Source: a virus
Lineage: Duplodnaviria > Caudoviricetes
Virus record (IMG/VR): IMGVR_UViG_3300034374_008818
Span: 1 to 56,930 of that record
Direction: 5' to 3' (one strand)
Length of the DNA stretch: 56,930 bases
This document shows positions 1-56,930 of this stretch, one piece after another; position 1 is the stretch's first letter, and the number at the start of each line of letters is the position of its first letter. The translations under genes were made by a program, and so were the position numbers. Below the pieces are notes generated by a model that did not search any database, had not been told where the DNA came from, and saw nothing but the letters and a program-made list of their open reading frames with translations.

Positions 1-6
1 TGAAGA

Positions 7-39
7 ACACAAATGAAAAAAGCCCCCAGTGAAGGGGGC
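7..39 (-). promoter_or_regulatory. Hairpin-N12-TGT element 1 (putative hairpin promoter/terminator)
   Basis: + strand ACA(7-9)-N12-GCCCCC-agtgaa-GGGGGC; 6-nt loop variant; its downstream gene lies outside the window. Confidence 0.6.
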
Positions 40-45
40 AAGGTA

Positions 46-327
46 TCAGGCAGCAGGTGCCATGGAGGGCTTAACTTCCTCCTTATCCTTAAGGAAAGGC
101 AGGTAAGAGCCAGTGGTCTGCTTGAGATGACCACCAGTGGCAAGTAAGCCAGTGGCAAGAGTGCCACCAATGACATAGCCAGGGGCTACAGCAGTAGCAA
201 TGAATGCAGCGCCACCAAAGGTAGCAACACCAGTGCCAACAGCAGCAATGGTGAGTGCATTCTGGTCAGTCAAAAAGTCAAGTGCTGCACCAGAGGAGGT
301 GTCAACAGACTTGTGAATAGCAGCCAT
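46..327 (-). CDS. Hypothetical small membrane protein (93 aa), early array
   Basis: ORF with two Gly/Ala-rich hydrophobic stretches; ATG 327 (MAAIHKS) preferred to the track start at 366. Confidence 0.7.
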   Translation of the reverse strand: MAAIHKSVDTSSGAALDFLTDQNALTIAAVGTGVATFGGAAFIATAVAPGYVIGGTLATGLLATGGHLKQTTGSYLPFLKDKEEVKPSMAPAA

Positions 328-362
328 AGAAATATACAGAGTAAGTGAACAAGCCCATAAGG

Positions 363-393
363 GCACAAGACGACAAAGCCCCCGTTAGGGGGC
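363..393 (-). promoter_or_regulatory. Hairpin-N12 element 2
   Basis: GCA-N12-GCCCCC-gtta-GGGGGC. Confidence 0.6.
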
Positions 394-399
394 GAGAGG

Positions 400-522
400 T
401 CAGATGTCACACGACAGGGGAGTGCCACGCCAAGTCCAGGAGTACCAAGCGTCACCAATGCGTGTGTAGACAAAGTTCTCAGTCAGCCAACGGTCTGCTT
501 CGAACGGTAGAGGATAGTACAT
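400..522 (-). CDS. Micro-protein, 40 aa (MYYPLPFEADRW...SCDI), not in ORF track
   Basis: Hand-translated ATG 522 to TGA 400; fills the space between two hairpin elements; ATG 31 nt from stem. Confidence 0.7.
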   Translation of the reverse strand: MYYPLPFEADRWLTENFVYTRIGDAWYSWTWRGTPLSCDI

Positions 523-537
523 ATGAATATATAGAGA

Positions 538-568
538 ACAACAAAGGACAAAGCCCCCAATAGGGGGC
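538..568 (-). promoter_or_regulatory. Hairpin-N12-TGT element 3
   Basis: ACA-N12-GCCCCC-aata-GGGGGC. Confidence 0.65.
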
Positions 569-579
569 GTATACAGCTG

Positions 580-723
580 TTAGGAGACGTCTGCCCATTC
601 AGTGATGACACCTTCAGTGTCAACAGTCTCAGGGACAGTAAATAGATCTACAGTAACAAGATCATCTGACTGATCGATCATACGTTCCAGGTATTCACGG
701 TAGGCTTCGATGAATGCAGACAT
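580..723 (-). CDS. Acidic micro-protein, 47 aa (MSAFIEAYREYLERM...WADVS), not in ORF track
   Basis: Hand-translated ATG 723 to TAA 580; ATG 33 nt from stem. Confidence 0.7.
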   Translation of the reverse strand: MSAFIEAYREYLERMIDQSDDLVTVDLFTVPETVDTEGVITEWADVS

Positions 724-740
724 CTATAAATATACGAGGA

Positions 741-771
741 ACACTAAAGAATAAAGCCCGCGCTAGCGGGC
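741..771 (-). promoter_or_regulatory. Hairpin-N12-TGT element 4
   Basis: ACA-N12-GCCCGC-gcta-GCGGGC; the loop supplies the TAG stop of the upstream ORF. Confidence 0.7.
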
Positions 772-885
772 AAGGAGTTTCCTCTTAAGAGCTTTCAAAG
801 CAGCCTTACGGGCTCTCATAGCCTGTGGCTTACGCCTTGGCTTCTGTGCTTTCTTAGAGTGATGTTGATAATTAGGGACATTCAT
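763..885 (-). CDS. Basic micro-protein, 40 aa (MNVPNYQHHSKKAQKPRRKPQAMRARK...), not in ORF track
   Basis: Hand-translated; resembles the QHHSKK..KPQA.R small proteins I recall from cyanophages. Confidence 0.75.
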   Translation of the reverse strand: MNVPNYQHHSKKAQKPRRKPQAMRARKAALKALKRKLLAR

Positions 886-905
886 ATCGATAAACGAGAA
901 GAGAC

Positions 906-936
906 ACAAGATCAATAAAAACCCACGATAGTGGGT
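906..936 (-). promoter_or_regulatory. Hairpin-N12-TGT element 5
   Basis: ACA-N12-ACCCAC-gata-GTGGGT. Confidence 0.7.
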
Positions 937-978
937 AAACATAGATAGTTACAATTAATAAGTGTATTAGTTATAACT

Positions 979-2010
979 ATGCCTAGATTTGCCAATCAAC
1001 GGATTGCTAAGTTAGTTGATTATCTTAAAACGCCACACTCAGAGAGACGTATGGTAAATCAAGATGATCCATATTACTGGGGTCAATCAGGTAGAGCTTG
1101 GCGTCAAGAGCAAGATAATTTGCATAGAGAAATACAAACTGGATACCTGAGTCCAAACCACGCTAAAGCAATACTTCAGACTAAATTCGGTCTGTCTAGT
1201 AAAGAAGCCGGTATGTATGTAAAGTGGTCTTTAGATCCAGACACAAAATGGAGTAGACACGTTGGATTTGGTGTTCCGCAAGCAGAAACTTCGGAACATA
1301 TTATGAATGAGATATTGAATTCATCAGGTATTAAGACTAAATTAAACAACCAAGATGATCCTACTGCAACTGATTTAGTTCGTATGGTAGACAACGTAAA
1401 GCAGTATATTGATGTTCAAAACAGAAATACACTGCCAAATATTATTACAGGTGAAGAGATGGGGACATTAATGCCAATCCTAAATACACCTGCAGGGTTA
1501 GCATCTGAAATTTACGATAAAGCATCACCTAATGACACATTTGGAGTTATTAAACAGGAAATTCAACGTAGGTCACCATACGCTCGTCCAGGAAAAATGT
1601 TCGAGAGTAGAGAGGTTGTTGGTCAAAAGTTTGGACGTCCAAGGATGAGAAACGGGGTAGATCAGCGTAAGCCATTTAAAGAATCACACGTTAAAGATGT
1701 AATCATTGGAGGATATAATGATCCACGTGAATTCGAGGCATACTCATTAAGAAAAGGTCACGGGCCATACGATCCCATGATTCCTTCACGAGTGATAGCT
1801 CAAGATCAAGAGAAACTTAGAAATAATCTAATGGGAATGACTAAAGCTGAGTATGAGAAATTAGGAGGAGCAGTCTTAAATGATGACTATAGGAAATCGA
1901 TGGATTTGTATCTCCCCGTCAATATGATCGAGGAGATGTCAAAACCAGATACAGAATATATCGCCAAGGAGGTATTAGAAGCTTTGGATTGGGCTAAACG
2001 GAATAGTTAG
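979..2010 (+). CDS. Hypothetical protein (343 aa), possible PD-(D/E)xK-like fold
   Basis: Long ORF, TACAAT at 950-955; E...ATDL...YIDVQ pattern is only weakly nuclease-like. Confidence 0.75.
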   Translation: MPRFANQRIAKLVDYLKTPHSERRMVNQDDPYYWGQSGRAWRQEQDNLHREIQTGYLSPNHAKAILQTKFGLSSKEAGMYVKWSLDPDTKWSRHVGFGVPQAETSEHIMNEILNSSGIKTKLNNQDDPTATDLVRMVDNVKQYIDVQNRNTLPNIITGEEMGTLMPILNTPAGLASEIYDKASPNDTFGVIKQEIQRRSPYARPGKMFESREVVGQKFGRPRMRNGVDQRKPFKESHVKDVIIGGYNDPREFEAYSLRKGHGPYDPMIPSRVIAQDQEKLRNNLMGMTKAEYEKLGGAVLNDDYRKSMDLYLPVNMIEEMSKPDTEYIAKEVLEALDWAKRNS

Positions 2011-2191
2011 CCTGAATATAATCCCAAAGAAACTGCTGCTTTTCAGTCAAGGCATCGCCATTGTCTAGCGACACACAGATGTCACCAAGGCAGTAGTTGA
2101 CAAAATCTAATACACCATACTCTTTGTCAGGCCGACGATCGGCTTGGCGAGTAAGAAACTCCTTATAAAGAGTGTCGAAATCGTAAGTCAT
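1994..2191 (-). CDS. Hypothetical protein (65 aa), early array
   Basis: ORF track; ATG 2191 (MTYDFD) fits the conserved hairpin spacing. Confidence 0.7.
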   Translation of the reverse strand: MTYDFDTLYKEFLTRQADRRPDKEYGVLDFVNYCLGDICVSLDNGDALTEKQQFLWDYIQANYSV

Positions 2192-2209
2192 AGTAAGAAA
2201 TAAACAATA

Positions 2210-2240
2210 ACACCACACGAAAAACTCCCCGGTAGGGGGG
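2210..2240 (-). promoter_or_regulatory. Hairpin-N12-TGT element 6
   Basis: ACA-N12-CTCCCC-ggta-GGGGGG (one G:T pair). Confidence 0.65.
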
Positions 2241-2252
2241 AGTCTTAGGTTA

Positions 2253-2477
2253 TCAGGCAACAGCCTGCTTCTTAAGGGTAGCCAGGCTACGGTTACGAGT
2301 GAGGGGAGTGAAACCCTTAGCGAGGAGGAAATCCTCGAAGTGAGTCATCTCATAGCCGCTACGGAAGACGTGTTGCTTACCGAAGCCATTCTTGGCAACG
2401 AAGCAGTCGTCGCTAAAGCGGATAAGACGCCAAGAGGCATTACCGCGAGTCAACACAACAGACTTCAAACCAGACAT
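2253..2477 (-). CDS. Hypothetical protein (about 74 aa), early array
   Basis: ORF track; ATG 2477 (MSGLKSV) fits the spacing; ATG 2483 is an alternative. Confidence 0.7.
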   Translation of the reverse strand: MSGLKSVVLTRGNASWRLIRFSDDCFVAKNGFGKQHVFRSGYEMTHFEDFLLAKGFTPLTRNRSLATLKKQAVA

Positions 2478-2494
2478 AATCATAATTGATAACA

Positions 2495-2525
2495 ACACAA
2501 AAGAAAAACACCCGCGTTAGCGGGT
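2495..2525 (-). promoter_or_regulatory. Hairpin-N12-TGT element 7
   Basis: ACA-N12-ACCCGC-gtta-GCGGGT. Confidence 0.7.
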
Positions 2526-2539
2526 GAAGGGGTATACAA

Positions 2540-2761
2540 TTAAGGGATACGGGGGTAGACAGCCTTCCACAAACGAGAGGAAGCCTTACAAGTCTTATCG
2601 GTAATATAGTAAAAACCGCAGCCTATGCCATACACACAGCCGACAAAAGGAAATAGAATCCATCCACCAAGAAGGAGGATAGGAGAGGAAGCAAATAGAA
2701 TTAGCAAGAGGGTTCCAGCCAATTCCTTCTTGCTTGTCTTAGGCTGAATAGAAGTAGTCAT
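2540..2761 (-). CDS. Hypothetical membrane protein (73 aa), early array
   Basis: ORF with long hydrophobic segment; ATG 2761 (MTTSIQ). Confidence 0.7.
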   Translation of the reverse strand: MTTSIQPKTSKKELAGTLLLILFASSPILLLGGWILFPFVGCVYGIGCGFYYITDKTCKASSRLWKAVYPRIP

Positions 2762-2775
2762 AAAGTTAATTGATA

Positions 2776-2806
2776 ACACTAAAGAAATAAACCCACGATA
2801 GTGGGT
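2776..2806 (-). promoter_or_regulatory. Hairpin-N12-TGT element 8
   Basis: ACA-N12-ACCCAC-gata-GTGGGT. Confidence 0.7.
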
Positions 2807-2810
2807 GAAA

Positions 2811-2911
2811 GTAGGTCGCTTACCGGGAAGGAGAAGTAGGTCGCTTCTAGGTCGCTTAATGGTAGGGGGGGGGTAGTAGGTCGCTTACCGGGAAGGAGAA
2901 GTAGGTCGCTT
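2811..2911. repeat. Cluster of five (G)TAGGTCGCTT repeats including a 36-bp direct duplication
   Basis: Copies at 2811, 2836, 2848, 2876, 2901; 2811-2846 is identical to 2876-2911. Confidence 0.95.
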
Positions 2912-2917
2912 ACCAAG

Positions 2918-2945
2918 ACATAAAAAAAAACCCCTGGGGAGGGGT
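2918..2945 (-). promoter_or_regulatory. Variant hairpin element 9 / terminator
   Basis: ACA-N9-ACCCCT-gggg-AGGGGT with poly-A; U-tract on the minus strand. Confidence 0.5.
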
Positions 2946-2951
2946 TATGAG

Positions 2952-3095
2952 TCACTGATGCCAGCGTCGATGATAGTTATCCATAGTAACGAGATTAACG
3001 GCTAGAGACATACCTGCAGTTGGTAGAATTAAAGACGCTGCTATCATCTGATATAACACTAGCTTGCATAAATCATACTTCTGAGAGTCAGACAT
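2952..3095 (-). CDS. Micro-protein, 47 aa, paralog of 3274-3441, not in ORF track
   Basis: Hand-translated; PTAGMSLAVNLVTMDNYHRRW vs PTAGMSLAINCMSYDNYQRRW. Confidence 0.8.
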   Translation of the reverse strand: MSDSQKYDLCKLVLYQMIAASLILPTAGMSLAVNLVTMDNYHRRWHQ

Positions 3096-3111
3096 ATTAA
3101 AGTTATAAACT

Positions 3112-3142
3112 ACATCAATGGATAAAACCCGCGATAGCGGGT
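3112..3142 (-). promoter_or_regulatory. Hairpin-N12-TGT element 10
   Basis: ACA-N12-ACCCGC-gata-GCGGGT. Confidence 0.7.
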
Positions 3143-3147
3143 GATAC

Positions 3148-3215
3148 GTCGCTTGCGAGTCAGTTAGTATGTCGCTTGTAGGTCGCTTAAAGGAAAGAAG
3201 AAGAGTAGGTCGCTT
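3148..3215. repeat. Second cluster of GTCGCTT/GTAGGTCGCTT repeats (4 copies)
   Basis: Copies at 3148, 3171, 3178, 3205. Confidence 0.9.
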
Positions 3216-3221
3216 AGCAAG

Positions 3222-3252
3222 ACACAGTAGTTTAAAACCCCCGTTAGGGGGT
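3222..3252 (-). promoter_or_regulatory. Hairpin-N12-TGT element 11 (heads a non-coding repeat unit)
   Basis: ACA-N12-ACCCCC-gtta-GGGGGT. Confidence 0.7.
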
Positions 3253-3273
3253 GGTAGTCAGTAGTTAATTAAA

Positions 3274-3441
3274 TCAGTCGATGTCACACCAAGTAATGGA
3301 TTCGGGATACCAACGACGTTGATAGTTGTCGTAAGACATACAGTTAATAGCGAGTGACATACCAGCAGTAGGGAATGCTAACGCTAAGCCAGCAATTTGC
3401 TTTCCAACTAACATAAGAGTGTCTGCTTGTTGCGGAGTCAT
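3274..3441 (-). CDS. Small hydrophobic protein (55 aa; 62 aa from ATG 3462)
   Basis: ORF track; ATG 3441 fits the conserved spacing; paralog of 2952-3095. Confidence 0.75.
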   Translation of the reverse strand: MTPQQADTLMLVGKQIAGLALAFPTAGMSLAINCMSYDNYQRRWYPESITWCDID

Positions 3442-3458
3442 AGATTCAATGTAATTTG

Positions 3459-3489
3459 ACATAAAAGAAATAAACCCGCGTTAGCGGGT
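3459..3489 (-). promoter_or_regulatory. Hairpin-N12-TGT element 12
   Basis: ACA-N12-ACCCGC-gtta-GCGGGT. Confidence 0.7.
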
Positions 3490-3496
3490 GAAGTAA

Positions 3497-3664
3497 TTAT
3501 CGGAAGTCGCAGTAACGATAGGGTGAGTCATAGTCAGTCACACGGATTATGTCAGAGTAGTTACGTAACTCATTAACCATTGATGCATACTCATTAGCAT
3601 CATAAGTGTCATAGCCGTGGTTGTAATCACACTCACCTTCACGGATAATGTCGTAATCATTCAT
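3497..3664 (-). CDS. Tyr/Asp-rich micro-protein, 55 aa (MNDYDIIREG...YCDFR), not in ORF track
   Basis: Hand-translated ATG 3664 to TAA 3497; ATG 32 nt from stem. Confidence 0.7.
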   Translation of the reverse strand: MNDYDIIREGECDYNHGYDTYDANEYASMVNELRNYSDIIRVTDYDSPYRYCDFR

Positions 3665-3680
3665 AGTAAAATTACAAATT

Positions 3681-3711
3681 ACACAGTAATCGACACCACT
3701 CGATAGAGTGG
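3681..3711 (-). promoter_or_regulatory. Hairpin-N12-TGT element 13 (first in direction of transcription, no U-tract)
   Basis: ACA-N12-CCACTC-gata-GAGTGG; compensatory stem changes relative to the other copies. Confidence 0.7.
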
Positions 3712-4308
3712 GGGTAGGGGTGGTAGGAGCTGATACCCTCAGCGAGACACAGGGTTACTTAAGATACGCATAAGTCACGACAGGGGTGTGTAACTTCTGA
3801 CGATAGGGGGAGGTAACCTGTGGTTACTGAAGTGAGCCCGAGTACGAAACACACGATACGAATTCGTATCACCACAAAAGATTAATACGAAAGATAATTA
3901 TGTAGTGAAGAATTCGAGTGTGTTAACTCGGGTGAACAAAGAAACAAATGTGAAACTTGAGTGAAACGAAAGTTGAACAACGATTGTTATACACTTCAGC
4001 CGAACACAAAGGCTCACAAACAAACGCTTCACTTCAATTAACATCTGACTTCACAGTAGTTATTTTTTTTGTTTGAGCCCCAGTTCGGGTACAGAGGGTA
4101 TTAAACGTGTCTAAAATTTTGTACCATTTTTTACCCTCTATAGGGGGTTTTTAGTACCCCAAAAGTCGCCACTTTGGGCAATAAGCAGGGCTCCAGTATG
4201 TAGTGTGATTATCTTATTGAGAATCAATAGCAATAGAGGCTGTGATACCCTAGTAAAAGCACCTACTCTCCCTGCTTGTATACGTTGGTTTTAGAGTCGA
4301 ACGCAAAA

Positions 4309-4439
4309 CTACGCTAACTACGGTAGTTTTCTATATACCCCTTTTTTAATTCACCCCTAGCCCCTACTAGTGAATTTTTTTAGAAAGGGTTAGATAAGAA
4401 GGTAGTTAGTGTAGCATCGTAGTTTTTGTAGAATAAATA
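4309..4439. repeat. 130-bp CTAC/GTAG inverted-repeat element, copy 1
   Basis: CTACGCTAACTAC(4309-4321)...GTAGTTAGTGTAG(4402-4414) around an AT-rich core; homologous to 49333-49459. Confidence 0.85.
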
Positions 4440-4461
4440 GAACATCAACATTTAAAAAATA

Positions 4462-5907
4462 ATGGGCAAGTTTACTCCGGGTTATATCACTGTCCCAGGT
4501 AAAGGTAGAAGGTATCGTGATGCTGATGGTAATTATTTCGGCATTGAGCCTGGATTTGGCATGCAGACTATGTTGGAATTTTTCGATCCAACTGTTAAAG
4601 GTCAACCAAGCTACGGTGCCTATCAAAACTCAACACCGAGCACATCGCGTCGTTATAATGATTCTGAAAGTAAAATTAAAGCGATTCAATCAAACGGTTC
4701 AGCACTGATCAACCGTTCTGGTGTCACTCCTGTAGATGGAAGTTTTCGTAAAGCTGTAGAGCAAGGTACTGACGGTAATCGCCCTTCAAGTGCTGGTAAC
4801 GCTGGTTCCGGCAACGCTGGTTCCAGTAACGGTGGTTCCGGTAACGGTGGTTCCGGTAACGGTAAGGGGTCTGCACCAGCACCTTCAAGCAACGGTGGCA
4901 ACACTGGACGTAACGACACTCGTGTAAATAACGGTGGAGTAGTTCAATCTGGCACCAACATGGGTCCAAAGCTTCCCACGTTAGATGAACTGAGTGCTTA
5001 TGCAGGTGCACCAGTTGCTAACTTTGCTGGCCCATCGTTCCCCACACAGCCAGCAACCAACCGCATCACTGCTTCTTACCCCAACACCACAGGTGATGGT
5101 ATGGAAACAGTGGACCTTGGCGGGGGCAATATCTACAAAGCTGACCGCAATGGTCGCATCATCGGTGCAGCAAACGGAAATGAGGGCGATAAGTTCGAAG
5201 GTTCCCAGCTGCCTACTACAAAAGGCAACCCATTTAGCGGAAATCCTGCCGATAGTCCGCAGTTTAGGTCCGATTTACCCGGAATTATTGGTCAATCCTA
5301 CGACAGTTACCACACTAATAACGGATTAAACGCCGCATCCAACGTTTCAGGTAAAGGAACCCCCGCATTTAGCGGCAAAGAAGAGCAAATTAAGGGCGCA
5401 TCTAGCCGTCCTAGCGGCTCATTAGCTGATTCTCTTAGCGATGGAAGCGATTTACGGTTCAATTCCGCCAATTACAAGCCATCTGAAGGCTTCAAGGTGT
5501 CTGATGGTGCATCATCCTCGGAAGAAATGCGTCGTCGGCGTGCATTCTTAGATGCACCGGACAGTATGAGCGGAATCAAGCGCGTTGAAGCTGGTCTTGG
5601 CTACCAAGTTCTTAATGGTAAAGCATATATGAACATCAATGGTGAGATCAAAGAGGGTGATGTAAGCGAAGTCCGTAAAATCAAGAATGCTGCACCAGGT
5701 CAAGCGCAAGGATTGAAGGATGCTTACGTTGAATCCATTATAGGCAAGACTAAAGAGAACAATACTTCCGAGAATCCTCCGTTAACTCCAGCAGCTGCCC
5801 AAAATCCCAGTGTTCAAAACAATGAACTCTCGCCATTTATACAATCACTGCCTGGCAACAAGAAATCAAACCTTCCAAACCAGGTAATGGGCATCGGAAG
5901 TATCTGA
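4462..5907 (+). CDS. Gly/Ser/Asn-rich hypothetical protein, probable internal virion protein
   Basis: 481-aa ORF, low complexity, first gene of the + strand block, TAGAAT at 4429. Confidence 0.75.
   Translation: MGKFTPGYITVPGKGRRYRDADGNYFGIEPGFGMQTMLEFFDPTVKGQPSYGAYQNSTPSTSRRYNDSESKIKAIQSNGSALINRSGVTPVDGSFRKAVEQGTDGNRPSSAGNAGSGNAGSSNGGSGNGGSGNGKGSAPAPSSNGGNTGRNDTRVNNGGVVQSGTNMGPKLPTLDELSAYAGAPVANFAGPSFPTQPATNRITASYPNTTGDGMETVDLGGGNIYKADRNGRIIGAANGNEGDKFEGSQLPTTKGNPFSGNPADSPQFRSDLPGIIGQSYDSYHTNNGLNAASNVSGKGTPAFSGKEEQIKGASSRPSGSLADSLSDGSDLRFNSANYKPSEGFKVSDGASSSEEMRRRRAFLDAPDSMSGIKRVEAGLGYQVLNGKAYMNINGEIKEGDVSEVRKIKNAAPGQAQGLKDAYVESIIGKTKENNTSENPPLTPAAAQNPSVQNNELSPFIQSLPGNKKSNLPNQVMGIGSI
4801..4860 (+). 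repeat. Four tandem 15-bp units encoding [AG]GS[GS]N
   Basis: gctggttccggcaac / gctggttccagtaac / ggtggttccggtaac x2. Confidence 0.9.
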
Positions 5908-5960
5908 TATCAGTTAATCACAAATTATCTACAATATATAGAGGTTTGTGATTAACAACA

Positions 5961-8213
5961 GTGGATTTATCGGATATCAATGTAGGCGCCGAGTTAGCTG
6001 CTGCTGGTCGTACTCTGGGAATGACACCAGATGAGACATATGACTTTGTAGTCAAGAAGATTCAGCAGCAGAATGCCCGTAATGCACGTCAAGGTCAACC
6101 TCCTATTGATGAGCGTGCTGGATTCAGGCAGTTCCTCGACACAATGGCACGAGTTCGTGGAATTGACGAAGTATATCCGGCTGATATTGACACATTAAAC
6201 ACAGTTGCCAATTCTGACCTCATTGATAACCGTGGAAATGAGATACAGAACTTCGGTGGCATCGATATTAATAACAAAAACCAAGCAAGAGGTGGAATAG
6301 AAGGTCGACGTGAACAAGAACGAGCTGAAGGTAAGAAAAATCCAAGCATCATTACTCGAACCTACTTCGATAGAGCAGGTAACAAGCAAACTGAGACTAT
6401 GGAAATCCCTGATGGCATGCCAATGCCAGAAAGGTTCCGTGAAGCCGCAATGGCACGCGATTTTGGGCTCTATCGTGACGATGTCATGGCACCAGCCCAG
6501 CAAGTACTGCGTGGTGAGCTAGCAAGACTGCAACAAGGAGTAAATCAATACGGAGCCGATGCTTTTCCGGGTATTGCTAATGTAATTGGTCGCATTGAAG
6601 ACGATTTAGCAGTTAATCGTGGAGCAGAGGCTTCTTTAGCTGCTGAATTAAACCGCAGAGACCAACAAAACGTTAATTTAGACGTTGTTGAAGCAAATGA
6701 TTGGAAAGCAGATGCTGAAGCACAGAGAATTGCACGTGAACGCTTTGGTCTTTATGGTGGAGGCGCACAAGCTGATGAAAATCTTGGACGTATTGGCAAT
6801 GTTGACAAAATTGGCCCTGCAAAGATTGGATATGACTTTGCAGTTAACTTTCCAGTACCTGGAAGGCAAGTTGAGCCTACCTCCCTGCCTATTGGCTTAG
6901 GTTCTGACCTTAATGCACCCGTAACAGACAATCGGTTGGCTGGTCCTCTCCAAAAACAAGAGCAATGGTTAGTTGACCACGCTCCTGGCTACAGAGAGGG
7001 TAAAGTTTTCGGTGATTACCCACAAGTTGCTATTGATGCGCAATTAGAAGGGGTTAGTGAAGCATTAGCCAAGCTTAAGATTGGTGGACAGGGTTTAGAG
7101 CCTTCAGAAGCGCGAGTTCGTAATTTAAACGACCTTCAAAACGCTGTAGACAAAGTTATTGGCCTTGGTGGCGGTAAATTCTTCGATATGGTCGACGGAA
7201 AGAACGTTATTAACGAAAATCCCGGAATTACGCAAGTATTGAACAAAGCTCGTTTCAACGAGAACCAACAAAACGAATTAGCCCGTGCTTTGTTTGCAAT
7301 TGAAGCAGCAAACCGTAATCCAGCCAATCAAACAGCTAAACAAGGTTTTGCCGCCGGTGAAAACGTCAGAAGGCCCAACGCAGTAGGAGGTGCACAGCAT
7401 CAACTGCTTGGTGGAGGTCAAGTCGGCGTTGGACGCATTGGTCGAGAGAAAATCAACGGTCGTGAAGTAAGAGCAGCACTGCAAGAGCTTGATGGACGTC
7501 AAGCAGGCCCACGGTTAAATCCACAAGAGCTTCGTGATGCTCGTATGCCTTATCAAGCCGCAGCAGCTGGAGAAAAGCCAGCTCGTGCCGCATTCATTAA
7601 AGGTGACGTACGAGATATGCCTAGAGCAGAGCGTGCTCGTCGATATGGAGCCAAAAACGCTGCAATCGCTAATCGAGTAGAAGACCGCTACCTTGCAGCA
7701 GAAAGAGCAAGGCGTGAAGGAGCTCCACCGGCAAATGACCGTGGCCGCATTACTCCACGTGAGCAATCTATTGGAAGAATTGTAGAAGGGCTGCAGTATG
7801 AGAGTGAGTTCCCACAATCAGCTACTTCAGCAGTTGTAAATCCACGTGAGTCTGTAAGAGCAATTGATCGAGCAGATGTTTGGAATAATGCTTCTGTACC
7901 ACCTGCTCAAGCTAAACGAGAATTTACAGAGCCACGAATTTCTTATAACATCCCTGGTCAAAGATTTGGACAACAAGGTCCTCGTCCTGACTATGTAAAA
8001 GCTGGCAAAAAATTAAAGGGACCAGATACATCACCCAGTAACCGAACAATTAGTCGTGAAGCTGACTATAGACAGGCTGTACAAAACTATTCCAAGGTTC
8101 GTAGATTTGGTCGAAATTCAGCCATTGCTGGTGGAGCAGTTGCAGGTCTTGCAGGACTTGATGCTCTAATCGGTGGTGAGCGTGACAAGCGTCAACAAGA
8201 GGAGCAATTCTGA
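5961..8213 (+). CDS. Large hypothetical protein, probable internal/ejection protein
   Basis: 750-aa ORF, C-terminal Gly/Ala hydrophobic segment, RLAG motif; function inferred from context. Confidence 0.75.
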   Translation: MDLSDINVGAELAAAGRTLGMTPDETYDFVVKKIQQQNARNARQGQPPIDERAGFRQFLDTMARVRGIDEVYPADIDTLNTVANSDLIDNRGNEIQNFGGIDINNKNQARGGIEGRREQERAEGKKNPSIITRTYFDRAGNKQTETMEIPDGMPMPERFREAAMARDFGLYRDDVMAPAQQVLRGELARLQQGVNQYGADAFPGIANVIGRIEDDLAVNRGAEASLAAELNRRDQQNVNLDVVEANDWKADAEAQRIARERFGLYGGGAQADENLGRIGNVDKIGPAKIGYDFAVNFPVPGRQVEPTSLPIGLGSDLNAPVTDNRLAGPLQKQEQWLVDHAPGYREGKVFGDYPQVAIDAQLEGVSEALAKLKIGGQGLEPSEARVRNLNDLQNAVDKVIGLGGGKFFDMVDGKNVINENPGITQVLNKARFNENQQNELARALFAIEAANRNPANQTAKQGFAAGENVRRPNAVGGAQHQLLGGGQVGVGRIGREKINGREVRAALQELDGRQAGPRLNPQELRDARMPYQAAAAGEKPARAAFIKGDVRDMPRAERARRYGAKNAAIANRVEDRYLAAERARREGAPPANDRGRITPREQSIGRIVEGLQYESEFPQSATSAVVNPRESVRAIDRADVWNNASVPPAQAKREFTEPRISYNIPGQRFGQQGPRPDYVKAGKKLKGPDTSPSNRTISREADYRQAVQNYSKVRRFGRNSAIAGGAVAGLAGLDALIGGERDKRQQEEQF

Positions 8214-8521
8214 TGAAATACTCTACAGAAGATTTACGGCAAGGAATGACACTAAGGCAACAAGCCTTAGAAACACCTAGTACTTTTGGAACTATCCACG
8301 GTGCTTCAGATACAACAGCTGGAGACAAACCACCTAAGAGCAGAATGGCTGGTCAAATGGGTGCTCGTATTATGGACCTAATGACAAATCCAGTCGAAGT
8401 ACAACGTACACAGAATTGGATGAGCCAGTTTGGAATGTCCAATGAAGGTATGCAATTCAATCAAGCTAAAATGATGATGGCAGGTAATCAGCCTGCACAG
8501 CCGCAAGAGGAACAAAAGTAA
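8213..8521 (+). CDS. Hypothetical protein (102 aa)
   Basis: Translationally coupled (TGATG); RMAG motif. Confidence 0.75.
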   Translation: MKYSTEDLRQGMTLRQQALETPSTFGTIHGASDTTAGDKPPKSRMAGQMGARIMDLMTNPVEVQRTQNWMSQFGMSNEGMQFNQAKMMMAGNQPAQPQEEQK

Positions 8522-9156
8522 TGGCTTTACCAGCAATTATTGCAGGAGCAATCCCACTGCTTACTAAAGCAGGTGTGGCATTAAAAGGTTTAGCCGGAGC
8601 TGGTGCTGTAAAGCAATTAGTTATCCCAGGTTTAATGGCTGGCACTAAAGGTGCTGCTGCTAAAGGAATTTTAGGAAACCTTGGAACTCGAATGGCAGGC
8701 AGTAAGTTTTTAGCTAATGCTGCAACAATGATGCCTAAAACTAAAACTGAGTTGGCAATGCGTGTTGCACCTGACGCAATCTTTGGTGTAATGGCTGGTG
8801 CTATGACACCAGGAGATTTAGGAGATAAACTCATTGCAGGCACTACAGCAACTGCAGGTGGTGCGCTTGGAGGCCTTGCTGGTCGCGGTGCTATTGGAGG
8901 CATTAATCCTAAGTTAATGAATAATCCAATCATGGATATCTCTACTGAAATGATTGGTGGTATGACTGGAGACATTGCAGCTCAGGGTGTTGCCGATGGA
9001 ATTCTGCGTGCTAAAGGCGGTGGCATGACGCCATACGAAAAAATGGCAGCAGAGCAGCAGCAGCAATTGGAGCAAGATATTCTTCGTAGGTATCTCAGCG
9101 GTAAAGGAGGATATCCTTCTCAAGACAATTTTCTAGCTGCTAATGGTTTAGGCTGA
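8521..9156 (+). CDS. Gly/Ala-rich hydrophobic protein, probable ejection/membrane-penetration protein
   Basis: Glycine-zipper-like segments; coupled start; RMAG motif. Confidence 0.7.
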   Translation: MALPAIIAGAIPLLTKAGVALKGLAGAGAVKQLVIPGLMAGTKGAAAKGILGNLGTRMAGSKFLANAATMMPKTKTELAMRVAPDAIFGVMAGAMTPGDLGDKLIAGTTATAGGALGGLAGRGAIGGINPKLMNNPIMDISTEMIGGMTGDIAAQGVADGILRAKGGGMTPYEKMAAEQQQQLEQDILRRYLSGKGGYPSQDNFLAANGLG

Positions 9157-10553
9157 TGAGACAACAAGATTTAGACGATGCACAGATAGCATCTATACAA
9201 GAAAAGCTTTACAATAGCGACATTGACGAAAAAGATGAGTATGGATACTACAAAGATGCAGGTCGTCAAATATATGAATGGGATAAAAAACCTGTTGATA
9301 TAGCCTTCAGTCCTGAATTACAACGTCAATTGTTGGGAGATGAATTTGATACATTAAAACCTTCCAGAGGATTTATTGATGCATTTAAAAAAGAGTATGG
9401 ATTAGGACGAGAGCATTTTGCTGAAGCTAGACGAAGAGCACGATGGGCTCAAGGAAAATCTGAGAATGCTCCAAGATGGGACGAGATGACGGAAAGTTAT
9501 CCGTTAAATATTCGATTACAAGAACTAAGAGGAAAAGCCCCGAAAACACTTAATGACACTTTAAACCACATGGGAATGGGTTTAGAACCTGCTGGTAATG
9601 GTAGGAGAGCAGGTCAGTTATTAGCCACACTAGCAAATGATCTTACTCAAGACACATCAAGGGGTTTTTATTGGCTTTTAAATGCTCTACAGGCTACAGG
9701 TGCGGTAATCACAGAAACTACATTAGGAAATTCAAATCCGGATTTATTTAAATTAAAACCAGTAACTTATAAAGATCCAGAAACTGGTATTGATACAGTA
9801 CTCAATATTCAGAATGACGAAGACAGAGTACTCGCAATCAAATTAGGATTTCTAGACACTCACAAAAATACTCGAAGAGGAATCAGAATTAAACCATCTG
9901 TAGAAGAGGGAGGGATACCAACAAATGCAGGTAATTCAAAAAACAAGTATCTTATGAGGCCTAGGTTTAATCCTGGCGATTTGAATTCATTACTTATTCC
10001 TACCGGTGCAGCAATTAATACTGGCTTAGGATTAATGTCTCCGTTTGGAGGAATTGAGGGATACGAAGCTGCAGTACCTGATCCAAATGATAAAACAAAG
10101 ACGTCAAACGCAATTGCAGAAGTAGCTGCTAAGTACTTCTTAGGAAGAACAGGTAATCTACTTCCATACGATGAGTTTGTAAAAGTAAGGCCAGATGTAA
10201 GCCCTGCTGAATACCGTGCCTATAAAGCTTTTAAATATGACAAAGAGCTTGATCTCAATCCGTTTGATGGGGATTTTACATTACCTACAGGTGTAGTAAA
10301 AGGTACAACGGAAGGGATTCACGGTCCTGAAATTCAATTCTTAGGAAGAGGCTTACCTTTAACAACTGGTATTATCCCTTTTGGAAGCGCACTTGTTGGT
10401 ACAAAAATGGGTGTTAAACGTAATCGTCCAATTCGAGGTGGACTTATTGGAGGTATGGCAGGCCTTGCAGTTGGTCAAGGCGCAGGTAATTTGATTGAAG
10501 GTGAACGCCGTCGCCGTAATAAAGCAGAAAACGAAAGCTACGGTGAACTTTGA
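9156..10553 (+). CDS. Hypothetical protein, probable internal virion protein
   Basis: 465-aa ORF; C-terminal GGLIGGMAGLAVG...IEGERRRR resembles the C-terminus of 5961-8213. Confidence 0.75.
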   Translation: MRQQDLDDAQIASIQEKLYNSDIDEKDEYGYYKDAGRQIYEWDKKPVDIAFSPELQRQLLGDEFDTLKPSRGFIDAFKKEYGLGREHFAEARRRARWAQGKSENAPRWDEMTESYPLNIRLQELRGKAPKTLNDTLNHMGMGLEPAGNGRRAGQLLATLANDLTQDTSRGFYWLLNALQATGAVITETTLGNSNPDLFKLKPVTYKDPETGIDTVLNIQNDEDRVLAIKLGFLDTHKNTRRGIRIKPSVEEGGIPTNAGNSKNKYLMRPRFNPGDLNSLLIPTGAAINTGLGLMSPFGGIEGYEAAVPDPNDKTKTSNAIAEVAAKYFLGRTGNLLPYDEFVKVRPDVSPAEYRAYKAFKYDKELDLNPFDGDFTLPTGVVKGTTEGIHGPEIQFLGRGLPLTTGIIPFGSALVGTKMGVKRNRPIRGGLIGGMAGLAVGQGAGNLIEGERRRRNKAENESYGEL

Positions 10554-10583
10554 TAAAATATCAAAAGACTAAGGGTTTTACAA

Positions 10584-11252
10584 ATGCGTTTTGCAGGTAG
10601 TGCGGTAGATTTTACACCTCAATCTTTATCAGCCGCTGGGTCAAGCAGTAACTACTCTAGCGCTGCAGGTAACGTTGATTTAAACGAAGGGTTTGGAGCA
10701 ATGCGCTCTAAAGCTCCAAGGTACGACCAGATTGCTGGTACAGCTATGCAGACTGAATCTGCAGAAAAACAAGCAGCAATGAAAGCTGAAGCAGACGTAA
10801 TGTCCAATAGTATCGCTGCATTTGGCCAAACCAAAGGAGCAGCACTGCAAGCTGAAGCAGCTATGTATGCAGCTGACAAACAAGCTGAAGCTGCAAAGAG
10901 CTCTGGAATGATGGGAGCAATTGGCTCTATCGGCTCTGCTTTGATTGGTTTAAGTGATAAGACCACAAAAGACGAAATCACTCCAATTGAGACTGCACTA
11001 GAGAAGCTGCGTGAACTCAAGCCTGTCACTTTCTACTACAAGCCAGAGTATGGTGACCCAACACGTATGCATCACGGGTTTGTAGCACAGGAGTTTCAGA
11101 AAGTACTTCCTGCTGCCACTTACCAAGATGACAAGACTGGCAAGCTTTGCATCGACCCGATGGACGTCATCGGACTGCTTGTACGTGGTAATCAAGAACT
11201 TCAAGCACGTGTTAGCCGCCTTGAAGCAAAAGCAGCTTTAGCAGCTGTATAA
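10584..11252 (+). CDS. Virion protein with C-terminal Peptidase_S74 (intramolecular chaperone) domain
   Basis: LSDKTTKDEITPI..ALEKLRELKPVTFYYK...HGFVAQE...LLVRGNQEL signature. Confidence 0.8.
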   Translation: MRFAGSAVDFTPQSLSAAGSSSNYSSAAGNVDLNEGFGAMRSKAPRYDQIAGTAMQTESAEKQAAMKAEADVMSNSIAAFGQTKGAALQAEAAMYAADKQAEAAKSSGMMGAIGSIGSALIGLSDKTTKDEITPIETALEKLRELKPVTFYYKPEYGDPTRMHHGFVAQEFQKVLPAATYQDDKTGKLCIDPMDVIGLLVRGNQELQARVSRLEAKAALAAV

Positions 11253-11280
11253 AATAGTAAAAGGATTAGAGAGTTTAACC

Positions 11281-11997
11281 GTGAATCTTGATTTACTTGG
11301 AAATTGGCGTGGTGGTGCAGTAAATGATGCTGCACAAGAAGCAATCCGTAACCACGGTACTCAGGCTCTTAATCATATTAATATTGGTCCACTTGAAACA
11401 TTATGGGGAGCTAATCCTGATTTAGTTAAAAGTAGGATTAAGTCTCTTCAGCAACAAGCTATTAATGATAATCCTCAGTTACAAGCATTAGGTATTCAGG
11501 CAGGTTTACCGATCTTTGAACAAAGCGGAGGTATGGCCAATTATGGCGAAACTGCCGCTGGATTCCAAACTCGTGCAAAACAAGCTATTGATACAAAAAC
11601 TGAAAACGACAGACAGCGGTTGAGGAAAGAAGGTATTGAAGCTGAAGGTCGGCAGCAAGGCTACCGAATGGAAGAAGTCAATGCAGGCATCAGAGCTCAA
11701 GGAGATCGGCTTGCAGCTCAACTTGAGTCTCAAAGTAATCAATTTAATCACACGAGTCGAGAGAACCACGCTAACCGTCAGTTTGAAAGGTCTGAGAACA
11801 GCTTAAATCGTACTCATGAACGTGAACTTAGCTCTAGCAAAGATGACTTGCAAATGCAGCTTGCATTAATGCAGAGTGACTTAGCTGAAAAGCGTATGGC
11901 TTACGACAGAGAAACTCAGCGTATGGATCGACGTGACCGCATAATTGCCCAGCTGATGCAAGGTATTGGTCAACTGGGTGGTGCGTTTAGTCTCTAA
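11281..11997 (+). CDS. Gln/Arg-rich coiled-coil protein, pilot/ejection-like
   Basis: 238-aa ORF, composition and context. Confidence 0.7.
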   Translation: MNLDLLGNWRGGAVNDAAQEAIRNHGTQALNHINIGPLETLWGANPDLVKSRIKSLQQQAINDNPQLQALGIQAGLPIFEQSGGMANYGETAAGFQTRAKQAIDTKTENDRQRLRKEGIEAEGRQQGYRMEEVNAGIRAQGDRLAAQLESQSNQFNHTSRENHANRQFERSENSLNRTHERELSSSKDDLQMQLALMQSDLAEKRMAYDRETQRMDRRDRIIAQLMQGIGQLGGAFSL

Positions 11998-13014
11998 TCA
12001 ACCGCCTTGGTAAATTCTCCAAGCTTCATCAAGGCTCAAACCACCTTGACCGTAATAAGAAGTACCTGTAGCTAAGGTAGGCATACTTGCCCATTCAGGT
12101 GCAATTTTATCAAGAGCTTGCCCAAGTTCGGCTTTTGTGTTGTACACAGCATCAGGATTAATACCACGTTTCTGTGCTAAGTAACGTCCAGCTTTTTCTT
12201 GACTTTGAGGACTAAAGTCTGTAAGACCTAAAGCATTTTTAGCTCCATCCCACGTAGTAGACAAGAATTGATATGCACCTGCTGCATCTGAAGCCAGTCG
12301 TCCACTTCTATTAATTTGTCGTGGGTGACGAGACGTATCGCTAAACCGAGCACCAGTAAACATTGTGGTGTACCCAGCGTCACCAACTGTACCTTCTCCT
12401 GTCTTAATCACACGAGCAAGACGACCCCAGCCAGTTTGACCATCAACTTGGGAAGCAGTATTTGAACCACTTCCCGAATTTACTTTCCCAGCAGACTGGT
12501 TACCTCCGTTGCTCCCGCTGGAATTATAAGGAGTGTACCTAGTGCCATCCCCAAGCTCAGCACGTTCTTGATCCTGCCTGTCTTTAATGCCCTGGTGCTG
12601 TGTACGCCAAGATTCGTAAATTTCGCGAGAGGTGTCCTTAGGACGTTCACGGCCTTTTGTGTTATCTCTGGAAGCCAGGAAACCTGCGGCGGCAATTCTT
12701 CCAAGACCGGCAATCGCTCCAGCCTTCCTAAGTTTAACTTTTTGATCAACTGCATTCTTAACTAGTTTTCCTTTATAACTTTGTCGCGTTACATCAGCGT
12801 AAGCATTTACAGCAGAATTCGTAACCTTCGCAGATGCTTGCATAGATGCAATATTTTGCTCAGCTTGAGTAACCATCGCAGTCTCGGCTAACTTTTGATA
12901 GTTAGGACCTGACTCACGAGCAATCTTGAAAGACTTGTTTAAAGAATCTGCAGCTTGCTTACCAGCAGCGGCATAGTCACCTGTATTGCTTGATTGTAAT
13001 GAAGCAAAGCGCAT
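11998..13014 (-). CDS. Virion-associated lytic transglycosylase (lambda R-like, GH104) with N-terminal extension
   Basis: GEGT...HPR...AAGAYQFLSTTW...DFSPQSQE...EWASMP...YYGQ motifs. Confidence 0.85.
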   Translation of the reverse strand: MRFASLQSSNTGDYAAAGKQAADSLNKSFKIARESGPNYQKLAETAMVTQAEQNIASMQASAKVTNSAVNAYADVTRQSYKGKLVKNAVDQKVKLRKAGAIAGLGRIAAAGFLASRDNTKGRERPKDTSREIYESWRTQHQGIKDRQDQERAELGDGTRYTPYNSSGSNGGNQSAGKVNSGSGSNTASQVDGQTGWGRLARVIKTGEGTVGDAGYTTMFTGARFSDTSRHPRQINRSGRLASDAAGAYQFLSTTWDGAKNALGLTDFSPQSQEKAGRYLAQKRGINPDAVYNTKAELGQALDKIAPEWASMPTLATGTSYYGQGGLSLDEAWRIYQGG

Positions 13015-13095
13015 ATGCCTAAAACGTAATCACCTTACTATTGTAAGACAAAGAAATAGATAGAATAGAACCATATTAGATACAAACAGCAGCAA

Positions 13096-13845
13096 ATGAG
13101 TATCGATAAAGGTATGTTCAACTTCCAGGGCGTGATGGATACGTTCTATGGATATCAGCCAAAGGATGGCGACTCTGAAGGTAGAGCTATGAAGAATAGC
13201 TTTATGAGCAATATGATTCAGTCAGGTTTTGATGCAAGCCTGGCTAAAGATATGGCTTATACCCAGTCAGGACTGTCCAAAGGTCAGATGACTCATGCTG
13301 CTGACCTTGAGCTGCGTAATAAGACTGCTTTGATGAATGATGAATTCAACAAAGGAATGATGTCAATGGGCGGTCAGTTTGAATTCCAGAACCGCTTTGC
13401 AGAAGACCAGAACGTACGGGACATCACCAAGGACACAACAAACACCGCTACTCAATATGAGTTCGGTAACCAGATGGCAGAGAACCAAAACGTTCGTGAC
13501 ATCACCAAAAACTCTTATGACAAGGCTGCACAGTTTGACTTTGCCGATAAGTTAGCGGATAACCAGAATATCCGTGATATGGCCAAGATGGGATTCCAAG
13601 GAGATGACTATCGTAAAACCGTTGCTGCTCAAGGTTCTCAAAATCGCCTAGATATGGTCACTAAAGGTGAGCAAGAGCGATATGGAATGATGCAACAAGG
13701 CGAAGAGACTCGCTTAAACACAATGCAAGCAGGTGATGAAACCCGTAGGACAGATACTAACAGAGCTGAAGAGGGTCGTATAACAGAGCGTGAACGTGAA
13801 AACCGTCAATCCGCACGTAGCCGGACAATGGCAAGGAGCTTCTAA
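13096..13845 (+). CDS. Repeat-containing hypothetical protein, probable ejection protein
   Basis: Three 26-aa Q[FY][ED]F...A..QN.RD..K repeats and G[ED].[ET]R repeats. Confidence 0.7.
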   Translation: MSIDKGMFNFQGVMDTFYGYQPKDGDSEGRAMKNSFMSNMIQSGFDASLAKDMAYTQSGLSKGQMTHAADLELRNKTALMNDEFNKGMMSMGGQFEFQNRFAEDQNVRDITKDTTNTATQYEFGNQMAENQNVRDITKNSYDKAAQFDFADKLADNQNIRDMAKMGFQGDDYRKTVAAQGSQNRLDMVTKGEQERYGMMQQGEETRLNTMQAGDETRRTDTNRAEEGRITERERENRQSARSRTMARSF

Positions 13846-14384
13846 TGCCTACCAAAGAAGCTACTCAAGGTAAGGTCTACCTCAACTACGTAGACCAATG
13901 GTTGGACACTCTACCAGCTGCTGAGAGTGAAGACTTCAGAGAATTTGCTGAGGTCACTCCTTCTATTATTGAGATTTGGGTATATGCCGGTATCCTTCAA
14001 TACCCAGGCTCATTCAACGATTTAGCTCGTTGGGTCAAAATGAAGTATAAGAAGCTGAACCGACGTGAAATACTTAATAGTGAAATTGCTGCTCTGCACG
14101 CCGATATTCAGGAGCTTAGAATGGCAATTACCTCAGGTGAGGTCAAAGCGGACAATGGTTGTCAACGTCTTGCGGCATTGGAAAAAGAACTGCGTAGTCA
14201 TATTGAAACGTCTGACAAAATGAACCGCACGACTGATAAACGTGGATTAGTCCTTGCTGGTGCTGATCGTGTGATGCGTGAACTCACTGCCATCTTCAAA
14301 GATGACCCACAGTTTGCAGAACCAATCGACAATGCAATCAATGCAGTGTGGGCAAAGATTTACAGCGAGTTGAGTAACGCATAA
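13845..14384 (+). CDS. Hypothetical protein, candidate terminase small subunit
   Basis: 179 aa, helical/coiled coil, two genes upstream of TerL; function is positional inference only. Confidence 0.5.
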   Translation: MPTKEATQGKVYLNYVDQWLDTLPAAESEDFREFAEVTPSIIEIWVYAGILQYPGSFNDLARWVKMKYKKLNRREILNSEIAALHADIQELRMAITSGEVKADNGCQRLAALEKELRSHIETSDKMNRTTDKRGLVLAGADRVMRELTAIFKDDPQFAEPIDNAINAVWAKIYSELSNA

Positions 14385-14710
14385 TGTACGGAGCACCTGT
14401 CACAGCATCTTTAGAAATTCCTCAGGAACTCCCTAGTTATTTCTCTCAGGTACCAGCCCCTATGCCTGTGATGCAAGATGCAACAGTAGGAACACTAAGG
14501 CTGGAAGGAACGCTGCTTAGAAACCTGCCACCTATGCCATCAGGTGTACTCAACGATTTGTCATTTACAAACAGTCGGCAAATTGAAGCAGCACAACTGA
14601 TGAATGATCTAAGAGCAGTACATCAAATCACTAGGATGCAAGAAAGAAGAAGTAAAGCAATAGCAAAAGCACGTAATCGTCAAGCACAGAGAGCATCAGA
14701 ACGTCGTTAG
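14384..14710 (+). CDS. Hypothetical protein (108 aa)
   Basis: Coupled ORF with basic C-terminus. Confidence 0.7.
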   Translation: MYGAPVTASLEIPQELPSYFSQVPAPMPVMQDATVGTLRLEGTLLRNLPPMPSGVLNDLSFTNSRQIEAAQLMNDLRAVHQITRMQERRSKAIAKARNRQAQRASERR

Positions 14711-14732
14711 ACTGAGACAAAAGGTCTAACTT

Positions 14733-16271
14733 ATGGCAATACCTAGTGCATCATTAGCTTATAGAAGGTCAGCATTAATGACCGCAACGAAGGTAACGAC
14801 CAAACCACCTTCAGAAGAAGTACTACGTGCACGAGATGACTTCAAAGACTTCTGTGTCTTTATGGGTAAAGCACCTGCAAAGCATATGTTGGAGTGGCAC
14901 GCTCAGCTGTGTACAGGAGAAGACAGCGAATGTTTAATGGGAATTGGTGGACCTAACACAGCTATCCTTGCACCACGTGGTTCTGCAAAAAGCACAGTCC
15001 TAGGCTTATTTGCTGCTTGGATGATTGGCAGACATGCAGCTGCAAAGAAGATGCTGCGTATCTTGTACATCGCATATATGGTTGACATTAGCCGTGCAAA
15101 GTCAGCAACAATCAAAGGCATCTTAACCAGCAGTAAATACCGTGAAGTCTTTCCAATGGTAAGACTATCAAAAATTAAACGGAGTGATGAATATTGGAGT
15201 ATTGATTATGACTTTGCGGGAATCGATACAGCGGGTGAGGAAGCATTTACTATTGCCTGTGGTGGTCTTAAAGGAGCCATCACCTCTAAACGATCACAGC
15301 TGGTTCTTATCGATGACCCTATCAAATCAGCTGCGTCAATCAATAATCCGGATATTCGCCGTGAGATGGAACAGACGTGGAGTAACGTTATTGCGCCCAC
15401 TATGTTCCAAGGTGCACGAGCCATTTGTCTGGGTACCCGTTTTCACTTTGACGATATCCACGCCACACTATTTGTTCCCAAAAACAACTGGAAACAAATT
15501 ATCCAGAAAGCAGTCATAACAGACCCTGACGGTAAACAACGTTCATATTGGCCAGAGTTCTGGTCAATGAAATATCTCAATGAACGTAAGAATGAAGACC
15601 GTGTTGCTTTTGCTTATCAGTATCTCAATACAGCTGTTCGCAGTGAAGATGCAGGAATCTCTCCAGAGCTTATCTGTAAAGGTATTGTGCCAGAAGACTA
15701 CGACTGCTTAGGTGTAGGAATTGACCTTAGTGCCGGTATAGGTGAGAAGAATGACTGGACAGTTATGACACTCGGTGGCATCAAAGATGGCAAAATCTAT
15801 TTGATTGACCAACGACGTGCACGGACAATGGGCAATCTTGAGAAGATGGACACCCTCTGTGAAATGTTGGCAGATTGGAACATCCTTGTAGAAAACGATG
15901 ATGGTCAATACTTCCCAACAATGTCACCATGTGTGATATGGCCAGAAGCTGTTGCCTATCAAACATCATTTGAAGGTGATTTTAAACGTGTAATGTTTGA
16001 ACAACGAGCGCTCTACAACTTACACTGCTCACCAGTTAAAGGCTTCAAGGGTGACAAACTTGCAAGGCTTAGAGGTGTGATGGGTCTATATGAACACAAG
16101 AGAGTTATCTGGAATAAATGGAGAGTATGGAATGTCTTAGAAGAAGAGCTATTGAACTTCGGACATACGCAACATGATGATGCAGTTGATTCTATGGTGC
16201 TTACTATGGGAGGCTTATTGAGAAGAGGAAATCTACAATTAGACTACAATGAGAATAGTTTCGCATTATAG
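14733..16271 (+). CDS. terL: Terminase large subunit
   Basis: Walker A APRGSAKST, Walker B LVLIDDPIK, GTRFHFDD, nuclease GIDLS..DWTV and HDDAVDS. Confidence 0.93.
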   Translation: MAIPSASLAYRRSALMTATKVTTKPPSEEVLRARDDFKDFCVFMGKAPAKHMLEWHAQLCTGEDSECLMGIGGPNTAILAPRGSAKSTVLGLFAAWMIGRHAAAKKMLRILYIAYMVDISRAKSATIKGILTSSKYREVFPMVRLSKIKRSDEYWSIDYDFAGIDTAGEEAFTIACGGLKGAITSKRSQLVLIDDPIKSAASINNPDIRREMEQTWSNVIAPTMFQGARAICLGTRFHFDDIHATLFVPKNNWKQIIQKAVITDPDGKQRSYWPEFWSMKYLNERKNEDRVAFAYQYLNTAVRSEDAGISPELICKGIVPEDYDCLGVGIDLSAGIGEKNDWTVMTLGGIKDGKIYLIDQRRARTMGNLEKMDTLCEMLADWNILVENDDGQYFPTMSPCVIWPEAVAYQTSFEGDFKRVMFEQRALYNLHCSPVKGFKGDKLARLRGVMGLYEHKRVIWNKWRVWNVLEEELLNFGHTQHDDAVDSMVLTMGGLLRRGNLQLDYNENSFAL

Positions 16272-16279
16272 AAATAGCG

Positions 16280-16975
16280 ATGAGTCAGCAGCGGATGGCA
16301 GGAAGCCAAGAATTTCAGCAAGGTGTGAAAAAAGCTTCTCAGCCTATGGGTGGACGTGAGCATATTAATTCAAGTCCCAAGCTGTTTGGCAGTACAGGCT
16401 TAAAAGGCGGCGATGCATGGAATACTCAAATGCAACGAGAGAGTCAGGCACAAGATAGCTCTGCAGCAACTGGTTCCTACGGTGCAGCGAACCTTGCTAA
16501 TTACATTAATGTAAGTAAGACCGCTACTCAAGGTAATCAAGATTTTTCAATTAATACTGGCAATAAATATGTGAACAACGCACGTTCGCAAAGTAAGACT
16601 AACAAGAAAGATAACGAAGGCTTTGCAATGAACACGACAAAACAGTTCGTGAATTATGCAGACCAGATGCGTGATTCTAATAGTGCAAAAGCTAAGCAGT
16701 TTGCACAATCAACAACGCAAAGCTATATGGATATGAATAAGGCCAACCAGAGTACAAACGTTGCTGCCCTTGATAAACATATCCGTAGTCAACCTATTGT
16801 CGATAATGCATACGGCAAGATGCAAGGTCTAAACACTTACGGTGATATGTACCGGTATGGACGTGAAGAGCTGCCTGCATTTAAGAAGCCTGAACCACAG
16901 AAGGGAGTTGAGAAGCCCAATTTCCAAGATATGTATGACAAGTCTCGTGATGACATCAACAATATTAATATCTAA
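16280..16975 (+). CDS. Gln/Asn-rich hypothetical protein
   Basis: 231-aa ORF; N-terminal RMAG motif. Confidence 0.7.
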   Translation: MSQQRMAGSQEFQQGVKKASQPMGGREHINSSPKLFGSTGLKGGDAWNTQMQRESQAQDSSAATGSYGAANLANYINVSKTATQGNQDFSINTGNKYVNNARSQSKTNKKDNEGFAMNTTKQFVNYADQMRDSNSAKAKQFAQSTTQSYMDMNKANQSTNVAALDKHIRSQPIVDNAYGKMQGLNTYGDMYRYGREELPAFKKPEPQKGVEKPNFQDMYDKSRDDINNINI

Positions 16976-17012
16976 AAGTCGATTACACTAATTAAAGGTA
17001 AGAAGGCTAGGA

Positions 17013-19265
17013 ATGACAAACTCTATACAATCAGAATTTAAACAAATCCTCACTGCAGCAAAAGAACGAAGAGGGGATTTATCTGTTGACAGCATGATTG
17101 TGTCTTCGCATTTAGCGCAGATGCGTATGTTTATGCTGCGTCGTGGTATTGAGTTTTATGCAGAACAAGATAGCTTTGGTAAACGTCGTCAGTTTATTGC
17201 TGATGTCTGTGAGCATAATATGCTCGACATGAAGCTTGATAGCATTATTGATTACTTCTTATGTGATGGTCAAGGTCTTTTCTACTTCAGACCGTCAGGT
17301 GAAGACTACCAGCTGTTATTCTTCCCAAAAGATAGCTACCGTGCTTATCGCAATCAAAAGAATGAAATTGACAGCATCGTACTTGTCTACAGTTTTGCTG
17401 TAAAACAAAATAAAGGTTTAGATGCCTACGCTGAGACTAACGAGCGTGGCGGTAAAAAGAAATACATCCGATTGAAGGTCTATAAAGACCGTATTGAACA
17501 AACAATCTCCAACGAGAAGATTGAGTTTGACGACACTCCAGGAGTAATGCCAGGACATATGCCTGGTATGACAGAAACACTTACTAACAGCTTAGGTTTT
17601 ATTCCAGCTGTCGAAGTGTTTAATCATATGGATTGCACAGGTGAAGCTACTGGTAATGGTGAGTTTGACTGGTTAGCACACCAGATTTTGTATCACGATG
17701 AGCTGACCCGCAACATCCGTAAAAACCTCAAGTTCTTTGGTAACCCCACTCTGGTATCAAGCCGTCCTCGTCACGACCTGATTGAAAGCGGTGATGAGAA
17801 CACCTTCCGCCCAACCATCAGTTCACAAGCTGGATTTGCACCAATGACTGGTGGGTCTATGCATAGTACCCGCGTCAGTCAACCATTTGGTAAGAGTTCA
17901 ATTGACGGACAGATTAAAGTTCCGCGTGTGATTGCAAACCTTGAGCCTACAGACCGTGTGTCTTATATGACACCTGACAGTGTCTCTGGTGACCAGAACT
18001 TATACGTCAAAAACTATAGATCCGAAATTCGTTTAGCACTCGGCGGTGTTGATGACCTTGACATTAACCTTGCCAGCACTGCTTATGAAATCAAAACACT
18101 TTACGGTCGTGTAGCTGCAACAGCAGAGAAAAAAGCCAAAGCACTGTTTAACTACGGTCTATGTCGTCTTTTCTCAATGATGATTATGCATGAAGAAGAG
18201 CTGTTCCGTAAATCGTTTGCAGTAGCTATTGGATTGCAAGAACCAGTTATGCCTCTACCTGAGGAATATGCAAATGACCCTGAAGCATTTCAGAAAGAAT
18301 ATGAGAAATATCAGAAGAAACATCAGAAGTTTATTAAAGAAAGAGAAGATAGTATCCGTGCTACACTTGAGTCAGGCAATATGCCTATTGGAGTTGTTGG
18401 ATTGATTCCTGACGGTAGCTCAAAAGTTAGCTGGCGTTGGATGGGTCAAGTCTTCGAAGACAGTCCCGACGACGTGCTACAACACAGCATCGTTGTTCGT
18501 AACCTTCAAGAATTAGGTGTTGATTCAATTGAAGCACTTAAGTACTTGTTCCCAGACAAAACGGAAGAAGAGAGGGCAGCAATGCTTTCTGGCTATCCGT
18601 TCAGAATGGTTCAACAAACACAACAGTCTTTAAACCAGTTCATTGGATTACTCGGCAACCTCTATCAGTTGCCACATCCACAGACGCCAGATATGCCATT
18701 AGCGTCTGATCCGAATCTTGATATCACAGGATTCTTATATAGATCACTCGAATTTTTACGTAAGGAGTTAAGTTACAGTGGAAGTTACAAGCCAGACAGC
18801 GACGGCCCCAGTGTCAGCGCCCTCAGCGATGCCGACGAGCGTCGCGCAGCCCTCGGCCTCCCCGTCCGCGATGAGCCAACCGTCGACCTCCCAGGCTTAT
18901 CAGGCGGCCCCGGTAGCACAACCCCAGGTACCAACTTACCAACCGGCAGCGGCCCAGCAGGCTTCGGCACCTCAGGGGAATCCGTGGCAGGAAGCGTTCC
19001 AGGCGCTCTCCGCAAGTTTGAATACAAGCAGCCCCTCCCCAGCCCAGGTTCAACAATCGGCGTACCAGACACCAACGCCACAGGCGCTTCAACAAGCAAG
19101 CTGGGCTTCAGCCCCTCAGCAGCAATGGGCTCCTACGGCGCAGCCGACTTACAGTCCCCAAGCTTCAACCCAAGCCTACTCAACCGCCCAGGCTCCAATG
19201 CAAGGGCAGGCTCAAGAAGCAGTCAGCGACGCGTATCTAAGTCAAATCAGCGATCAAAGTCTTGA
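17013..19265 (+). CDS. Portal protein (probable) with long low-complexity C-terminal extension
   Basis: Position after TerL; TNSLGFIPAVEVFN...GEFD portal-like motif; size. Confidence 0.75.
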   Translation: MTNSIQSEFKQILTAAKERRGDLSVDSMIVSSHLAQMRMFMLRRGIEFYAEQDSFGKRRQFIADVCEHNMLDMKLDSIIDYFLCDGQGLFYFRPSGEDYQLLFFPKDSYRAYRNQKNEIDSIVLVYSFAVKQNKGLDAYAETNERGGKKKYIRLKVYKDRIEQTISNEKIEFDDTPGVMPGHMPGMTETLTNSLGFIPAVEVFNHMDCTGEATGNGEFDWLAHQILYHDELTRNIRKNLKFFGNPTLVSSRPRHDLIESGDENTFRPTISSQAGFAPMTGGSMHSTRVSQPFGKSSIDGQIKVPRVIANLEPTDRVSYMTPDSVSGDQNLYVKNYRSEIRLALGGVDDLDINLASTAYEIKTLYGRVAATAEKKAKALFNYGLCRLFSMMIMHEEELFRKSFAVAIGLQEPVMPLPEEYANDPEAFQKEYEKYQKKHQKFIKEREDSIRATLESGNMPIGVVGLIPDGSSKVSWRWMGQVFEDSPDDVLQHSIVVRNLQELGVDSIEALKYLFPDKTEEERAAMLSGYPFRMVQQTQQSLNQFIGLLGNLYQLPHPQTPDMPLASDPNLDITGFLYRSLEFLRKELSYSGSYKPDSDGPSVSALSDADERRAALGLPVRDEPTVDLPGLSGGPGSTTPGTNLPTGSGPAGFGTSGESVAGSVPGALRKFEYKQPLPSPGSTIGVPDTNATGASTSKLGFSPSAAMGSYGAADLQSPSFNPSLLNRPGSNARAGSRSSQRRVSKSNQRSKS

Positions 19266-19761
19266 GGTTCTTGAGCACTTCGGTGCTGAAGCTCCCGCTC
19301 TCCTTAACCAGTACGCCTGTGCTGTAGAGGACGCCCTGATTGAGCAAGTCCAGCGTGTGCAGTCTCAGTCCCTGATGCTTGAAGCAGCTGGTGAAGAGCG
19401 TGCAGCAATGAACCTGATGCTCACTGACCCCGACGTGCTTGCTGATTACGTCAACGACTTCTACGGTCCTGAAGGTCCCTACCCGACTGAAACTCTTCAA
19501 GAGCAGTACGAGCGTGAGCAATATGAAGCCCGTGCTCAGTTCGAGCAAGAGATTGCAATGCAAGAGCAAGGCGGAGTTCCTCAGAACTTCCAGCGTCCTG
19601 AAATGGAAATGCCTACTCCCGGTCGTCAAGTGAACCAAGCCAACGATTTCTGGGGTGGCTTCTCCCAGCTGATGGATAGCAATCCTGAGAATGCTTGGAA
19701 GTTCCTGGCTCAGGCACCTCAAGGTGCTCTGCAGACCAAGATGCTTGTCCAAGAAGGCTGA
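18778..19761 (+). CDS. Capsid scaffolding protein (probable)
   Basis: Gln/Pro/Ala-rich N-terminus, acidic helical C-terminus; AAGGAG RBS at 18762-18767 before GTG. Confidence 0.65.
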   Translation: MEVTSQTATAPVSAPSAMPTSVAQPSASPSAMSQPSTSQAYQAAPVAQPQVPTYQPAAAQQASAPQGNPWQEAFQALSASLNTSSPSPAQVQQSAYQTPTPQALQQASWASAPQQQWAPTAQPTYSPQASTQAYSTAQAPMQGQAQEAVSDAYLSQISDQSLEVLEHFGAEAPALLNQYACAVEDALIEQVQRVQSQSLMLEAAGEERAAMNLMLTDPDVLADYVNDFYGPEGPYPTETLQEQYEREQYEARAQFEQEIAMQEQGGVPQNFQRPEMEMPTPGRQVNQANDFWGGFSQLMDSNPENAWKFLAQAPQGALQTKMLVQEG

Positions 19762-19868
19762 TAACTGCAAGGGGATACTTATTAAAGGAAACAGGGCTTA
19801 CGTTTAATAAGCCTAATTCTTATTAAAAGATATCCCCTTACAATAGTTATATAGAAAGGTATTAAACA

Positions 19869-20345
19869 ATGCATAGTTTTTATTCGATTGCTGAGGAAAC
19901 ACTTCCTAAGAGTTCTTTGATGCGTAGTGCTGGTGGCATGAATAGCCCAGTGCGTCCTGGTCCAAACCTGTATGACTCTGGTGCTGCTTCTAAGCCTCAG
20001 CTGAACACTCAGCCTTTCAATAACGAACGGTTGGCACAGCAAACGATGATGCAAAACGGACTATCTGCAGCACCTCAAGCTGGTGTAGCTGCAGCTGGTG
20101 CTGTCCGCTCTCAAGTTTCTGCTGCATCTGACCAAGAAGTTAAAGCACAACAGTTTGCAGCCACTCGTGCATCTGAAGCACTGTATGCAAACCAGTCTGG
20201 TTCTGCTTTAATGCGTCTCAATGCAGTGATGCAAAGTCCTGACCGCGATAAGTTCCTCAATGACATCGCTATTGGCAAAGCAATGGCTCAAGGACTTAAC
20301 CCAGACCTCGGACAAGAAGTAGCAACTGCAAGACGTTATGGTTGA
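19869..20345 (+). CDS. Hypothetical protein (158 aa)
   Basis: ORF preceded by TACAAT (19839) and AAAGG. Confidence 0.75.
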   Translation: MHSFYSIAEETLPKSSLMRSAGGMNSPVRPGPNLYDSGAASKPQLNTQPFNNERLAQQTMMQNGLSAAPQAGVAAAGAVRSQVSAASDQEVKAQQFAATRASEALYANQSGSALMRLNAVMQSPDRDKFLNDIAIGKAMAQGLNPDLGQEVATARRYG

Positions 20346-20385
20346 TAGATTTACTACAATCGTAGTAGTCTAAGTAACTAATACC

Positions 20386-20676
20386 GTGCGTTTAGCTGGC
20401 GAATCTCCAAAACAAGACCCTGAAGTATTTCAGACTATTTGGAAGCATCTGAAGACTGATGGCGTGCCTGACCAGGCAGCTAATCAGATGACAGCTGAGA
20501 TGCTGACGCACGGTGAAGACTTTGAAAGTAGCGTAGAGAAATATCAGCAGTACGAAGATAACTATAAGAGCAAAGGATTCAATGAGCATGCTGCACAAGC
20601 TATGGCAGTAGAAGCATTAGAAGGCAGGCAAGAAGCTCCAAAAGAATCACTTAGGTTTGCAAGAATGCGCGGTTAA
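20386..20676 (+). CDS. Hypothetical protein (96 aa) with internal duplication
   Basis: G.P/N..AA.(Q/A)M..E.L twice; N-terminal MRLAG. Confidence 0.7.
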   Translation: MRLAGESPKQDPEVFQTIWKHLKTDGVPDQAANQMTAEMLTHGEDFESSVEKYQQYEDNYKSKGFNEHAAQAMAVEALEGRQEAPKESLRFARMRG

Positions 20677-20679
20677 GTG

Positions 20680-20709
20680 TTGACAACTGCTAGAATATTG
20701 GGCTACAGT
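20680..20709 (+). promoter_or_regulatory. Host-type sigma70 promoter of the sigma factor gene
   Basis: TTGACA(20680-20685)-N18-TACAGT(20704-20709), 25 nt before ATG. Confidence 0.6.
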
Positions 20710-20733
20710 TAATGTATACCCAAAAGAGATTAT

Positions 20734-21672
20734 ATGTCGCAACCAAAGATTTCAGGTGACTCAGTTCGTGCTTATCTACGTGATATCGGACGCATTCCAC
20801 TTCTAGAGCACGATGAAGAGATTCTCTTGGGTCGTCAAGTTCAGCGGTTAATGGAAATCAAAGAACAGAAAGAATCCCTTAACCTTGATAATGAAGGGTT
20901 AGCTGCCGCTAGTGATATCACATTAAAACAACTTAAGCGGGAGATTCGTGAAGGTGAGAAAGCCAAAGACAAGATGGTCACGGCAAACTTACGGCTCGTC
21001 GTTTCTGTGGCGAAGAAATACACTAAACGAAATATGGAACTCCTCGACATTATTCAAGAGGGGACCATTGGCCTCGTTCGCGGTGTGGAAAAATTTGATC
21101 CGGGTCGTGGTTATAAGTTTAGTACTTACGCTTATTGGTGGATTCGTCAAGGGATCACTCGCGCAATCGCTGAAAAATCGAGGGCGATTAGGTTACCAAT
21201 TCACGTTACAGAAAACCTCAACCGCCTTAAGAAAGCCCAGCGTGAACTGAGTCAGATGAATGGTTATATGCCAAGCATCCATCAACTCTCAGATTACCTT
21301 GAACTGTCAGTAGATGACATCAAAGATTTAATGTGTAAAGCACGTCAGCCTACATCTCTAGAAATCAAGATTGGAGAAAATCGTGACACAGCGCTGATTG
21401 ATCTTTTAGAAGATGAGACACAGCTTCCAGAGATGCTGCTTGAAAAAGCTTTGATCAAGGAAGATATGCACAGTATGATTCGAGATTTACCTGACCTGCA
21501 AGCAGCAGTAATCAGTATGCGGTATGGCATTGGTGATGAGCTGTTTGAAGCTATGTCAATGACAGCCATTGGCCAAGTATTAAATATGAGCCGTGACAGA
21601 GTGCGTACTCTGGAGCATAAAGCAATTAAAACTTTAAAAGAGCGTGGTGATTTAGTGAGTGAATATCTTTAA
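20734..21672 (+). CDS. rpoD: RNA polymerase sigma factor, RpoD/SigA family (cyanobacterial group 2-like)
   Basis: DSVRAYLRDIGRIPLL, ANLRLVVSVAKKY, DIIQEG.IGL.R.VEKFDP.RGYKFSTYAYWWIRQ, region 4 SRDRVR. Confidence 0.97.
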   Translation: MSQPKISGDSVRAYLRDIGRIPLLEHDEEILLGRQVQRLMEIKEQKESLNLDNEGLAAASDITLKQLKREIREGEKAKDKMVTANLRLVVSVAKKYTKRNMELLDIIQEGTIGLVRGVEKFDPGRGYKFSTYAYWWIRQGITRAIAEKSRAIRLPIHVTENLNRLKKAQRELSQMNGYMPSIHQLSDYLELSVDDIKDLMCKARQPTSLEIKIGENRDTALIDLLEDETQLPEMLLEKALIKEDMHSMIRDLPDLQAAVISMRYGIGDELFEAMSMTAIGQVLNMSRDRVRTLEHKAIKTLKERGDLVSEYL

Positions 21673-21702
21673 TACAATAGAGTTAAAGAATGCTCTGTTC
21701 AA

Positions 21703-22380
21703 ATGGACGTTACAGATCAGATACTCCAACACACTCGTATCTATGGAGCAAGTGACAATACAGCACCTCAGAACCTATCAGCTTCAAAGTCGCTGAATTT
21801 TGCAAACGGTGCGTCAATTCAACGTGCTGAAGATCAACGTGTGACAGTTATTCCTTATACGTTGAAGTACAAAGGTACGACTGGTTTGTTTGGTGCAGAG
21901 AACTATTTTGTCAAAGTGCATGCAGATGTACCTCTTGATTTCACACTCAAGTGTTTTGAAGAACCTAATTGGGAATGCGCAAGGATAAGTACAGAAGAGC
22001 TTGATCCATCGAGCTTATATCAGCAAGCAGTTATCGATTTAACAAAAGATTTAGAAATCGTCAACACGTACGAACCTGCACAAATCACATTTAAGAAGAG
22101 AGCTGCTACTGATTCATTCATTAGTGTCGATCTTAATAACCTTAAAACAGGTAACACGTATATTGATAGCTGGTTAGATGTCAGGCTCTATACATCAGAG
22201 CGTGAAGAACACCCGTACGACAAAATGTACGTACGATTATATGACTTCTTTTATATTGGCTTCCACGCTCGAAACACTCGCCGTTTGGATTACAACGTAG
22301 AAGCACTGATTGGCAATGAACTAGTTTCAGCGAGTGCTGTAGAAGACACCCGCTTTATTGCTAGAAAGATTAATCAATAA
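21703..22380 (+). CDS. Hypothetical protein (225 aa), probably structural
   Basis: ORF with TACAAT 30 nt upstream. Confidence 0.7.
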   Translation: MDVTDQILQHTRIYGASDNTAPQNLSASKSLNFANGASIQRAEDQRVTVIPYTLKYKGTTGLFGAENYFVKVHADVPLDFTLKCFEEPNWECARISTEELDPSSLYQQAVIDLTKDLEIVNTYEPAQITFKKRAATDSFISVDLNNLKTGNTYIDSWLDVRLYTSEREEHPYDKMYVRLYDFFYIGFHARNTRRLDYNVEALIGNELVSASAVEDTRFIARKINQ

Positions 22381-22402
22381 CCACCGCTACCACCTTACAG
22401 TG

Positions 22403-23089
22403 TTATGTTGCGATAGTTACGGATAAAGTATCGGATTGACCTGTGCCATCAAAGTCTGCATTAGTTGAGCTAACTGAACAAGTCACACTACCTGCACCAG
22501 CTGCACCCCAGGTAATTGTTGCAGAAGCCGTAGTACCGCCGGAAGTGACAGTACCACCAGTTGCACTCCAGCTGTAGGTGTAAGGAGTAGCGTCACCAGT
22601 TACTGCCACTGTATAGACAGATGCCGTGTTCTCTACGGGTGTGTTATCACCGCTGACAGTTGCTGAATCAACTGTTGTAGCAGGCGTGCCACCGCCACCC
22701 GGGTTAGCTGCACCATCGGCAGGCGTAACGGTCATGACTTTGCCACCAGAGATGCGAGGCATCACGTAGTGCTCAACAAGCTCCCAGCTGTCGTTATATA
22801 GAGCTGCTCGTGCCAACTCATTAATCTGGTAAAAATTAAAGCCAAAGTTACCATCGTGGTCAATACGAACATTGACACTAGGGCTAGCAAGCAACGCAAG
22901 ATATCCAGAACCACCAGCACCAGTCACTTTAAAGACTGTGCAGTCCTCATAGACAGCACCGTTACCTTGGACCCACCAACGTTTGATCTGCCAAGTATTG
23001 CCACCACGCGGGTAGTCAAGACGCACCATCTCGTCGCCAGTGTGCTTAGTAACCTGACGAATGCCAGTTAAAACAAGACTATCTGCCAT
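22403..23089 (-). CDS. Structural protein with C-terminal Ig/PKD-like domain
   Basis: YTYSWSATGG...ATITW..AGAGSVTCSV motif; N-terminal half paralogous to 33924-34445. Confidence 0.7.
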   Translation of the reverse strand: MADSLVLTGIRQVTKHTGDEMVRLDYPRGGNTWQIKRWWVQGNGAVYEDCTVFKVTGAGGSGYLALLASPSVNVRIDHDGNFGFNFYQINELARAALYNDSWELVEHYVMPRISGGKVMTVTPADGAANPGGGGTPATTVDSATVSGDNTPVENTASVYTVAVTGDATPYTYSWSATGGTVTSGGTTASATITWGAAGAGSVTCSVSSTNADFDGTGQSDTLSVTIAT

Positions 23090-23093
23090 TTTT

Positions 23094-23459
23094 TTAGTTA
23101 GGACTTTCTTCTATTTTAGTCCATTTAAGATTGGCAACTGAGTTATTAGTTTTACATCCATCAATGTGAGTTACACGAGTGCATCCTTTCGCTCTGCCTG
23201 GCATCGATTTTGGTTGAGGAAGAAAAGCTAAAGCCACTAGTTTATGAATAGTCACAGTAATTGTGCTTTTTCGTCCGATACGTTGGGTCAGATTAACCTG
23301 TGCATATCCGTTCTTATTAATGCGTTGCTTAAGAATACGTTCGATCTGCCCTTTAGTACTTTTAATCTGTCCTTTTTCATTAACGTAGTACTCAATGCAG
23401 GATTCAAAGCCAGGTAATGTATGAACTGGCGTCCATTCTCGATCATCAATAAATTCCAT
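23094..23459 (-). CDS. NUMOD4/HNH homing endonuclease
   Basis: W.PV..LPGFE...YYVNEKGQIKS, NGYAQVNL, HKLVALAFL, HIDGCKTNNSVANLKW. Confidence 0.85.
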   Translation of the reverse strand: MEFIDDREWTPVHTLPGFESCIEYYVNEKGQIKSTKGQIERILKQRINKNGYAQVNLTQRIGRKSTITVTIHKLVALAFLPQPKSMPGRAKGCTRVTHIDGCKTNNSVANLKWTKIEESPN

Positions 23460-23574
23460 TTACCTCAATATATTTGGGTACTACTGATATAGTATAGCCA
23501 ATGTCAGTAATATCTATATATGTGGCTAAGTCGAAGCCGCTTATAAACCTTTTAGCTTACGGAGTTACGATCCT

Positions 23575-24729
23575 ATGTGGATTGATAATGATTTTCCGAA
23601 GCTTCTTGGTGCAGAGCTTTATCGTCCCCACCCCGCCTACATCATTGAGATGGCTGTAGAGCCGGTGGTTGTGCACGATTTCTCCAAGCAGCCTGGTCAG
23701 ACGGTCCAACTGGATCGCTACCGCTTCTGGGGTAAGCCTGGTACCAAGGAGTCCCGTGAGCGGACCGCTGATCAAACTCTTGGATCTGCTTCCGCACGCA
23801 ACATCGTCAAGGACAAGGTGCTCGTGACTCTGCGTGAGTACACTGGCCCCGCTGATTCCCGCGACGCAACTCAACCTTCTACCTTCAAGGTGGCTCGTGA
23901 GACCCTGATTACCGCCCAGCGTCTGCTGCTGGACACCGGTAACCTGAACGTCTTCCACCAGTCCATCGGTTCACTCACCCTGCTTGACGACTATCGTCGC
24001 TGGCGTGATCGCGTGTTTGCTAACGAGCTTCTGAAAGCTGAAGCCTGTGGCCGCGCAAGTAACGAGCAAGGTGGTTACTACCTGCCCGGCGGCAAAGAAA
24101 AAGGTTCCGAACCCACTGCTGGTGACTTGGGTGTCAAATACGAAGCTGGCGAATCCGGCAAGTTCGACGTCAAGACCGACCTGCTGGAAGTGGTCAAGGA
24201 CATGCGTAAGCGCAACGTTCCGACCTTCGCTGACGGTTACTACCGCTGTATTTGTGATCCCACTGCAATGATGCACCTGCGTCAGAACAGTGACTTCCGC
24301 GAGATCGCACGTTATCCCGGACAGGGTCTCATCGATCCGATGAACCCCATCACTGGTCCTTCTGCCAACTTCTTCCAAGGCATGGGTCCTGCTTACGGTC
24401 AAGCTGGCTTTGTTGCTGGTCAACCCGTTATGCCGACTGGCTTCCTGTTTGAGGGTGTCCGTTGGTTCGAGTCCACCAACCTGCCTGAAACCTCTTACAA
24501 CCTGACTATTACCGATGCGACTGCCGCCGCTGCTGATTACGGCGCTGCTCAGTTGATCTTCTTCGGTCCTCAGGCTGTGGGCGTGGGTATTGGTGGTAAC
24601 AATGCTCAGATTCTGTTGAACAACAACGACGACTTCAGCCGTTTCATCATCATGATCTGGTCTCTGTTCGCCGGTTTTGAAACCCTGAATAAGGATTTCA
24701 TTACGGTTGGTTACTCTTTCGTATATTGA
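23575..24729 (+). CDS. Major capsid protein (HK97 fold, N4-gp56-like)
   Basis: 384 aa, strongly biased codon usage, KQPGQTVQL and LREY motifs, position in head module. Confidence 0.85.
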   Translation: MWIDNDFPKLLGAELYRPHPAYIIEMAVEPVVVHDFSKQPGQTVQLDRYRFWGKPGTKESRERTADQTLGSASARNIVKDKVLVTLREYTGPADSRDATQPSTFKVARETLITAQRLLLDTGNLNVFHQSIGSLTLLDDYRRWRDRVFANELLKAEACGRASNEQGGYYLPGGKEKGSEPTAGDLGVKYEAGESGKFDVKTDLLEVVKDMRKRNVPTFADGYYRCICDPTAMMHLRQNSDFREIARYPGQGLIDPMNPITGPSANFFQGMGPAYGQAGFVAGQPVMPTGFLFEGVRWFESTNLPETSYNLTITDATAAAADYGAAQLIFFGPQAVGVGIGGNNAQILLNNNDDFSRFIIMIWSLFAGFETLNKDFITVGYSFVY

Positions 24730-24745
24730 TAGGAGGTAACTAACA

Positions 24746-25414
24746 ATGGCAACTTTCGAATTTGATTCTGAAAACCGTACACCTTGGAACAATAAAATCT
24801 TCCCTGGTAACTACGTCGCCCACCTGAACGCATACCGTGACCAAGGCGTGGTCGCACTCCCTGGTGCTGTGTTCTTCCGTGGTGTGGGTGCTCTGGTACT
24901 CAACCCTGACAACGATGGTGTCCTCGATACCAACGGTGTGCTGGTTGCTGGTACCTACGATCTGCAAATCCTGTCTCCCGACCTGCGTCAGGACGACAAG
25001 CCTCGCAAGGATCGCCCCTTCGTGATTCCCGAAGGTGCTGTGGTGTATCGCACCGCCGTGTCTGCTCCGGGTGTCCGTGAAGAAACCGTGGCTGGTTCCG
25101 CAACTCTGACTGTTGCTGGCATCAGCACCCCTGCTGCTGTTCCTGCAACCGCAGAAGCTGACGGCTACTTCGCTCCCGTTGGTGAGTTCAGCCTGTTTGA
25201 GTCCATTCTCGATGGAACCGCACTGACCGCTGAAACTCCCGTGCAAATCACCACCTCTGAAGACCTGATTGCAAGTCAGAAGCCTTCTGCTGGTGCTTGC
25301 CGTAAGAGCCCTTCTGCCATCCTGGTTGAAGTGTGCTACTACGTACCTGACGCTGCACCTGATGCAGACGACGTGCACATCCCCTACGGTGTTGAAGCCG
25401 GTCAAGGTTATTGA
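24746..25414 (+). CDS. Minor capsid/decoration protein (probable)
   Basis: AGGAGG RBS, same codon bias, directly after MCP and before a terminator. Confidence 0.65.
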   Translation: MATFEFDSENRTPWNNKIFPGNYVAHLNAYRDQGVVALPGAVFFRGVGALVLNPDNDGVLDTNGVLVAGTYDLQILSPDLRQDDKPRKDRPFVIPEGAVVYRTAVSAPGVREETVAGSATLTVAGISTPAAVPATAEADGYFAPVGEFSLFESILDGTALTAETPVQITTSEDLIASQKPSAGACRKSPSAILVEVCYYVPDAAPDADDVHIPYGVEAGQGY

Positions 25415-25430
25415 TAACCTTTGACAGAAC

Positions 25431-25458
25431 AAGAGCCTCTAAATGGGGCTCTTTTTTT
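25431..25458 (+). terminator. Rho-independent terminator
   Basis: AAGAGCCTC-taaat-GGGGCTCTT followed by T-run. Confidence 0.85.
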
Positions 25459-25493
25459 GTGTCTATAATATGGGGTATAGGTGATAACTAAAC

Positions 25494-25925
25494 ATGAGTA
25501 ATCTATTTCAAGACACAAAGACAGGAAAACTGGTTGAATTTATCAGCAAGCACGATAAAGAATTTGCAATGGTGCGTGATTCTGGCGGCAACATTACTTA
25601 TTTAACACTTGAGCAGTTAGTGCCATATGACAAAGACAAGGGACGTTTATCTAAAGTGACTGCACCTCAGATTGCACCACCTCCAGAAGAAAAAGCTCCT
25701 AATCGCGTTGTGCCTCTTGAGGATGTGCGTTTGAATCTGAATACTGCTACTGCAGAAGTCATTCAAAAACGTCTGCCTGGAGTTGGGTATGCTACTGCTA
25801 AAAAAATTGTAGAGATGCGAATGTCACTGTCAGGTGAACGTTTTAATAATCTAAAACAACTGGAGAATATCCCACGAGTCAACTGGGAACAGCTAATTGA
25901 AGAAGACCTTATCTTTATTAGTTAA
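25494..25925 (+). CDS. Helix-hairpin-helix (ComEA-like) DNA-binding protein
   Basis: LNLNTATAE....LPGVGYATAKKIVEMR...F..LKQLENIPRV. Confidence 0.85.
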   Translation: MSNLFQDTKTGKLVEFISKHDKEFAMVRDSGGNITYLTLEQLVPYDKDKGRLSKVTAPQIAPPPEEKAPNRVVPLEDVRLNLNTATAEVIQKRLPGVGYATAKKIVEMRMSLSGERFNNLKQLENIPRVNWEQLIEEDLIFIS

Positions 25926-25952
25926 ACTAGTAATACAGTAATTACGTCGATT

Positions 25953-26288
25953 ATGGCTAGCAGTATTGAAGATATTCTGTATGCAAAAGCATTATCAGAT
26001 GCACAATCAAAGCCTGACCCTGCTGCAGCCATGGGCACCGGTGCTGCATTAGGTGCAGTTCCTGGCTTCATGCTTGGTGGCGGAATTCGTGGTCGTATGG
26101 CAGGCGGTTTAGTTGGAGCAATCCTTGGCGGTGGCTTAGGGCTAGGCGTACGTCAAATGATGGTCAAAGAATCACCTGCTGCAAATATGCTTGCCAAGTT
26201 GCAATCAACAGGTGAGCTAGGTGCTATGGATCGTTTCCAGCTGCAAAGTGTACTGAAAGACATCTACAATAACCCCGGTACTCTGTGA
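25953..26288 (+). CDS. Glycine-zipper hypothetical protein
   Basis: GAALGAVPG...RMAGGLVGAILGGGLG. Confidence 0.7.
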   Translation: MASSIEDILYAKALSDAQSKPDPAAAMGTGAALGAVPGFMLGGGIRGRMAGGLVGAILGGGLGLGVRQMMVKESPAANMLAKLQSTGELGAMDRFQLQSVLKDIYNNPGTL

Positions 26289-26785
26289 TGCAGTTAGACG
26301 ATTATCTAAAGTCTAAAGTACGCTATCACCTTGGATTTAATTCAGGTGCACAAATCCCTGCCGGTGACCGTGCACGATTAGAAGAAGCCATGGCATTAAT
26401 ACCAGATGAGCTCTGGTATAACGAAATTGTCTACCACATCAAACGTTGTGACATTGCATGGAAAGCAAGTGCCGCAATTCCTGACGATTACTTTGATCAA
26501 GATGGCAGCCGTATTCTAAACCCATCAAGACAAGAAGTAATCGCTGGTGATGTTCAGCGGACAATCAATACATCTGACCCACTTAAAGGCGATGAATACT
26601 TCCGTGAAATCTACCTTAGAGAGGTGGACAGGCTGGCTGAAACTCTCTATGTTCCTAACTATCGTCGTCCTGAAGTACGTCGGTATGCGTTTGAGAGAGC
26701 GGGAAGCGAATTTATTATGGCCGTCCCTGGACCTGCAGATACAGCAGTTGGCTCAAGAATGATGCTTAGCTATAACTGGCGTTAA
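26285..26785 (+). CDS. Hypothetical protein, candidate head-tail adaptor
   Basis: 166 aa, KSKVRYHLG start, position after capsid genes. Confidence 0.55.
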   Translation: MMQLDDYLKSKVRYHLGFNSGAQIPAGDRARLEEAMALIPDELWYNEIVYHIKRCDIAWKASAAIPDDYFDQDGSRILNPSRQEVIAGDVQRTINTSDPLKGDEYFREIYLREVDRLAETLYVPNYRRPEVRRYAFERAGSEFIMAVPGPADTAVGSRMMLSYNWR

Positions 26786-26820
26786 GTGTAGAATAGACAA
26801 AGGAATAGCACCGTAAAATT

Positions 26821-27255
26821 ATGAATCCTGTTTCAGGGGGTTGGACTTCCCATAAAATCCGTAGTGATGACTACGAAGGTAAAAAGCGAGCTGCTCTTGC
26901 ACAGTCAGGTCAAAACTCATACATTCAAGGCGTTCAGTCTGTAATGGAGGATGGTGCCGGTTCCGCAGTTGCGGCAACTCGTGATGAACGAGGTGTTACC
27001 AACCTGCCTGTCAATCAACTTATTCAAGGAAAGAATAGCAATTTCCAACAAGGTGATAGCCCAGGCAATCAACCGTTTCGTGCTCAAGAGCTTGCGAACC
27101 AAACTGGAAGTGTAATGACAGAAACCTCAAGCACTAACGTTCCTCAGCAAGACCCTGAAGATATGGAAGTTGACGCACTCGACCGTCGTCTATCAATGAT
27201 GGCAAAAGGTGGTCAAGGGTTCCCTGGCTTGAACAACCGCAATCGTGAGGTTTGA
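26821..27255 (+). CDS. Hypothetical protein (144 aa)
   Basis: ORF with TAGAAT at 26789. Confidence 0.7.
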   Translation: MNPVSGGWTSHKIRSDDYEGKKRAALAQSGQNSYIQGVQSVMEDGAGSAVAATRDERGVTNLPVNQLIQGKNSNFQQGDSPGNQPFRAQELANQTGSVMTETSSTNVPQQDPEDMEVDALDRRLSMMAKGGQGFPGLNNRNREV

Positions 27256-27805
27256 CATGGACAAGAAAGATAATGCAATGATGCTTGACCCTAATCGGTT
27301 TAAGATTGCACAACAAAATGCACTGTTGCCTGGTGGTCCGCAAAACAATAACCCAATGAACGTGACTGGTCTTGGTAACCAGCCTGCAAGCTTCAATGGT
27401 GTTAGTCAGCATCCTTACGGTGATACTGGAAATGTGTACCCACAGATGGGTGCTGATGCAGTCAACCCAATGCAAGTTAGACCTTCAGGGTTGCAGCAAA
27501 ACTTTCCGTTAGGTCGGCAAATGAATAACATGCCTTTTGGTATGCAACAGCAGCCTGACACTTCTGGTGTATCGATGGCACCTGATGGTATGGAAAGTGG
27601 ACGTCTGGCTCAACAAGCACAGGCGCGTGGTCTTCCTGGTGTAGGTGCATTAGGTATGCAAGGTCTGCCTGCTACTCCAGCTCCCGGTGCATTCCCTGGA
27701 GCATTCCCTGGCAGCAACGGTCCTTCACTGATGCCTGGTATGCCTAGTGCAGAACAAGCAGCTGGTAAAGGCATTAATATGAAAACAGGCAAACGAGGTA
27801 AATAA
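27245..27805 (+). CDS. Gln/Pro/Gly-rich hypothetical protein (start may be ATG 27257)
   Basis: ORF track. Confidence 0.7.
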   Translation: MRFDMDKKDNAMMLDPNRFKIAQQNALLPGGPQNNNPMNVTGLGNQPASFNGVSQHPYGDTGNVYPQMGADAVNPMQVRPSGLQQNFPLGRQMNNMPFGMQQQPDTSGVSMAPDGMESGRLAQQAQARGLPGVGALGMQGLPATPAPGAFPGAFPGSNGPSLMPGMPSAEQAAGKGINMKTGKRGK

Positions 27806-27807
27806 TC

Positions 27808-28275
27808 ATGGCCGCTACTTCTACTAATAAGCAACCGCTTTTGGTCGATCGCGTAATGCATAATGTGATCGATCTGAACACAGCAGCTGTTGGTGCAATC
27901 GACGTGGTAGGAACAAACACAGCACTGCTGCTTGTCGATGGCTCTCAGTCTGATGGGTGCATTATTGAAGACATTTATGCAATCTCACGTGGTACAGTTG
28001 AGCACACAATTAACCTGTACATCAGTAATGCATCTGACTACTTGCGTCCTGGCGAAGGTATGTTCATTGGAAGCTTTAAATCAGCCACCACATCCGGTAA
28101 TGTGACACGTTGGGAAGAGATGCCTAAAATCCTTGCTCCCGTCCCTCAGACAAGCACAGAAGCTCAATTCCGTGCGCTCTACATTCCGAAAGGAAGGACA
28201 CTGTGGGCAGGTCGTGAAAGTGATACTGTCGTTAACGATGGCCCGTTGTTGGGTGCACAAGGCGGCTGGTACTAA
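27808..28275 (+). CDS. Structural protein (tail-associated, probable)
   Basis: 155 aa, beta-rich, context. Confidence 0.6.
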   Translation: MAATSTNKQPLLVDRVMHNVIDLNTAAVGAIDVVGTNTALLLVDGSQSDGCIIEDIYAISRGTVEHTINLYISNASDYLRPGEGMFIGSFKSATTSGNVTRWEEMPKILAPVPQTSTEAQFRALYIPKGRTLWAGRESDTVVNDGPLLGAQGGWY

Positions 28276-30062
28276 TGCCTAGAAAGCAGAATGGTTTTGG
28301 TAATTTAAAATCTCTTGCCTTTAAACCAAGTAAAAGTGTAAATGTAGGTAAAGCAAAAGGTGCTCCGGGTTTATATCCGAGTAACCGTCGCTACGGTACT
28401 TCTGTCAACAGAACAATTATTGAGAAATATAATTTAGACAGCGACTGGGTCAGGTGGCGTAGAGGATTTGAGTACTACAACAAAGGTGCGTGGTATCGTC
28501 TCAAGACCTATGACCCAATCAGTCAGACATATAGTGACAGTCAAATTGAATCAAAACTGTATCAAGGAACTGAGTATGAAGTTGATGTAGTTTTTGATGG
28601 CTACAAGTTTGCGACTAAGAACGCAGACAGTAATAACCATTATGTAGTGAAACGCACGACAGTATCAATGCCTGATATTGGTACAATAACTCAAGTCAAT
28701 AATGATGCACTGAAATATCCAGAGAATAAAGCGTATAGAGAAATCTGGTGCAAAATCAATCCAGGCAATGATGCACGATTACTAGCCAAGATGATTGGTG
28801 AACGTCTTAGTGATGGAGAGACAGAAGCATCACTATCTTGGGTACTAACAGCAAGTGACACCCCTGCCCTGTTTATTGGTAAGAGTTGGCCAGAGCAACC
28901 AGCGACTGTTACAGCAGAGATTAGTGAAGCTCAATTTCAGAAATGGGCTACTGAAAATAACAAGACAGTCAATGATTTAGTTGGCAAGACTGTTTATACA
29001 CCATCATTTTTTCAAGAGAAACCTATTGATGAAGTCAGCACATTTAATGTACTTGACGCTAGGGATTACTGGGGTATTGAAGTAGTTGACAAAGGTGTTG
29101 GTGAAATCATCATCTTAGATAACGAACAAGAGACCTTACCACCATCACTGTATGACATCAGCCAACTAGAGCCAATCATTGTAGATAATGCAGGTTCATT
29201 CACACTTGAAGGTACGTACATCTACCAGAAAGATAGGTATCAAAGGTTCTATGGCAATCAGTATTTAACAGGAGAGTTAGCTGTAGACGGTGCTGACTTT
29301 GTTTCATACTCCGTGATGCCTTACATCATCCTTGGCGCAGAATCTAGAAACGGAAAAATCTTACTGAGGTCAGCACCATTCATCAGTGAGTTTAAGTTTA
29401 CAAAGCCACCTGAAGGTAGTGCATCTCTTGTGTTTACAGACTATAGTTTTACAAAATTTGGGATTGATGAATATAACGGTGTTTATTATCACAAACAAGG
29501 CAGTCCTAAAGATGAGCTGTGGACACGCATTGATACAGATGTAGACCCTTGGATGGATGAAGTCTTTACTTCAGGTAATCCACTATCACCTGCAACGATA
29601 TACACGTGCAGTTGTCCTAACTACTCTCAATCAATGCTGCGTGCACCACAAGAGACTGAAGATGAAGGTACACGTAAAATCAACCGTCAACGTAGATACC
29701 CTTTACCTACAGCACAAGGTAGAGCTTACTACGACCAGATTGGTTTGACAGAAGCTGCTGGTCGCATTGAAAGTTGGGAGACACGTGAACACAGAATGAG
29801 CTTCAAGATGTGTAAACACACTATTGCAGCTATGTTCATCAATAACTTAAAAGTCAAAGAACCTGATTCTTATCCAACGATTGAAGCACGAGAGCAGTTC
29901 GAAGAGAAGCTTGATAAAGATGTTGCAGAAGTTGGAGAAGAATTCACTTCATCGTACAGGCGTGGTGGACTGACAACTCTTGAGATTGTATTCGCTCTTG
30001 CACAAGGATTGAACCTTGATGAAGTTGAATTAGCGTACGTCATTCTAAACAGTAAATTCTAA
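28275..30062 (+). CDS. 595-aa protein with SWIM-type zinc finger
   Basis: YTCSCP...KMCKH (CxC...CxH). Confidence 0.75.
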   Translation: MPRKQNGFGNLKSLAFKPSKSVNVGKAKGAPGLYPSNRRYGTSVNRTIIEKYNLDSDWVRWRRGFEYYNKGAWYRLKTYDPISQTYSDSQIESKLYQGTEYEVDVVFDGYKFATKNADSNNHYVVKRTTVSMPDIGTITQVNNDALKYPENKAYREIWCKINPGNDARLLAKMIGERLSDGETEASLSWVLTASDTPALFIGKSWPEQPATVTAEISEAQFQKWATENNKTVNDLVGKTVYTPSFFQEKPIDEVSTFNVLDARDYWGIEVVDKGVGEIIILDNEQETLPPSLYDISQLEPIIVDNAGSFTLEGTYIYQKDRYQRFYGNQYLTGELAVDGADFVSYSVMPYIILGAESRNGKILLRSAPFISEFKFTKPPEGSASLVFTDYSFTKFGIDEYNGVYYHKQGSPKDELWTRIDTDVDPWMDEVFTSGNPLSPATIYTCSCPNYSQSMLRAPQETEDEGTRKINRQRRYPLPTAQGRAYYDQIGLTEAAGRIESWETREHRMSFKMCKHTIAAMFINNLKVKEPDSYPTIEAREQFEEKLDKDVAEVGEEFTSSYRRGGLTTLEIVFALAQGLNLDEVELAYVILNSKF

Positions 30063-30114
30063 GACGTAGGTTAAGTAATCGGTAGAATAGTAAAAGTAGT
30101 ACAGAGAATACGGC

Positions 30115-32010
30115 GTGACTACATCTTACGACGTTGAAACAACAAGTTCAGGCTCAGGGATGCCTGGTCGTGATGCTGATGGATTACAAGCTTGGAATCC
30201 TTCTGTAGGTTTGTATCACAAGCCTGCAAAGAAAAAACGTGAAAGCTACGGCGGTGTTATTGCAGCGTTGCAAGATGAAATGGTACGTTCTGGTGCCATA
30301 GTAAAAGCATATCCCGAAAACTTTGCTGGAATCATTGCAGCAATTCAAGATTTAACGGCATCTGAATATAGACCAGGTTCAGATACTGGAGAGAAGCCTC
30401 CTGGTGGAGAAGTTATTATTGACCCAAATACAGGGTTACCAATTTGGATTGAAGGTGATACACAGAATGGACAATTATGGTTTGATACACGTCAAGGACG
30501 TCTGTTTGTTTGGGTAGACGACGATTGGTATCAAACAAACGGTGCTGATGGTATTCCTATTGTTACTGATAGTTCTGTACCACCTGATTTAGAGAATGTA
30601 ATTCCAGGTCAATTCTGGTGGGATAAAGCAGGTCAAATCTTATACATCTTTGATGGCACATATATGCTTCCCAATGGGAGCACAACAACTGACCCAAATG
30701 CAGGCGGTAGTCCCATCTGGAGACTAGTTAACGACGCAAGTTCAGAAGGCTCAATGCAGACAACATTAACGCTGCCCCTTACTGTAATGGGTCCTCGTGT
30801 CACAGCGTTAGAAGATTACGAGTATCTACCTAATATTGATTTAAGTCCTACTGATGACGGTACACTTCCGATGTCAGTACAGAAAGACTACAACGAATGG
30901 ATATTTAATGCTCTTATTAGCCTTAACAACGGTCTTGAAGAATTTCAGTCAGTCATTGTTGGTGAAACACCTCCAGCTACAGATGACCCCGACAATCCGA
31001 TTGCAGCAGGACAACTGTGGTATGACACAGAAGCTCTTGAACTCAGCATCTGGTATGTAAACCCCGATGGCGATGGACAGTGGGTACCAACCGGTATTGC
31101 CCATACATACGATGCAGATTTAGATGTCATTCGTGCTTCAGTTGCAGCAGAATCACGACAACGTAATTTTGAAATTCATAGTATAAATGAGCGTTTAAAT
31201 AATATTGACATTACCGATGCCGAAGAGATTACAGAAATCAATAACCGATTGAATGAGCTTCAAGCTGAAGTTAATGCAATCCCAACCGTTGATTTAGACC
31301 CTTATGTCAGGCAAGTAACGTTTGACAATACTCAGTTAGACATCTATGCAAAGCTTGCAGCATTAGTTAACAAGCCTGCTGAATACACCCAAGCAATGGC
31401 TGATGTAACTGAACGTCAACTGCAAGCAGCAATTGACACTAAAGCAACGATTGATGCATTGGCTGCCGTAGAAGCATCTATTCCAAACGTAAGCAGCTAC
31501 ACTACTCAAGCTGATATTGATGCATCAATCAGTCAATTAAGTACTGACTTCTTACCTAGAACTGGTGGTACCCTTTCTGGAAGTTTTATTGTAGAAAAGA
31601 CAGATGTCGCTTTACCAGGTTTTGATTTCTCTAATGCTTTTTGGTATGGCAAAGATGCATTCAAGTTTGCAGCAAATGGAGGTAATAGTGACTACAGCAC
31701 CTTTGGTGTTACAGAAAAGCCTTGGGAATATGCTTGGAACTTTAGCAGTAAAGAAGACTTCTGCTGGATTTACAATGACACAAACAAAGTGTTTAGTATT
31801 ACCAAAGAAGGTCCTGCTTGCTCTACATTAGTACTTGGTGATTTTACCGATAATACAAATAACGGTCGGGTCATTCATAATAAAATAGATGTGAAGGAAC
31901 GACTAAATACTTATAAAACTGCATTTGAGCAAATGCGTCAAGGCGTAGCAAATGCAACAGACTTTGATTCACTCAGGGCAAACATCCTTTCAGCATTAGC
32001 AATCGTTTGA
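30115..32010 (+). CDS. Tail fibre/baseplate-like protein
   Basis: Three GQ[LF]W[FWY]D repeats, coiled coil, FLPRTGGTLSG fibre motif. Confidence 0.75.
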   Translation: MTTSYDVETTSSGSGMPGRDADGLQAWNPSVGLYHKPAKKKRESYGGVIAALQDEMVRSGAIVKAYPENFAGIIAAIQDLTASEYRPGSDTGEKPPGGEVIIDPNTGLPIWIEGDTQNGQLWFDTRQGRLFVWVDDDWYQTNGADGIPIVTDSSVPPDLENVIPGQFWWDKAGQILYIFDGTYMLPNGSTTTDPNAGGSPIWRLVNDASSEGSMQTTLTLPLTVMGPRVTALEDYEYLPNIDLSPTDDGTLPMSVQKDYNEWIFNALISLNNGLEEFQSVIVGETPPATDDPDNPIAAGQLWYDTEALELSIWYVNPDGDGQWVPTGIAHTYDADLDVIRASVAAESRQRNFEIHSINERLNNIDITDAEEITEINNRLNELQAEVNAIPTVDLDPYVRQVTFDNTQLDIYAKLAALVNKPAEYTQAMADVTERQLQAAIDTKATIDALAAVEASIPNVSSYTTQADIDASISQLSTDFLPRTGGTLSGSFIVEKTDVALPGFDFSNAFWYGKDAFKFAANGGNSDYSTFGVTEKPWEYAWNFSSKEDFCWIYNDTNKVFSITKEGPACSTLVLGDFTDNTNNGRVIHNKIDVKERLNTYKTAFEQMRQGVANATDFDSLRANILSALAIV

Positions 32011-32014
32011 TATT

Positions 32015-32797
32015 ATGGCCGCTTTTAATTTTCCAGACCCTACAGTACAACAGACAGTTGTTAATCCTATTACGGGGAGTACCTATCAGTGGAAAGAACC
32101 ACCTGGCAAATGGGTATTAACAGTAAGCGTTCGTGATGTAAGTGACATTATCTGGGAGGGAGACAATCCACCTATCCCTATTGGTGATTACAAGCTGTGG
32201 TACAGCACCGACACTCTTGAGCTTTACTTCTATTACTGTGATGCTAACGGCGTCTGTGCTTGGGTACCTACATCAGTGCCTATTCAGGTGCTTGAAGACC
32301 TTAATGCGTTTGCTGCTCAAGCTAAAATAGATATTGACCAGCTTCAGTACAAACAACAGATTCTTCAGAATGCGGTAGACCAGATTTACCTTGATTCACA
32401 GACAGGTGCTGGCAACCGTCCGCCTGTTTTTAGTGATACAGAACCTACCGTACATCCAGACTTTACGGCTCCTGATAATAATCTCCTGGCTGGTGATGTA
32501 TGGTTTGATACAACTGATCTTGAGCAGTTAATTCAATATATTTATGACGGAACACAATGGCTATTAGCAGGTAATTACGTCAATTCGCTTGCAGAGCAAG
32601 ACAATCCTAAAGGCAAGAGAGTTGCAACTGTATCTACCAGTCGTTCAATGATGAGCGGTATGCGTCAGGCAATCCTCGGAGCAACAGACTTTGAAGACTT
32701 GAAGTCAAGGTTGCTTGCCAAATTAGAAGAGATGGAAAACAGCAGTGAGTTTTCTGAAGACCCTACAACATTTGATATACCTGATTCAAATTACTAA
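32015..32797 (+). CDS. Tail fibre-like protein
   Basis: FNFP...TYQW..GKW N-terminus, LWYSTDTLEL and GDVWFDT repeats. Confidence 0.7.
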   Translation: MAAFNFPDPTVQQTVVNPITGSTYQWKEPPGKWVLTVSVRDVSDIIWEGDNPPIPIGDYKLWYSTDTLELYFYYCDANGVCAWVPTSVPIQVLEDLNAFAAQAKIDIDQLQYKQQILQNAVDQIYLDSQTGAGNRPPVFSDTEPTVHPDFTAPDNNLLAGDVWFDTTDLEQLIQYIYDGTQWLLAGNYVNSLAEQDNPKGKRVATVSTSRSMMSGMRQAILGATDFEDLKSRLLAKLEEMENSSEFSEDPTTFDIPDSNY

Positions 32798-32827
32798 AAT
32801 AGTAATAGGCATTTTATAGCACAGGAT

Positions 32828-33886
32828 ATGGCAGCCGTATTCCCACTAGACACTACTAAACCGTGGACTTTTAATGGCGTCACCTACGAGTATGATGCCG
32901 CTGAAGACCGCTGGTTTGTTGTTAGTACAACAGCAACTGATAGTATTCTTGAAGATATCTCTGATACTAGAAGTCAGATTGATGTACTTGATACAATCAT
33001 TGACCAAGAGATTGAGAACCGAACAGCTTTATTAGATGTTGCTGCTTCTAAAAACAATCAGCAAGACGCTTCGATTAATGAGCTTGATGCCAGGCTTGAT
33101 GCTTTAGCAGCATCAACAGGCAAACTAGAATTTAAAGGTCGCTACAACTACGTTCTAAAGAAGACGACAGAAGCTTGTACAGCAGCATACGCTCAATGCT
33201 TGTTAGAAGCAGGTGGTGATGTCCCTGCAATGTCTGAGTGCAATCGGCTGAAAGACCTATGCGATGCCGCTATCAGTGATCCTTACCCTGCTGGTTCATT
33301 TACTAGCAAAGGCACTACAAACGTTATTGCTGACATTGAAGAGTTTTTAATTACAACAGTCGATGCTGATGGTCAAACAATTGACTGGCTTAATACAGCA
33401 GAAGAAGGCGACTATCTAGAATTCTTCGATAGTACTGATGGTGATACTGCTTTATTTGAAATAGTTGACGAACCCACTACCGCTAATACAGAGCAGACTA
33501 TTCGGGTCAAGTTCATTAGTCAGACAGGGCAAGGAGACGGAAACTTTAATTTACAGCAGTCATATGATATTCGAGTTTTCAAAATAGCTCAAGGCATTGA
33601 CTTATTAGAAGCAGATGCGAGGTATGTAGCCAAGCCATACGTTGTCTATTTTGAAGACAGTACTGCTGATATTACGCCAGTACATTCTTCCGGTGAATTA
33701 CGCAATGGAGAACTCTGGTTTGATACCAGTAGCCTTGAGATGTTTGTTTGGAATAACAACGCTTGGGTTGCCGTATCGCCTCCTCCTTCACAAAATATAG
33801 TTTTCAATTCATTAGAAGCTAAGGTTAATTCTTACGAAAGTAAAATAGCAGCTCTAGAGGCTCGCATTGCTGCTCTCGAAAGTTAA
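32828..33886 (+). CDS. Tail fibre-like protein
   Basis: VFP...TYEYD..DRW N-terminus, GELWFDTSSLEMFVW, C-terminal coiled coil. Confidence 0.7.
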   Translation: MAAVFPLDTTKPWTFNGVTYEYDAAEDRWFVVSTTATDSILEDISDTRSQIDVLDTIIDQEIENRTALLDVAASKNNQQDASINELDARLDALAASTGKLEFKGRYNYVLKKTTEACTAAYAQCLLEAGGDVPAMSECNRLKDLCDAAISDPYPAGSFTSKGTTNVIADIEEFLITTVDADGQTIDWLNTAEEGDYLEFFDSTDGDTALFEIVDEPTTANTEQTIRVKFISQTGQGDGNFNLQQSYDIRVFKIAQGIDLLEADARYVAKPYVVYFEDSTADITPVHSSGELRNGELWFDTSSLEMFVWNNNAWVAVSPPPSQNIVFNSLEAKVNSYESKIAALEARIAALES

Positions 33887-33923
33887 TAAAGTACAATGGA
33901 AAGGAAGGCATCGTATTAATTAA

Positions 33924-34445
33924 ATGCCAATCTTAAAAGTACGAGGATTACATTCAGCAGATACTGCATCCCAATACTCATCCGATGAGACCGGGACAGT
34001 TGATGATACCTTCCTGTTCCCCAAGTGGTGGGACAAGAAGGCTAATAATGTTGAGTACATCCGTGTGTTCAAACTACATATGACCCGTGCTTGTGATGAT
34101 ATTGATGTCATCATTCCAGCAAGTTCTGATGTAGAAATCCGTGGTGAGTACGACGGTAACGTTGGTTTTCGTATTGATTACCACCGTGGTGTCAAACGGA
34201 TGGCACTCACGGCACACGATTCAACAACCGTTGATGCCGAATACATCTTCCCAACTCGCCCTAACCAAGCACCTACATATAAAGAGTATGGCGCAGGACC
34301 TGTTGTTTGCTTTAGTGCAAGTCCAACTGGATCTTGGGCAACGTTTGTATTCGAACATCGCCCTAATTTAGACCTCGGTGGTTATGAACTAGCCGATGGG
34401 TTTTATGACCTCAATCTTGAAAACGACCTCTACGACCTGAACTAA
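33924..34445 (+). CDS. Hypothetical structural protein
   Basis: 173 aa; paralogous to the N-terminal half of 22403-23089. Confidence 0.65.
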   Translation: MPILKVRGLHSADTASQYSSDETGTVDDTFLFPKWWDKKANNVEYIRVFKLHMTRACDDIDVIIPASSDVEIRGEYDGNVGFRIDYHRGVKRMALTAHDSTTVDAEYIFPTRPNQAPTYKEYGAGPVVCFSASPTGSWATFVFEHRPNLDLGGYELADGFYDLNLENDLYDLN

Positions 34446-34447
34446 TT

Positions 34448-36031
34448 ATGGCTGACCAACTGAAATTACGTGGTGGCCCAACCGCTGAAGCCGAGGTATT
34501 TGTCGGAGCTGAGCGGGAGGTCACTGTAGATACTGGACTTAACGCTCTACGTATCCACGATGGTGTAACCCCCGGTGGGCACCTCGTTGAACTTGCTACG
34601 TCTGCTGCTAATAGCCGTAGTGTCATTGCTGTTGATGCAACCACTGCTCGTGAAGCACTGCGTATAGCACTTGAAGCTGCTATCGCTACAGCTGAAGCCA
34701 ACCGTGCTGCTGCTGTTACCGCAGTTGAGACTGGCTACCAAGATGGTGATACCGCTACTCTTGCATCGGCCAACAGCTACACAGATACCGCAATCAGCGA
34801 TTTACTTGGCGGTTCACCTGACCTGCTGAATACTCTTAATGAGTTAGCTGCAGCTATTGGTGATGACGCTGATTTTATTACGACGATTAATGCTTCTATC
34901 GCTGCTGTACAGGCAGATGTAGACGCAAATGAAACAGCAGCTGCTACCGAGAGAGCAAACCTCCTGGCAACCCTTCAAGCAGTTATTGATGCTATTCAAG
35001 CCGATGTAGATGCTAACGAAGCTGCAGCGCTTGCTGCGCGTAATGCCATTCAAGCTGATGTTGATGCTAACGAAGCAGCAGCTACTACTGCTATTGCTAC
35101 TGGTGATGCCGCCACTCTTGCCAGTGCTAATGCCTATACCGATACCAGCATCAGCAACTTGACGAACGGTACTGACGCTGCTCTTGATACGCTCAAGGAG
35201 ATTGGTGATGCGCTTGCTGCTGGTGACCAAAGTGTCACTGATGCACTGACCACAAGCATTACGACTGAAAGCACCACCCGTGCTGCGGCTGATACTGCAC
35301 TGTCAGGTCGCTTGGATGTACTTGAAGCTGACCCGACGACACAAACACTGCTTGATGCAGAAGTCACAGCACGTGCTGATGCAATTACAGCTGAAGCAGC
35401 TGCTCGTGTTGCAGCTATTTCCGCTGAGGAAACTGCAAGAATCGCAGGTGATGCTACTGAAGCCGCTGCTCGCAGTGCTGCAATTACAACAGAAGAGACC
35501 GCAAGGATTGCCGCTGATGCAGCTAGTCTTGCTTCCGCCAATAGCTACACTGACACACAAGTAGCGACAGGTGATGCCACTGTTACCAACGCAATGACAG
35601 CATTGGTGACAACTGAAGCCGCAACACGCGGTGCAGCTGATAGCGCCTTAAGTGCCCGCATTGATGTACTTGAAGCTGACCCTACTACTGCAACCGCATT
35701 GGCTGCAGCTGTTGCTGGTGTGCAAGCTGACGTTAATCAGAATGAAGCCGATAGTGATGCCGCTATTGCTGCAGAAGAAGCTCGTGCTTTAACTGCAGAA
35801 GCTTCTATCACAACGTCATTAACTGCATTAGTGACCTCCGAAGAGACTCGTGCGTTAGCAGCAGAAGCTGTACTTACTTCAGCAATTACTGCTGAAGAAA
35901 CGCGGGCAACTGCAGCAGAAGCTTTTATTACTACAGCACAAGCTGCTGAAGAAGCTGCACGTAACCAACTGAACCTTCACGCCGGTCTAGCGTTTGGTCA
36001 ACTCTATGTTGGTGATTTAGTTGTGGCTTGA
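34448..36031 (+). CDS. Ala-rich coiled-coil fibre with Mtd_N-like N-terminal domain
   Basis: QLKLRGG.TAE...F.GAEREVTVDT...LRIHDG.TPGG; LDTL.E..AAL motifs. Confidence 0.8.
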   Translation: MADQLKLRGGPTAEAEVFVGAEREVTVDTGLNALRIHDGVTPGGHLVELATSAANSRSVIAVDATTAREALRIALEAAIATAEANRAAAVTAVETGYQDGDTATLASANSYTDTAISDLLGGSPDLLNTLNELAAAIGDDADFITTINASIAAVQADVDANETAAATERANLLATLQAVIDAIQADVDANEAAALAARNAIQADVDANEAAATTAIATGDAATLASANAYTDTSISNLTNGTDAALDTLKEIGDALAAGDQSVTDALTTSITTESTTRAAADTALSGRLDVLEADPTTQTLLDAEVTARADAITAEAAARVAAISAEETARIAGDATEAAARSAAITTEETARIAADAASLASANSYTDTQVATGDATVTNAMTALVTTEAATRGAADSALSARIDVLEADPTTATALAAAVAGVQADVNQNEADSDAAIAAEEARALTAEASITTSLTALVTSEETRALAAEAVLTSAITAEETRATAAEAFITTAQAAEEAARNQLNLHAGLAFGQLYVGDLVVA

Positions 36032-36086
36032 TAGCTACAACTATTGTTAAAATTGAACTAGACAATTATTCTGCATTGTTATTAAG

Positions 36087-37763
36087 ATGACTACTGTAAG
36101 CTCACTGGGAGTTGATCAGCTAAGCCTGCGTGGGTCGGGTACTGATTACAACATTCTTTCCCGTTTCTTCGCAACCAAAGCCCAAGCCGATGCTGCCCTT
36201 GCAGACAGTAGCTGGGTTCCTACCGCTGGTAAAACCAACGGTTGTATTACTGGCGACCAAGGCATTCTTGTTTATGATTTTGGCACGTCTGCTCTGGTCG
36301 TTGCTGACGCTGCTACTCGTTCTTACGTCGATACTGAAGTAGCCGCTGCAGTCGCCGCTCTTGTTGATAGCGCACCTGGCACCCTTGATACTCTCAATGA
36401 GCTTGCAGCTGCCATCAATGATGACGCTAATGCTTTTACCACTCTGCAGACTGCTATTGCAGCAGTGCAAACTGACGTTGACCAAAACGAAAGCGATGCT
36501 GATGCTGCTATTGCTGCAGTCCAAGCAGATGTTGACCAGAATGAAAGTGACGCTGATGCAGCCATCGCTGCTGTTCAAGCCGATGTAGACCAGAACGAAG
36601 CAGACGCCGACGCTGCCATTGCAGCAGAGAACGCAGCAATGCTCGCTGCCGTCGCTGTTGTTCAAGCAGATGTCGATCAAAACGAAGCTGACGCTGATGC
36701 TGCAATCGCAGCAGAAAACGCAGCTATGTTGGCTGCTGTTGCCGTTGTCCAGGCTGATATAGACGCTAACGAAACTGCTGCTAACGCTGCCATCGCTGCT
36801 GTTCAAGCAGACGTAGACCAAAATGAAGCTGATGCTGATGCAGCTATTGCAGCTGTTCAAGCTGATGTAGACCAGAATGAAGCCGACGCTGATGCAGCAA
36901 TCGCTCTGAAGGCAGATATCGATAGCCCCACCTTCACCGGTACTCCTGCTGCTCCTACCGCTGGCGCTGGTACTAACACCACTCAACTGGCTACTACTGC
37001 ATTCGTTACCGCCGCTGTTGCTGCTTTAGTTGACGGTGCACCTGGTGCAATCGATACCCTCAACGAACTGGCTGCTGCTCTCGGTGACAACGCCAACTTC
37101 TCTACCACCATCACCAACAGCATCGCTGCTGTTCAATCTGATGTTGACCAAAACGAAGTTGACGGTGACGCTGCTGACAGTGCACTCTCTGGTCGCCTCG
37201 ATGTGCTTGAAGCAGATGCAACTACTGCCGCAGCTGTTGCAGCAGTCCAAGCTGATGTTGACCAAAACGAGGCTGACGCTGACGCTGCTATTGCACTGAA
37301 AGCTGACATTGCTTCTCCTGCTCTGACCGGTACTCCAACTGCTCCTACTGCAGCAGCTGATACCAACACTACGCAGATTGCTACGACTGCCTACGTTCAG
37401 ACTGAAGTGTCTGACCTTATTGGTGATGCTCCTGTAAGCCTCAACACTCTGGGCAAGATTGCTGATTCGCTGAACGACGACATTAACGGTCTCACTAACG
37501 TCACCACCCTGGTGAACGCTAACGAAACTCACGTTGATAACCTTGCAACTCTGACTGGTGTTGCTAAAGACAGTGTCAACCTCGGCACTTTCACCGGCTC
37601 CACGATTACCGACAGCGTTGCTATTAAGGTTGCATTGCAAGAGCTGGAGACGGAAGTTGAAACGAAGATTGCTGCAGAAACCCTGACGCTTACCGCATTC
37701 CAAACGGTGGTTGCTGCTTCTTCTGACTTTGCTGATTTCCAGTCCCGCGTTGCTGCTCTCTGA
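36087..37763 (+). CDS. Ala-rich coiled-coil tail fibre with 18-aa repeats
   Basis: AAIAAVQADVDQNEADAD repeats; SP.[FL]TGTP.APTA...TNTTQ.ATTA[FY]V fibre motif twice. Confidence 0.85.
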   Translation: MTTVSSLGVDQLSLRGSGTDYNILSRFFATKAQADAALADSSWVPTAGKTNGCITGDQGILVYDFGTSALVVADAATRSYVDTEVAAAVAALVDSAPGTLDTLNELAAAINDDANAFTTLQTAIAAVQTDVDQNESDADAAIAAVQADVDQNESDADAAIAAVQADVDQNEADADAAIAAENAAMLAAVAVVQADVDQNEADADAAIAAENAAMLAAVAVVQADIDANETAANAAIAAVQADVDQNEADADAAIAAVQADVDQNEADADAAIALKADIDSPTFTGTPAAPTAGAGTNTTQLATTAFVTAAVAALVDGAPGAIDTLNELAAALGDNANFSTTITNSIAAVQSDVDQNEVDGDAADSALSGRLDVLEADATTAAAVAAVQADVDQNEADADAAIALKADIASPALTGTPTAPTAAADTNTTQIATTAYVQTEVSDLIGDAPVSLNTLGKIADSLNDDINGLTNVTTLVNANETHVDNLATLTGVAKDSVNLGTFTGSTITDSVAIKVALQELETEVETKIAAETLTLTAFQTVVAASSDFADFQSRVAAL

Positions 37764-37780
37764 TAACCAACTAACAATCA

Positions 37781-37805
37781 AGCCTCTCTAACGAGGGGCT
37801 TTTTT
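37781..37805 (+). terminator. Rho-independent terminator
   Basis: AGCCTCTC-taac-GAGGGGCT followed by T-run. Confidence 0.85.
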
Positions 37806-37842
37806 AATGGAATAAAATAGTAGTAATACAAGTTATAGTCAA

Positions 37843-38016
37843 ATGGCTTTTCAGTTCATACCTCCTTTTGAAGAAGGCGATAAGCAAACTAACCCAGAGA
37901 CACAAGTCGAGTATATCTTTACTGGGGGTGCTTGGCGTCCGTTAGGTCCTAAGATTAATGAAAGTGGAGATAAAAATATAAATCTCCAAAAAACAATTAC
38001 CGTTGATACTCGATGA
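37843..38016 (+). CDS. 57-aa stand-alone fibre N-terminal module, not in ORF track
   Basis: Hand-translated MAFQFIPPF...NPETQVEYIFTGGAWR; TAAAAT 30 nt upstream; ATGA coupling. Confidence 0.65.
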   Translation: MAFQFIPPFEEGDKQTNPETQVEYIFTGGAWRPLGPKINESGDKNINLQKTITVDTR

Positions 38017-38219
38017 GAAAAGAACGCTTTCTGCTATGGATGCTTGCGGGCATATTTACGTTTCAAGCAGGGATGTTTGGAGTAGGTGTATACTTTTGTT
38101 CAATCAATGGTGGACTCAAAGCGTGTCCAAGCATTGGTCAAAGATATGAGCAAACATTCAACGTGATGATCGCCACTACATTAGCATTGTTAACAGGACA
38201 AGTTATAAAGGAGAAATGA
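38013..38219 (+). CDS. Small two-TM membrane protein
   Basis: Two hydrophobic helices with C..CP loop. Confidence 0.7.
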   Translation: MRKERFLLWMLAGIFTFQAGMFGVGVYFCSINGGLKACPSIGQRYEQTFNVMIATTLALLTGQVIKEK

Positions 38220-38476
38220 TGTTTGATGCAACTGACTTTGAAATCCCTTTAGAAAAACAGCTACGACTGCGCATCATTAATGAAGAAATTGATGCGTGCA
38301 CTGACATTGAAGCCTTGCGAGAAAACTTAAAGCAATGCGTTAAAAGTCTTCAAACCTATCAGCATTTATTGAATGAAACGCTCAAGAAACAGTTGCAACA
38401 TAACCGTAATCAATTACAAGATAAAATATTAAAAGAGATCAATATTATCATTGATGGCAACAAAAGCAGCTCCTAA
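38216..38476 (+). CDS. NblA-like small helical protein (tentative)
   Basis: EIPLEKQLRLRII...IEALRENL...YQHLL pattern resembles the NblA helix pair. Confidence 0.45.
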   Translation: MMFDATDFEIPLEKQLRLRIINEEIDACTDIEALRENLKQCVKSLQTYQHLLNETLKKQLQHNRNQLQDKILKEINIIIDGNKSSS

Positions 38477-38585
38477 AGAAAAATTTGATCGGATTTACTA
38501 CGTATGGAATCCTGTTCAATACGCAGGACCCAAAACAAGTGTTCTAGACACCATCTTGAAACCTAAGCCAAAGGAGAATAACTGA
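38454..38585 (+). CDS. 43-aa micro-protein, not in ORF track
   Basis: Hand-translated; KFDRIYYVWNP..YAGP resembles KFNRVYVYLNP..FLGP at the start of the next gene. Confidence 0.6.
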   Translation: MATKAAPKEKFDRIYYVWNPVQYAGPKTSVLDTILKPKPKENN

Positions 38586-39151
38586 TGCCTGTTAATGGTG
38601 AGCTTACAAACAAATTCAATAGGGTTTACGTTTATCTAAACCCTGACCCTTTCTTAGGACCTTACACGCAAAGGCTTAGTAACCTTATTCCAGTAACTGA
38701 CCTTGGTGGTGATATTGATAACCTTTATGCAATCCCACCAATTGTCAGTACCGAATCTTCAACAACAGCTCACCTTACATTTAGCATTGATGCAATTCCT
38801 AAAACAATTTGGGATAGCGAAGGCGCCTTCACACAAAAGCAGCTTGCAGACAATTACATTCAATACGCTCCCTTTAAGTCAGAGCGTGCCATTAGGAATG
38901 TAAGCAGCATTACAAGTGTTGCTCCAGTCTCATCAAACCAAAGTGGTAGAGACGCAATCGTATGGTTTGATATTACAAATCTACCCAATATTGATGATGC
39001 TCGTAGCAAGCAAAAAATGCGAGTAGTTTTAAACCTTTCGTATAATAGTAGAAGCATCACAGCTATTACTGCCTCTGCTCCTCTGGAAGCAATAACAACA
39101 GGTAATGTAGCTAATGTTTCTTTCGATATGACATCGTTACCTCCAGCATAA
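38585..39151 (+). CDS. Structural protein with three internal repeats
   Basis: Three ..P[IVL].....F.[IM]..[IL]P units. Confidence 0.7.
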   Translation: MPVNGELTNKFNRVYVYLNPDPFLGPYTQRLSNLIPVTDLGGDIDNLYAIPPIVSTESSTTAHLTFSIDAIPKTIWDSEGAFTQKQLADNYIQYAPFKSERAIRNVSSITSVAPVSSNQSGRDAIVWFDITNLPNIDDARSKQKMRVVLNLSYNSRSITAITASAPLEAITTGNVANVSFDMTSLPPA

Positions 39152-39157
39152 AAGACT

Positions 39158-39967
39158 ATGGCTTTAGAACCAAATGACCTTATGGTCGTACAAAAAGCAT
39201 CGGGTACTAATGAAATCCGTAAGGCAACGATGCAACAGTTGTCTGACTTTCTTCAAACTAGTGATACCGTTGCTTATAAAGGAACTGCAGACTTCACCAA
39301 TGGTGCTGAAGAGCCAGCCCAAAAGAATGTTGGTGACCTGTACATCAACAATGCATTAGCCGATGGCACCTGGGCCTGGAGTACGAATAGCGAAGGTGTT
39401 ACTGATGTAACGCCCGGCGACCGTTGTATCTGGAACGGTACAACCTGGGATGTCATTCAAAGTGGTGCAGGTGATGTTGGCGTAACTGAAGTTCAAGGCA
39501 CTGTGCCCATCATCATTCAAGATGGTGATACTGCAACACCTGTTGTAACTGTACGTACAGCAACGATTGCTCAAGACGGTGTTTGCACCCTGGCAAGTGC
39601 TCAAGATGTTGTGGATGGTTCAACCGGTAAAGTTGTTACCGCTGACCAGCTGAAAGATACTAACGACCAGCTCGGTGTGCTTGCTGGCAGCGGTATGACC
39701 GGACTGATTGAAATTGACCCAATTGAAGTCTTTACTGACGGTACAAACGCTTCAACAACCAATACTCCTGCAATCGGTATTAAAGATGCAGCTGTTGGTC
39801 AAAAGGGTGCATCTGAGAAATATGACAAGAGCACAAACATCGGCGCACCAGTTGCTGATGCATACGCAACTTGGGTAGCAAGCTTTGATAACACCGGCTT
39901 CGTTACATTCCAAACTGTCGGTGAAAACTTTGTACCTTCCGACTTCTCTAACCTCGCGGATGCTTGA
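39158..39967 (+). CDS. Tail fibre-like protein
   Basis: GDLYIN, GDRCIWNGTTW, V.G..PI.I..G.TATP.V motifs. Confidence 0.7.
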   Translation: MALEPNDLMVVQKASGTNEIRKATMQQLSDFLQTSDTVAYKGTADFTNGAEEPAQKNVGDLYINNALADGTWAWSTNSEGVTDVTPGDRCIWNGTTWDVIQSGAGDVGVTEVQGTVPIIIQDGDTATPVVTVRTATIAQDGVCTLASAQDVVDGSTGKVVTADQLKDTNDQLGVLAGSGMTGLIEIDPIEVFTDGTNASTTNTPAIGIKDAAVGQKGASEKYDKSTNIGAPVADAYATWVASFDNTGFVTFQTVGENFVPSDFSNLADA

Positions 39968-40305
39968 TAATGGCTATCGAGAATAACGACCTCTTTGTCC
40001 TACAGAAAAGCGGCGGTGGTGAACTGCGTAAAGCATCTGTAGCAGCACTGCTTGCTGATGTCGTCACTCCGGTAGTACCTGAAGAGATTAGCGACCTAAA
40101 CGATGTTGATACATCTGGTGTAACCGATGGTCAAATCCTTGTCTATGACACAGACACCTGGGTATCGCAAGATTTTCCTCCAGCGCAAGACCTCAGTAAC
40201 TACTTACAAAAGCCTGGAACTGAAGGTAGCTTCGTTATTAATGAAACAGCTGATGGAACAATCACATACGCTGAAGCGATTGATGGTGGCGAATACGCAA
40301 CCTAA
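39964..40305 (+). CDS. Small tail fibre-associated protein
   Basis: LNDVD...DGQILVYD...W motif; N-terminus shared with 39158. Confidence 0.7.
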   Translation: MIMAIENNDLFVLQKSGGGELRKASVAALLADVVTPVVPEEISDLNDVDTSGVTDGQILVYDTDTWVSQDFPPAQDLSNYLQKPGTEGSFVINETADGTITYAEAIDGGEYAT

Positions 40306-40368
40306 AGATTTAGTGAATCGTTAGAATAAACACAGCAGTTATTACTGTTGATTGTCGCTTATTAGCAA

Positions 40369-40740
40369 ATGAAGATTCAATTAAAACGTTCTAACGTCCT
40401 AGAAGCTGGAGCAGCAAAGAAACCCACTGCTGGACAGATGGAATACGGCGAACTTGCCGTTAATTACAACACAGCTGATACCGCAATCTTTCTAAAAGAC
40501 AGCGCCAATCAAATTGTTCGTATCAGTGGCTTTAAAGCAGGCGATAATATTAACATTGATGGCGACGGTAATATCAGCGCCGATGCTTCTTATTGGGAAC
40601 AGACAGGTAATAATTTGTACCCGAAAACACTAACAAGCAACGTCGGCATTGGGACGAACAATCCGCAGCAAAAACTAGACGTCAACGGCAGTATCCGTTC
40701 GCCGCATTTTGACCTCGAAGACCTCCCTGCACTTCCCTGA
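40369..40740 (+). CDS. Short tail fibre-like protein
   Basis: IQLKRS...P....YGELAVNY; NVGIGTNNPQQKLDVNG. Confidence 0.75.
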   Translation: MKIQLKRSNVLEAGAAKKPTAGQMEYGELAVNYNTADTAIFLKDSANQIVRISGFKAGDNINIDGDGNISADASYWEQTGNNLYPKTLTSNVGIGTNNPQQKLDVNGSIRSPHFDLEDLPALP

Positions 40741-40742
40741 CA

Positions 40743-43700
40743 ATGGCTGATATTCAAGATACCGACCTTTTCCTGGTTAACCGTAATAGCACCTCATACC
40801 AAGTACCCTCTTCTGATCTCATGGCTGAACTTCAAGATGACGACCTAATGCTCGTCAATCGTGGCGGCACATCGTATAAAGCAACTGGAGCGGAGATTAA
40901 AGATAGCCTCGGTCCCAAGGGCACAGTCGATACACCAAGCATCATTGCACCTGCTGATAACGCTGGTGAGGTGGTGAGCGCTGAGTCGGATGAGATTCTC
41001 GACAGAGCTATTAGTCCAATTGATACTTGGACTGGGATGCTCAACACTTGGACTGGCACTGGCACAACTTCGTCTCCAACTGGGGGGACAACAGGGGTGA
41101 TTCCTGTGCAGCTACCAAAGACGGGTCTTGTCGTTTGGGAAGTTGAATTAACGACTTATGAAGTAACTCGCCAGCTTGGTATTTACTTCAGCAACACCCC
41201 CTCTGGCTCCTATGACGACAGCACTTCGACGCTGTATTTCAACGGGGGGTCAGGCACTTGCGTTTTACTTACCAAAAATTCTGATGGTTCATTAGCCGCT
41301 GGACCAGGCGGAAAACACGGTGGCGAAGTGGTACAAATAAGCGATCCGTCTACTCACACTCTCGGCGTTGCATTTAAGGTTGGAGACATCATTGGGTTTG
41401 TGTTTAACGCGGATTTGGGTGCAATGTGGGTGAGCAGGAACGGTGAGTACGTGATTGAAAAAACTAAGTTACAGGCCAATCCAAGCGCAGTGCCAGACCC
41501 ATTTACAGGGGCATGGGCTCTTTGGTCTGGAATTGATACTACTCAAGATTTGTATTTTGGCTCAGGCCTTTCGAGCAATTTTCAAGTAGAGAACCGAACA
41601 AGTAGCACATACGCCCCCACGTCCACAGTTCTCACCCTTGCAGGCGACAAAGACCTGACGGTATTCAAGGCGCTGGATGACGTTCAGCAAGACAGCGGTT
41701 ATACACCAACGACCAGTGCGATTACGAATATCAGCACTGTAGCTGACAACAGCACAGGCATGGCATTGGTTGCATACCAATTTGCCAACGATACAACTAC
41801 TTATGACGCGACAGGAGCTACATTCAACCTAGGAAGTAATTACACTTCTAGCGGCACAACGGGCTTTGTTTGGAAGCCGGGTACGGTAACTTCGCTCAAT
41901 GTTACGCCCAACAGTGGTGGTGCAGATATGCAGATTTATACATCACCGGATGGCAATAGTTGGACGAGGGTTTTGCAGAATGTGACTGGAGCACAAGATC
42001 TTAGCTCGTACAAAGCTTCATGGATTGCCTGTTCTTTGGGGGATGGAAGCGCCGCAACTGCCGTTTGGGATGCTTTCGAGTTAACAATCCTCACCCTGAC
42101 GGATGACACGGACCTCGCAAACTTTAGGGTTGATGATACTGTTTCACAAATACCAACATCGGGCTTTTTGTTTAGTGCAAGCAGCTCACTGCCGATTTAC
42201 ACGAATGCAGGCAATACCATAATGATTTTTAATTACCCCTCTGCTGGAGGAACTCTTGAAGCTTTTGACATGAATTTCTATGTAAATACAGCTGGTATCT
42301 TTAGCCTTAGTCTTAAAGCCGAAGGTGGCAACATCCCCTTTGTAGCAAGTGGAGATTTTATTTCTGGATCAGTGACCGGGACCATAGCCCAGGCACCTGG
42401 AGTCACTAACCTTGCATATACTTTCCAAAGCCCTGGTTTATTGAAATTTAGAATAGCTGCCGCTCCCGAAGGGGCAACGAGAAACGACATCAATACTTAC
42501 TTCTCGACTTTTAGTGGATCAATTCCGGGCTTCCTTATTGATGGAACCCCCATTCTATTTTCAGAATATAAAGAAGAAGCCTTTGGTAATATAACTGCAA
42601 TTGATTCCAGCAATAACAAAATATTTGTCAACAGGAATAGTCTCTCGACATTTGTCACTGGGCAACCTGTCATCGGTCCAGCCACAACACCAGCTACTGG
42701 AACGATTGGCTCCATTGACGTGGCAGCTAAAACAATGACGCTGTCAGCCAGCGATGAAGCCTATCCCAAGCGCTGGATTGTCAATCAAGGCAAGTTCGTC
42801 ATAGGTGAAGAAACACCTTCAATGGATGCAGCACCAGATGCTGACGGTCTCACCATTCAAAGTTCTGCTTTTGCTTCTACACCTGATGGTTCGTTAGGTC
42901 ACACAACCAGTGACTGGCAGGTCACGCTAAAAGACGACATTGCTTATACCAACGTCATTGATTCCGCAACTGATAGTACTGACCTCACCACTTGGGAACC
43001 AACAGGTCTTGCAGAAGATACAGCCTATCGTTGTCGCGTCAGGCATAGCAGCAATGCCATCAAGAGTGAATGGTCTGAAGACAGCACGTTTAAGACCGCT
43101 GTAGACTTAGGTCCAGAAGTTTCAGCACATCCTGGCGCTTTAAACATTTACAATGTTCAATCTGCTTCAACAAAATTCACCTCACCTGTCAAATTCGTAA
43201 ACTGGGCTTGCGGTACCTTCTTGGTTGGTGTAGGCGAAGATGGGCAGATTTATAAAGGTCCAGCCCCCGCTGATACTTCAGGCTCCTTCGCCCTCAGTAG
43301 CATCAATTTGCCTGCAGGCGAATTAGCTTTAGATGTTTACGTTAGCTATCAAGCTGATCCAGAAAGCACAGCCGGAACCACTGTAGTCTTGTGCAAATCT
43401 GGGAAGGCTTATATTCATGGGAATGCCACTCCTGTAGCAACAGATGTTAAAAGGATTATCAAGCTTGGCGGTGTGACCAGAATTTGCATTCTTGAGAAGA
43501 ATGATGGGACTTATTTGGGAGTGAATACTCACGCCAGTAGTACTTACAACGTAGGCACTGACGCAATTGCGCCAAACACCGTCGCTGTGGTGACGATCAC
43601 AATGCCAGCGGATGATAATGTCATTATTTCACTCTCAGGCTTGTACGGCTCTTATGACGCCGCTTCATCAATTATTTGCACAGAAAAGGGTAACCTTTAC

Positions 43701-44168
43701 CTTATAGCTAAAGACGGTACAAACTTGAGTGAAGTAGGTTTACCGGTTGGAGTAAAATCTAATGCAGCGCCTTACCTAATTACGGAAGCGGGCTGGTCTG
43801 CTCTGCAGGGCAATGCAAGTGCTGCTGGTTCGTTTAGTAACTGTTTTGCTACGTCTGGCGGCATGTGGATCAGGACAAACACAGATGAGTTGTACGCTGT
43901 ATCTTTTGCTCTCTTGAATGGCTGGGACGGCATCGCAACTTCGGCAGGACCAGTTAAGGTGCTGGACAACGCATTATCTGGCGCAATAAGCATTTACGGA
44001 GCAGATCACTGGTTTGCAATTGGTAAAGACGGGTTTGCATACGATGCCACTAAGTCAAGAACATTGACAAAGAACACAGTGGCTGGCGCAATTTTTGGTC
44101 CTCAAGGCACTGGGCATGCGTCATTCAATGGCTCTAACAGTAATGTTTACTGCATCATCGACAACTGA
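40743..44168 (+). CDS. Large tail fibre / receptor-binding protein (SPRY-like and FN3-like segments)
   Basis: 1141 aa; GDIIGFVFNADLGAMWVSRNG (SPRY-like); L.EDTAYRCRVRH...SEWS (FN3-like). Confidence 0.8.
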   Translation: MADIQDTDLFLVNRNSTSYQVPSSDLMAELQDDDLMLVNRGGTSYKATGAEIKDSLGPKGTVDTPSIIAPADNAGEVVSAESDEILDRAISPIDTWTGMLNTWTGTGTTSSPTGGTTGVIPVQLPKTGLVVWEVELTTYEVTRQLGIYFSNTPSGSYDDSTSTLYFNGGSGTCVLLTKNSDGSLAAGPGGKHGGEVVQISDPSTHTLGVAFKVGDIIGFVFNADLGAMWVSRNGEYVIEKTKLQANPSAVPDPFTGAWALWSGIDTTQDLYFGSGLSSNFQVENRTSSTYAPTSTVLTLAGDKDLTVFKALDDVQQDSGYTPTTSAITNISTVADNSTGMALVAYQFANDTTTYDATGATFNLGSNYTSSGTTGFVWKPGTVTSLNVTPNSGGADMQIYTSPDGNSWTRVLQNVTGAQDLSSYKASWIACSLGDGSAATAVWDAFELTILTLTDDTDLANFRVDDTVSQIPTSGFLFSASSSLPIYTNAGNTIMIFNYPSAGGTLEAFDMNFYVNTAGIFSLSLKAEGGNIPFVASGDFISGSVTGTIAQAPGVTNLAYTFQSPGLLKFRIAAAPEGATRNDINTYFSTFSGSIPGFLIDGTPILFSEYKEEAFGNITAIDSSNNKIFVNRNSLSTFVTGQPVIGPATTPATGTIGSIDVAAKTMTLSASDEAYPKRWIVNQGKFVIGEETPSMDAAPDADGLTIQSSAFASTPDGSLGHTTSDWQVTLKDDIAYTNVIDSATDSTDLTTWEPTGLAEDTAYRCRVRHSSNAIKSEWSEDSTFKTAVDLGPEVSAHPGALNIYNVQSASTKFTSPVKFVNWACGTFLVGVGEDGQIYKGPAPADTSGSFALSSINLPAGELALDVYVSYQADPESTAGTTVVLCKSGKAYIHGNATPVATDVKRIIKLGGVTRICILEKNDGTYLGVNTHASSTYNVGTDAIAPNTVAVVTITMPADDNVIISLSGLYGSYDAASSIICTEKGNLYLIAKDGTNLSEVGLPVGVKSNAAPYLITEAGWSALQGNASAAGSFSNCFATSGGMWIRTNTDELYAVSFALLNGWDGIATSAGPVKVLDNALSGAISIYGADHWFAIGKDGFAYDATKSRTLTKNTVAGAIFGPQGTGHASFNGSNSNVYCIIDN

Positions 44169-44177
44169 GGCAATCCA

Positions 44178-44648
44178 ATGTTTTATTCCGAATCCCTTTC
44201 TTCACCCATCAACTCCTACAACGTCAAGCGTCTGTATGGAGTTAACCCTGACAACGACCCAGCACGTGCTGCCCTCATTGGTATCTACCCTCTAACGGAA
44301 GTGCCTGAAGGTTATGCCGTCAGTCATTACAGAAAAGAAGACAACAACACATACACTGCTGTTCCGCATTGCGTGACCATTGAAGAGCAGCAAATGGTTG
44401 CCATTATTCGCAAGATGCAATCAACTCTCTCTAGCCTCCGTGTTCGCTTCGGTCTGCCTGCGACACAAGAAATTCCTCAAGCAATTGACGGGTATTATCC
44501 GCTTTACACCTCAGAAGCGGAGTCTAATTACGTTTCAGACAACGGTGAATCTCACGAGCATGTGATTGATGGCGTCACTTATTATATGCCAGACACCGGC
44601 GTCGAGTTGTTTCACGGCACATACAATAACGGCAGCGGCGGTTACTAA
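44178..44648 (+). CDS. Tail fibre-associated protein
   Basis: Follows fibre gene; GYYPLYT...HEH.IDGVTYYMP...HG motif. Confidence 0.65.
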   Translation: MFYSESLSSPINSYNVKRLYGVNPDNDPARAALIGIYPLTEVPEGYAVSHYRKEDNNTYTAVPHCVTIEEQQMVAIIRKMQSTLSSLRVRFGLPATQEIPQAIDGYYPLYTSEAESNYVSDNGESHEHVIDGVTYYMPDTGVELFHGTYNNGSGGY

Positions 44649-45124
44649 GTCGTCGCCAAGTGAATTTCGGCTTCTCGCCTGCGGACTAACCCAGGCAAGG
44701 GTCCGTTTGCTCCATTGACCCACTTAGGAAACTCTTCTCTAAAACACCGTTGCTTGTCATCACCACGGTTAATACGAGCACGGAATGTACTATCCTGCAG
44801 TGCTCCTATACCGCAATTAAATGCAAAGCTAACAATAGCATCGAACTCTTGCTGCTTTAATTCTCTAGTAATCAGCTCACTAACAGCTGCTTCAAAACGC
44901 TTAAGATCCTTACGCAGCAAAGCTTCAGCCTCTGCTTCAGTTATCGTCATACCGTCATAGACATCTGAACCAGTATGACCATAGCCAACTGTCATCACAC
45001 CACTAGCGCAGTAATAGTTTTCAAGCCGTAGTCCTTCAAATGATTTGATAAGGTTGATACCTTCCTGTGATGTAACAGTAGGTTCAACCTTTACGACTTT
45101 GGGAGGCGAATGTCCATCATCCAT
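44645..45124 (-). CDS. Endolysin lysozyme domain (GH24), probably fused to the upstream gene by -1 frameshift
   Basis: GINLIKSFEGL....Y...GVMTVGYGHT, FDAIVSFAFNCG, LPGLVRRREAE. Confidence 0.92.
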   Translation of the reverse strand: MDDGHSPPKVVKVEPTVTSQEGINLIKSFEGLRLENYYCASGVMTVGYGHTGSDVYDGMTITEAEAEALLRKDLKRFEAAVSELITRELKQQEFDAIVSFAFNCGIGALQDSTFRARINRGDDKQRCFREEFPKWVNGANGPLPGLVRRREAEIHLATT

Positions 45125-45792
45125 CCGCTACCTTCACCTTCGACAATCCACCTTGGATTGAAGTTCTTAAAGCTATACAGCTGACGTTCACCTTTGGTGT
45201 GATTAACGTAGCCGCCACCAACTAACGCAGCTTCACCATTAGGGTCATTTACGACCCAAGCACTTTCGGTGTAACCAATAACCACGCTGTAGTGCCCACC
45301 ACCAGAAGGAACAGAGATATTGCCTTGATGCAACCACCCACAAGGGACAGGGCGACCCGCATCGATTGCACTTTTGAGGTCTTGTGTCGTTGCATTGGTA
45401 ATAAAGTTAGCTTCTAAGCCTAAAGAACGTAATGCTCTAACTTGTGCTTGTGCATCAGTTGAATCACCGTATCGCTGACGTACAGCATTATATTCATCAT
45501 CATTTTTAATTTTACCGTAGTACATTGCAACCATTGCGCAACTAGAACTAAAGCATTCACGATAGCCAGTACCACTTGCATTATCGTTTTGACTTTGATA
45601 TGGCACATTCAAAGGGTTATCAGCTTCAGGTAAAGCAAGTTGATTGCGATAGGTTCTTACCCACAGTGAATCCTGCTGTTTCAGTTCAAATGGCAACAAA
45701 TCATATAAGTCTTCAACAGCAGTTACTTGATGTTTTTCATTAGAGTAATATTTGAAAAAATTAGTAAAGTCATTCTTGCTAATCAACGGCAT
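45091..45792 (-). CDS. C39-like cysteine peptidase (endolysin module)
   Basis: VPYQSQ.D...RECFSSSCAM, GHYSVVIGY, VNDP (Cys-His-Asp). Confidence 0.85.
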   Translation of the reverse strand: MPLISKNDFTNFFKYYSNEKHQVTAVEDLYDLLPFELKQQDSLWVRTYRNQLALPEADNPLNVPYQSQNDNASGTGYRECFSSSCAMVAMYYGKIKNDDEYNAVRQRYGDSTDAQAQVRALRSLGLEANFITNATTQDLKSAIDAGRPVPCGWLHQGNISVPSGGGHYSVVIGYTESAWVVNDPNGEAALVGGGYVNHTKGERQLYSFKNFNPRWIVEGEGSGWMMDIRLPKS

Positions 45793-45852
45793 ACTTACAC
45801 TGCAACTAAAGACATTCTAGCCAGTAGAATAGAACTATATGTCTCAAATACT

Positions 45853-46125
45853 ATGACGACAAAAGAGCGAGAAGAATTCTGGTCTAGCGTTGAATCAGGT
45901 GATAATCCCCTGCTCTCAGCTATGTCGTCGCTCGTCGAAAAGTGGGGCTTACCTGCAATTATTATGGCACTTGGTGATATCGCAGTTGTACTTTCAGAAG
46001 ATGCAATTGATGCAGATCATATTACGCCAAATCAACGTGGGCTCATTATGAGTGCTTGTGCACAAGTCTCAAACCTCAGTGACCTGATGCACAGTGAAAT
46101 GGAATATCTTAGGGCTAATAAATAG
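45853..46125 (+). CDS. Hypothetical protein (90 aa)
   Basis: ATG 45853 lies 28 nt from TAGAAT; the track start at 45727 overlaps the divergent gene. Confidence 0.7.
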   Translation: MTTKEREEFWSSVESGDNPLLSAMSSLVEKWGLPAIIMALGDIAVVLSEDAIDADHITPNQRGLIMSACAQVSNLSDLMHSEMEYLRANK

Positions 46126-46186
46126 ACAACAAGCACGCACAGTAGGATATACTTTGAGCTAGAATATATCTAGTTGAAAAAATATA

Positions 46187-46678
46187 GTGAAGAAAAATCC
46201 TATTCCCAAAGAAGTCAAAGAACTGTTTGAATACAACCCAGAGACAGGTGAACTTACTTGGAAAAAACATCCAAGGCTTAAAGGTAAGCCTGCGGGAACT
46301 ACTCGTAAAGACCGTGGTGGTCTAATACTACAGTTCAAAATAAATGGTAACCACTACAGGTCTCAAGGAGCTCGCATTATCTGGTACTTACAAACAGGTG
46401 AAGACCCTGGCGACAAATGTATAGACCATATCAACGGCAATAGAAATGATAATCGTTTTAAAAACCTGCGATTAGCCACACATCGTGAAAACTGTTGGAA
46501 CCGTCGCGGCACCAGAGGTTATTGGCGCAATAGAAATGCTTGGCGGGTAGACATTCGTTATGACGGACGCACTTTAGTCTGCGGTAATTTTCAAACTGAA
46601 GAAGAGGCAGCAGCTTTCTATAAAGAAAAAGTATTAGAATTTAGAAAGGAATTTGTGCCTCTTAAAACAAACAAGTGA
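46187..46678 (+). CDS. HNH homing endonuclease with AP2-like C-terminus
   Basis: FEYNPETG.LTWK, IDHINGNRNDNRFKNLR, GNFQTEEEAA. Confidence 0.9.
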   Translation: MKKNPIPKEVKELFEYNPETGELTWKKHPRLKGKPAGTTRKDRGGLILQFKINGNHYRSQGARIIWYLQTGEDPGDKCIDHINGNRNDNRFKNLRLATHRENCWNRRGTRGYWRNRNAWRVDIRYDGRTLVCGNFQTEEEAAAFYKEKVLEFRKEFVPLKTNK

Positions 46679-46679
46679 A

Positions 46680-47255
46680 ATGTCTTATCAGTTAGTCGAT
46701 GGTCTTTATCAAGTTCCTCTAATCGACTTTGGAAAGCACCTACAATCACGTGGGTGGAATGTTGGTGAGCACTCTGCTTTTGGTGGTAACAGCGGTGGTC
46801 ATGCAGACAACAGCTATCACAATTACGATGAAGCTATTGATATTACTTGGAAGAATAATCAATACGGAGACTTTGACCCTAGCGGTAAAATTGGTTGGGC
46901 AGACTGGACAGACCAGTTAGGCAGTCGTCTTAAAGGTGCTGGACCAGAAGTCTTTCACCGTAGTAATGATCCTAATCACGGTACTCACGTTCACTTTGCA
47001 GCAAAAGGTGGAGTACTTACGCTAACTCCAGGTCAAATGAAAGACTTTGGATTGATTACAGATGGTGAGCCAATCGCTCCAGCTGGTGGCAGCACTAAAA
47101 CTAATGATAATCGTTCTCAAGCTAAAGATAAAGCCAAAGCTTATTCGTCAATGAGTAAGTCAGAAATGAACGCTGCTTATGATGCTATGCGCAGTCAACC
47201 CAATGCAGCAAAAGAAGGGATGAAGATGCATAAAGCGTTTTTCAATAAACCTTAG
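46680..47255 (+). CDS. Putative Zn peptidoglycan peptidase (M15-like)
   Basis: H..NSYH....AID...H.THVH motif; ATG 46680. Confidence 0.6.
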   Translation: MSYQLVDGLYQVPLIDFGKHLQSRGWNVGEHSAFGGNSGGHADNSYHNYDEAIDITWKNNQYGDFDPSGKIGWADWTDQLGSRLKGAGPEVFHRSNDPNHGTHVHFAAKGGVLTLTPGQMKDFGLITDGEPIAPAGGSTKTNDNRSQAKDKAKAYSSMSKSEMNAAYDAMRSQPNAAKEGMKMHKAFFNKP

Positions 47256-47289
47256 TTGTTAAAATAGTTGGAGGTATTTAATATTTGTT

Positions 47290-47589
47290 ATGGCTGATAG
47301 GGCACAAGCTAAGTCAAAGGCACAGTCCTACGGCAAAAGTAAAAAGAAAGGAGCTATGGATGGAATGACCGTGAAAGGCGGTCATAAGTTATCTGTAAAA
47401 GAAGGTGCCGGTTTAACTCAAAAAGGACGCGATTCTATTAATCGCCGTACAGGTTCAAACCTCAAAGCACCTGCACCTAACGCAAAGCCTGGTACCAAAG
47501 ACGGTAACCGTCGTAAGTCCTTCTGTGCACGCTCACGTGGATGGACTGGTGAACGTGGTAAAGCCGCTCGTCGTCGTTGGAATTGCTGA
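47290..47589 (+). CDS. Basic phage protein (DUF6321-like)
   Basis: GLT.KGR..INR.TGSNLKAP...RRKSFCAR. Confidence 0.7.
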   Translation: MADRAQAKSKAQSYGKSKKKGAMDGMTVKGGHKLSVKEGAGLTQKGRDSINRRTGSNLKAPAPNAKPGTKDGNRRKSFCARSRGWTGERGKAARRRWNC

Positions 47590-47684
47590 TGTCTAACAAG
47601 AAAAAAGCTCAAGAATTTTTTGAGATGAAAAAAGAAAAAGCCAAAGAAAAATGTGGCTGTAAACACTCTAAAGGTACTAAGTGA
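47589..47684 (+). CDS. 31-aa Lys-rich peptide, not in ORF track
   Basis: Hand-translated; TGATG-coupled at both ends. Confidence 0.55.
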   Translation: MSNKKKAQEFFEMKKEKAKEKCGCKHSKGTK

Positions 47685-48022
47685 TGCGTTTCGCTGGAGA
47701 TAAGCTAACGAGGTTAAGCAGTCCTTTACCTCCGTCCCCTCTTCATAGTCGATTTGGTGAAAACCTGATGTCGCCATATGAAGGAGTAGGAAATAACGGC
47801 GTGATGCAGCTAGCAGATGCACAGTTTACTGCTGATGTGATTGATGCAGCAGCTAAAGGTGGCGTTAGTGGTTCTGGTGCAAGAGCAATGCCACGTTCTG
47901 GTGTAGGTGGCGGCGGTGCAGCTATTGGCAGTGAACAGTTAGAGGACATATATTTAAACAACGATGATTCAGACTTTGGTACATACGACCCAGCTGAACG
48001 TTCATTCTTCCCTGGTGTTTGA
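47684..48022 (+). CDS. Hypothetical protein starting MRFAG
   Basis: ORF track; ATG 47684 coupled to the previous stop. Confidence 0.65.
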   Translation: MRFAGDKLTRLSSPLPPSPLHSRFGENLMSPYEGVGNNGVMQLADAQFTADVIDAAAKGGVSGSGARAMPRSGVGGGGAAIGSEQLEDIYLNNDDSDFGTYDPAERSFFPGV

Positions 48023-48396
48023 TTATGTCTGACGGTATCGCTAAAAAGAAATCGCCTGAGAAATGGGCGCAAGCTAAAGCTAGAGCTAAAGCCAAGATGG
48101 GTGGTAAGCACAGCGCTCGTGCTATGCAACTAGCCACCAAGTACTACAAAGATAGTGGTGGCACTTACGAAGGTAAGAAGCCTGACGCTAAGTCCAACAA
48201 AATGAAGAAGTGGACTAAAGAACGCTGGACAACAAAATCTGGTAAGAACTCTACAGAAGGACCTAATGCGACTGGCGAGCGCTATTTACCTAAAAAGAAA
48301 ATAGACGCTATGAGTGATGCTGACTACAAGCGCACTAGCGACAAGAAGCGCCGCGACACTGCAAAAGGTAAGCAGTGGAGTAAGCAGCCAGATTAG
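48019..48396 (+). CDS. Basic phage protein (DUF5872-like)
   Basis: SARAMQLA..YYK..GG.Y, KWTKE.W.TKSG, ERYLPKK. Confidence 0.7.
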   Translation: MIMSDGIAKKKSPEKWAQAKARAKAKMGGKHSARAMQLATKYYKDSGGTYEGKKPDAKSNKMKKWTKERWTTKSGKNSTEGPNATGERYLPKKKIDAMSDADYKRTSDKKRRDTAKGKQWSKQPD

Positions 48397-48452
48397 AAAT
48401 ACTTATTAGTCAGCACGATATGAGGTGCTAAGGTACAGCTGGCAACGTCTTA

Positions 48453-48480
48453 ACCGAGGGTTCGAATCCCACCCTCTCCG
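48453..48480 (+). mobile_element. attP core: 3' end of a tRNA (Ser-like)
   Basis: ACCGAGGGTTCGAATCCCACCCTCTCCG = T-arm plus acceptor 3' strand; no 5' half upstream; 72 nt before the integrase. Confidence 0.8.
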
Positions 48481-48491
48481 TTAAACACACT

Positions 48492-48516
48492 AAAGCCCAC
48501 ACATCGTGGGCTTTTT
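48492..48516 (+). terminator. Rho-independent terminator after the tRNA fragment
   Basis: AAAGCCCAC-acatc-GTGGGCTTTTT. Confidence 0.8.
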
Positions 48517-48552
48517 CAATAGGTTATCGATAGGCGTTGCTTATACCTACCG

Positions 48553-49341
48553 ATGGCTCAAATGAAAGTGCACGAACTAGCGACCAAGCTAGAGAAGCTT
48601 TACAAACCCACAGCCAGTACCTACAGCTATTGGCAAAAGTCAATCAAACCAATTGCACACCTCAGCCTCCAAGACATATCTGATGAGGTGGTGCTTGATT
48701 ACAGGGTCAATGGTCTTGAGACACTGTCGGAGGGCACACTTAAAACACGCATCGGTTATCTCAAAGGTCTGTGGAACAAGGCACGTAAGTGGAAGCTAAT
48801 CAAAGGTGAGAACCCTTGGCAGTACGCGGATGATGGCCTTTCTCATAGGCGTAGAGACCCCGAGCTCTACCCTTGGGAGCACTACGCTTACTACCACGAT
48901 GACCCTTACTTCGTATGCCTGTGGTACACAGGATGCCGCATCGGTGAAATTGCAGGAATCTACAAAGAGAACGTCGTATTAGATGCGCCCATCCCTTATT
49001 TCAATTTTGTACATCAAGATAATAGGCGCCTTAAAAATGATGAGTCTGTAAGAAAGGTACCCATACACCCTGCTTGTAGGCCGTATGTGAGTGACCTTTA
49101 TCTATCTAAAGCAAGGTCACCTGGTCGTAGCTGGAGTGAGACCTTTCGTCAGAACATGGGACTACCACCTGGGGATGCAGCCCATAGTCTCAGACATAGT
49201 TTTACAAGCAGGATGAACGAAGCAGGCATTATTGAGAGAGTTCAAGATGCCATACTTGGGCACGCGTCACCTTCTATAACAAGCCGCTACGGTAGGGTAA
49301 CTTTATCGATGATGGACAAAGAGATACAAAAGCTACAGTAA
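48553..49341 (+). CDS. int: Tyrosine recombinase/integrase
   Basis: YTGCRIGEI (R), LKN (K), HSLRH, LGH, RYG (Y). Confidence 0.92.
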   Translation: MAQMKVHELATKLEKLYKPTASTYSYWQKSIKPIAHLSLQDISDEVVLDYRVNGLETLSEGTLKTRIGYLKGLWNKARKWKLIKGENPWQYADDGLSHRRRDPELYPWEHYAYYHDDPYFVCLWYTGCRIGEIAGIYKENVVLDAPIPYFNFVHQDNRRLKNDESVRKVPIHPACRPYVSDLYLSKARSPGRSWSETFRQNMGLPPGDAAHSLRHSFTSRMNEAGIIERVQDAILGHASPSITSRYGRVTLSMMDKEIQKLQ

Positions 49342-49459
49342 CTACCGTAGTTTCTATATACCTATTATTTAAATCCTGTAGCTATCTATAGATGAATTAT
49401 TTTAGAAAGGGTTAGAAAAGAACGTAGTTAGCGTAGCAACGTAGTGTGTAGAATAGATA
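49333..49459. repeat. 130-bp CTAC/GTAG inverted-repeat element, copy 2
   Basis: Aligns with 4309-4439 (TAACTAC.GTAGTTT.CTATATACC...TGAATT.TTTTAGAAAGGGTTAGA.AAGAA.GTAGTTAG.GTAGCA.CGTAGT); overlaps the int stop codon. Confidence 0.85.
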
Positions 49460-49478
49460 AAGAATTACCATTTATACT

Positions 49479-49619
49479 ATGGCCATCCTAGAATCCGCTG
49501 CTTTTTGGATTATTGTTGCCGCTGCATCTGAGTTGATTGCACTGAGCCCCATGAAAGATAACAGCATTATTCAACTGGTGCTGCACACTCTGCAATCACT
49601 AAAAGGAAAAAAGAGCTGA
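49479..49619 (+). CDS. 46-aa holin-like membrane peptide, not in ORF track; -1 frameshift extension to 49873
   Basis: MAILESAAFWIIVAAASELIALSPMKDNSIIQL...GKKS; ends on A AAA AAG. Confidence 0.75.
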   Translation: MAILESAAFWIIVAAASELIALSPMKDNSIIQLVLHTLQSLKGKKS

Positions 49620-49865
49620 ACATACCCAGCGATGGTCACTGGCTGTTTAGGTTTAATACCAGCAGTCAGTACAGCAAAGTTCAAAGATACATCAAACGCA
49701 AAAAGTTTTATGCAACCTTACCGCATAAGCTAGACAATGCTATTGATGATTACAAAAAAGAAACTGGGTACACTCAACCATCTACAACATCAACATTTAA
49801 AGAAACTGGTACGTTTGGTCAAGACGGCTGGAGCATTCAACGCAAATTAAAACAAGACAAACACG

Positions 49866-50108
49866 ATGCTTGAAGCAATTATTCCATCAGTCATCGCCAT
49901 TCTGAGTGGTGCTGCTGTATTAACAAATAGAATTTACGCAAGGATTACTGAACTCGATAAGCGTATTGATACGGTTGAACTATCAATGGCACAAGCTTAT
50001 GTGTCTAAAGGTGACTTCAAGATTGTGCTTGACCGGGTAGAAAGTCATATGATTCGTATTGAAGACAAGCTTGATGCACTTGTTGCCAAAGGCAGTAGTC
50101 AATACTAA
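49866..50108 (+). CDS. Single-TM coiled-coil protein (lysis-associated, probable)
   Basis: N-terminal hydrophobic helix followed by heptads. Confidence 0.7.
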   Translation: MLEAIIPSVIAILSGAAVLTNRIYARITELDKRIDTVELSMAQAYVSKGDFKIVLDRVESHMIRIEDKLDALVAKGSSQY

Positions 50109-50178
50109 AGAGAATACATACAACATAAAGAGACGCAAGTTAGTTAACCTTAAGCTAAGTTGCTAACTAACAACTTTT

Positions 50179-50628
50179 ATGGGTATTGCTGAAGACTGGT
50201 CAGACCTTATGTTTGACCTCACCTGTCTCTCTAAGCAGGTCGCTAAACGCAAGTTCCGAAAGTCAATTAAATACGGCTGGGGTGGACTTTGTGCTTATTG
50301 CCGTTGTAATCGAGCGACAACACTCGATCATTTAAAACCAAAAAGTCGAGGGGGGAATAGCCTGAGAAGTAACCTTATCCCTGCCTGTCATGACTGCAAT
50401 CACGCTAAAGGTTCACAACATTGGTTAGTATGGTTCCAAGAGCAGACGTTTTATAACGAAACTGCAAAAGAACTAATTGAAGAATGGATTTCCAACAAAC
50501 GTTTTATAGAGGAAGAATTAGATGAATCAGTTAACTCTAGAGCAGCGCTTCGCTCTGAGTCGAGCACGCTACGAGGTCTCGCGGATGAGCCGCCCAGCTT
50601 TGGAGAAGACTGCTTTGCGCCTGCTTAA
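50179..50628 (+). CDS. HNH endonuclease
   Basis: CAYC...TLDHLKPKSRGG...NLIPAC..CN..KG. Confidence 0.9.
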   Translation: MGIAEDWSDLMFDLTCLSKQVAKRKFRKSIKYGWGGLCAYCRCNRATTLDHLKPKSRGGNSLRSNLIPACHDCNHAKGSQHWLVWFQEQTFYNETAKELIEEWISNKRFIEEELDESVNSRAALRSESSTLRGLADEPPSFGEDCFAPA

Positions 50629-50851
50629 AACAAGGATGGAGCAAAAGAATGGTGTACAGCAGACGCTTTTAGACAACGGCATTATGTTTAAGATTGACGA
50701 CCGCCAAGGTGGTCTGCCAGAGATTATCTCGGAAGAAACATTCATCGATTTACTTGAGATGAATATGGAAGAAGATGAAATCTCAACAGACATTATGGAT
50801 GAAGGATGGGAAGACGATGACCTTTCAGATGATGGTCTTATGATTGGCTGA
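50522..50851 (+). CDS. nblA: NblA-like phycobilisome degradation protein with acidic C-terminal extension
   Basis: LTLEQRF......V..MS...L......L....M matches the NblA LSLEQQF pattern; GAGGA RBS. Confidence 0.6.
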   Translation: MNQLTLEQRFALSRARYEVSRMSRPALEKTALRLLKTRMEQKNGVQQTLLDNGIMFKIDDRQGGLPEIISEETFIDLLEMNMEEDEISTDIMDEGWEDDDLSDDGLMIG

Positions 50852-50886
50852 AGTTAGCTAGACTAATTTTAGTTAACTCAAACCAT

Positions 50887-51114
50887 ATGTACTACGTCCT
50901 CAGTGGTGTATTGGCATTGCTACTCAGCGCCAAGTACACAAAATATATGAACGATAAGCACCAAGAAGAATACAAAGAGCTGCTTGCCAAAGTAGAGCTA
51001 GTAGAAAAACGCAATAACGATATCGACAAAGAGATGCTGCAGAAGGTAATGACAACCGTCCTTCCTATTGCTAAAGCAGTCAACAAGCTCAACAATGAAG
51101 TAGGTATTCGATGA
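50887..51114 (+). CDS. Single-TM coiled-coil protein
   Basis: 75 aa, hydrophobic N-terminus. Confidence 0.7.
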   Translation: MYYVLSGVLALLLSAKYTKYMNDKHQEEYKELLAKVELVEKRNNDIDKEMLQKVMTTVLPIAKAVNKLNNEVGIR

Positions 51115-51314
51115 GGATAGACCTTCGTAAATTCTTTGAAGCATACGAAGGTAGTCCACATCAACTAGCAGCAATCAATCAGTTAGCAGATGAGATGCCT
51201 GATGAGCTGCTAGATAAACAATGTGATTGGGTTATATGCTTTGAAGTTGATGGTGAAGTAGACCCAACCCCTGCTTATAGAGCCAAAGGTTACAATATAA
51301 ACGTACCGTGGTGA
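51111..51314 (+). CDS. Stand-alone copy of the endolysin N-terminal domain
   Basis: FFEAY...HQLAAINQL..MP.ELL..W resembles FFKYY...HQVTAVEDL..LP.ELK..W of 45091-45792. Confidence 0.65.
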   Translation: MRIDLRKFFEAYEGSPHQLAAINQLADEMPDELLDKQCDWVICFEVDGEVDPTPAYRAKGYNINVPW

Positions 51315-51320
51315 GCCGTA

Positions 51321-51599
51321 GTGAAGTCTACAAATCTACGAAATAAGCCAATTGATAGACGTCGTTTATCAAAGCAGGACAGAGAGCAGTATCAACCGAA
51401 GAATCGGATGACAGCTGTAGCAAAAGCTCGTGCTCGTAAAGGTCAGCTTGCTTGGAAAGAGAATACTAAGCAAGGTAGGCAGGAGCATAACCCTGGTACT
51501 GGCGGCTTTGTACAGGGCATTTCACTGCAACAAGCACGCTTACGTGAAGAAGGTGCAAAGGTTAAGAGAGCAGAAGCGTTACGACCACAGTCCCTTTAA
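51321..51599 (+). CDS. Basic hypothetical protein (92 aa)
   Basis: ORF with TACAAT 30 nt upstream. Confidence 0.65.
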   Translation: MKSTNLRNKPIDRRRLSKQDREQYQPKNRMTAVAKARARKGQLAWKENTKQGRQEHNPGTGGFVQGISLQQARLREEGAKVKRAEALRPQSL

Positions 51600-51612
51600 T
51601 TACAAAAAAGAT

Positions 51613-51637
51613 AAAAAAAAACCTCCTGTTAAGGAGG
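51613..51637 (-). terminator. Rho-independent terminator of the DUF4278-like gene
   Basis: Minus strand CCTCCT-taac-AGGAGG followed by T9. Confidence 0.8.
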
Positions 51638-51646
51638 CTATGAAAG

Positions 51647-51829
51647 TTATTTTATGTAAGTGTGACCTCGATAAACGAAGGTGCCGTGTGCAGTTTCACA
51701 CGGACGATTAGGTACATAGTGAACACCACGATAAGCAGTGTCGTGAAGCTTTGCGCGTTCGAACTCTTTACGAGCACGAATCATTTCTTGGCGAGCCTTT
51801 TCAAGACCCATTACTTGAACAGTAGTCAT
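51647..51829 (-). CDS. DUF4278-like small protein
   Basis: Two YRG..Y motifs (AYRGVHY, VYRGHTY); GGAGG RBS. Confidence 0.8.
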   Translation of the reverse strand: MTTVQVMGLEKARQEMIRARKEFERAKLHDTAYRGVHYVPNRPCETAHGTFVYRGHTYIK

Positions 51830-51857
51830 TTGGAAACCTCCTAGTGTTAGAAAACTT

Positions 51858-51908
51858 CCCGTTCCTTCAGCCCTGTCTGGCTTACTTGCGTCCCGAAGGA
51901 TGAACGTA
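51858..51908 (-). ncRNA. Downstream-peptide (glutamine-II) riboswitch
   Basis: Minus strand CGTTCA-TCCTTCGGGA-CGCAAGTA-AGCC..GGCT-GAAGGAACG; P1 CGTTC/GAACG; 5' of a DUF4278-like gene. Confidence 0.85.
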
Positions 51909-51971
51909 CTTACTATTAATGTAGCTATTTATACAAGTTCACGGCGAACTTTTTGTAGGTCTTTACTTTCT

Positions 51972-52074
51972 ATTCTTATAAACAGTGGTCTCACTTCGTA
52001 AACGATTGAGCTCTTCAGTACCTTCCATTCTTATATTCAAAGGTCTCATTTCGTAAACGATTGAGCTCTTCAGT
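51972..52074. repeat. Imperfect tandem duplication, 55-bp period
   Basis: ATTCTTATA...GGTCTCA.TTCGTAAACGATTGAGCTCTTCAGT at 51972 and 52027. Confidence 0.9.
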
Positions 52075-53046
52075 CCTTTTAGTCGCTTCTTGCATAAAAG
52101 ATTTTTGATCGGGAGTGAATTTATTAAAGTCTTCAGGCAGCTGTTGGAATCGTGTTTGATCTTGTTTGTGCAACCCTTCAAGCTCAGTGATACGCTGATC
52201 TCGTTGCCCTTGCTGGAAAGCACCAATACTATTATGGATTGCCGCAGCGCTAGATCTGAATAAGCCACTTGGATCTAAACCATCCCACATTGTGTACTGA
52301 CCTTCTTGTCGTTCCTTGTTACCATATCTAGACCCCTGCGTATTAATACTAGAAACTGTTTCACTAGCATTATTTTTGTGGTCACTAAAAACAGTTGGAG
52401 AATATTGAACCCGGTAGCGTTCTGCTACATCTTCTTCTTTAGCATCAGCAAATTGTCTAGCTACACCAGCAGCAATATTAGTAGGTTGAATAAGTCCAGA
52501 GTTAAGGCCTTGAATTTTACCAATTTCAGTTAAAGCACGGCCAAGGACACCGACACTTTGTGTAAACCGTTCACCACCTTGACGTTGGCTTTTATCTAAA
52601 TGACCCAGCTCATGCATTAAAGTACCAAGATTTTGGTTATTTACGAAAGTTTTATTGTTGTAAGGATTTGCATAAGCACGGTTACCATAAGTAATTGGAT
52701 CAACTTGTTCTGCAACTTTAGCGAGTATATTTCGATCGTTACGCTGAACAATAGAAGCTCCAGTATTTGACTGCTGAAGCAGAGTTTTTGCAGCAGGAGT
52801 TACGTTGCCATTAGTATCAAATACAGGATCAGTAGATTTACCAACGATACCTCTGTAGTTTGGAGCCTGTGGCCTACCAAAGACTTGGTCAATTTTTTCT
52901 CCAGCCCAACGCTGCACCCTTGCAACAGGGTTCATATTGGCTGAGGCGGCTGCGTTGTAATCGTTATACAGCTTGCCGTCATCAGCCTTGTAATAGTTCC
53001 TTTGCTTACCAGTCTTAGGATCAATTCTAGTTACGTTAGCGCCCAC
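52015..53046 (-). CDS. Hypothetical protein with HExxH zinc-metallopeptidase motif
   Basis: TLMHELGH...KEEDVAE; TAGAAT 31 nt upstream. Confidence 0.7.
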   Translation of the reverse strand: MGANVTRIDPKTGKQRNYYKADDGKLYNDYNAAASANMNPVARVQRWAGEKIDQVFGRPQAPNYRGIVGKSTDPVFDTNGNVTPAAKTLLQQSNTGASIVQRNDRNILAKVAEQVDPITYGNRAYANPYNNKTFVNNQNLGTLMHELGHLDKSQRQGGERFTQSVGVLGRALTEIGKIQGLNSGLIQPTNIAAGVARQFADAKEEDVAERYRVQYSPTVFSDHKNNASETVSSINTQGSRYGNKERQEGQYTMWDGLDPSGLFRSSAAAIHNSIGAFQQGQRDQRITELEGLHKQDQTRFQQLPEDFNKFTPDQKSFMQEATKRTEELNRLRNETFEYKNGRY

Positions 53047-53078
53047 AGTATTATTTCAATACAGTATTTCTATTCTAA

Positions 53079-54386
53079 CTAGTGTGTCTCTTGCCAACTT
53101 GAACCGATGTCTGATGCAGCAGTGATAGGTACTTTGAACTTGTAGTACTCACCAGCCATAGGCGCTGCTCTGACAATAAGCTCAGCAACACGTTCAGCTT
53201 CACTAGGTACAACAGAGAACTGCTGTTCATCGTGCACGTAAGCGCAACGTGTGTAGTCAACGTTGTAAGTCAGACCAGCATCATCTAGTAGCTGCTGTCC
53301 GATGACACACCACCGCTTACTAAGGATGGCACCAGCTGACTGAAGTAAGTAGTTAAGTGCTGCATGTTCAGCAGTACAGAATATAGGGCGACCATCAAGT
53401 CCCCTAAGGCGACCGTTAGCTCTGACTTTAGTTTTGACTGCATCAATGAGTGGCTCCAAACCTGGGATAGCATCAAGGAATTTGCGGCGTAACTCTTGAC
53501 CCAGCTGTTTCTTTGCTGCATCAGATAGCTCAGGCTTGAGGCTATGGCCAAGCTTCTGGTCACCAGCGCCGTAGATAAACGCATAGGTCAGTGTCTTAAC
53601 TTCCTTACGTGTGCAGCCAACACGGTCAGCATTTTGCTGGTGGATGTCACCGTTCAGTACAACGTGAGCAAAGGCACCTTCATCAAAGCGTGCAAGGTAA
53701 TGCCCGAGTGCTCTGAGCTCTAAGCCCTCAAGGTCAGCACCTACCATCAGATGGCCAGCGTGCGGAACAAACAGCTCACGTGCCCACGGTGCGCTTACAA
53801 CTTGACCGAGGTTTGGACCACGGTGTGCATTACGCCCAGTCTGTGTAGCAAGAGTGCAGCTGTGATGGATGCAGCCGTCTTGCTCAATCGTATTGAACCA
53901 AGAGTTTGTACCCTCAGACAGTTGACCCATCCACTTCTGTAGTGTCAGCAAACGGATGAACCACTCGCACTGGTCGTGCAGCTCTTGGTTGCCCTGTGAC
54001 AAAGCAGAGTCACGGACTTCAGAGATAGTAGCTTCATCAACTTTAGGCTTACCAGTGTCAGTCACCTTGGTAAACCGAGCACCTTGAAAGGTTTGCAGCG
54101 CCCAAGCAATGTGCTGCCTGCTTGTTGGATTGAAATCCAGCAGCTTAGTCATTGGAGCACCAGCAACGTAGCCGTTCTTACTGTTAGTGCGTTTTGGCGT
54201 GAAGACCTTGCCAGGGTAGTAGCGATAGACTGCAAGAATTTTTTTAGTGATATTTTCAGCCTCACGTGAGAGTTCTTCTCGTACACGCTCAGCTGCATCA
54301 AGGTCAAACTTAAAGCCGCTTGCTTCTTGCTGTGCCATAAGCTCAGCCATTCGCATCTCAAGTTTGACGTAATCAGGAATCTGCAT
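53079..54386 (-). CDS. polA: Family A DNA polymerase, polymerase domain only
   Basis: TQTGR, motif A ADLEGLELR, motif B RKEVKTLTYAFIYG, motif C YVHDE; ATG 54386. Confidence 0.95.
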   Translation of the reverse strand: MQIPDYVKLEMRMAELMAQQEASGFKFDLDAAERVREELSREAENITKKILAVYRYYPGKVFTPKRTNSKNGYVAGAPMTKLLDFNPTSRQHIAWALQTFQGARFTKVTDTGKPKVDEATISEVRDSALSQGNQELHDQCEWFIRLLTLQKWMGQLSEGTNSWFNTIEQDGCIHHSCTLATQTGRNAHRGPNLGQVVSAPWARELFVPHAGHLMVGADLEGLELRALGHYLARFDEGAFAHVVLNGDIHQQNADRVGCTRKEVKTLTYAFIYGAGDQKLGHSLKPELSDAAKKQLGQELRRKFLDAIPGLEPLIDAVKTKVRANGRLRGLDGRPIFCTAEHAALNYLLQSAGAILSKRWCVIGQQLLDDAGLTYNVDYTRCAYVHDEQQFSVVPSEAERVAELIVRAAPMAGEYYKFKVPITAASDIGSSWQETH

Positions 54387-54525
54387 TGGACTTCTCAATA
54401 ATTTCGTAATCAGGGTATTCAGTTTTTACTTTATTCCTGACCCAAGCGTTAAATTTAGGTGGATTAAATTGTTTACTAATAGTGACAGTTTTCTTTTTAT
54501 GGTTAACTTTAATCGATCTCTTCAT
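54373..54525 (-). CDS. 50-aa basic micro-protein, not in ORF track
   Basis: Hand-translated MKRSIKVNHKKK...; ATGA-coupled to the upstream gene. Confidence 0.55.
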   Translation of the reverse strand: MKRSIKVNHKKKTVTISKQFNPPKFNAWVRNKVKTEYPDYEIIEKSNADS

Positions 54526-54755
54526 TCCTCATCCTCACTTGTAACTTTGACAAAACCGAAGCGTTCATCCGCTTCTTTCTTTAGTGCATCAGCACGTTCT
54601 TTATGAGCAAGCTTAGCGACACTCTCCATAATCTTGAGGCAATCTTCAGTCGATGCTTCAGGAACACGTTCTTTGACAACATTAAACAGCTCAACAAATT
54701 TATCAGCTGCAGTACTCATCTCTTCTTTAGTAAGAGGGTCGTGTTTGTTAGGCAT
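54522..54755 (-). CDS. Hypothetical protein (77 aa)
   Basis: ORF track. Confidence 0.7.
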   Translation of the reverse strand: MPNKHDPLTKEEMSTAADKFVELFNVVKERVPEASTEDCLKIMESVAKLAHKERADALKKEADERFGFVKVTSEDEE

Positions 54756-54791
54756 AATAAATAAAAAACATTTGAATAATAAGCACGCTGA

Positions 54792-55277
54792 CTAGGCAGC
54801 TTTTCTTTTAGCCCAAGATTTTTTCAGAGCTTCAGACATACGACGGCATTGATCTGCCGAACGTTTCTTGCCCTTTCGTGAAGCACTCATCTTGGCGCAA
54901 GTTTCAGGCGGCAGTTTGCGTCCCTTAAGTTTGCGACTGATTTGCTTCTTTTGTTTAGCGGAGCAAGGCCGGCCACGATTAGCGTCGCCAATCTTACGCT
55001 TAACTTCTTCAGGCATCACGTACCCAGGAGTACCTGGGCCACCTAGACATACATTATCTAGTTGCCCCCCGTCTTGATTGCGACCGAAGAAAGCGATTAG
55101 TTCTATTTCACACTCAAAGCTTTCCCACTCGGTAGCAAAATAAAACATTTGTATTAGTTCGGGCTTCGGGAGCGGCTTGCTGCGGTTGAACTTATGTTTA
55201 ACTCTGCGACCCACGCCTTTGCCTACATAATAGGCGTTACCATTTTCGTCCAAATACAAGTAGCAGTAGTAGTTCAT
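54792..55277 (-). CDS. GIY-YIG homing endonuclease with NUMOD3 repeats
   Basis: YCYLY...YYVGKG..RR...E.ELI...LDN...GG.G; E.KRKIG/KKQIS/AKMS repeats; AGGAG RBS. Confidence 0.85.
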   Translation of the reverse strand: MNYYCYLYLDENGNAYYVGKGVGRRVKHKFNRSKPLPKPELIQMFYFATEWESFECEIELIAFFGRNQDGGQLDNVCLGGPGTPGYVMPEEVKRKIGDANRGRPCSAKQKKQISRKLKGRKLPPETCAKMSASRKGKKRSADQCRRMSEALKKSWAKRKAA

Positions 55278-55335
55278 ATCAACTCTCCTATCAAGTAAAG
55301 TCTAGCTAAAAGATAGTAAAACTGCGCCCTGCTTG

Positions 55336-55860
55336 TTACCAAGTGTCGTTCATCCTGCGCTGTAGCAGTTGAAATAACTTGTAAGTAACAAGAGTATCTT
55401 GTATGCAATATGAGAGCATTTCCATCGAGTATTTATCCCAGCCACCATCGTGACCGCTGAAGGAACCTTTAAAGCACTTAAGGCGGTAACCCCACGCTTC
55501 TAAGCTATGACGTCCATACAGACGCTGTGGCATACCTTGAGGGCGACGTTCATAGTCACGGTCAGTGATATGTGGATAGTACAGACGGCTGAGTACAAGA
55601 GTGTCAAGTATCTCACCGTCAAACTGAAAGTCAGGGAACTGCTCTTTAAGCAGCGGGATGTCATAGTTGATGATGTTATGACCAACAAGTAGCTTAGATT
55701 TCTCTAGCTGCTTGACACCTTGAATGACAGCACGCTCAGGCTTGTGGTCAAACACAAGCGGCTCATCAGGTGCGTTGAGGTCACGCATCACAATACAGTG
55801 AATTGTTGAGCCACACCGAAGCAAGCCGGTGCTCTCAATGTCAAACAATAAACTAGTCAT
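55336..55860 (-). CDS. 3'-5' exonuclease domain of the split DNA polymerase A
   Basis: Exo I FDIEST, Exo II GHNIINYD, HSLEAWGYRL, Exo III YCIQD; ATG 55860. Confidence 0.92.
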   Translation of the reverse strand: MTSLLFDIESTGLLRCGSTIHCIVMRDLNAPDEPLVFDHKPERAVIQGVKQLEKSKLLVGHNIINYDIPLLKEQFPDFQFDGEILDTLVLSRLYYPHITDRDYERRPQGMPQRLYGRHSLEAWGYRLKCFKGSFSGHDGGWDKYSMEMLSYCIQDTLVTYKLFQLLQRRMNDTW

Positions 55861-56365
55861 CAGCATCAATATCAGATTTATCTTTAGGGTCAAACTCATC
55901 GACCTCGTGTGGGTTCTCAACAAACCGTGGGTCAACATCCGTAAACATCGGTGTAATCTCAATCGATAGTTCTCTTGCTAGTCGTGCAGCACGGCGGAAC
56001 TCATCTTTGTAATAAGGCTCCCACTCGTGTGCAGCAATCAAGAACTTACGGATACCCATCAAGTGAGCTTGAAAGACTGAAGCAGCGAAGGGGTATCGAG
56101 TGGAGTAGATGACAGCTCCGGTGGTGGGAGTGCCACGTTTTGCACAAGTAGCAATCGCATAGGTAATACAATCAATTTCAACTTTTGAAGAGCAAAGTAC
56201 AGAGCGACCGTCGCCAATAATCTCACGGTCACGGACAAGTACACAGCCACCAGGAACAGTGGGGTGCGTTGAGCCACGGGCGATTGCCTCAGCAATAGAC
56301 ATAAAATATTTCTCTTTATTCTTGATAAAACAAGGGTCACCTTTTGGTGCTGGCATATCTCTCAT
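55853..56365 (-). CDS. dCMP deaminase-fold protein lacking catalytic motifs
   Basis: YFM.IA..IA..ST....GCVLVRD..IIG.G, GA.IY.T.YP, GI framework; HAE and PCxxC absent. Confidence 0.75.
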   Translation of the reverse strand: MRDMPAPKGDPCFIKNKEKYFMSIAEAIARGSTHPTVPGGCVLVRDREIIGDGRSVLCSSKVEIDCITYAIATCAKRGTPTTGAVIYSTRYPFAASVFQAHLMGIRKFLIAAHEWEPYYKDEFRRAARLARELSIEITPMFTDVDPRFVENPHEVDEFDPKDKSDIDADD

Positions 56366-56406
56366 AACAATCTATTCTTTCCTATATTAGGTAGTGAAAC
56401 ACGAGA

Positions 56407-56805
56407 GTGCGATACATGGATTACGACAAGTTTATGGAAGAATGGGAAAAGATGGATCCTGCAGATCGACCTTTGTACGCGATTGATTTTAGTAATCAAC
56501 CGGCTAATAAAAAATTTCAGCTTGAGAACAAGCACGCAAAGAATGACAGGTGGCTAAACCTTGCATCACCAGTAAGAGAAGACCGTGTCAATTCACCATC
56601 GCATTACACAGCTGGCTCACAAGAAGCCATCGTGACGATAGAAGAGGCAATTGAACATGCACCGTCAGTGTCGTATGGAATGCTGCAGGCACAGGTGCTG
56701 AAATATCTGCTGCGTGTGTGGCACAAAGACAACCCACTTGAAGACTTGAAAAAAGCACAATGGTATCTCACTAGGCTTATTGCAAAAATGGATGGAAACA
56801 AATGA
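56407..56805 (+). CDS. DUF3310 family protein
   Basis: D.VNSPSHYT.G..EAI...KYL.R..HK.N.LEDLKKAQWYL. Confidence 0.85.
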   Translation: MRYMDYDKFMEEWEKMDPADRPLYAIDFSNQPANKKFQLENKHAKNDRWLNLASPVREDRVNSPSHYTAGSQEAIVTIEEAIEHAPSVSYGMLQAQVLKYLLRVWHKDNPLEDLKKAQWYLTRLIAKMDGNK

Positions 56806-56930
56806 GTATTTTCTGTGCAATCCTTTCTACTTGGACAATTGTTGGGGCAGTCGAAGTCAAACCTAACTGGATACACGTTGACTATTTAGACCAGAACAAT
56901 CAAGCTAGTTACATCGTCATTCCCAAGGAA
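56802..56930 (+). CDS. Partial hypothetical protein running off the window
   Basis: ATGA-coupled start, open to the window end. Confidence 0.5.
   Translation, partial: MSIFCAILSTWTIVGAVEVKPNWIHVDYLDQNNQASYIVIPKE

What the first reader, a model, noticed from the sequence alone, without database searches (positions are those of the whole stretch)
7..3711. Thirteen fixed-geometry hairpin-N12-TGT elements, one per micro-gene: candidate template-strand hairpin promoter system
Seen: + strand consensus ACA-N12-(6-bp GC stem)-GNTA-(stem). Exact ACA-N12 geometry at 7, 538, 741, 906, 2210, 2495, 2776, 3112, 3222, 3459 and 3681; GCA at 363; a 9-nt spacer at 2918. Ten of 13 loops are GNTA. Stem sequence varies (GCCCCC, GCCCGC, ACCCAC, ACCCGC, CTCCCC, CCACTC) but pairing is kept, so structure rather than sequence is conserved. 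In nine units a minus-strand ATG lies 17-23 nt after the TGT. That is the leader length implied by this phage's -10 promoters, which puts TGT near +1 and the hairpin at -13 to -28, mostly without a TANNNT box. The most upstream copy (3681) has no U-tract and no gene to terminate. Known: coliphage N4 virion RNAP recognises stable C-GNA-G hairpins on the template strand, and here the GNNA loop is on the template strand. Inference: a structure-recognising early transcription system (unknown RNAP or activator), possibly also terminating the previous unit. No N4-type vRNAP is visible in this window.
Basis: partly seen in the sequence, partly recalled or inferred. Interest (0 to 1): 0.92.

Follow-up and report, generated by a model that had tools for sequence, protein, structure and literature searches.

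The report
Stop-and-start joints between cyanophage genes
Thirteen small hairpins between the tiny early genes of an uncultured cyanobacterial virus look like transcription stop signals, each joined at a fixed distance to a short conserved mark that heads the next gene and fits no known promoter type.

Summary
All 13 hairpins exist. Measured from the 6-bp stem core, 11 of 13 have ACA-N12 and 12 of 13 have CA (TG in gene sense) at the same place.

On the gene-sense (minus) strand each unit reads: stop codon, GC hairpin, T-rich 12 nt, TG(T), a leader of about 20 nt without a Shine-Dalgarno, then ATG.

Five relatives keep this geometry: G001 and G005-G008 (major capsid protein 88-99% identical among the 80 kept loci). 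They extend the mark to TGTGTTCTTTA. The genes between the joints are unrelated, and indels between close relatives begin or end at joints.

The same hairpin type without the mark ends operons. So the hairpin plus T-run is an intrinsic terminator, and the TG box is a separate start-of-unit signal.

No phage RNA polymerase was found in the window or in a complete relative, and the geometry is not that of N4. No sigma-70 promoter fits.

The closest known kind is the PeSL cassettes of T4-type phages. What reads the box is unknown: re-initiation, cleavage or a BoxA-like signal are all open. Earlier follow-up notes of this scan describe like cassettes on other DNA.

The parts
3681..3711 (-). Joint 1, the most upstream. 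Hairpin CCACTC-TATC-GAGTGG, a 12-nt spacer poor in T, then TGT. ATG at 3664.
   Evidence: RNA hairpin -7.9 kcal/mol; 4 T in the first 8; T13 to ATG 19 nt; model R1 35.3 bits.
3459..3489 (-). Joint 2. ACCCGC-TAAC-GCGGGT, TTATTTCTTTTA, TGT. ATG at 3441.
   Evidence: 20 nt; 38.7 bits.
3222..3252 (-). Joint 3. ACCCCC-TAAC-GGGGGT, then TGT. It heads a non-coding unit of AAGCGACCTAC repeats (3143-3236).
   Evidence: no ORF; 38.9 bits.
3112..3142 (-). Joint 4. ACCCGC-TATC-GCGGGT, then TGT. ATG at 3095.
   Evidence: 19 nt; 42.6 bits.
2918..2946 (-). Joint 5, the outlier. AACCCC-TCCCCA-GGGGTT, T7, and TGT after only 9 nt. It heads the second repeat unit (2807-2928).
   Evidence: 26 bits.
2776..2806 (-). 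Joint 6. ACCCAC-TATC-GTGGGT, TTATTTCTTTAG, TGT. ATG at 2761.
   Evidence: 17 nt; 45.2 bits.
2495..2526 (-). Joint 7. CACCCGC-TAAC-GCGGGTG (7 bp), T-rich spacer, TGT. ATG at 2483 or 2477.
   Evidence: 48.2 bits.
2210..2243 (-). Joint 8. ACTCCCC-CCTACC-GGGGAGT, then TGT. ATG at 2191.
   Evidence: 21 nt; 37.6 bits.
906..936 (-). Joint 9. ACCCAC-TATC-GTGGGT, TTTTATTGATCT, TGT. ATG at 885.
   Evidence: 23 nt; 38.3 bits.
741..771 (-). Joint 10. GCCCGC-TAGC-GCGGGC, TTTATTCTTTAG, TGTTCC. ATG at 723.
   Evidence: 20 nt; 46.8 bits.
538..568 (-). Joint 11. GCCCCC-TATT-GGGGGC, TTTGTCCTTTGT, TGTTCTC. ATG at 522.
   Evidence: 18 nt; 43.2 bits.
363..393 (-). Joint 12. GCCCCC-TAAC-GGGGGC, then TGC, then a second small hairpin (GCCC-TTAT-GGGC) and a 38-nt leader. 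ATG at 327. G001, G005, G006, G007 and G008 each have a copy with a like second hairpin and a 36-38-nt leader.
7..39 (-). Joint 13. GCCCCC-TTCACT-GGGGGC, TTTTTTCATTTG, TGTTCTTCA. The contig ends here.
   Evidence: 34 bits.
46..3664 (-). Ten small minus-strand ORFs of 40-93 codons, each begun 14-38 nt after a TG mark, none with a Shine-Dalgarno: 46-327, 400-522, 580-723, 763-885, 1994-2191, 2253-2483, 2540-2761, 2952-3095, 3274-3441, 3497-3664.
   Evidence: No Pfam family at E <= 0.01 for 10 of 10. None has a tblastn match in G001 or S-EIV1.
3712..4460 (.). Divergent non-coding control region upstream of joint 1. Long blocks are identical to relative L004/G001. The best sigma-70-like box pair, TTAACA-18-CATAAT, reads towards the array (3926 to 3897, minus strand).
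   Evidence: 66% mean column identity, many identical runs; 10 of 12 matches.
51622..51637 (-). Plain terminator of the same hairpin type (CCTCCT-TAAC-AGGAGG, then T9) without the TG mark at 13-14. It lies 9 nt after the stop of the riboswitch-controlled 60-codon gene.
   Evidence: 22.9 bits.

Best explanation
Each element is a two-part joint between expression units of the phage's variable early region.

Part 1 is the 6-7-bp GC hairpin with the T-rich run behind it. It is an intrinsic terminator or attenuator, and a 3'-end hairpin, for the unit upstream.

Part 2 is the TG at positions 13-14 after the stem (TGT here, TGTGTTCTTTA in relatives). It is a separate signal that marks where the next unit begins. 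A leader of about 20 nt without a Shine-Dalgarno and then the ATG, or a non-coding RNA, follows it.

I think the TG most likely marks the 5' end of the next message. That end could be made by host RNA polymerase starting anew at an unconventional promoter that overlaps the terminator (my odds about 0.3). It could instead be made by cleavage of read-through RNA in the U-rich stretch beside the hairpin (about 0.25).

The repeated joints also serve as homology for recombination, so single genes are gained, lost and swapped between them, as with PeSL cassettes of T4-type phages.

Shown: the anatomy, the covariation, conservation of the geometry in five relatives, gene turnover at joints, and the absence of a recognisable phage polymerase.
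For: Terminator module:
- Gene-sense strand: stop codon, a few nt, then a hairpin of -7.9 to -13.3 kcal/mol followed by TTT.
- 9 of 13 pass a generic terminator scan (18 sites against 3.3 +/- 1.8 in shuffles).
- The same hairpin type with the same TAAC loop, but without the mark, ends operons: window 51622 after the riboswitch gene; G001 2295 between convergent genes; G001 51139.

Start module:
- TG at 13-14 in 12 of 13 copies here, and in 10-15 hairpins per relative.
- Information peaks at those positions.
- In G001 the box TGTG[TA]TC occurs 12 times between 43.7 and 52.6 kb, always 10-12 nt after a hairpin. Its 14 other occurrences in that genome show no hairpin or T-run before them.
- The mark also heads non-coding units.
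- Late genes use TAnAAT(AG) boxes starting 23-43 nt (mostly 27-35) before the ATG. A start about 7 nt after the hexamer (textbook rule) then gives leaders of similar length.
- The first joint of the window's array keeps hairpin, spacing and mark although its T-run is poor.

Cassette behaviour:
- 0 of 12 ORFs in 1-4044 have a tblastn match in G001, against 44 of 66 elsewhere in the window.
- Between G007 and G008 (95-99.6% identical in shared blocks), 4 of 4 rearrangements in the array begin or end within about 25 nt of a joint hairpin. Two are an extra unit flanked by two copies of the joint.

No private polymerase:
- PF00940 rings in 0 of 3 records, including the complete G001.
- The largest G001 ORF is 723 aa.
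- 20 window ORFs and 10 G001 ORFs scanned against PHROGs, and 30 window ORFs against Pfam, gave no RNA polymerase and one sigma-70-family sigma factor.
Against: - No RNA data: no listed sequencing run holding this DNA is on record as RNA. No 5' or 3' end is shown.
- Nothing between hairpin and ATG (32-38 nt) fits a sigma-70-type promoter. TAnnnT sits in the spacer of only 2 of 13 copies, and the conserved A-11 and T-7 are missing (my reading).
- Thirteen to about twenty-four terminators in series would starve distal genes unless they are leaky, antiterminated or followed by re-initiation. Which of these holds is unknown.
- The box beyond TGT is poorly kept in this window, so part of its conservation in relatives could be gene conversion between copies.
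- The loop is G-N-N-A on the template strand in most copies. That is the very stable DNA mini-hairpin form (abstract of PMC13037366 in the listing). A plain RNA terminator does not explain it.
Confidence: 0.55

Rival explanations
1. One reading: a template-strand DNA hairpin promoter of the N4 kind. A phage-encoded (perhaps virion-borne) RNA polymerase, or an unknown activator, recognises the extruded hairpin and starts at TG.
For: - The template (+) strand loop is G-N-T-A in 9 of 13 copies, and 4 of 13 read GCGNNAGC, the stable DNA mini-hairpin form (abstract of PMC13037366 in the listing).
- Stems covary.
- The start base would be G (template C), as N4 requires +1C (passages of PMC4496689).
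- The first joint keeps hairpin and spacing without a good T-run.
- 28% of this genome is missing.
Against: - The N4 hairpin spans -17 to -5 with a 3-nt loop and specific -11, -10 and -8 bases. Here the hairpin lies at -13 to -28 with a 4-nt loop.
- The complete relative G001 carries at least 20 joints but has no ORF above 723 aa and no PF00940 match.
- The window's 1141-aa protein is fibre-like and absent from G001.
- PDB sequence searches of four large unknown proteins gave nothing at E < 0.2.
- The same hairpins with the same loops act as plain operon-end terminators.
Confidence: 0.06
2. No promoter in the joints. One early promoter in the control region drives the whole array through leaky terminators. 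A host endoribonuclease such as RNase E cuts the U-rich single strand beside the hairpin. The upstream message is left with a protective 3' hairpin and the next one with a defined short 5' leader, as RNase III does in the T7 early region.
For: - A sigma-70-like box pair (TTAACA-18-CATAAT, 10 of 12) lies about 190 nt upstream of joint 1, inside a conserved non-coding region.
- The joints hold no promoter boxes.
- Cyanobacterial RNase E cuts single-stranded stretches with A at -3/-4 and U at +1 to +3, mainly +2 (abstract and passages of PMC8682795). The G001 spacer ...CATT/GTG fits this loosely.
- It uses only host enzymes, which suits joints described in other cyanophage lineages in earlier notes of this scan.
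Against: - The invariant letters are T and G, not the A/U signature of RNase E.
- It requires every hairpin to be a weak terminator, though several have 6 GC pairs and 6-7 T in 8.
- No RNA data.
Confidence: 0.25
3. The box is a BoxA-like RNA signal. After each terminator, the nascent RNA loads host NusB-S10 and the other Nus factors on the polymerase. Read-through complexes then resist the next terminators, or translation of the next gene is tuned.
For: - In G001 and G005-G008 the box reads TG-T/A/C-TCTTT-A/G.
- The E. coli BoxA consensus is UGCUCUUUAACA and the B. subtilis one AUGAUCUUUGAAA, the latter placed right behind a small hairpin (passages of PMC13753749).
- The gamma-proteobacterial consensus is GYTCTTTAANA, and such boxes occur within 50 bp of start codons (passages of PMC5725501).
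- The rrn antitermination complex interferes with intrinsic termination.
Against: - In this window 0 of 13 boxes match the 8-nt core GYTCTTTA perfectly and only 2 match 7 of 8 (my count).
- A 10-11-nt spacer separates hairpin and box, unlike the rrn leaders.
- One or two such sites per operon suffice in known systems.
- I could not obtain a cyanobacterial BoxA sequence from any call.
- The T-rich composition raises chance resemblance.
Confidence: 0.1
4. The TG mark has no expression role of its own. It is part of the terminator (a downstream or pause element: a hairpin 11-13 nt before a pyrimidine-G step is the geometry of hairpin-stabilised pauses, which I state from recall). Or it is only conserved homology that lets the joints recombine.
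For: - All intergenic boxes in G001 are tied to a hairpin.
- Joints are recombination seams.
- Copies within one genome are nearly identical beyond TG, which suggests gene conversion.
Against: - Operon-end terminators of the same type lack the mark.
- The distance from the mark to the ATG is also constrained (mode 19-21 nt in six genomes).
- TG is kept in this window even where the rest of the box has drifted.
Confidence: 0.12

Closest known systems
PeSL (promoter-early stem-loop) cassettes of T4-type phages (Arbiol et al. 2010, PMC2839356; Comeau et al. 2014, PMC4122927; passages read)
   Same: A small composite stop-plus-start unit repeated before nearly every small orphan gene of a hyperplastic early region. 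The stem-loop works as terminator or attenuator. The repeats are the seams where single genes are inserted, deleted or replaced.
   Different: PeSLs carry near-consensus sigma-70 -35/N17/-10 boxes and a Shine-Dalgarno, and the stem-loop mostly lies between or over those boxes. Here no sigma-70 boxes fit, there is no Shine-Dalgarno, and the hairpin sits at a fixed 12-13 nt before a TG mark.
Intrinsic (Rho-independent) terminators
   Same: A GC-rich stem-loop directly followed by a T-run, a few nt after a stop codon, on the coding strand.
   Different: A terminator needs no conserved TG at +13/14, no fixed distance to the next ATG and no conserved loop. The most upstream copy has a poor T-run.
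Coliphage N4 early promoters read by virion RNA polymerase (review PMC4496689, passages read)
   Same: A small GC-rich hairpin upstream of the start. Its stem sequence is free as long as it pairs. The loop on the template strand begins with G and ends with A. The start base is G.
   Different: N4 has three promoters only, a hairpin at -17 to -5, a 3-nt loop, specific -11, -10 and -8 contacts and a giant virion polymerase. None of these is met here.
BoxB-BoxA antitermination leaders of rrn operons and lambdoid nut sites (PMC13753749, PMC5725501, PMC3177189; passages read)
   Same: A small hairpin followed by a U-rich TG-N-TCTTT-R word in nascent RNA, read by host factors. The word in the relatives' joints fits this pattern.
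   Different: The window's own boxes mostly do not fit. The spacer is 10-11 nt. There are dozens of copies per genome, each behind a terminator.
Pre-early promoter and terminator motif sets of Thermus phage P23-45 (Chaban et al. 2024, PMC10770324; Results section, part 1 of 2, read)
   Same: Early genes next to one genome end are punctuated by phage-specific start and stop motifs.
   Different: Those motifs are read by two phage two-barrel polymerases carrying DxDxD. I found no such protein here: the only conserved DxDxD is DTDVD in a 595-aa structural-module protein.

Membership tests
Intrinsic terminator | GC-rich stem-loop followed at once by a U/T-run on the transcribed sense strand | tested here: met
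   9 of 13 pass the scan. 13 of 13 have a hairpin of -7.9 to -13.3 kcal/mol. T count in the first 8 nt is 4-7.
Intrinsic terminator | Lies downstream of a gene end | tested here: met
   The stop codon lies a few nt before the hairpin in the copies that follow an ORF. Exceptions are joint 1 (no gene upstream) and the two joints that follow repeat units.
Intrinsic terminator | RNA 3' ends 7-9 nt after the stem | not testable with these tools
   No listed holder of this DNA is on record as RNA.
N4-type hairpin promoter | A virion single-subunit RNA polymerase gene | tested here: not met
   PF00940 rings in 0 of 3 records, including the complete G001; that search also rang in 0 of its 14 control genomes. 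Largest ORFs are 1141 aa (fibre-like) and 723 aa in G001.
N4-type hairpin promoter | Hairpin at -17 to -5 with a 3-nt loop centred at -11 | tested here: not met
   The hairpin ends 12-13 nt before TG and the loop is 4 nt in 10 of 13, against the N4 description.
N4-type hairpin promoter | Primary transcripts start at fixed distance from the hairpin | not testable with these tools
   No RNA data.
PeSL cassette | A stem-loop joined to a sigma-70-like early promoter (-35, N17, -10) | tested here: not met
   Sigma-70-like sites in 1-4600 number 8 against 9.0 +/- 3.5 in shuffles, and none lies in a joint. No conserved A-11/T-7.
PeSL cassette | Repeated before orphan ORFs of a hyperplastic region | tested here: met
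   13 joints in 3.7 kb. 0 of 12 ORFs there have a match in G001, against 44 of 66 elsewhere.
PeSL cassette | Indels and replacements between close relatives map to the cassettes | tested here: met
   4 of 4 rearrangements between G007 and G008 map to joints. For the window itself there is only a weak hint from one low-depth contig (table 5c).
BoxA (NusB-S10 site) | The 8-nt core GYTCTTTA of the consensus quoted | tested here: not met
   Window: 0 of 13 perfect and 2 of 13 with 7 of 8 (my count). The core is present in about 7 G001 joints and in many of G005-G008.
Integron attC site | Paired R and L boxes, 57 nt or more, read by an integron integrase (features recalled, from no call) | tested here: not met
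   The hairpin is 16-20 nt. Outer complementarity in the window equals the shuffled control (-5.4 against -5.39 kcal/mol).

The most novel reading that the evidence does not exclude
The hairpin plus TG box is a new, structure-dependent class of transcription start signal in cyanophages. Host RNA polymerase would read it, perhaps with the phage's own sigma factor or with a small early or injected factor. The terminator hairpin of one unit would itself be part of the promoter of the next, so that stop and restart are physically coupled.
Probability: 0.2. Interest if true: 0.85.

Novelty: new variant of a known kind. Interest (0 to 1): 0.55.

Why it matters
If the TG box proves to be a start signal, it is a bacterial-virus promoter type with no -10 or -35 logic, tied to a terminator at fixed geometry. 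It would belong to an abundant phage clade: 423 viral contigs encode a relative of the capsid protein, and the best 80 are 88-99% identical.

It would also show how these phages make each orphan early gene a self-contained, swappable unit, extending the PeSL idea beyond T4-type phages.

If it is a cleavage or Nus-factor site instead, it gives a compact natural insulator and processing module for cyanobacteria. In any case it gives annotators exact gene starts for small genes without a Shine-Dalgarno.

Tried and rejected
- DNA similarity of 1-4200 to GenBank phages: no match.
- Relatives through the 481-aa protein: none.
- Metagenome scan with alignment A1: only three short contigs, with no joints upstream.
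- Prophage search in genomes with A1: none.
- The pattern ACA-N12-ACCCGCGNTAGCGGGT in viral contigs hit two other contigs (G003, G004) that show only generic terminator-like hits.
- Host through the tRNA-like 3' fragment: 17 exact matches, none titled as a cyanobacterium. The host stays inferred from the S-EIV1 kinship and the glutamine riboswitch.
- RNA evidence: no RNA holder listed. The four runs laid were contigs and showed no ends. They gave only one low-depth contig that joins 393 to 775 with 18 other letters, and one that holds joint 2494-2529 between other sequence.
- S-EIV1 itself has no such array (one hit of 14.8 bits).
- Ideas dropped by eye, for lack of consistent spacing or bases: an extended -10 (TGTGn) reading; a -35-like TTG reading; leaderless starts from TAnnnT boxes just before the ATG; an upstream mini-ORF starting at GTG; pairing of GTGATC with the 16S 3' tail.
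- An outer helix GAACACA...TGTGTTC enclosing the hairpin is real in G005-G008 (duplex energy -6.8 to -9.8 against -5.4 to -6.4 kcal/mol shuffled). It is absent in the window and G001, so it is not general.
- Integron attC reading: rejected (see membership test).
- ESM Atlas gave no lead for the 595-aa and 750-aa proteins. PDB sequence searches gave nothing.
- I ran no structure prediction, so a cryptic small polymerase is not excluded.
- Literature: (S-EIV1, cyanophage) held 30 papers, 15 listed. One search (cyanophage, early genes, stem-loop, terminator, intergenic) held 32, 12 listed. I saw titles and abstract starts only; none described these joints. Searches gave no cyanobacterial BoxA sequence. 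Supplements were closed and may hold motif tables (PMC10770324, PMC5725501) that I did not see.

Full report
WHAT THE WINDOW IS. The window is a whole IMG/VR viral contig of 56,930 bases, linear, with CheckV completeness 72%. Its portal-like protein (17013-19265) is 47% identical to that of Synechococcus phage S-EIV1, a 79-kb genome. A glutamine riboswitch sits at 51856-51908 (Rfam RF01739, 46 bits). So this is a cyanophage of the S-EIV1 lineage. It encodes a full sigma-70-family sigma factor at 20734-21672, with regions 1.2, 2, 3 and 4. It also has a family-A DNA polymerase interrupted by a homing endonuclease, and an integrase. Most genes lack a Shine-Dalgarno. Late genes carry a TAnAAT(AG) box that starts 23-43 nt, mostly 27-35, before the ATG.

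THE OBSERVATION. On the minus strand, which is the sense strand of the small genes, each unit reads: stop codon, a few nt, a 6-7-bp GC stem with a 4-nt loop (10 of 13), 12 T-rich nt, TGT, 14-20 more nt, then ATG.
- Eleven of 13 have TGT exactly 12 nt after the 6-bp core, and 12 of 13 have TG there. The chance of 11 of 13 is about 2e-16, given the local TGT frequency of 94 in 3709.
- Loops are strictly GNTA on the + strand in 9 of 13, or 10 if the GGTA inside a 6-nt loop is counted.
- Over 29 copies from the window and G001, 97.7% of cells pair against 76.9% in shuffles, and 5 of 6 pairs change on both sides.

RELATIVES. The 750-aa protein next to the control region led to an 80,431-base contig, G001, which CheckV rates 100% complete. 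A hairpin scan found the same joints in G001 from 43.7 to 56 kb and at 62.1 and 62.5 kb. Model R1 found further copies from 43.3 kb on. In gene sense they read hairpin, TTTATTTCATT, GTGTTCTTTA, about 12 nt, ATG.

The major capsid protein has relatives in 423 viral contigs; the best 80 are 88-99% identical. Of the five longest records searched with covariance model R1, four had 7-10 matches clustered in one region: G005, G006, G007 and G008. G009, a 40% fragment, had none.

In all of them TG lies at 13-14 after the stem in 10-11 hairpins per genome, and the commonest distance from T13 to the ATG is 19-21 nt. S-EIV1 itself lacks the array.

TWO MODULES. Hairpins of the same build, with the same TAAC loop, stand at true operon ends without the TG mark:
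- window 51622, 9 nt after the stop of the riboswitch-controlled gene and followed by T9;
- G001 2295, between convergent genes;
- G001 51139.

The converse does not occur. In G001 all 12 copies of TGTG[TA]TC between 43.7 and 52.6 kb lie 10-12 nt after a hairpin, and the other 14 copies in that genome show no hairpin or T-run before them. So the hairpin plus T-run behaves as an ordinary intrinsic terminator: 9 of 13 pass a generic scan, with 18 sites against 3.3 +/- 1.8 in shuffles. The TG box is an added signal that goes with the start of the next unit. It also heads non-coding units: the two AAGCGACCTAC repeat units here and at least two stretches without an ORF in G001. It is therefore not only a translation signal.

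CASSETTE BEHAVIOUR. None of the 12 ORFs in 1-4044 has a tblastn match in G001 at E <= 1e-4, against 44 of 66 ORFs elsewhere, yet both genomes use the same joints. G007 and G008 are 95-99.6% identical in shared blocks. All four differences in the array begin or end within about 25 nt of a joint hairpin: one replacement between two joints, one 185-nt indel right behind a joint, and two extra units flanked by two copies of the joint where the other phage has one copy. This is the behaviour described for PeSL cassettes of T4-type phages (passages of PMC2839356 and PMC4122927).

WHAT READS THE TG BOX. No sigma-70-type promoter fits in the 32-38 nt between hairpin and ATG, and the spacer lacks the conserved A-11 and T-7.

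I found no phage polymerase:
- PF00940 rings in none of three records, but that search also rang in none of its 14 control genomes, so it is weak on its own.
- G001 has no ORF above 723 aa.
- The window's 1141-aa protein is fibre-like and absent from G001.
- PHROGs and Pfam scans gave no polymerase.
- DxDxD occurs in four ORFs of 200 aa or more. Only DTDVD, in a 595-aa protein of the structural module, is shared by the window and G001.
- PDB sequence searches and the Atlas gave nothing.

The N4 geometry (hairpin at -17 to -5, 3-nt loop, specific -11, -10 and -8 bases; passages of PMC4496689) is not met. The N4-like reading is therefore unlikely, though a small cryptic enzyme or factor is not excluded, and 28% of this genome is missing.

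THREE LEADS REMAIN.
(a) Re-initiation by host polymerase at an unconventional start. In favour: T13-G14 is a pyrimidine-purine step, the leader length equals that implied by the -10 boxes of late genes, the first joint keeps hairpin and spacing with a weak T-run, and a series of 13 to about 24 terminators needs some way to feed distal genes.
(b) Cleavage of read-through RNA beside the hairpin, for instance by RNase E. Its cyanobacterial signature is A at -3/-4 and U at +2 in single-stranded RNA (PMC8682795). A sigma-70-like box pair in the conserved control region could drive the whole array.
(c) A BoxA-like signal. In the relatives the box reads TG-N-TCTTT-R, the pattern of E. coli UGCUCUUUAACA and B. 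subtilis AUGAUCUUUGAAA, the latter placed behind a small hairpin (PMC13753749; PMC5725501). In this window, however, 0 of 13 boxes match the 8-nt core. I rate this low for the window.

ONE UNEXPLAINED POINT. The loop is G-N-N-A on the template strand in most copies, including the plain terminators. Four copies read GCGNNAGC, the very stable DNA mini-hairpin form (abstract of PMC13037366 in the listing). Nearest-neighbour DNA energies for the two strands differ by only 0.1-0.4 kcal/mol, and those parameters carry no bonus for such loops.

VERDICT. Earlier follow-up notes of this scan report like cassettes in other S-EIV1-like and marine cyanophage genomes with the same open question. I reached the PeSL comparison before reading them. 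I took from them only the lead to the P23-45 paper.

Noticed in passing
window 3712-4460; L004 6640-7440; S-EIV1 near 44.3 kb: A non-coding control region of about 450 nt between the divergent gene blocks has long runs identical to G001. Among them are the palindrome GATACGAATTCGTATC (3853-3872) and GTTTAATACCCTCTGTACC. S-EIV1 carries a like GATACGAATTCGGATC. It may be an origin, a packaging site or a regulatory hub.
   Followed up: partly
window 2807-2928 and 3143-3236 (minus strand): Two non-coding units hold 8 copies (one mismatch or fewer) of AAGCGACCTAC, against 0.83 expected by chance. The word occurs nowhere else in the window and in none of the other loci then held. Each unit is headed by a joint and closed by the next hairpin.
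   Followed up: partly
G005-G008 joints (loci L116-L119): In these four relatives GAACACA lies 3-7 nt before the hairpin, often as TGAACACA with the stop codon. It is the inverted repeat of the TGTGTTC box behind the hairpin, so the joint is a larger imperfect palindrome. The window and G001 lack this outer pairing.
   Followed up: partly
G001 43.7-52.6 kb; L116-L119: The relatives' box TG-T/A/C-TCTTT-A/G matches the BoxA words of E. coli and B. subtilis quoted in PMC13753749 and PMC5725501.
   Followed up: partly
window 979-2010 (+): A 343-codon AT-rich gene lies on the opposite strand inside the array, with its own TACAAT box 31 nt before the ATG. It has no Pfam or PHROG family and no match in G001 or S-EIV1. 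It looks like an inserted foreign unit.
   Followed up: partly
window 51622-51908 (minus): A glutamine riboswitch (RF01739, 46 bits), a 60-codon gene (homolog in G001, 57% identity) and a hairpin-T9 terminator form a self-contained unit.
   Followed up: partly
window 53079-55962 (minus): The family-A DNA polymerase is in two ORFs (53079-54398 and 55336-55962) with a homing-endonuclease-like ORF (54792-55277) between them.
   Followed up: no
window 48453-48480: The tRNA-like 3' fragment before the integrase gene has 17 exact matches in the species-representative genome set, none titled as a cyanobacterium. It does not identify the host.
   Followed up: partly
G001 25453-26392 (minus): The sigma-factor homolog of G001 aligns in two pieces that abut with a shift of frame. 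This may be a frameshift or an assembly error.
   Followed up: no
window 28275-30062 (+); G001 16442-18214: A conserved 595-aa protein of the structural module (58% identical between the two phages) carries a conserved DTDVD. It has no family, no PDB match and no Atlas lead.
   Followed up: partly

Follow-up and report, generated by a model that had tools for sequence, protein, structure and literature searches.

The window, which is the whole stretch of DNA analysed here, is an IMG/VR virus record of 56,930 bases that is classed as linear, with a completeness estimate of 72% and about 28% of the genome missing. It encodes a large terminase (14733–16271), a virion protein of 750 aa (17013–19265), a major head protein (23575–24729) and, among the virion genes, a sigma-70-family factor complete with regions 1.2, 2, 3 and 4 (20734–21672, plus strand). 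A family-A DNA polymerase on the minus strand (53079–55962) is split into an exonuclease part (55336–55962) and a polymerase part (53079–54398), with a NUMOD3-type homing-endonuclease gene (54792–55277, minus strand) and small ORFs between them. Tail fibres, two lysis enzymes, several HNH endonucleases and an integrase-like protein are also encoded. The integrase-like ORF (262 aa, 48553–49341, plus strand) lies directly downstream of a fragment resembling the 3' half of a tRNA (48443–48480, plus strand; T-arm GGTTCGAATCC, acceptor strand resembling tRNA-Ser), with a hairpin at 48494–48512 between the two. A tRNA fragment beside an integrase is the usual attP layout, and from this arrangement the phage may be temperate now or may formerly have been so. 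ARAGORN finds no complete tRNA anywhere in the window. S-EIV1, a relative introduced below, possesses a replication initiator or primase; no such gene was recognised in the window, and it may be located in the missing 28%.

Among 50,697 deposited phage records the sole match was Synechococcus phage S-EIV1, which aligns with 81% of the 750-aa protein at 47% identity, and IMG/VR holds at least 115 relatives of this virion protein at 67–80% identity, several of them complete genomes of 80–87 kb (the search for relatives, made with the portal-like protein, yielded at least 115, of which 80 were kept). On this match and these relatives we assign the window to the S-EIV1-like freshwater cyanophage lineage, of which it would be an uncultured member. 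Very little is known about host takeover by S-EIV1-like cyanophages, a widespread freshwater and polar lineage, and their early genes are, to our knowledge, nearly all without known relatives. The relatives examined were four complete genomes (G001, G002, G003 and G005), a 22-kb locus (L041), S-EIV1 itself and five further contigs.

A row of early cassettes joined by a conserved element

The minus strand from 3664 down to 1 is occupied by a row of small genes, each followed by a GC hairpin (stem of 5–7 bp, loop of 4–6 nt) and a T-run. Twelve such junctions lie on the minus strand between 3489 and 39. A 17-mer hairpin consensus has five matches at up to three mismatches against 0.04 expected, and terminator-like sites number 18 in the region against 3.9 ± 2.3 in shuffled sequence. 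The order within a junction is hairpin, about ten T-rich bases, the box (A/T)(A/G)TGT(T/C)CTT... and, 12–18 nt on, a start codon; the cassette start codons are not preceded by a Shine-Dalgarno sequence. The first nine nucleotides of the TGTGTTCTTTA-like box resemble the E. coli-type boxA antitermination sequence. A promoter consensus scan returned 10 promoter-like sites against 10.4 ± 3.4 by chance, none of them in junctions, and no sigma-70-type promoter (−35/−10) was recognisable inside the junction; the element may be a phage-specific start signal.

The same consensus of hairpin and TTTATTTCAYTGTGTTCTTTA heads the cassettes of L041, G001, G002, G003 and G005, so that arrays with the junction element are found at 39–3489 of the window (minus strand), 600–6700 of L041, 67–84 kb of G001, 32.4–39.2 kb of G002, 54.1–61.9 kb of G003 and 0.1–13.2 kb of G005. 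It is far better conserved than the genes between. None of ten early-region proteins (the nine minus-strand array ORFs and the plus-strand 343-aa ORF at 979–2010) was matched by tblastn in L041, S-EIV1, L050 or L052. The window has junctions in common with L041 and S-EIV1 but not early proteins, and no two relatives are similar enough for exchange points to be mapped. Cassette content appears to turn over quickly in the S-EIV1-like lineage.

The closest described arrangement for this setting is the PeSL (promoter-early stem-loop) cassettes of T4-type phages, where, in the passages available, orphan genes lie between stem-loop terminators coupled to early promoters, and these elements are reported to bring about the shuffling of the genes (Arbiol et al. 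2010, PMC2839356; Comeau et al. 2014, PMC4122927). As far as those passages go, the two have in common small orphan genes bounded by a conserved composite element, in which a GC-rich terminator-like stem-loop is followed by a start signal, and a junction that is conserved while gene content appears to turn over between relatives. The PeSL promoter described there has a clear sigma-70 consensus, whereas here we find a T-run and a TGTGTTCTTTA-like box without recognisable −35/−10 elements, in an S-EIV1-like cyanophage rather than a T4-type phage. The same passages contain no repeat-filled, ORF-less PeSL cassette.

Several other features of the early region were observed. The plus strand of positions 1–3500 is purine-rich (GC skew +0.11 to +0.13, AT skew +0.20), and since the genes of this region are encoded by the minus strand, their messages have an unusually high pyrimidine content, as do those of the early row of L041. 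A perfect 16-bp palindrome, GATACGAATTCGTATC, lies in the divergent control region at 3853–3872, just downstream of a promoter-like site (3926–3897, minus strand), and is a candidate operator; S-EIV1 and L041 have similar GATACGAAT sequences at the corresponding position, and G002 has four repeats of a related sequence of about 20 nt at 46.1–46.5 kb. A small, very basic protein (…PRRKPQAMRARKAALKALKRKLL; 763–942, minus strand) matches phrog_3309 (E 4e-17), and a G002 cassette at about 35.4 kb encodes a similar C-terminus; this arginine/lysine-rich conserved early protein could bind nucleic acid. L041 (6119–6268, minus strand) and G003 (about 54263–54400, plus strand, within L223) each contain a copy of a conserved gene of about 49 aa that starts with GTG, stops with TGA and uses almost no adenine (its cassette is 4% A); the copies are 82% identical over 45 aa (E 1.5e-23), those differences that were read are mostly synonymous, and the gene is absent from the window.

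Two cassettes filled with copies of a short motif

Two stretches of the row contain, in place of a gene, several copies of the motif AAGCGAC(CTAC). The upstream one, unit 2, follows a micro-gene (paralog A, 3274–3462, minus strand) that encodes 62 aa from the ATG at 3462, with a hydrophobic centre and the C-terminal residues DNYQRRW; from alignment with its paralog, the ATG at 3441, giving 55 aa, is the likely start. The paralog A cassette ends and unit 2 starts at the GC hairpin CACCCCCTAACGGGGGT followed by TTTT (3237–3253, minus strand), a weak T-run (TTTTAAAC). On the minus strand, hairpin 3253–3237 is followed by TTTTAAACTACTGTGTCTTGC and then the motif copies. The inner part of unit 2 (3144–3236, minus strand) comprises the T-run, the box TGTGTCTTGC and four copies on the minus strand, at 3215–3205, 3188–3178, 3177–3167 (ending in ATAC) and 3154–3144 (ending in GTAT), and it ends at the GC hairpin CACCCGCTATCGCGGGT with its T-run (3127–3143, minus strand).

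Unit 1 follows the second micro-gene (paralog B, 47 aa, 2952–3095, minus strand), whose cassette has a terminator-like end formed by the hairpin AACCCCTCCCCAGGGGTT and nine T (2929–2946, minus strand). Here hairpin 2946–2929 and the nine T lead into ATGTCTTGG and the motif copies. The inner part (2808–2928, minus strand) comprises the T-run, the box TATGTCTTGG and five copies on the minus strand, at 2911–2901, 2886–2876, 2857–2847 (ending in TAG), 2846–2836 and 2821–2811. It is closed by the GC hairpin CACCCACTATCGTGGGT with TTATTTCTTT and the box AGTGTT (2791–2807, minus strand), which form the junction to the next gene (2540–2779).

The initial annotation of this array proved correct in every particular that could be checked. 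Its five plus four minus-strand copies were recovered by a scan of the window, and its pyrimidine-rich linkers by the base composition of the inner units (C43 T36 A24 G18 in unit 1, T29 C26 A24 G14 in unit 2), where the linkers are almost without purines and purines are almost confined to the motif. The sizes it had predicted, about 85–130 nt, fit the distances from 3224 to 3127 (98 nt) and from 2920 to 2791 (130 nt). It had also singled out TGTCTTG(G/C) as the head of both units; the box is indeed there (TATGT-CTTGG and TGTGT-CTTGC, against the lineage consensus TGTGTTCTTTA), but it is not special to them, a version of it following every hairpin of the array. Since both units keep the array box, they look like ordinary cassettes with different cargo, and appear ordinary in their boundaries and unusual only in what they carry.

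The nine copies between 2811 and 3215, six of them exact 11-mers, share one orientation and lie on the minus strand, which also codes for the early operon. When the whole 57-kb window was scanned, the 11-mer was confined to this interval. A search allowing up to two mismatches gave 16 matches in the window, the seven others being scattered over both strands with two mismatches each. This total is not unusual, being reached in 15 of 100 shuffles; the unusual feature is the clustering. The core AAGCGAC has 13 matches in the window, every one on the minus strand, against 6.22 ± 2.34 in shuffles, none of 100 reaching 13. Nine of the 13 fall in a single 405-nt stretch, and the four heptamers outside the units lack its remaining bases. 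Measured from centre to centre, successive copies lie 25, 29, 11 and 25 nt apart in unit 1 and 27, 11 and 23 nt apart in unit 2; the intervals are out of helical phase and do not agree between the two paralogous units. Tandem Repeats Finder reported only two 11-nt doublets in the units.

The units were said to be free of ORFs and to end at the next hairpin, and this holds: terminator-like hairpins bound them, and the longest ORFs contained in units 1 and 2 are 3 and 18 codons. The sole ORF that crosses unit 1 (2779–2955, 58 aa) begins within the stop codon of the gene upstream and spans both hairpins; each of the three frames is used for the motif, which is read as VSDLL, GKRPT and (E)ATY. Protein-coding units were rejected on these grounds, and the use of all three frames places the constraint on the motif at the level of nucleotides and not of a protein.

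Within unit 1, positions 2875–2911 and 2810–2846 form an exact 37-nt duplication (motif, linker, motif), a recent gain of one motif copy. Freshwater metagenome DNA runs from several studies carry the stretch nearly unchanged, and in four of them, assembled as contigs, the repeat stretch is unchanged. In keeping with the 37-nt duplication, unitigs in DNA runs break at 2839, 2817–2904 and 2882, where variation in repeat copy number is unreadable. Among the 24 matches listed, the sequencing runs that carry the stretch include no RNA run.

Block duplication and constraint on the motif

Each unit sits directly downstream of one of the micro-gene paralogs, which are identical at 21 of 42 residues (E 1e-14). 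That gene and repeat unit were duplicated together, as originally suggested, is supported both by this match and by the alignment of gene, hairpin, unit and hairpin as one block, with block A (3500–3120) set against block B (3143–2785). Used as a query, the micro-gene alignment found no relative in IMG/VR.

Four motif copies are collinear between the units in the order motif, linker, motif–motif, linker, motif, hairpin. Identity between the units is 40/44 in the motif (28/28 in its core), against 14/32 (44%) in the linkers and 68/126 (54%) in the coding regions of the paralogs (both differences from the motif give Fisher p about 1e-5), in an alignment that is anchored by the motifs themselves and in which gene conversion between copies could mimic selection. 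The motif has thus changed far less than have the linkers or the coding sequence beside it, and four separate islands of identity of 7–11 nt within diverged sequence argue for selection on the motif itself.

Occurrence of the motif outside the window

The initial annotation had named a lack of conservation of the motif in related phages, along with a lack of discrete transcripts, as what would refute it, and no conservation was found in any relative examined. The test is a weak one because the early genes of the window have no counterparts in these relatives. The 11-mer is absent from G001, G002, G003, G005, the 22-kb L041 locus and S-EIV1, in which the core is never clustered (at most two copies per 500 nt, against nine in the window). 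The contigs of the five further relatives hold 13 cores, scattered and without a cluster, and no other cassette in the arrays of the relatives examined is filled with a short repeat. A blastn search with 2400–3700 against the 50,697 phage records gave no match. Used as protein queries, the 343-aa neighbour (979–2010) found no relatives and the 750-aa neighbour found only L041.

Pattern scans were equally negative. A scan of IMG/VR for the motif returned 34 loci, all unrelated by eye, and a metagenome scan for two motif copies within 30 nt returned 58 loci, all of them unrelated tandem or coding repeats and none with hairpins or pyrimidine linkers, the chance rate for tandem repeats being uncalibrated. 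The motif had also been expected to be worth seeking in host genomes; among genomes, the pair pattern occurred at 13 loci (Planctomycetota, Actinomycetota and other MAGs) and at none in cyanobacteria. In the literature, the matches listed for the 11-mer and its complement are, by title, primer-type coincidences, and among those listed for S-EIV1 cyanophages none is on such repeats by title, although supplements might list intergenic repeats.

Possible roles of the repeat units

The feature is real and non-coding, and probably functional, and the PeSL-like row of early cassettes in which it lies is in other respects understood. The units match no known family on the defining features that were tested, and are best described as a variant of a 'repeat-motif sponge RNA' or of a 'direct-repeat binding-site array'. 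The interpretation in the initial annotation was borne out in part: the units are non-coding, hairpin-bounded and duplicated as blocks, with the motif kept, whereas the membership of the CsrB, ToxI or iteron classes that it had raised was not supported. Since the motif is so much better kept than the DNA around it, the units probably bind some factor, as RNA or as DNA.

Our best reading, held tentatively, is that of an early RNA displaying multiple binding sites. Minus-strand transcription of each unit would begin at its own junction element or continue from the upstream micro-gene by read-through, and would stop at the next hairpin and T-run. The product would be a C/U-rich RNA of about 95–130 nt that has no stable internal fold, carries AAGCGACCTAC and displays four or five single-stranded copies of (U)AAGCGAC(CUAC). 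Such an RNA could act as a multivalent binding platform or decoy, titrating a sequence-specific RNA-binding protein or ribonuclease of host or phage at the very start of infection, and its copy number would change by recombination between motif copies. We infer here that the units are transcribed, that a partner of one of these kinds exists and binds the RNA, and that the RNA acts on it as a sponge.

We lean towards RNA in that all nine copies lie on the strand of the surrounding genes and fill the space from box to terminator, an orientation that is equally expected for DNA iterons. The spacings, unphased and differing between the units, are easier to reconcile with sites that act independently along a flexible RNA than with cooperative binding to DNA. 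On folding, neither inner part shows more structure than its shuffled versions (z +0.07 and +1.25), so that the inner RNA is predicted to be a C/U-rich, unstructured chain; with low predicted structure and purines confined to the motif, the motif would be left exposed. Against transcription of unit 1, the hairpin that precedes it has nine T and should terminate well, and no sigma-70-type promoter was recognised. Among the window proteins, which exclude those of the missing 28% of the genome, no RNA-binding protein or ribonuclease was recognised.

Comparison with known multivalent RNAs gives a mixed picture. CsrB and RsmZ bind CsrA through GGA motifs that lie mostly in hairpin loops, and CrcZ binds Hfq/Crc through A-rich motifs. 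Like them, the putative RNA would be short, non-coding and terminator-ended, with several irregularly spaced copies of one motif in an accessible context. CsrB-type membership is contradicted by the inner units, neither of which contains GGA or internal hairpins above the level of shuffles; here the motif is AAGCGAC in an unstructured C/U-rich chain rather than in hairpin loops, and the putative RNA is phage-encoded. Type III antitoxin RNAs consist of regular tandem repeats of about 34–45 nt, those of ToxI being about 36 nt, beside or matching a toxN locus. The units have no such regular repeats, their copies being 11–29 nt apart, which speaks against a ToxI-type element. No ToxN-like protein was found among the neighbouring proteins, nor a host counterpart, the motif pair occurring in no cyanobacterial genome among 13 loci. 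Pseudo-ToxI repeats of phage PhiTE are described as evolving by copy-number expansion (Blower et al. 2012, PMC3475682). To the extent of that description, the likeness is of a phage-borne, non-coding repeat array whose copy number expands and which could act by RNA mimicry against a host protein.

We also looked for known RNAs, targets and partners. Rfam 15 gave two chance-level miRNA matches in positions 1–4500 (E 0.22 and 0.72), neither in the units; with no Rfam match there and no tRNA found by ARAGORN, a known RNA family or tRNA was rejected. An antisense target in the phage was likewise rejected: the motif forms duplexes with phage transcripts of −16.3 and −16.7 kcal/mol, which is no stronger than what 12 shuffled versions of the motif achieve (−14.1 to −16.3), and its complement, at up to two mismatches, has chance-level matches in the window. 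Neighbouring proteins had no match in Pfam or PADLOC (PADLOC on 16 proteins), with no ToxN-like or defence-related neighbour among them, and defence or anti-defence neighbours were dismissed on the lack of a PADLOC match in the 16.

A fuller version of the decoy would be a new early phage RNA in which an unstructured, pyrimidine-rich chain with four or five copies of UAAGCGACCUAC soaks up a sequence-specific RNA-binding protein or a defence ribonuclease of its freshwater cyanobacterial host, with repeat expansion and block duplication of gene plus decoy setting the dose; taken in all these parts together, we judge it unlikely. If the RNA reading is true, a cyanophage example would be added to the very few phage-encoded RNA decoys that are known.

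Sites that act in DNA, their several forms taken jointly, are only slightly less likely than the early RNA. The 11-mers would then be direct-repeat sites for a DNA-binding protein of phage or host, whether as origin iterons or auxiliary sites, as repressor roadblocks in the early operon or as sites modulating a host exonuclease. Nine copies in the same orientation, in two clusters about 300 bp apart and nowhere else in 57 kb, would fit such a role, as would the constraint on nucleotides and the two adjacent pairs with a period of 11 bp, one helical turn. The ori/crr pair of satellite phage P4 also consists of two clusters of asymmetric direct repeats, separated by a few hundred bp and with every repeat pointing the same way; the units resemble it in each of these respects and in the shortness of their repeats. 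The replication initiator or primase seen in S-EIV1 could be encoded in the missing part of the genome, and lysogeny control is conceivable from the integrase-like gene beside the tRNA-like fragment. The motif is however short for an iteron (7–11 bp). Replication-origin iterons are direct repeats of about 17–22 bp with regular, helically phased spacing; here an 11-bp repeat with an invariant 7-bp core has irregular spacings, those of 23–29 bp being out of phase and differing between units, so that the iteron membership once proposed is not borne out. No initiator gene was identified in the window, which represents an estimated 72% of the genome. No AT-rich unwinding stretch stands out beside the units, another difference from P4 and from iterons, and no gene for a DNA-binding protein is adjacent. 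Mycobacteriophage L5 stoperators are asymmetric repressor sites oriented with transcription and dispersed genome-wide. The nine copies on the coding strand of the early operon share that orientation, but all full copies lie within 405 nt, and no repressor gene was identified. If sites in DNA are nonetheless the answer, the units would point to an origin or a lysogeny control site of the S-EIV1-like lineage. As bait in RNA or DNA form, the 11-mer offers a short, concrete handle on the bound factor.

The early decoy RNA must also be weighed against neutral repeat expansion, in which emptied cassettes would have been filled by slippage or unequal recombination and the copies kept alike by gene conversion. 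The rapid turnover of cassette content, with none of ten early proteins matched in relatives, the exact 37-nt duplication as a sign of ongoing unequal recombination, and the absence of the motif from every relative examined all agree with this, and the 58 unrelated metagenome loci, with tandem repeats that hold the same 11-mer, indicate that such repeats arise easily. Conversion tracts limited to 7–11 nt at four places are improbable, however, and would be needed for a collinear order and an invariant core to persist while linkers and genes diverged to 44% and 54% identity; moreover, phage genomes rarely keep about 220 nt of duplicated inert DNA. On balance we think neutral expansion unlikely.

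More improbable still are cis-acting 3' extensions of the micro-gene mRNAs, that is, spacers between tandem terminators that, in place of a free-standing RNA, set read-through, stability or processing of the upstream message or downstream cassette: each unit does follow one paralog and was duplicated with it, and the weak T-run (TTTTAAAC) makes read-through into unit 2 plausible, but nine T follow the hairpin that precedes unit 1, no part of the unit is complementary to the micro-gene, and motif duplexes are no better than shuffled ones. Three further candidates were rejected: an NtcA site, as three motif copies read GTA-N7-TAC and not the consensus GTA-N8-TAC; attP arm-type sites, as the integrase gene and tRNA-like core are about 45 kb away; and a CRISPR-like or solitary repeat, for which the repeat is too short.

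Other repeats

Tandem 11-nt repeats, CAAGCGACC(T/G)(A/G)C, with the same core as the window motif, stand directly upstream of a start codon in four loci, namely L011 and L035 (IMG/VR contigs of 330 and 267 kb), L081 and L098. By hand translation alone, L035 and L081 have an N-terminus in common, MSxTxHTIANAEC…, which that of L011 (MSHSYHKIEC…) resembles loosely and that of L098 (MTHSSSTY…) not at all. The resemblance to the window motif is probably a coincidence, but the 11-nt period and the core agree. Elsewhere in the window, tandem repeats of 54 and 87 nt lie inside a tail-fibre gene (36451–36796), and a 55-nt tandem repeat (2.1 copies, 51964–52078) lies at the start of a 343-aa ORF (52015–53046).
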